A DNA stretch of 64,000 nt from positions 14,322,001-14,386,000 of the forward strand of contig NC_088859.1 of the NCBI RefSeq assembly GCF_963853765.1. The letters are read 5' to 3'. Positions 1-64,000 of this stretch are shown one piece after another. Each line of letters opens with the position of its first letter. The stretch's first letter is position 1. The position numbers and the translations under genes are program-made. The notes beneath the pieces were generated by a model. That model saw only the letters and a list, made by a program, of their open reading frames with translations, was not told the origin of the DNA and searched no databases. This DNA is from Magallana gigas. Lineage: Eukaryota.

Positions 1-13592: not shown

Positions 13593-14416
13593 GGAACGGG
13601 ACGTTTCGCCCCTATTGACGTTTCGCGCTGAGACGTTTCGCTCCTAAAGACCTTTCGCGCTGAGACGTTTCGCACCTATATTATATTTATATATATATAT
13701 AATTAAAATTGACTTTATTGAAAACATATCTACAAATGATCATGTTTAATGTGGTACATTCACTGATAATTTTAATAATGTAAAAAGCGATTATTCTATC
13801 CACGTTCAAATATAATTATGTTTGTTTAGCAATCATTATTAAGTGTCTGAATCGGTTTTCTAATTAAGATATTATAACTAATTTGGAGGCTCTCCATGTC
13901 AAGCTAAAGAGGTGAAATTAAACTTTTATGATAAATAAGATTTGAATAAATCATTAATTTTTGTCAGTAGAATGATTTCTCTTCTAAGGAATATATATAC
14001 AACAGATAAATTTTTGTACAGGGCGACAATAATTCAATTTTGCTCGGCATTTCCACAAAAGTATGGCTAACAGAAATTTATAATCCGATGTTAATATATA
14101 TATATAATTATAATCATATATTAGAAAAATTTGATTAGCCAAAGGTGTTAAAACTTATTTAGAGGCTCTCAATGGTAGGTTAATATCAATTTACTGTTAC
14201 CACATAATTAAAAGCCGCAAAACATCTAAATCAAGCAATCATAATTATGTGTCTCATCAAATTTCTAATTACCCTAAGGTGTTATAACTCATTATTTGGA
14301 GGCTCTCCATGCTGATATCAATTTACTGTTGTACCACATAATTAATAGGCGCGAAACATCTCGGGGCGAAACGTCTCAGCGCGAAAGGTCTTTAGGGGCG
14401 AACCGTCCCGCACTCC
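13593..14416. mobile_element. Non-autonomous Mutator-like (MULE/foldback) element
   Basis: 9-bp TSD CAAACAATG (13584-13592 and 14417-14425). Imperfect ~80-bp TIRs starting GGA, built from GACGTTTCGC subrepeats. AT-rich interior with TTTGGAGGCTCTCCATG direct repeats. Confidence 0.8.
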
Positions 14417-16499
14417 CAAACAATGACCACTGTCCCCGTAGTTATAGATCGTCAGAATATAGGTGCATATGTGAGATAAATGTCGAAGAAAGCTAATTTG
14501 TATACATATTTTTTTCTTGCCTTGGGTGAGGCGAGTGTGCATATAATATTTAATATTATCTTCTCTTTTTTTTAATTATTTTTTTTATATTCCGTTCTTT
14601 CCATTCTTGATATCTAAACTAAATAATCATTCGATTATATTAAGAATTAGAATATTTGATAAGATTAAATGAAAATAATTATTTTCATATTCAATTTTAT
14701 AGTCATTCATTAAATCATTTTTTAAAATTGTTTATTCGTTCGTCCCAAAGACATCGACATAGATTTGTTATTCAAAGGAAAGCTCGCAATGTAAAATCGT
14801 GGGATTATTCACAAATCAGGTTCTATAAAAATATATATACGTTTAAACTTCATAATTATATATAAGTGTCGAAATTATTTTCAGGTCCAGAATAATCTAT
14901 TTCGTAATTCATGTCAGCACTAAATTCTGTAATATTTACTATATTTTATTCTTTTTATTTATTTTTTTTTTTTTTGAGGGGGTTTCAGGGGATTTGGCCG
15001 TTTTATAACAGAAATTTAAAACTGAATGTACTTGTTTTAGAATTCCCATTCTTCACATTTGTAGATGTATTAATATGTGCTTCATTTTATAGAATTTTTG
15101 TTCAAACATATTATCACTATAATATTAAGTATTACTTTCTACTTTGTTTTCAGGAAATATCGGCACACAATTGTATATATATGATGTTGATTAGAACAAT
15201 GACAACACCATGTTGAAAGTACTGACCGACAAAGACGAGATCACGGTTGCTGGAGTACTCGGGTGAAATACATGAAAATACTTTTCAAGTATATAAAAGG
15301 ATAGAACAAGCAACATGCCTTCATTTACGAGGTTCAACACTAAACATAGTTCACTAAACATGATACATGCATTGCTATATATCGTTTTAGAAGTTACAGG
15401 TACATGCATCAATAATATAAAAAAAAAATGGCATTTTACATTAAGGATAGAAAAACTACAATAAAAAAATGTAATTGAAAAATTTAAAAAAAACCACACA
15501 CACAAATAAAAAACGACTCGAAAAACACACGCACAAATTGAAAAACTATTTTTAGAAAAATTGAACTGCATCGTTCAAATCCACGGCACAGTCTGCATCG
15601 ATTGGAGAGGATCGTACATATATTGTACCAAATAAATAATGAATTTTATTAAAGAATTATAAGTCATCTTATAATATTAGGATTGCGAATTCTTAACTGT
15701 GATTGGTATGTTTTTCATATTTATACACATAAAAGAGACTGATTTAGTGAAGCATGAAATGGACAGGGTAAAAAAAAAGTGTTTTGTGTCTTCCACACCT
15801 AAAAACACATTTACTACAGTGTCCAATCAACAAGGCGATAAAAATAAATGAAAATAATTTAATCAAGATTAGTTCTGAAACATTTCGTTTGCAATTTAAA
15901 CCACGTCAAATACATGGAAATACTTTCAGCGCTTCGACATGTTTGAAAAACAGACAAATATTTCACGCTGTTTTCTTTTAAGCTTCGATTCCGCTTTCAT
16001 ATCAATATTGTTTTAAAATTTCACAGGTCCTATACAAAAATAATTACTATACCAATGACTGATAATACAAAATCCATACCGTCATTGTGTAACCACACAG
16101 AGTTCGAATAATTGGATTGACATTACAAAGCTTTTGTCCTAAACTCTTCAAATTGTTTTACCTGTAACCACACAATCTAATGGCCATGTACGTAGATATA
16201 GGGGTTGTTATGATCCTGCCCCCGTTCAATTCTATTGACTTGATCTTCAAAGTGACCGGGGGTTTGTTTTTCCTACTAAGTGGTCATAGTTTTCATAATT
16301 GACTTATTCAGTATCCCGCATTTTTATGGGCCTAAAATTTGATGGCGCGGACTTTGTTTATGAGTATTTCATGAATTTCAATTAAAATGGGCTTACATTG
16401 ATTTTTTTCCACTTTGATATATAAGAGAGTTGCTTATGGTCAAAATTTCCAGTTTTGTTCACTGTATCTTTTCGAAATGTCCGAATAAAGTGTTTGAAT

Positions 16500-19400
16500 A
16501 TGATCTGGAAATGTATTTTTATTGTTACCGGGTTGATTTATATACTATCAGTCATCGGCACGTCAGCAGGTAATTCTGTATATATACATATATAACCATA
16601 TTTTATTTTTCAGCGGGAAATGAATTTTTATCAAGTTAGCATAATACTATAAATTTGGTTAATCAAGCCCAGTTTACATTACACCTAGGTATAACATGAA
16701 GCTAAAAACATGACGCTTAGTTGCTTTCCTATTTTGATACTTTATACCATAGTCTTAGACTTACATAAGTAGTGATTCTGTAATATGTCTTTTTTATCAT
16801 TCATATCTTTTTGCTGTATGAAAATGTACCTGTATATATGTATTCTGACGATTTTTTAATATCTTGTATTCTACATATATATGTTCCTCTTGTACCAAAT
16901 TATTTGGTTTGAGCGAATTAACTGAACTGAACTGAATAGAATTTACAGCTAATGTAATACTTTACAGTAATTTTATTTACCACTGAGATATGCAATATTC
17001 ATAAAGATCATTTGGGGGGGGGGGGGGGGGGGGGGCTGGGGCTTTAATCACTTTGATATTCAACCAAAATTCGCTGAAAATAGTTGGAGATGTTTATATT
17101 ATAATAATGACGATAATGATAATAATATTTTAAGCTACTTCAAACTACACCATTTCTGACTGGTCCCCGTGGACGGTATGCATTGATGTACCCGGAACTA
17201 GCAGTAAGCAAGGAGAGAAGACCAGGGTCCGCACGTGCGTGGACGACCTTGGTGACACTGTCGCATGGAGTGAGTGCAACTGCACGTGTTCGAATAACGA
17301 GACCAACGGCTGCAATCTTCCGGGTGAGTTTTATTTCTTTTTGTTTTTTTTTCTCTTTTACTATCGCATGAAATAGAATTATGTAATCAAAATTGGAAAT
17401 ATAATGGTTTATTTTATACTCTTGAAGCGTTAAAATTGACAAATTAAATGATGATATTATAATGTTATTGGTAATTAAACGACAGTTGATGGAGGCTGGG
17501 GGAAATGGGGAGACTGGAAGTGTATAAGCAACACGTTTACACGATTTAGAGCCTGTTCGGACCCACGAGTTGTCATAGTTTTCATAATTGACTTATTCAG
17601 TATCCCGCACTTTTATGGGCCTACAATTTGATGGCGCCGATTTTGTTTATGAGTATTTCATGAATTTCAATTAAAATGGGTTTACGTTGATTTTTTCCCA
17701 CTTTGATTTGAGTTGCTTATGGTCAAAATTTCCTGTTTTGTTCACTGTATCTTTTCGAAATGTCCGAATAAAGTGTTTGAATATGATCTGGAAATGTATT
17801 TGAATTGTTACCGGGTTGATTTATATACTATCAGTCATTGGCACGTCAGCAGGTAATTCTGTATTTATATACATATATAAATATACTAGCGGAAAAAAGA
17901 AACTGTGCATAATGAAATTTAGTATAATTTTTCTACATCTTTTGTTTGTATTTATAAAATTTAAACAATCGATAATGGTAATGTTTTTGACAATATTGGA
18001 TGGTAACCGTCCGGGTGCACGGACTTTTTCATGGTTAGTGAGCACCTGTTGTTTATTGAAGAATTTGTACGCATGAGTTTAACGGGCCAATACTGTTTGG
18101 AATAAGAACTGTAAAGGATTTGTTTAAACTTTTTTTATTAAGGAAATCACTTTAGTTTCAACAAAATTTACGTCTATGTCATGTCATAGATATAAATCTA
18201 TGTCATGCCAAGACTCAACGAAAACCAACGTAATCGTGCTGTTGGGATGCTGCAAGCTGGAATGACACAAAATACTGTAGCAAGACACTTTGGAGTTCAT
18301 CGGAACACCATCCAGTCATTATGGAGACGTTTTCAACAATCTGGCAACACTCAGGATCGACCGCGCTCTGGGCGACCTCGTGTGACGTCACGTCAACAGG
18401 ACAACCACATTAGATTTGTGCATCTGAGAAATTGTTTCCAGACAGCAAGTTTGACTGCCCGTAGCATTCCAGGGCTTCGACCAATTATATTTTTTATAGT
18501 CCAAGAACTTGCGTAATCATCTGTGCGAGCAAAACATCAGACCAAGACGTCCAGCGGTGCGCCCAGTACCGTCATCGTATCGCCAGACTAGCGTGGTGCA
18601 CACGGCATCTGCGATTCAGAATACAGGACTGGGCCAATATTCTGTTCACTGATGAATCCAGATTTCATTTGCATAGCAGTGACGGCCGTTGTAGGGTGTA
18701 TCGTCGCGTTGGGGAGCGTTACCAGGACGCTTGTGTTGTGCAACGTCGACAATTTGGTGAAGGTAGCGTTATGGTGTGGGGTGGAATATCAGCACGTGGA
18801 AGGACCCCTCTACAAATTGTCTATGGAAATCTCACCGGCGTACGCTATCGAGATGAAATTATTCAGCGTCATGTGATACCCTTCATACAGAGACATCAAA
18901 ATCACACCACTCAGCAGCAAGACAACGCAAGGCCACACGTTGCACGTGTAGTCAGGGACTTGTTTGTTCAACAGAATGTCGATGTCTTGCCTTGACCAGC
19001 TGTTTCCCCCGATTTGTCTCCGATCGAGCACGCCTGGGATGAAATGGAAAGACTTTTACGCCGTTTACCAAATCAGCCAGTGACATTGGCTGATTTAGGC
19101 CAGGCTTTAACCAACATCTGGAACAACATCCCTCAAGCATTTCTGAACACTTTAGTGGCATCAATGAGACGTCGCTGTCAAGCATGCGTGAACGCAAATG
19201 TTGGTCACACGCGTTATTAAGTTTGTGAATTCAATTTCAAATAACAGTGACTTTCGAGTGTGCTGAAATTGACGTTATTCGACGTTGACATTAATGTGTT
19301 ATGAGATGTTGTTACGAATACATGTGTTAACAGTATTACAAAAAATAAAATTTGGTCATTGTAATTTTTAAATGTTTTTTTCATATATTATTAAATAATG

Positions 19401-20450
19401 CACAGTTTCTTTTTTCCGATTGTATACATATAACCATTTTTTATTTTTCAGCGGGAAATGAATTTTTATCAAGTTAGCGTAATACTATAAATTTGGTTAA
19501 TTAAGCCCAGTTTACATTACATCTAGGTATAACATGAAGCTAAAAACATGACGCTTAGTTGTTTTCCTATTTTGATACTTTATACCATAGTCTTAGACCT
19601 ACATAAGTAGTGATTCTGTAATATGTCTTTTTTTTTATTCATATCTTTTTGCTGTATGAAAATGTACCTGTGTGTATGTATTCTGACGATTTTTTATTTT
19701 GTGTATTCTATATATATGTTCCTCTTGTACCAAATTATTTGGTTTGAGCGAATTAACTGAACTGAACTGAATAGAATTTACAGCTAATGTAATACTTTAC
19801 AGTAATTTTATTTACCACTGAGATATGCAATATTCATAAAGATCATTTGGGGGGGGGGGGGGGGGGGGCTTAAATCACTTTGTTATTCAACTAAAAAATC
19901 GTTGAAAATAGTTGGAGATGTTAATATTATAATAATGACGATAATAATGATATTTTAAGCTACTTCAAACTACACCATTTCTGACTGGTCCCCGTGGACG
20001 GCATGCATTGATGTACCCGGAACTAGCAGTAAGCGTGGAGAGAAGACCAGGGTCCGCACGTGCGTGGACGACCTTGGTGACACTGTCGCATGGAGTGAGT
20101 GCAACTGCACGTGTTCGAATAACGAAACCAACGGCTGCTATCTTCCGGGTGAGTTTTATTTCTTCTTGTTTTTTTTCTCTTTTACTATCGCATGAAATAG
20201 AAGTATGTAATCAAAATTGGAAATATAATGGTTTATTTTATACTCTTGATGTGTTAAAATTGACAAAATAAATTATGATATTATAACGTTATTGGTGATT
20301 AAACGACAGTTGATGGAAGCTGGGGGAAATGGGGAGACTGGAAGTGTATTAGCAACACGTATACACGATTTAGATCCTGTTCGGACCCACGACCAGCACA
20401 TGGCGGCCAAGACTGTGTGGGAGACTCCCGGGAGGAAGATCAAAGTAAAA

Positions 20451-20483
<33 letters not shown>

Positions 20484-23400
20484 TAAACCAGATATAAAGG
20501 CATTAAACCCTAGCTGATAACTTATTGTAATTGCATATTTTTCGCCTAACCGCAAAAATATGCAAGGACATCGTGGCATGTAACTTCTTTTGTGACGAGC
20601 CATGTTTTGATAAACGAATCTTGTTTGATAATTGTAACAAGCTTCGGAACAATTCAACACTAAAAAAGTACCTACTTTTTTGGTAAAGCAAAATTGTTGC
20701 GGATAATTTGAAACTCTAGAAAAAAGAACACCCTGTTTTTGAGGTAACGGATGAATTTTATCAATATCTTTACAAATATTTTATATTTCAAATCATCCAC
20801 GTTGCCATAGGGGAAAATAAAGATTGCATGTGATCCCGAAACATTTACAGTTAGAAATATTGTTTTATACCTAAACTAGTTTACTACAGAATATCACAAA
20901 TATAGGTATACCTTTACATGTAGTAAAAAACCAACATATGACTTATCAAAAGTGGCCAATAAAGCGTTAAAGGGGCATGGTCACGATTTTGGTCAAATTC
21001 TATTTTTATGTTTTGATTATTTACAATGCTTTAGAAATGCATTTCGAATGATTAAATTAAATTTGAGAGTCATTCGTAGAGTTATAAGCAAGATACAGGG
21101 CTCACAATTCTTTGTCATGTAAACAAGGCTCGTGCCCTGTTTTTGTTTACATAGGTTAAATATACCAGCAAAAATATTTTTCCAGCTTATTTGTCTATCT
21201 TTTTATTTATTTTAAGCATAGATAAACAGTTCCTAATGTTTAACCGATTCGTTTTAGGTTTAAAACTGACATTTTTACTTCAACGTTCAAAATGTAAACA
21301 AACGCTTTGTTTACATAGCGAAGAATTTCAAGCTTTGTAACTCGCTCATAACTTAACAAATGACACTCAAGTTTCGGTTGCCTATTAAAAATGCCTTTCT
21401 GAAGCATCGTAAATATTAAAATCGGAAAAATAATTTTTGACCAAAATCGTGACCATGCCCCTTTAATAACCAAGTTTTCTCATTTAATAGTATAAGTACC
21501 GGTATGATAATAAACTAAAAAACACAATAGTTCAAGAATATACATTGTATGCATAGTTTGAAAACGTTATATTGTGATTTTTTTTTCAAAAAATTATTTG
21601 TATTTATTGGTCTATTGGTCTATGAGAAGCATTTTTTTCGTCTTGGGAATCTTTATAGAATAATATTGTAGTTGTGCCCTGAAAAAAAAAAAATTATTGT
21701 CTTCGATGTATGATACAATGTACATGAAAGTAATTTTGCTGTATTTTTGGATTATAATTGCCATATTTTTTTCTATAAATCCAATAACACAGAACTGTTT
21801 ATGATAAAAATTCGGAATTATCATAATAGCACATATCAAAGTTTAACAGAATTCCAAATTATATGGCTGAAATTACTTTTTAAAGCAATATTTAATATAA
21901 TATATAGAATATATTTACATATGTCAATAATTTGTATGAAGTGAAAACAAACGGAGAGAAGAAATTAAAATCAAATATTCTGATGGATGTTTTATGTCTT
22001 GAAGCTTTATTTCTTGACGGCGGGTGGACGTCATGGACCAATTACAGCGCATGCTCGGTTCCAATGGGTCATGGGACTAAATACCAAACCAGAGAGTGCA
22101 CCAATCCGGAACCTTGCGGAGTGTTAGCGCAGCATTGCGTGGGAGCTAATTCTTCTGGGGCAGATTGTGAAGGTTATTTCATAATTTTAGCTCGATTTAT
22201 TAAAAATCATAAATGATAAATTCTAGGATTATTTTAAAACATATGTCTCACTTATTCAAAGTCATTTCGTTCTAATAACTGTAATCTTGTATGCCCTCTG
22301 GGCCCAAAATTGGAAATAAACTATTATCATTATTATTATCATTATTAGGGTCTTGCGTTTCCAACGGAAGACCCTCTTGTTTTTCTTTGGTTTCTTTTTA
22401 TTATTATTTTATTTATTTTTCTTCTGACTCCTTCTCGGCTTTATATCTCAAAATTTTTTCATCCGATTTCGATGAAATTTTCAGAGCTTTTGTAAAGTTA
22501 CCGTGCCTCTACGATTTCAAGTTTCAGCAATAACGTCACTTCCGTTCAAATTTGGCGGCCGTTTTTAATTTTTTAAAAAGTGATTTTGTCCGGAAGAAAT
22601 CTCCAAAAACTTTAAAGATATCGCTTTGAAATGTTTAATGATGTTAGAATCTATGGTGTACGGGGGGGGGGGGTGTTGTTTAAATTTTATTTATTAATCT
22701 TGCTCAAAACCGGAAGTAGTTCCAATTTTTTGAAATTTTCATTTTTTTTAACAAAATAAGACAATACAACAGTGTTATAGAATTTGCCATAATGATTGTG
22801 AATTCAAATCTGAATTCTGTTTAAAAAACGGGCGATGCATTACAGAGATATGGGGGTTTTAAATCGATTTTTTCGGAAATTTAGCGTAAAGTTCAAAGTA
22901 AAATTAACTTGTACCAAAAATAATTTGATTTTTGTTAAGTCTTACTTTGACACGTTCGGATTTTTTGGTAAATTCGTACTCAGAATCTGGTTTTGTTAAG
23001 ACGTACCAAGAATTAATCGATTTAAAAAATTGTTTAAGTTACCTTTGTTATTGGTTTTAGAACTCTGCTTCATACAGGAACATCTAGCTTTTCGCTCGAC
23101 ATTAATTAACGGAAGACCCACTCGTTGCTTTGCAACGAGCTTTGCTCTAGTTTTTCTTATTATTAGTATACATGCACGTGTGAAAATAAATATGTTTATT
23201 TCGCCAAATTTTATTTTTGCGGATTTTTTTTAAAGTTGTGTTACTCATTATTTTTTGCATATCGCATTTTTTTGTATTTTACTTTTTGCTTCTTACAACT
23301 TTTTTTGATGACGAAACAGTATTTTTGATCTAAGTTTACAAATAGAAATATTTATATGTTTTAATGTCAGAAACTTTTTTCAGAATTCCCGCTATGTCTG

Positions 23401-26400
23401 CAAGGATCAGTGTTCGGGGGCAATTACATGACAAAAGACGACCCACTGGTTCTCTACTCCTCAGCCAACATTGAAGTTTATCCAAGAACCCAAATCACGT
23501 GTTCTCATCTACATGTCATTAGTAATTGGAATTTATACTCAGTTGATGATGAAACAAAAAACGAAACTCACATCTTGAACATAACTCAATCGGCACTGTA
23601 CATCCCTCGAGGGGAGTTCCTGCAAGGCCTGTATCGTCTCTTTGTCTATATGTCCTACACAAAACACTTTGAGTACGGATTTGTGGAGGGTTATATGTAC
23701 TTCCGGATACAGTTGCCGCCTCCCAATGTTTTCATCCAGGGTGGGTCGGGAAGAATGAGCAATCCTGGGACCATTACGGTCGATGCCTGGACCGGGTCGT
23801 ATGATCTAACCAAAGGGCCCGGGCATAGAGACGGCATGGATTACTCGTGGAGCTGTTTTGAGTTTCCGACTAATTCCCTGGACATGCTGATGTCCTTTAT
23901 TGTCCCGGATTACTTTGCGTTCAAGTCCAATGTTACGACATCTCGAATTTCTTGGGATTTTATGAATAGTTTAGTTGATTTGTCAAATAAGTTCTTGGAC
24001 ACGTTTCTCTTAGTGAATCAAGTTTTCTTAAACGAGACGTTCGTTTATCAGCACGTTAACTTAGAAAACATCTCTAGCCCAGATATCTGCTTGCCCTACA
24101 ATGAAACAGGTGGGAATCCTTGCTACCTTGACAATGTAATAAATGCAAAATCATATGCATTATTGCAAGAGTTTCTAAATTCTAGTTTCATTGAGGAAAT
24201 CAAAACTCAACGGTTAAACGCAAAATCAGTTACAACAGATGTCGAGAATGTATTGCCGATGTTGAAATTGGACGAAAATACAACGAGCTCGGATATCGGA
24301 ACAGTAGAGAACGATTTCTTGCCAGCAATGGATGATATGATAAGATACTCACGAATTTTGTCAGAACTATTGCTTAACTTCAACACATTACAGGCCGAAA
24401 CACCAAAAGAGAATTACACCATTTCAACTCTTAAGATCCTCGACGAGCAACTCGCAAAAATAGCAAAACAGGCAAGCAACCTGGCAAACACGAGCTTCCC
24501 AGACTTGATTTTACAGGAGATGCAAATATATGCACTGATTTTCAAAATGTTCGAAAACAATAACTGTGAATCCTTCTCCACAACAAGCCCGGGATACGCC
24601 CAGTTGTATGCCGATCCCGACCATCCCAAGAAAGCCCTGGGATACGTCGTGACAGTCAAAATATCCATTAAAGGAGCTGAGAACACTTACCAACAGAGTA
24701 TACAAGTAGTGTTCCCCAAATCGGACAATGACACTATACCTGAGATAAACTTAGAGTAATTTTTTTAAAGCTATTAGTACTTGGGTAGATATTACAGCTA
24801 TTTAAGCTTTTAGATTTTTAAACAAACTAATCATATCTCCTCGAGTTTGAACATAAATTCTTATACCGATCTATTGAACCTGTAGGCCCATTAAAAGGCA
24901 TATAACGATGTTGTCAAACTACTCCCTTTATGGGCTAAAAATGCATTTCAAAATCAATTTTAAAAATTGAAAGAAGCGAGTACAATGATACACAGACGTA
25001 TATAGATTCAAACCAGTAAATCGGAATTCTGTCTTTCACATCAAGATTTCTTCAGATACCTAGTCGTTGCAAACAGCTACATGTTGTATCTAATATTTAG
25101 AACCATTTTAACAAGAGCTTGGACTTTGGGTGGTTGTTTTAAACTGCAATGATGTGTCGTAGGCCTGTCTATTTCATTGCTTGCTACGCAGCCATGGCTC
25201 TTTGAAATCGACACAATTTGTCTGGCTTTTGAGCTAAAACTACACAACTGGGTATATTTCACTTGATACCAGCGTCATTTTAAATTTGTTTTGACGCAAG
25301 AAAAAATAGTTACATCCTACCGAAAGTCCAGGGTCTTGTTAAAATGATTCTTATTAAATTCTATACAGTAGCTTTGAGTTGTCGGATTGATTCAGATGTC
25401 ACGTGACGGGGAGAAGAAGACGTCGTTTCTCGTTTATAACCCCTTCAAATCTTAATAATTCGGTTCGTTTCGACCGTGATTATTTCTTGTTTGTTCGAAT
25501 CTATATGCACTGTTTCTTTTTTCATAATTTAAGCATTAAACGCTCATTTTAGCGCGGTTTTCAATTTGTCTGCACATCCTTCGTGTTTTTAAAGACCGAA
25601 GACATCCAAAACTAAGCATTTAAAGCTTGCATTTATATTCAAATTGACGTTTATCTAATTTAAGTATTTGTGAATAGCAATATTTCACATTTTTTGCATG
25701 ATTGTGAGGGAAATATGAAGATTTATTCCCCGATGAAAAAATCATATTTCCCGAGGGCAACGCCCGAGGGAAATATGATTTTTTTGGGGGGGGGGGGATA
25801 AATCTTCATATTTCCCGAACGTTCATGAAATAAATTGTTTATTATACCGAACGACAGATGATAATTTAGAATACATCAGTTTCCTATCGTTTTTCAATTC
25901 TAGTAAAGCAATAACGTGGTAAATGTTTACCGTTTTCTTTCTCTTACAGTTTCTGAAATAATAAGGATTTAAAACTAAATAGAATTAATGATTTAATTGC
26001 ATCGAATGCTCATCCTAGGGATTTTCTATAAGCATGGAATGAAAACTCGAAGGGGTGAAATATGCTGAAAAATATGACGATGACAGCGAAATATGAAGTT
26101 TTATTGCCCTGGCCCGTGATTGTCTAGAACCAATCAGATGTCGCGTTATGTAGAATAATCATATTAAGGTATAATAATACACATTTGGTAGTTCGCTTAC
26201 GCGACTTCAAATTAAGTGCCAGAAATTTTATCGAGAAAATTTTTTTGTTATCAATGAATAAAGATAATTTAACGATTATTTTTCGTTAGTAAATATCAAG
26301 TTTGAACGTTTCATTTAATCTGACAAAAATATATTAAAAAAACGCAATTACTTTTACATCTGTGACCATGCACCGTGACAAGGCTAAGTGTGTTTACAGG

Positions 26401-29253
26401 GTTTTGAAATTGGCAGATTTCCAATGCAAACAAGAAGGGAAACATACACTGAATGCAGACATACATGTACTCACTAATTTGAAGATCCATACTTAATATT
26501 TGCATTTAGAAATGTGTGTGATTCCCTGAGGAATATAAGCAATTTTAATCCCCATTGAATAGTCATGACGTCCAAATATTATAGTTGCAGTAATTGTTAT
26601 CGTAAACAAAGTACCGGTATTGCATACCCCCCCCCCCCTCCTTCGAATACAGTTAAATTCTGCATTGTTTTTAATACCAAAGATAGACCAAACTGTCGGA
26701 CAGAGAAGCATCGGTGTTTTACAGGTTGAACAAGTCATCTCAACGAACATGTCAGCTAATTTTTCTCTTTCTTCAGGTGCTATTTGAATTGCAAGCCGAG
26801 AGTCGCAACCTCCTTGATGATGTCAATCCGAGTGAAATGTACGACTTGCTCAAGAGACGACGAAAAAAGAGCCGTCTACAAATGGAATCTGGTGGAGTAT
26901 GACCCAGCAACAAAAGCCACCAGAGCCATCAACGAATGGGAGAATTGGTTAGAAACAGGTCAGCTATTCCTCTTGATTTTTCACAAAAATGTTGCTTGTT
27001 TGGCTCTTGATGTAAACAATTGTTGTTGGGTTTTTTCTCGGTTAAGGAATTCAATACGAGGGTATACGTCAGTTTTTTGGTTTTGTGTATTTATCTTATA
27101 TTGTGTATTTACGTATCTACACAATTGTATAAATTTATGCTAATTTAGACATGTTAATGTTATACAATTATCTACTGAGACCAAAGCTGGATATTGTTGT
27201 TCCTTGAGCAACGCGGCTTATTTTGGTGTGAGGAAAGGTTTGTCGTATAAAGTCATTCATTGTCGGAAACCTACGATGATAACGCGTCGTTCCTTTCTCC
27301 ATCACCGGGTGAAGGAGAATGGAACACCGCGTAATTAACCGTACGTGGGTTTCTGACGATCAAACTTCAAAGTCATCAGGATTCAATTAAGCTTATATGT
27401 TTTACTAGCATTTTAAGATAACCTTTTGATGGTATTTGCCAATTGGTAATGACATAAGAAATACGGTGTCACGTTTTACTGGTGTTGTCTTATTTCTCGA
27501 AAATAAGATGTTCGCAAGATATGTGCGATTGCTTTTTAAACAAAGAATACCAAATAAAGATGCGAGTACTATAAGAGCATTGGATGGTCATGGCCAAGAA
27601 TGCTACATTATTCTCGTGCAAAGGAGAACTTTCTTAGAACCATTTTAACAAGACCTAGAACTTTCATTAGGACTTAACAATCTATTTCTTTCTTCAAAAT
27701 AAGTTAAAATGATGCTGATTTCGAGTGAAAAAAATGCATAGATTACGTTGTTTTAGCTCAAAAGCCTGATAAATATTGTTGATTTCAAGGAGCCATGGCT
27801 GAGTGGCCAGCAATGAAAAACACAGTCCTGCGTCACATTGCCGTTTGACACAACTACCCAAAGCCCAAGCTCGTGATAAATTGTCTCTATTCATTGACCC
27901 TAAGCACAAAATTCTCTCTTTCCTTCACTGCAGATCCCTCTGAACCCAAATTTGTCGTGAAGGCCAATTCCTTTCGCGGGCTGTCGTATTACCTTCTTAC
28001 GGTTAAGATGAATGTCTCGAACAGTTGGTCAGAAATGCAAATGATCTTGGAGACAACGAATCCCCCTTATGGAGGATTATGCGGAGTTACGGAAGTAACA
28101 AAATCAGGTAAGTTTTGTGATCTCGTGGAGTAAGCTAACTGGAATAAACACCATTGTCATTGGACTCTGGTCAATATCCCCTTGAAGTATTACTCTACAA
28201 TATCCGAAAATATCATTAGACGATTAAATGGAAAAAAAACATTTTTTTTATAAAGCCATTATTTTTTTTCCATTAAAAAAACAAAACAAGAAAAAACATC
28301 AATTGAGATAAACGGCGTAAAAGAACTTGTTTTTCAACATTGCATTTATTGCTATATTTACATGAATCAGAGNNNNNNNNNNNNNNNNNNNNNNNNNNNN
28401 NNNNNNNNNNNNNNNNNNNNNNNNNNNNNNNNNNNNNNNNNNNNNNNNNNNNNNNNNNNNNNNNNNNNNNNNNNNNNNNNNNNNNNNNNNNNNNNNNNNN
28501 NNNNTGTAGAACTTCGTTTTGCTTCAGGTCAGGTTGATTTAGAACTGAGGGGGTGGAAAGACGAGGGATTTAGAAGACAGCAGAATGTGGAGTTAGATTG
28601 GAAGGAACAGATAAGTTACCGCATATTTCAAGAGGACTCGCAAACTAAAGAGAAATCACTCGTGTACGAAGGCTGTAAGTCATCATAGTAAAGTGGAGTA
28701 ATTCAGTGTTTCAGACATTTTAGAAGCAAATAAAGAGAAATCGGTGTTGCACAAAATGTTTACTTATATAAGGAGAACCTTCCACAACTTGTATTACGTA
28801 GCTTTCACACAAGAATACTAAGTATCCCCCTTATATCAAGACAGAAAATATTACAGCTCAAAAAGCTTATTATTTGCTCAAGAATAAACATATCTTTTCC
28901 ATATTGTTAAACTAAGAAGGGTCCTTGATTACTGTTAATGTGCATTGCAAAACCAAAAAAATATTTTTAATATCTTAAAATTTTTTTTTTTCAAAACAGA
29001 TGAACGAATTATAAGTGGATTGTACTTTAATTACGGATATAAAGAAGACAAGTCGTTTATAACTATTTACGCTGAAGTCCTCGATGTCTTTGGCGATTTT
29101 ACCACCTGTAACATTGCACCATTTCAGGTGAAGTTTTGATATACATGTTCTACCATGTTGTCTTTTTTTTTTAATTACTGAATGTTATGTGGATCTGTTC
29201 GTTTTATTATTTGATTTTATCCTTATCAGCCTCCTCCAATGAAAAATAATTAT

Positions 29254-29322
<69 letters not shown>

Positions 29323-32300
29323 ACCAATGTCTGTATACTCTTCAGATATTTTCGCCGATGAAGGACACCTCGGTAGACGACTTTCTGGTGAATTCCCAGG
29401 AGATGATAGAAACTGCGATCGAACAGTCCAACACCGGCCTCGTATCCATGACACTAGAAACAACCATTAGTACCTCAAACCGGGAGGTATGTACACGCCG
29501 TTTGATGAATCTAGTTACTGTATACAGGGAAATATTCGTCCTTTTCGCCCTGGTTGTGAGCCCGCGAATTTAAAACTGGGCGAATATCAATGTCTCAAAC
29601 TATTTTCCTAAAACAAAACTGTGTCTGGGCGAATTAAGGACTGGGCTAACTGTTTCAAAGTTCAGAATGGCGAAAATTACCCTGTGTACAGTATTAATTT
29701 AAGCCGTGTGTTTAATTTGATTTGATTAAAAAAAAGTTTAGTAAAGGACACACAAAAATGCTCATCCTGAGTGGAATGAATAAGAAAGGTTTCAAACATT
29801 GTGTAGACAAAAAAAGTTTATTTTTAATTTTTTATACTATTTCCTCAAATAAAACTTTACGGAACGCAACCCCCTTTTTTCAGGAACTTCCCGAGACTAG
29901 TTTCATTGATGAGTTGATTGAAAACCCGGAAACCTGGAGCAGTATTGGGGAGGCAACCACGTTTGAAAACCTCTTCCAAAACTTGATGGTTACAGATCAA
30001 AATTACACAAATCAAGAGATTCTAAAAGAGGTATGTATTTACAACCGGAAATCATCAATACATGAATAGAAGTACACGTAATTATAAATGTATAGCTCTT
30101 CAATTACAAAAAAAATAAGTAGTAAGTCTGAACCAAATAAAACAGTGGATTTAAAATATACTCTTTTCATTAAAAGAAAGTTGTAGAAACTGCGTATGTA
30201 TGTATACTATACATTTTAAATTTTGAATGTAATGAGTTTCTTTGGCAATTAAAAATAAAAGCAAGAAGCGAATCTTAGCTACTCAGGGAAGAAATTGTTT
30301 CTGCAATATCGTCTCGATGCTTTGACGTGCAGTCATCATTGGAAAATCACAAATGCAACTACGCTTCCAAAATGGTTCATTCTTAGTCCCTGAACATAGT
30401 TCATAAACTTTTGACATTTATAATATCTACTCGTTCGTCAAAAGATAAAATGGGTGAAGTATGATAATGGCGACGGCCCGTTTAATTAACAGGGAATGCA
30501 GAATATGACTGCCTATCTGAAAACGTCGACAACTTCTCTGAAAATTGACAACACGGTCTTACAACGACAGATGGCGTTTTGTTCGGGGTCTTCCATGGAA
30601 ATCAAACAACTAGTCACACAGGAGGCTATGGTAATATAATAGTCCTTATTCTAACCACGATATCAAAGAAGTATGTATCACATAAATAAAATTTGTTGAT
30701 TTCTTGCTCAAGGTTTCGGCTCTGAGTTCCACCAATGACGTCATCGAGAACTTCATCAACACGTCAATTAAAGCTAACTTCCCCGTCTACGAGGACTATC
30801 TGTCAACTTCAGAGGGTGGGCGGCAATTTGACGTTTCGTTTAAAAATCTGTTTTCAGAAACAAAATTATGAAATTATCATCGAAAATTAAAATACCTAAC
30901 ATTAAATGGATATCTGTTGTAGCCATCTTGCGTTCGGTGGACAATATGCTCAACATTTTGATACCAAAGTTAAGTCCTGATATTCCGGAAACAAACGACA
31001 TCTACAAAATAGCGGACCAGTATAGCTCTGAAGACACAATTAATGCTTATGATGGATTGGGATTTTCGCCACAGGAGAGGGCACTATTTGTGTCAATGTC
31101 TATTGATGCGTACCAAGAAAGTGTTAACTCTTCCCTTGAAATGGTAATGTAAAGTTACGGGATGGAATGACAAACGGTTGAACAGATTCTAATAAAATAT
31201 GAACCAATTTGTATATAGGGGTCTAGAAAAAATAATTAAGCCGATTACAAATCAAAAAGTTTTATACATTTCGGTATTTATTTCATTATAGCAGTAAAAT
31301 CAATGTAAATTATATGCTGGCTTTTGGCATTATCATTTAAATGTAGGCAAACCAAACGGTGCCGAATGTTCAGAAGTCTATTCTGGAACTTGGAACGGTA
31401 TTAAAAGAGATCACACATAGGAAGCAATTTGAAGTTGAGGTGACAAGACCGGGATTAAAGACAAGCATGGAGAAAGTGCAGGTGGACCAAGAAATCGATA
31501 GGAAAAACCTGAAAATTAAGTTTGATCTGAACACCGAACTGGAAGAAGATTTACAGGTAAACACAGATTTTTGTCTTTAAACTATTTACTATGTAGATCA
31601 TAATTTGCAAAAACAGTACTCACTCAAGTAAATAATGTTTGTTTAAGGTTACGCAATATTCCAAAACTCCGTTTATTTGGGATCCGGAAGCTAAATATAT
31701 AGAGTCACCAACGGTCCACATTGCACTGGGAAATAGAACGTCACTTCCGTCTGTAAAAACAAAATTCAGTGTGTCCTCTTCGGTGACCAAACGACAAATT
31801 GTGTTAGATTTTCCAGACGATACAGACGAGTATGTTTCCCGGTCATTCGCCTACAAGATTTGGTGGAAGAATCCGGCCGATAATTTGGTCTTCAGTTTTG
31901 AACGTGACAACAGTACTCTCGATTCATTTTCGCACGTCGTTTACGCAAAAAAGGATAGCACTCCGACTAGTTTGGATCACGAGTGGACAAAAATCATCAC
32001 ACAGAGCGACTGGATTGATGGGGGCGCTTCTTGTCTTCTTCCGAAAAACTTTTGTTCGAAGCCATGTCTGATGTTTTTTGCTGTTCATGTTACATTTAGT
32101 AAGAACTATCTACTAGTATTGTAAATTCATAAAATAAGTTTTTGAAAAATTTTAATATTTATTTTTGAAAAATCAACAAAGTTAATATTTCAATATTTTG
32201 TATAATGTAAATAAATTGAAACTTATCTATAAATACTCTTTAATGAAAGTGTTGTTTAAAAGTTCATCACGTTTTTATTTAAAAACATTTTTTTTTATTT

Positions 32301-35300
32301 AACCTTCTTCAGTTCCAAAATCAGGACATAGTAGAAAACGTCGTTCCGTTTCGAATAGTACCGTCACTTACAGCACGTCGAATATTACCGTCACTAACAG
32401 CACGTCATCTGTAAGTTATGACGTCAGCGGATGGACGACAGGTTGTCGAGTATGGGATGGGCAACAATGGGACAAAACTTCTTGCCAGGTTCTACTCTCT
32501 ACTATTGATATATCGTTTTATTCCATACAGCGCTCCAATGAAACCACAATCAATGTGTTCCGTAGTTATACCAGAATTTGTAAATAAAAAGTTTTCCACA
32601 GTGGAATCAAACAAGACGAGATAATCTAGATCTTTTCTTTATACAGGTATCCCCGGAGACAAATAACAGAGAAACTGTTTGTGATTGTCAAAATCCCCCA
32701 GGGGATAACTTCGCAACGTCGTTCTTCGTTCCACCGAACTCGATCGATTTTTCGACGGTTTTCGAGAAATTCGACATCATTGGGAACGGAGCGGTGTTCG
32801 GCACAGTGACGGCCATTATAGTGTTGTACGTCATTGGTCTGTTGGTGGGTCGACGTTACGACAAGAAGGATCGAGAAAAGGTATCAAATTTTGTTTCTAC
32901 TATAAGGTTTAAGGATGCATTGGTGTATTGTTTTCATACCACGGTGTTCGAGTGTTTCACATATAATGATTTGGCCTGTCTCTCCGGTTCCATCTAAACT
33001 GAAGAAGGGTTTTTTTTCCAAAAGTTCAAGGCCATTAATTAAAAGTACCATGACGGTTAGGTCTGGAACTTGGCTAAATGGCCTTTACAAGTAAATTTTG
33101 AACATATCCCCTTATGATCTGTGAGTAATTTCAAAGTGAATTATAGTTTCTTCTACTGAAATCGGCCACTCTCTGCATGATAAAATAAATCATTTTTTTA
33201 TGTTTTTTAATTAATATTATTTTAGTTTTAATTTAAATTATAGTATCATATATCATTTATCACCAATGGTGAGATGTAAAACATTTCTGACTGTGTTTAC
33301 TCTAGTGGAAGCTGTTTTACATGAGTGATAACTTGAAGACGGACAAGCACGTGTACCTGGTCACCGTCTTCACCGGTCTGTCCAGGAACTCCGGCACCAC
33401 GAGTAACGTTAGCTTCGTCATCGCCAGTCTCCTCAAAGACACCGGAGTCCGTCATCTCACCGACGGAGTCAAAAAGGTACCACCTCTTACGCCATCTCGA
33501 CAACCAATTAAATCTTTACAATAAGCGCATTAAAAATATATTTTACTACAATTGAGCAGGATTTCAATTTCTGCGCAAGGTTACACGTATATTTCTTAGC
33601 AGGATTTTATTTGCAATACACATGTATATTTTTTTTACATCGCGCAGGGTTTCGAGACAGGAAGTGTCTTCACTTACGTCATGACCGTTCAGGATTCCCT
33701 TGGTGACCTGACTTTTCTGAACATCTGGCACGACAACAGCGGGAAGGGAGGAGACGCCTCGTGGAATCTAATCAAAGTTGTCGTAGAAGACGCACACACG
33801 GGGAAAAGGTGTGTTACAAGGAACTTCCTGTTGAGAAATATATGTAGAGTAGATTGACGCGTTTAAAATAATCAGATAGCGTTGACGTCAATAAATTCTG
33901 CAATTTGCAAAACCATTGCCATTACATGTAGCAAATACAGATATAAAACGCATAATTTAATCTGATAGAACGAGTCTTTGACGATGCATACTTCGGGTAA
34001 AAATTTGATATGGTTGTACATGTTATAAGAAGTCAAATTGTCGCTTTGCAATTACAGTATCAGATATCTCTAAACTTCATCATCGGTAAACTCATGTATT
34101 GTACTATAAATCAGAATTTATTAATGGAGTGTGAATAACAATTTAAGTTTCTCTTTTGTGCAGATTTGTATTTTTCTGTAACCAGTGGTTGAGTCTGGAT
34201 TCACACGAAAGCTCCATACAGTGCACAGTTCCCGTGGCAACCTCCGAATCTCTCCAGACTTTTAATTTCAACTTTAATGAAAACACTCGAGAAAACGTCA
34301 CCGACAGCCATTTATGGTTATCCATGTTCATAAGACCTGAAAAAAGCACCTTCACACGCTGTGAACGTCTTTCATGCTGCGTGACTCTACTTTTCTTAAC
34401 AATGATTTCTAATGCCATGTTCTACGGAAAAGACGAAGCGATAGAGCAAATTCGCGTCGGTCCTATCAAATTTGCTCTATCCTCTATTTACATATCATTT
34501 GTTGGAATTATCATGACATTCCCTATTGTTCTAACAATATCAATGATATTCAAAAAGTCAAAATGGCAAAAGGAAGCTGAAGACAGAGACAAAGACAGAG
34601 AAAACGTCGAATCCTTTTTGACACAGAAGAAAGAAATGAAGTTTCGAATGCCACCCAAATGCTTATACGTCGCATACGTCCTTGTTGTTCTGTCCATCCT
34701 GCTGTCTGGGTTTTTCGTGGTTCTGTACAGTATGGAGTGGGGAAAAGCTAAATCTGAGGAATGGCTGAAAACTTTTTTCATGTCTTTTCTGGAATCGTTG
34801 TTTATTGTTGATCCAATCAAGGTTTGTTTTGATGATCCTTTCGTTTTCTTTCCATATTAACGTTTAAAGGGTTGTGAGGTCATGCCAAAATTTTATTATT
34901 TAAAAACTATCTGGAAAAGAAGACCTCTAGGTTATAATACTAACAAATTTTCAAATAAGACTACATATTAAAAGAGTAAATTGTGAATACATAAAAATAG
35001 TTTCCAAGTTTATTTGACAATTGATTTATTTGTTTGACTATGCAGCCTCTTTCAATTAAGTATTGAATACATGTATAATATTCCTCAAATTAACCGAAAG
35101 CTCGGAAACCACATGCAAATTTTGTTGTAGGTTATAGCAGTTGCTGTGTTCTTGTCCATCATTACCAAAAAATCTCTTGATGACAGTAAATACGAGACAA
35201 CGAAGCTATTGGAACAATCCCAGACCAGGGCACTGGCATTTGCTCGAGACACTAAAAGTTTGTTTGCGTATTTAAAGAATTACTTACCTACAATACTGTC

Positions 35301-37553
35301 AATAGTCATGCGTAAATGATAGTATATTATCTTTTAATATTTTTTTTTTACGGCGCAATGCATAAGTATATTCGTAAAGTTAAACGTAATTTTGTTCCGC
35401 AAAGTACATGTGTGCTAAAAATGTGTATGATTTTAATTATAACTGAGATTTTTTTGATGTAATTTAGTGAAAATTATACTAAAAAATATATTTACTATTC
35501 AAAATATACGTATAAAAAGTCTACAATGAAATTTTAATTAAGATTTTTTTCAATTGGCAGACATAGCCTGTTACGGAAAACCTTACGACGAGCAAACGCT
35601 GGAGAACATGAAACGAAAACGGTTACAGGAACTGAGAGTCAAGAGCATCCTTGTGGAGCTCCTGCTCTACGGCTGCTTCCTGACCATCTTGTACTTCATC
35701 AGCTACAACAACAGAGATTTCAACTCATATCATATAACACGACATTTGAACAATCAACTTCTGCAGAGCCCGACCAAAAACAGCAGTTTCCACACACTTC
35801 GATATTTAAATGTAAGAACAAATCCATCTAAAAGTTATCGTATTTTCAGATTTGTTCCGATTTTCAATTAATGTAATTGATACAGTGTCGTTGTCCCGTT
35901 GTCTGTTAGGTGCGGAGTACAGAATATTTCTATGACTGGTTGAGGAACACCTTGATTCCGTTCGTATTCCCATTAACATGGTACAATGGACAAGCACTGA
36001 ATTCTTTTGAACGGCAGAACACTAAAGATCAGGCAAATTACAGGCTAGGACCTGTAAGGCTACGGCAACTTCGAGTCAAAGAGAGTAAGATTGTTAATTT
36101 GTTCATTACTAAATTCCGTAAGTCTTTTGTTTTTTTGTTGTTGTTCTATATTTGGCAATTTCTATGTGAACCAAGATTATGTTCCAATGAATTCTTTATT
36201 TCAGCCAAATGTTCTATTCCTCTGATTCTGGATGCCACCTGCTACGCAGATTATGGAATCCCTACGGAAGATGAGCGCAGCAATTGTCAGAGCTGGGGAT
36301 TACCTTTTTGTGACGTCACTAAAACACGTTGGTCTTCTAAAGCTTGGCAGTTTACCAGTGCCACTGACATATGGGGTGTTCCAACCATAGGACTCCAGGG
36401 GACTTACGGCGGAGGGGGCTACGTGGCGGATCTAGGTATCCACCGAACGTACGCCAATGTCATGTTGGATGAACTTTACAATAACCTATGGATAGATAGA
36501 CAAACTAGAGCTGTGTTTGTGGAGTTCACCCAATATAACAGCAATGCCAACCTGTTCACGTTTGTATCCCTTATGACCGAGTTTCCACAGACTGGCGGCG
36601 TGTTGACAACTGCCCATGTGTATCCTTTGAGAGTTTATCAGCATGTTGGAAACTTTGGGGTATTCATTTTTCTCTGCGAAATAGTCCTCATGATCTGCGC
36701 TTTGGCTTTCTTCGTCTATTTCGTCGTGCAAATCGTGAAACACAAGAAAGCGTTTTTCAGAGATACATGGCGCCTTTTTGATCTCGTCATTGTCGTGTTG
36801 ACTGTAGTTGGTGTTGCAATGTATCTTACAAGAATGCTTTTCACGTCATGGACGATCACAAAATTTACGGATCAGAAACTGAAGTTCGTCAACTTTGGAC
36901 ACATTGCTCTTTGGGATGAGGTTCTCAATGCTTTCCTGTCCTTTCTTGTCTTTTTATCGACTATCAGAATTCTTCGAGTTTTGAACTACAGTCGAAGCAT
37001 TACTCATTTAGCTGGAGTACTGTCTAATGCCAGAAGAAACCTTTTGGGTTGTTTCTTTATGTTTGCTTTGATATTCATAGCATACGCAGGTTTCGGCTAC
37101 CTCCTGTTTGGCTCAGATCTTGAAACCTACAAAAACATGTTTGTTTCAATCACAACTATAGTCAATTCACTGGTTGGCCGGAACAGCCTCCATGGGTTGA
37201 TAATGGCGCGCCCTGTGATAGCTGAATTCTACTACTTTACATTTGTGACGTTTGTCATTTGGATTGTGATGACAATGATGTGCGCTACTCTGAACAGAAG
37301 CATTCGAGAAATTCGAAACAAAATCGAAAGTCACGAACGGATGTACGAAATAGACGACCTTCTGCATGATCTTCTGAAGGATTTCTGGCACAAAATTCAT
37401 TTCAAACTCCCGTCAGTCTCCAAGGCAACGCATGAATTACGTCGCACCATAACCTCAGTGACGTCAGGAGACGTCAGTCTGATCCTACAGGAGTTTGAGG
37501 AAGATTCCTGCAGCGAGGATGAACAGGAACCAAACACAATAAGCAATTGCTGA
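16500..37553 (+). CDS. Polycystin-1 family (PKD1-like/REJ) receptor: signal-TSP1x3-REJ-GAIN/GPS-TM-PLAT-TMs-TOP-polycystin channel domain, ~2460 aa
   Basis: Phase-consistent model: 16500-16569 (MIWKCIFIVTGLIYILSVIGTSA), optional 17135-17323, 19960-20148, 20310-20444, 22005-22172, 23384-24755, 26777-26958, 27934-28107, 28510-28674, 29000-29127, 29346-29486, 29884-30030, 30279-30374 (weaker), 30493-30630, 30713-30815, 30923-31143, 31347-31556, 31648-32098, 32313-32488, 32647-32880, 33306-33476, 33648-33808, 34164-34821, 35131-35257, 35561-35811, 35910-36084, 36205-37553. Motifs: PPYGGLC (REJ), YLVTVFTG..GTTSNV and IWHDNSG (PLAT), FTRCERLSCC, RLGPVRLRQLRV, YGGGGY, LWIDRQTRAVFVEFTQYNSN. Exact paralog cannot be assigned. 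Confidence 0.9.
17135..17323 (+). CDS. TSP1-like exon A, copy 1 (intact, phase 1-1, possible alternative exon)
   Basis: DWSPWTVC..KTRVRTC..ECNCTC..GC with AG/GT boundaries, 189 nt. Confidence 0.75.
17486..17631 (+). pseudogene. Truncated TSP1 exon B, copy 1, reading into junction sequence to a new TGA
   Basis: DGGWGKWGDWKCISNTFTRFRACSDPR, then VVIVFIIDLFSIPHFYGPTI* (TGA 17629-17631). The original donor is absent. Confidence 0.8.
17783..17852 (+). pseudogene. Signal-peptide exon, copy 2, inactivated by a nonsense codon
   Basis: ATG ATC TGG AAA TGT ATT TGA (TTT in copy 1, TGA at 17801-17803). Donor CAG|GTAATT retained. Confidence 0.85.
17886..19422 (+). mobile_element. Tc1-family DNA transposon (DD34E), full length 1537 bp, defective
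   Basis: TA at both ends (17884-85, 19423-24). 25-bp TIRs CTAGCGGAAAAAAGAAACTGTGCAT and CAATCGGAAAAAAGAAACTGTGCAT. The empty site is visible in copy 1 (~16580). Confidence 0.95.
18205..19220 (+). pseudogene. Tc1 transposase pseudogene
   Basis: Paired-like HTH and GRPR, LFTDESRF, QQQDNARPH, SPIEHAWD with 34 residues between the second D and the E. Frameshifts near 18490-18580 and W to TGA at 18993-18995. Confidence 0.92.
20971..21462. mobile_element. Non-autonomous Kolobok-like MITE
   Basis: TTAA TSD on both sides. Perfect 27-bp TIR AGGGGCATGGTCACGATTTTGGTCAAA with purine-purine terminus. Confidence 0.85.
22344..23151 (+). mobile_element. Helentron-associated interspersed element (HINE)
   Basis: 5' subTIR GGGTCTTGCGTT within a palindrome, a (TTA) microsatellite, 3' subTIR AACGGAAGACCC (23108-23119), terminal hairpin CTCGTTGC-TTT-GCAACGAG, CTAG end. 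Confidence 0.8.
25099..25351 (+). mobile_element. MITE with AGAACCATTTTAACAAGA TIRs
   Basis: TIRs at 25099 and 25323-25351. An inverted copy lies at 27636-~27855. Confidence 0.75.
25708..26175. mobile_element. Palindrome-headed non-autonomous element (hairpin 25708-25816, CCAATCAG tail)
   Basis: GGGAAATATGAAGATTTATTCCCC..AAAATCATATTTCCC arms inverted around GGGCAACGCCC. AACCAATCAGA near 26125. Confidence 0.65.
27636..27855 (-). mobile_element. Inverted, truncated copy of the 25099-25351 MITE
   Basis: GTTTTAGCTCAAAAGCC..GATTTCAAGGAGCCATGGCTG is the reverse complement of the interior of the first copy. Confidence 0.7.
28373..28504. other. Assembly gap (132 N)
   Basis: Run of N inside a polycystin intron, ending 5 nt before the exon at 28510. 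Confidence 0.99.
29257..29319. repeat. (CT)n microsatellite
   Basis: About 31 CT units upstream of the 29346 exon. Confidence 0.95.
29518..29691. mobile_element. TA-flanked MITE (Tc1/mariner-type ends)
   Basis: TA|CTGTATACAGGG..CCCTGTGTACAG|TA. Confidence 0.8.

Positions 37554-64000: not shown

What the first reader, a model, noticed from the sequence alone, without database searches (positions are those of the whole stretch)
16283..20444. Split polycystin 5' end: tandem copies with complementary lesions, so only cross-copy splicing gives full-length receptor
Seen: copy 1 has an intact signal exon (16500-16569) and exon A, but exon B is cut at 17568. Copy 2 has TGA in its signal exon (17801-17803) and a Tc1 in intron 1, but intact exons A and B leading into an otherwise open ~2400-codon gene. 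All these exons are phase 1, so S1-A1-B2, S1-A2-B2 and S1-A1-A2-B2 are in frame. Inference: duplication-degeneration-complementation occurring inside one gene, caught at an early stage. Caveat: oysters are highly heterozygous, so two haplotypes could have been assembled in tandem.
Basis: partly seen in the sequence, partly recalled or inferred. Interest (0 to 1): 0.85.

Follow-up and report, generated by a model that had tools for sequence, protein, structure and literature searches.

The report
Duplicated start of oyster polycystin gene
The first 1.3 kb of an oyster polycystin-1-like receptor gene is present twice in tandem, and only the upstream copy keeps a usable start, so a full-length protein needs splicing across the two copies; this is an ordinary partial gene duplication, and I could not test whether it is real rather than an assembly error, or whether the cross-copy splicing happens.

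Summary
Window 16279-17568 is repeated at 17568-20393: 1270 aligned nt, 96.0% identity, 8 small indels. A dead 1541-bp Tc1 element (17884-19424) interrupts copy 2. Each unit carries 221 bp of upstream sequence, a signal exon, a 189-nt TSP1-like exon A and the start of TSP1-like exon B. S2 has TGA at codon 7, and B1 ends at the duplication junction. All exons are phase 1.

The gene is a polycystin-1-like gene (REJ, Polycystin_dom, PKD_channel). It is collinear with its Crassostrea virginica ortholog with no frameshift. dN/dS is 0.07 in the TM and channel exons.

New here: the syntenic C. virginica locus has one S and one B, so the duplication is specific to this lineage, or is an artefact. C. 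virginica also has two diverged in-frame A-type exons (S-A-A'-B), so an S1-A1-A2-B2 protein is architecturally plausible.

The intact B1 acceptor should often yield a 367-nt stop-containing exon (17486-17852). No transcript or read evidence could be obtained.

"Degeneration-complementation" overstates the case, because B1's cut is the duplication breakpoint, not later decay. The haplotype-artefact rival stays at about 0.3.

The parts
16279..17568 (+). Copy 1 of the tandem duplication (1290 bp): 221 bp of upstream sequence, S1, intron, A1, intron, truncated B1
   Evidence: the repeat finder, alignment, global alignment statistics. The left flank is collinear with C. virginica L003 2986-3063.
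16418..16425 (+). TATATAAG, a TATA-box-like motif 82 nt upstream of the S1 ATG. It is absent from copy 2 because of a 6-bp length difference.
   Evidence: Alignment columns 219-226. The three-way alignment with C. virginica shows TTTAAAAAG at the same place there. A promoter role is inferred, not shown.
16500..16569 (+). S1: intact first coding exon (ATG plus signal-peptide-like 23 codons and 1 nt), donor CAG|GTAATT
   Evidence: Homologous to the C. virginica start exon at L003 3249-3312.
17135..17323 (+). A1: 189-nt phase 1-1 TSP1-like exon (WSPW motif)
   Evidence: Pfam TSP1_CFP_C hit at E=0.002, below the curated cut-off. 95% amino-acid identity to A2 and 45-47% to C. virginica A and A'.
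17486..17568 (+). B1: first 83 nt of exon B. The acceptor is intact, and homology ends at the duplication junction, so the normal donor is missing.
17486..17852 (+). Predicted composite 'poison' exon (367 nt) bounded by the B1 acceptor and the S2 donor. It has an in-frame stop at 17630-17632, and its length is not a multiple of 3.
   Evidence: Translation of S1-A1-[17486-17852]-A2. Use of this exon is inferred from the splice-site sequences only.
17568..20393 (+). Copy 2 of the duplication, interrupted by the Tc1 element and contiguous with the rest of the gene
   Evidence: The right boundary lies inside exon B2, which is collinear with C. virginica exon B (L003 6086-6220).
17783..17852 (+). 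S2: dead copy of the signal exon, with TGA at 17801-17803 (codon 7)
17884..19424 (+). Degenerate Tc1/mariner element in intron 1 of copy 2 (TA target duplication, about 28-nt inverted ends, transposase in at least 3 pieces)
   Evidence: Inverted repeat I2, Pfam HTH and DDE_3 hits, boundaries and frames.
19960..20148 (+). A2: intact 189-nt TSP1-like exon. It keeps the Y in GCYLP seen in C. virginica A' and Mytilus, where A1 has N.
20310..20444 (+). B2: intact 135-nt TSP1-like exon
   Evidence: Pfam TSP_1 at E=0.012, below the cut-off. 60% amino-acid identity to C. virginica exon B.
22005..22172 (+). Exon C: third TSP1-like module, 168 nt, phase 1-1
   Evidence: Pfam TSP_1 at E=0.0013. Conserved in C. 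virginica at L003 7553-7663.
23384..37553 (+). Rest of the polycystin-1-like gene. It runs from the REJ exon (23384-24755) to the last exon (35910-37553, Polycystin_dom plus PKD_channel), with about 19 further exons in between.
   Evidence: Pfam. 19 collinear tblastn HSPs with C. virginica P0054 and no frameshift. The splice join 24755/26777 is conserved. dN/dS is 0.07 for the TM and channel exons.

Best explanation
This is a lineage-specific head-to-tail duplication of 1.29 kb at the 5' end of a polycystin-1-like (PKD1L2/PKDREJ-type) receptor-channel gene. The duplicated unit ran from 221 bp upstream of the ATG into exon B.

At birth, the downstream copy was the complete gene. The upstream copy was a promoter-S-A-B' fragment transcribed into it.

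Since then the downstream start has been disabled. There is a TGA at codon 7 of S2, copy 2 has no TATA-like motif where copy 1 has one, and a now-dead Tc1 element has landed in its first intron. On this haplotype, a full-length signal-peptide-bearing receptor can therefore only be translated from S1.

The simplest productive mRNA skips the 367-nt composite exon formed by the B1 acceptor and the S2 donor. That gives S1-A1-A2-B2-C-REJ..., a protein with one extra TSP1-like module, the same architecture that C. virginica has. S1-A1-B2 and S1-A2-B2 are also in frame.

Because the B1 acceptor is intact and lies closest to the A1 donor, a sizeable share of transcripts is expected to include the stop-containing exon and be non-productive.

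Shown: the anatomy, the reading frames, the derived state relative to C. virginica, and the integrity and long-term constraint of the downstream gene.

Inferred: that the junction exists in the animal, that promoter 1 is used, and which splice forms are made.
For: - Repeat structure and lesions.
- It is the only such duplication in the window, and there are no N bases at the junction. False duplications are most often separated by gaps (PMC9516828).
- The syntenic C. virginica locus L003 has a single S and a single B. It is collinear with the copy 1 left flank and with B2.
- C. virginica has two in-frame 189-nt A-type exons, and its annotated 708-aa model equals S+A+A'+B+C+REJ. Mytilus P0057 has S-A-B-C-REJ.
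- All module exons are phase 1-1.
- The downstream gene is open and collinear with P0054 over 1790 aa. dN/dS is 0.07.
Against: - There is no read, depth or second-assembly evidence for the 17568/17569 junction.
- 4% divergence plus small indels is within the range of allelic differences in oysters. Heterozygosity is 2.6-2.9% genome-wide (PMC10546077). A Hi-C contig, apparently from the same species (98.3% identical), differs from the window by 1.7% within the REJ exon.
- The unit contains a Tc1 present/absent difference. This is the kind of heterozygous insertion at which contigs break.
- No transcript was found. The protein collections hold no model of this gene from this species.
- Coding and non-coding divergence between the copies are alike (3.5% against 4.2%), so neither copy of A shows constraint.
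Confidence: 0.5

Rival explanations
1. Assembly artefact. Two haplotypes of a single-copy 5' end were laid down in tandem. One is an intact allele without Tc1. The other is a null allele with TGA and a Tc1 insertion. The animal would then have one S-A-B unit per chromosome, and no cross-copy splicing would be needed or possible.
For: - Copy divergence (4.0% plus 8 small indels) is comparable with oyster heterozygosity of 2.6-2.9% (PMC10546077). It is also comparable with the 1.7% exon difference seen in an independent Hi-C contig.
- A heterozygous Tc1 insertion lies inside the unit and could have caused a contig break.
- The outgroup is single copy.
- Heterotype false duplications are the main class of duplication error (PMC9516828).
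Against: - There is no gap or N at the junction, and the junction is clean. False duplications are most often separated by gaps.
- The unit is only 1.3 kb (2.8 kb with Tc1). That is shorter than a long read, so a single read would span it.
- There is no other duplication of this kind in the 64-kb window.
Confidence: 0.3
2. The duplication is real, but this haplotype is simply a loss-of-function allele, or the gene is beginning to pseudogenise. Promoter 1 transcripts splice A1 to B1 and run into the stop at 17630, giving nonsense-mediated decay or a roughly 134-aa secreted S1-A1-B1' fragment. Promoter 2 transcripts hit the TGA. No full-length receptor is made.
For: - The B1 acceptor is identical to B2's apart from 1 nt at position -13. 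It is the nearest acceptor to the A1 donor, across a 162-nt intron.
- The composite exon has a normal acceptor and a normal donor.
- Differences between the copies, and between the alleles in the REJ exon, are mostly non-synonymous.
Against: - The remaining roughly 2400 codons show no stop or frameshift in the parts checked against the ortholog.
- At about 2% divergence per copy lineage, an unconstrained 7-kb coding sequence would be expected to have acquired several. This is my own rough estimate.
- It implies loss would have to be very recent.
- Long-term dN/dS is 0.07.
Confidence: 0.2

Closest known systems
Tandem exon or module duplication of phase 1-1 extracellular modules (classical exon shuffling; tandemly duplicated exons as a source of extra domains or alternative splicing). 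This is from general knowledge and was not checked in a paper here.
   Same: A, B and C are symmetrical phase 1-1 exons, each encoding one TSP1-like module. Duplicating A keeps the frame. C. virginica already carries two A-type exons in the same gene.
   Different: The duplicated segment is not a single exon. It comprises the promoter-proximal region, the first exon, exon A and part of exon B. It therefore also creates a second, now dead, start and a truncated exon that can act as a poison exon.
Partial (5') tandem gene duplication with promoter and first-exon redundancy
   Same: An upstream promoter-S-A-B' fragment sits head-to-tail in front of a complete gene. One of the two redundant starts has decayed.
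   Different: Usually the truncated upstream fragment is the copy that decays. Here the start of the complete downstream copy carries the nonsense codon, so function, if retained, has shifted to the fragment's start.
Duplication-degeneration-complementation (Force et al. 1999 model; from general knowledge)
   Same: Two duplicates, and neither can produce the full product alone.
   Different: Copy 1's defect is the duplication breakpoint, not a later degenerative mutation. No ancestral subfunctions are partitioned. The two copies remain one transcription unit.
Heterotype false duplication in assemblies of heterozygous genomes (PMC9516828)
   Same: Adjacent copies a few per cent apart, with an insertion/deletion difference, in a highly heterozygous species.
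   Different: There is no assembly gap between the copies, and the unit is very short. Read depth could not be examined.
Polycystin-1-like proteins with a channel domain (PKD1L2, PKDREJ, sea-urchin REJ type)
   Same: REJ, Polycystin_dom and PKD_channel domains. The ortholog P0054 is named polycystin-1-like protein 2 and carries PLAT. The extracellular part evolves fast and the channel part slowly.
   Different: The N-terminus is made of three to four TSP1-like modules. The state of the GPS site was not examined here.

Membership tests
Polycystin-1-like (PKD1L2/PKDREJ-type) receptor-channel | REJ domain in the ectodomain | tested here: met
   PF02010 at E=1.2e-8, 34.4 bits against a cut-off of 25, on 23365-24756.
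Polycystin-1-like (PKD1L2/PKDREJ-type) receptor-channel | Polycystin domain plus polycystin cation-channel domain at the C-terminus | tested here: met
   PF20519 at 1.4e-40 and PF08016 at 1.7e-38 on 35910-37550.
Polycystin-1-like (PKD1L2/PKDREJ-type) receptor-channel | PLAT/LH2 domain after the first transmembrane helix | tested here: inconclusive
   Not scanned directly. The window exons 33306-33815 align at 81-84% to the part of P0054 whose record lists PF01477.
Polycystin-1-like (PKD1L2/PKDREJ-type) receptor-channel | GPS autoproteolysis site before the first transmembrane helix | not tested
   The region 32288-32491 aligns poorly (41%) and is shorter than in C. virginica. Another first-stage note claims the motif is lost. 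I did not examine this.
Genuine tandem segmental duplication | Two head-to-tail copies with one junction and single-copy flanks | tested here: met
Genuine tandem segmental duplication | Single copy in an outgroup (derived state) | tested here: met
   C. virginica L003 has one S and one B, with flanks collinear to the window.
Genuine tandem segmental duplication | Reads spanning the junction and normal read depth on both copies | not testable with these tools
   No read data or second assembly of the species could be reached. The exact-ORF look-ups and the DNA scan were blank.
Duplication-degeneration-complementation | Each copy lost a different ancestral subfunction through mutation after the duplication | tested here: not met
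   B1's truncation coincides with the duplication boundary. Only copy 2 shows later lesions: the TGA and the Tc1. The 6-bp difference at the TATA-like motif cannot be polarised.
Duplication-degeneration-complementation | Both copies are required for the full function | tested here: inconclusive
   S1 and B2 are both required for an open frame. A1 is dispensable, since S1-A2-B2 is in frame. There are no expression data.
Tc1/mariner transposon | TA target-site duplication and terminal inverted repeats | tested here: met
   TA on both sides and inverted ends matching at 25 of 28 positions.
Tc1/mariner transposon | DDE transposase with an N-terminal HTH domain | tested here: inconclusive
   HTH_28 at 2.8e-7 is above its cut-off. 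DDE_3 at E=9e-4 is below its cut-off. The ORF is broken by at least one frameshift and a TGA.
Thrombospondin type 1 repeat (exons A, B, C) | Match to a TSP1 profile above the curated threshold | tested here: not met
   Best hits are TSP1_CFP_C at 19 bits against 27, and TSP_1 at 16-19 bits against 21.6. The W-x-x-W motif and the cysteine pattern are visible by eye, hence 'TSP1-like'.

The most novel reading that the evidence does not exclude
The duplication is real, and promoter 1 transcripts skip the B1-S2 composite exon. This oyster's receptor would then have just gained a second A-type TSP1-like module (S1-A1-A2-B2) by a route that also moved its promoter and start codon 1.3 kb upstream. 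It would parallel the older A/A' pair in C. virginica. That would make it a caught-in-the-act intermediate of module gain in a fast-evolving, possibly gamete-recognition, polycystin, with a built-in poison exon that sets the level of productive mRNA.
Probability: 0.3. Interest if true: 0.5.

Novelty: new member of a known kind. Interest (0 to 1): 0.33.

Why it matters
If real and expressed, this is a clean, datable example of how a modular extracellular receptor gains a domain through a partial 5' tandem duplication. It would also show how the start of a gene can move to the upstream copy while the original start decays.

The C. virginica comparison suggests that this has happened more than once in the same gene.

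It also matters for annotation. Automatic pipelines will either call a truncated gene or miss the start here, and the C. virginica record already splits the ortholog into two models.

If it is a haplotype artefact, the lesson is only a cautionary one about kilobase-scale duplications in oyster assemblies.

Tried and rejected
- **Full-library HMMER search with the REJ exon.** This returned only exon-sized ORFs from Logan contigs and distant bivalve models. No protein model of this gene from this species was found.
- **Word search with the 100-aa antisense ORF over A1.** No hit.
- **Contigs for P0002 and P0001.** They are 1-3 kb long and do not reach the duplication. L001 turned out to be a Hi-C ligation chimera.
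- **JGI metagenome scan for a 33-mer of exon A.** Nothing found.
- **Exact look-ups.** I looked up the junction-spanning 36-aa ORF and the 76-aa ORF over B2. Neither is on record.
- **Saccostrea cucullata ortholog locus L004.** The model starts at exon C, and no S, A or B homolog is recognisable in the 8.5 kb upstream. It is uninformative.
- **Search of papers for the run accession.** Nothing found.
- **Rescue of S2 by another ATG.** Rejected. The only other ATG (17794) is out of frame with A2.
- **A cryptic donor at 17569|17570.** This would make an in-frame 84-nt B1 exon, but the site (CGA|GTTGTC) is very poor.
- **The AATAAA at 17767-17772 as a polyadenylation site for a mini-transcript.** The same hexamer sits 11 nt before the S1 ATG in the normal 5' UTR, so it is not obviously a functional signal.
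Full report
**1. Observation**

The window holds a head-to-tail direct repeat. Copy 1 is 16279-17568. Copy 2 is 17568-17874 plus 19428-20393. A global alignment gives 1270 aligned nt, 51 mismatches (96.0% identity) and 8 small indels. A self-comparison of the whole window finds no other duplication of this kind. The only N run (28373-28504) is far from the junction.

Copy 2 is interrupted at 17884-19424 by a 1541-bp Tc1/mariner element. It has a TA target duplication and inverted ends of about 28 nt. Its transposase is split by at least one frameshift and a TGA.

Each unit carries the following parts:
- 221 bp of upstream sequence.
- A 70-nt first coding exon with a signal-peptide-like sequence (S1 16500-16569, S2 17783-17852).
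- A 189-nt exon A (A1 17135-17323, A2 19960-20148).
- The start of exon B (B1 from 17486, B2 20310-20444).

S2 has TGA at 17801-17803. B1 loses homology at 17568/17569, which is the duplication junction. All splice sites are the same in both copies, and all exons are phase 1. S1-A1-B2, S1-A2-B2 and S1-A1-A2-B2 are open, whereas S2-A2-B2 is not.

**2. The gene**

Pfam finds REJ in the 23365-24756 exon, and Polycystin_dom plus PKD_channel in the last exon, 35910-37550. Exons A, B and C (22005-22172) give only sub-threshold TSP1 hits. They show the W-x-x-W and cysteine pattern, and all are phase 1-1.

The closest annotated relative is P0054, "polycystin-1-like protein 2" of Crassostrea virginica. 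Its 1790 residues are covered by 19 collinear tblastn HSPs from 26820 to 37523, at about 72% identity and with no frameshift. The N run falls in an intron. The join between the REJ exon (donor GA|GTAATT at 24755) and the next exon (26777) is conserved in C. virginica.

dN/dS against C. virginica is 0.07 for the TM and channel exons. The REJ exon is much more diverged, at 58% amino-acid identity. The gene has therefore been a constrained, functional gene over the long term, with a fast-evolving ectodomain.

**3. Outgroup comparison, the main new evidence**

The C. virginica locus L003 is syntenic with the window across the whole gene and the neighbouring HECT ligase gene. In L003, the sequence homologous to the copy 1 left flank runs without a break into the promoter-proximal region and a single start exon, 3249-3312. 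A single exon B (6086-6220) is collinear with B2 across the right boundary of the duplication. The 1.29-kb duplication is therefore absent from C. virginica. It is either a derived feature of the window's lineage or an artefact.

C. virginica does have two diverged A-type exons in tandem, A at 5447-5635 and A' at 5796-5984. Both are 189 nt and phase 1-1, and each is 45-47% identical to the window's A. The annotated 708-aa model equals S+A+A'+B+C+REJ exon by length arithmetic. Mytilus P0057 shows S-A-B-C-REJ with one A. A receptor with two A modules is therefore an existing architecture in this gene family.

The Saccostrea cucullata locus was uninformative.

**4. How it most likely works**

At birth, the downstream copy was the complete gene and the upstream copy was a promoter-S-A-B' fragment. 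B1's truncation is the breakpoint, not later decay. The later lesions are in copy 2: the TGA and the Tc1 insertion. Copy 2 also has no TATA-like motif where copy 1 has TATATAAG (16418-16425) and C. virginica has TTTAAAAAG. The direction of that 6-bp change is ambiguous.

No other in-frame ATG exists in S2, A2 or B2. As assembled, a full-length protein with a signal peptide must therefore start at S1.

The B1 acceptor is identical to B2's except for one base and lies only 162 nt after the A1 donor. Together with the S2 donor it defines a 367-nt exon (17486-17852) with a stop at 17630-17632. I therefore expect a mixture of two forms:
- Non-productive transcripts that include this exon.
- Productive transcripts that skip it, giving S1-A1-A2-B2.

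This is inference from sequence only.

**5. Is the duplication real?**

I could not test this. The protein collections hold no model of this gene from this species. The look-ups and DNA scan aimed at the junction were blank.

Arguments for an artefact:
- Oyster heterozygosity is 2.6-2.9% (PMC10546077).
- A Hi-C-derived contig, apparently from the same species (98.3% identical), differs from the window by 1.7% inside the REJ exon, mostly at non-synonymous sites.
- The unit contains a Tc1 present/absent difference of the kind that breaks contigs.

Arguments against an artefact:
- There is no gap at the junction, whereas false duplications are most often separated by gaps (PMC9516828).
- The unit is shorter than a long read.
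- It is the only such case in 64 kb.

I put the artefact at about 0.3.

**6. Comparison with known kinds and verdict**

This is a partial 5' tandem duplication of a modular gene. It is related to tandem exon duplication and exon shuffling of phase 1-1 modules.

The duplication-degeneration-complementation label does not fit. One of the two "lesions" is the breakpoint itself, no subfunctions are partitioned, and A1 is dispensable.

The finding is a well-described, plausible example of a known evolutionary process, with a useful outgroup parallel. It lacks the two pieces of evidence that would make it notable: reads across the junction, and mRNA joining S1 to A2 or B2. Interest is moderate to low.

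An earlier first-stage note on the same stretch (s1-361707) proposed the S1-A1-B1 read-through mini-protein. I confirm the open frame, about 134 aa ending at 17630-17632, but I regard it as a by-product.

Noticed in passing
L003:3249-21781 (C. virginica GCA_053477285.1, CM130320.1): The C. virginica ortholog is annotated as two genes, of 708 aa and 1790 aa. The 708-aa model ends by reading through the conserved GA|GT donor of the REJ exon. The next exon is homologous from 46 nt upstream of the second model's ATG. The split therefore looks like an annotation error.
   Followed up: partly
L003:5447-5984: C. virginica has two diverged 189-nt A-type TSP1-like exons in tandem (A and A'). The window species has only one type, with a 162-nt A-B intron and no room for an A'. 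Either C. virginica gained A' or this lineage lost it.
   Followed up: partly
L001:1-987 (Logan SRR10801759) against window 23405-23806: Only the middle 402 bp match the window, at 98.3%. The match is bounded on both sides by GATCGATC, the signature of a DpnII/MboI Hi-C ligation junction. The contig is therefore a Hi-C chimera. 5 of its 7 differences from the window are non-synonymous.
   Followed up: partly
window 32288-32491: The region before the first transmembrane helix (the GPS area) aligns at only 41% to C. virginica and is about 34 residues shorter. Another first-stage note (s1-361723) claims the GPS motif is lost.
   Followed up: no
window 51747-52542: A tandem array with a period of about 72 nt, copies 84-89% alike.
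   Followed up: no
window 58141-58409; L003 28322-30254 and L003 4114-5249, 12710-12892: A roughly 180-nt unit present once or twice in the window occurs as a long tandem array and as scattered copies in the C. virginica locus. This suggests a satellite or MITE-like repeat shared by both oysters.
   Followed up: no
window 1148-1322 and 63627-63798: A 175-nt inverted pair at 96.6% identity, 62 kb apart. These are probably two copies of a short mobile element.
   Followed up: no
window 39543-45626: The downstream neighbour is a C2-WW-HECT ubiquitin ligase gene. By synteny with L003, where it is on the minus strand, it is also on the minus strand here. Its exons are 78-95% identical to C. virginica at the DNA level, far more conserved than the polycystin exons (70-80%).
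   Followed up: no
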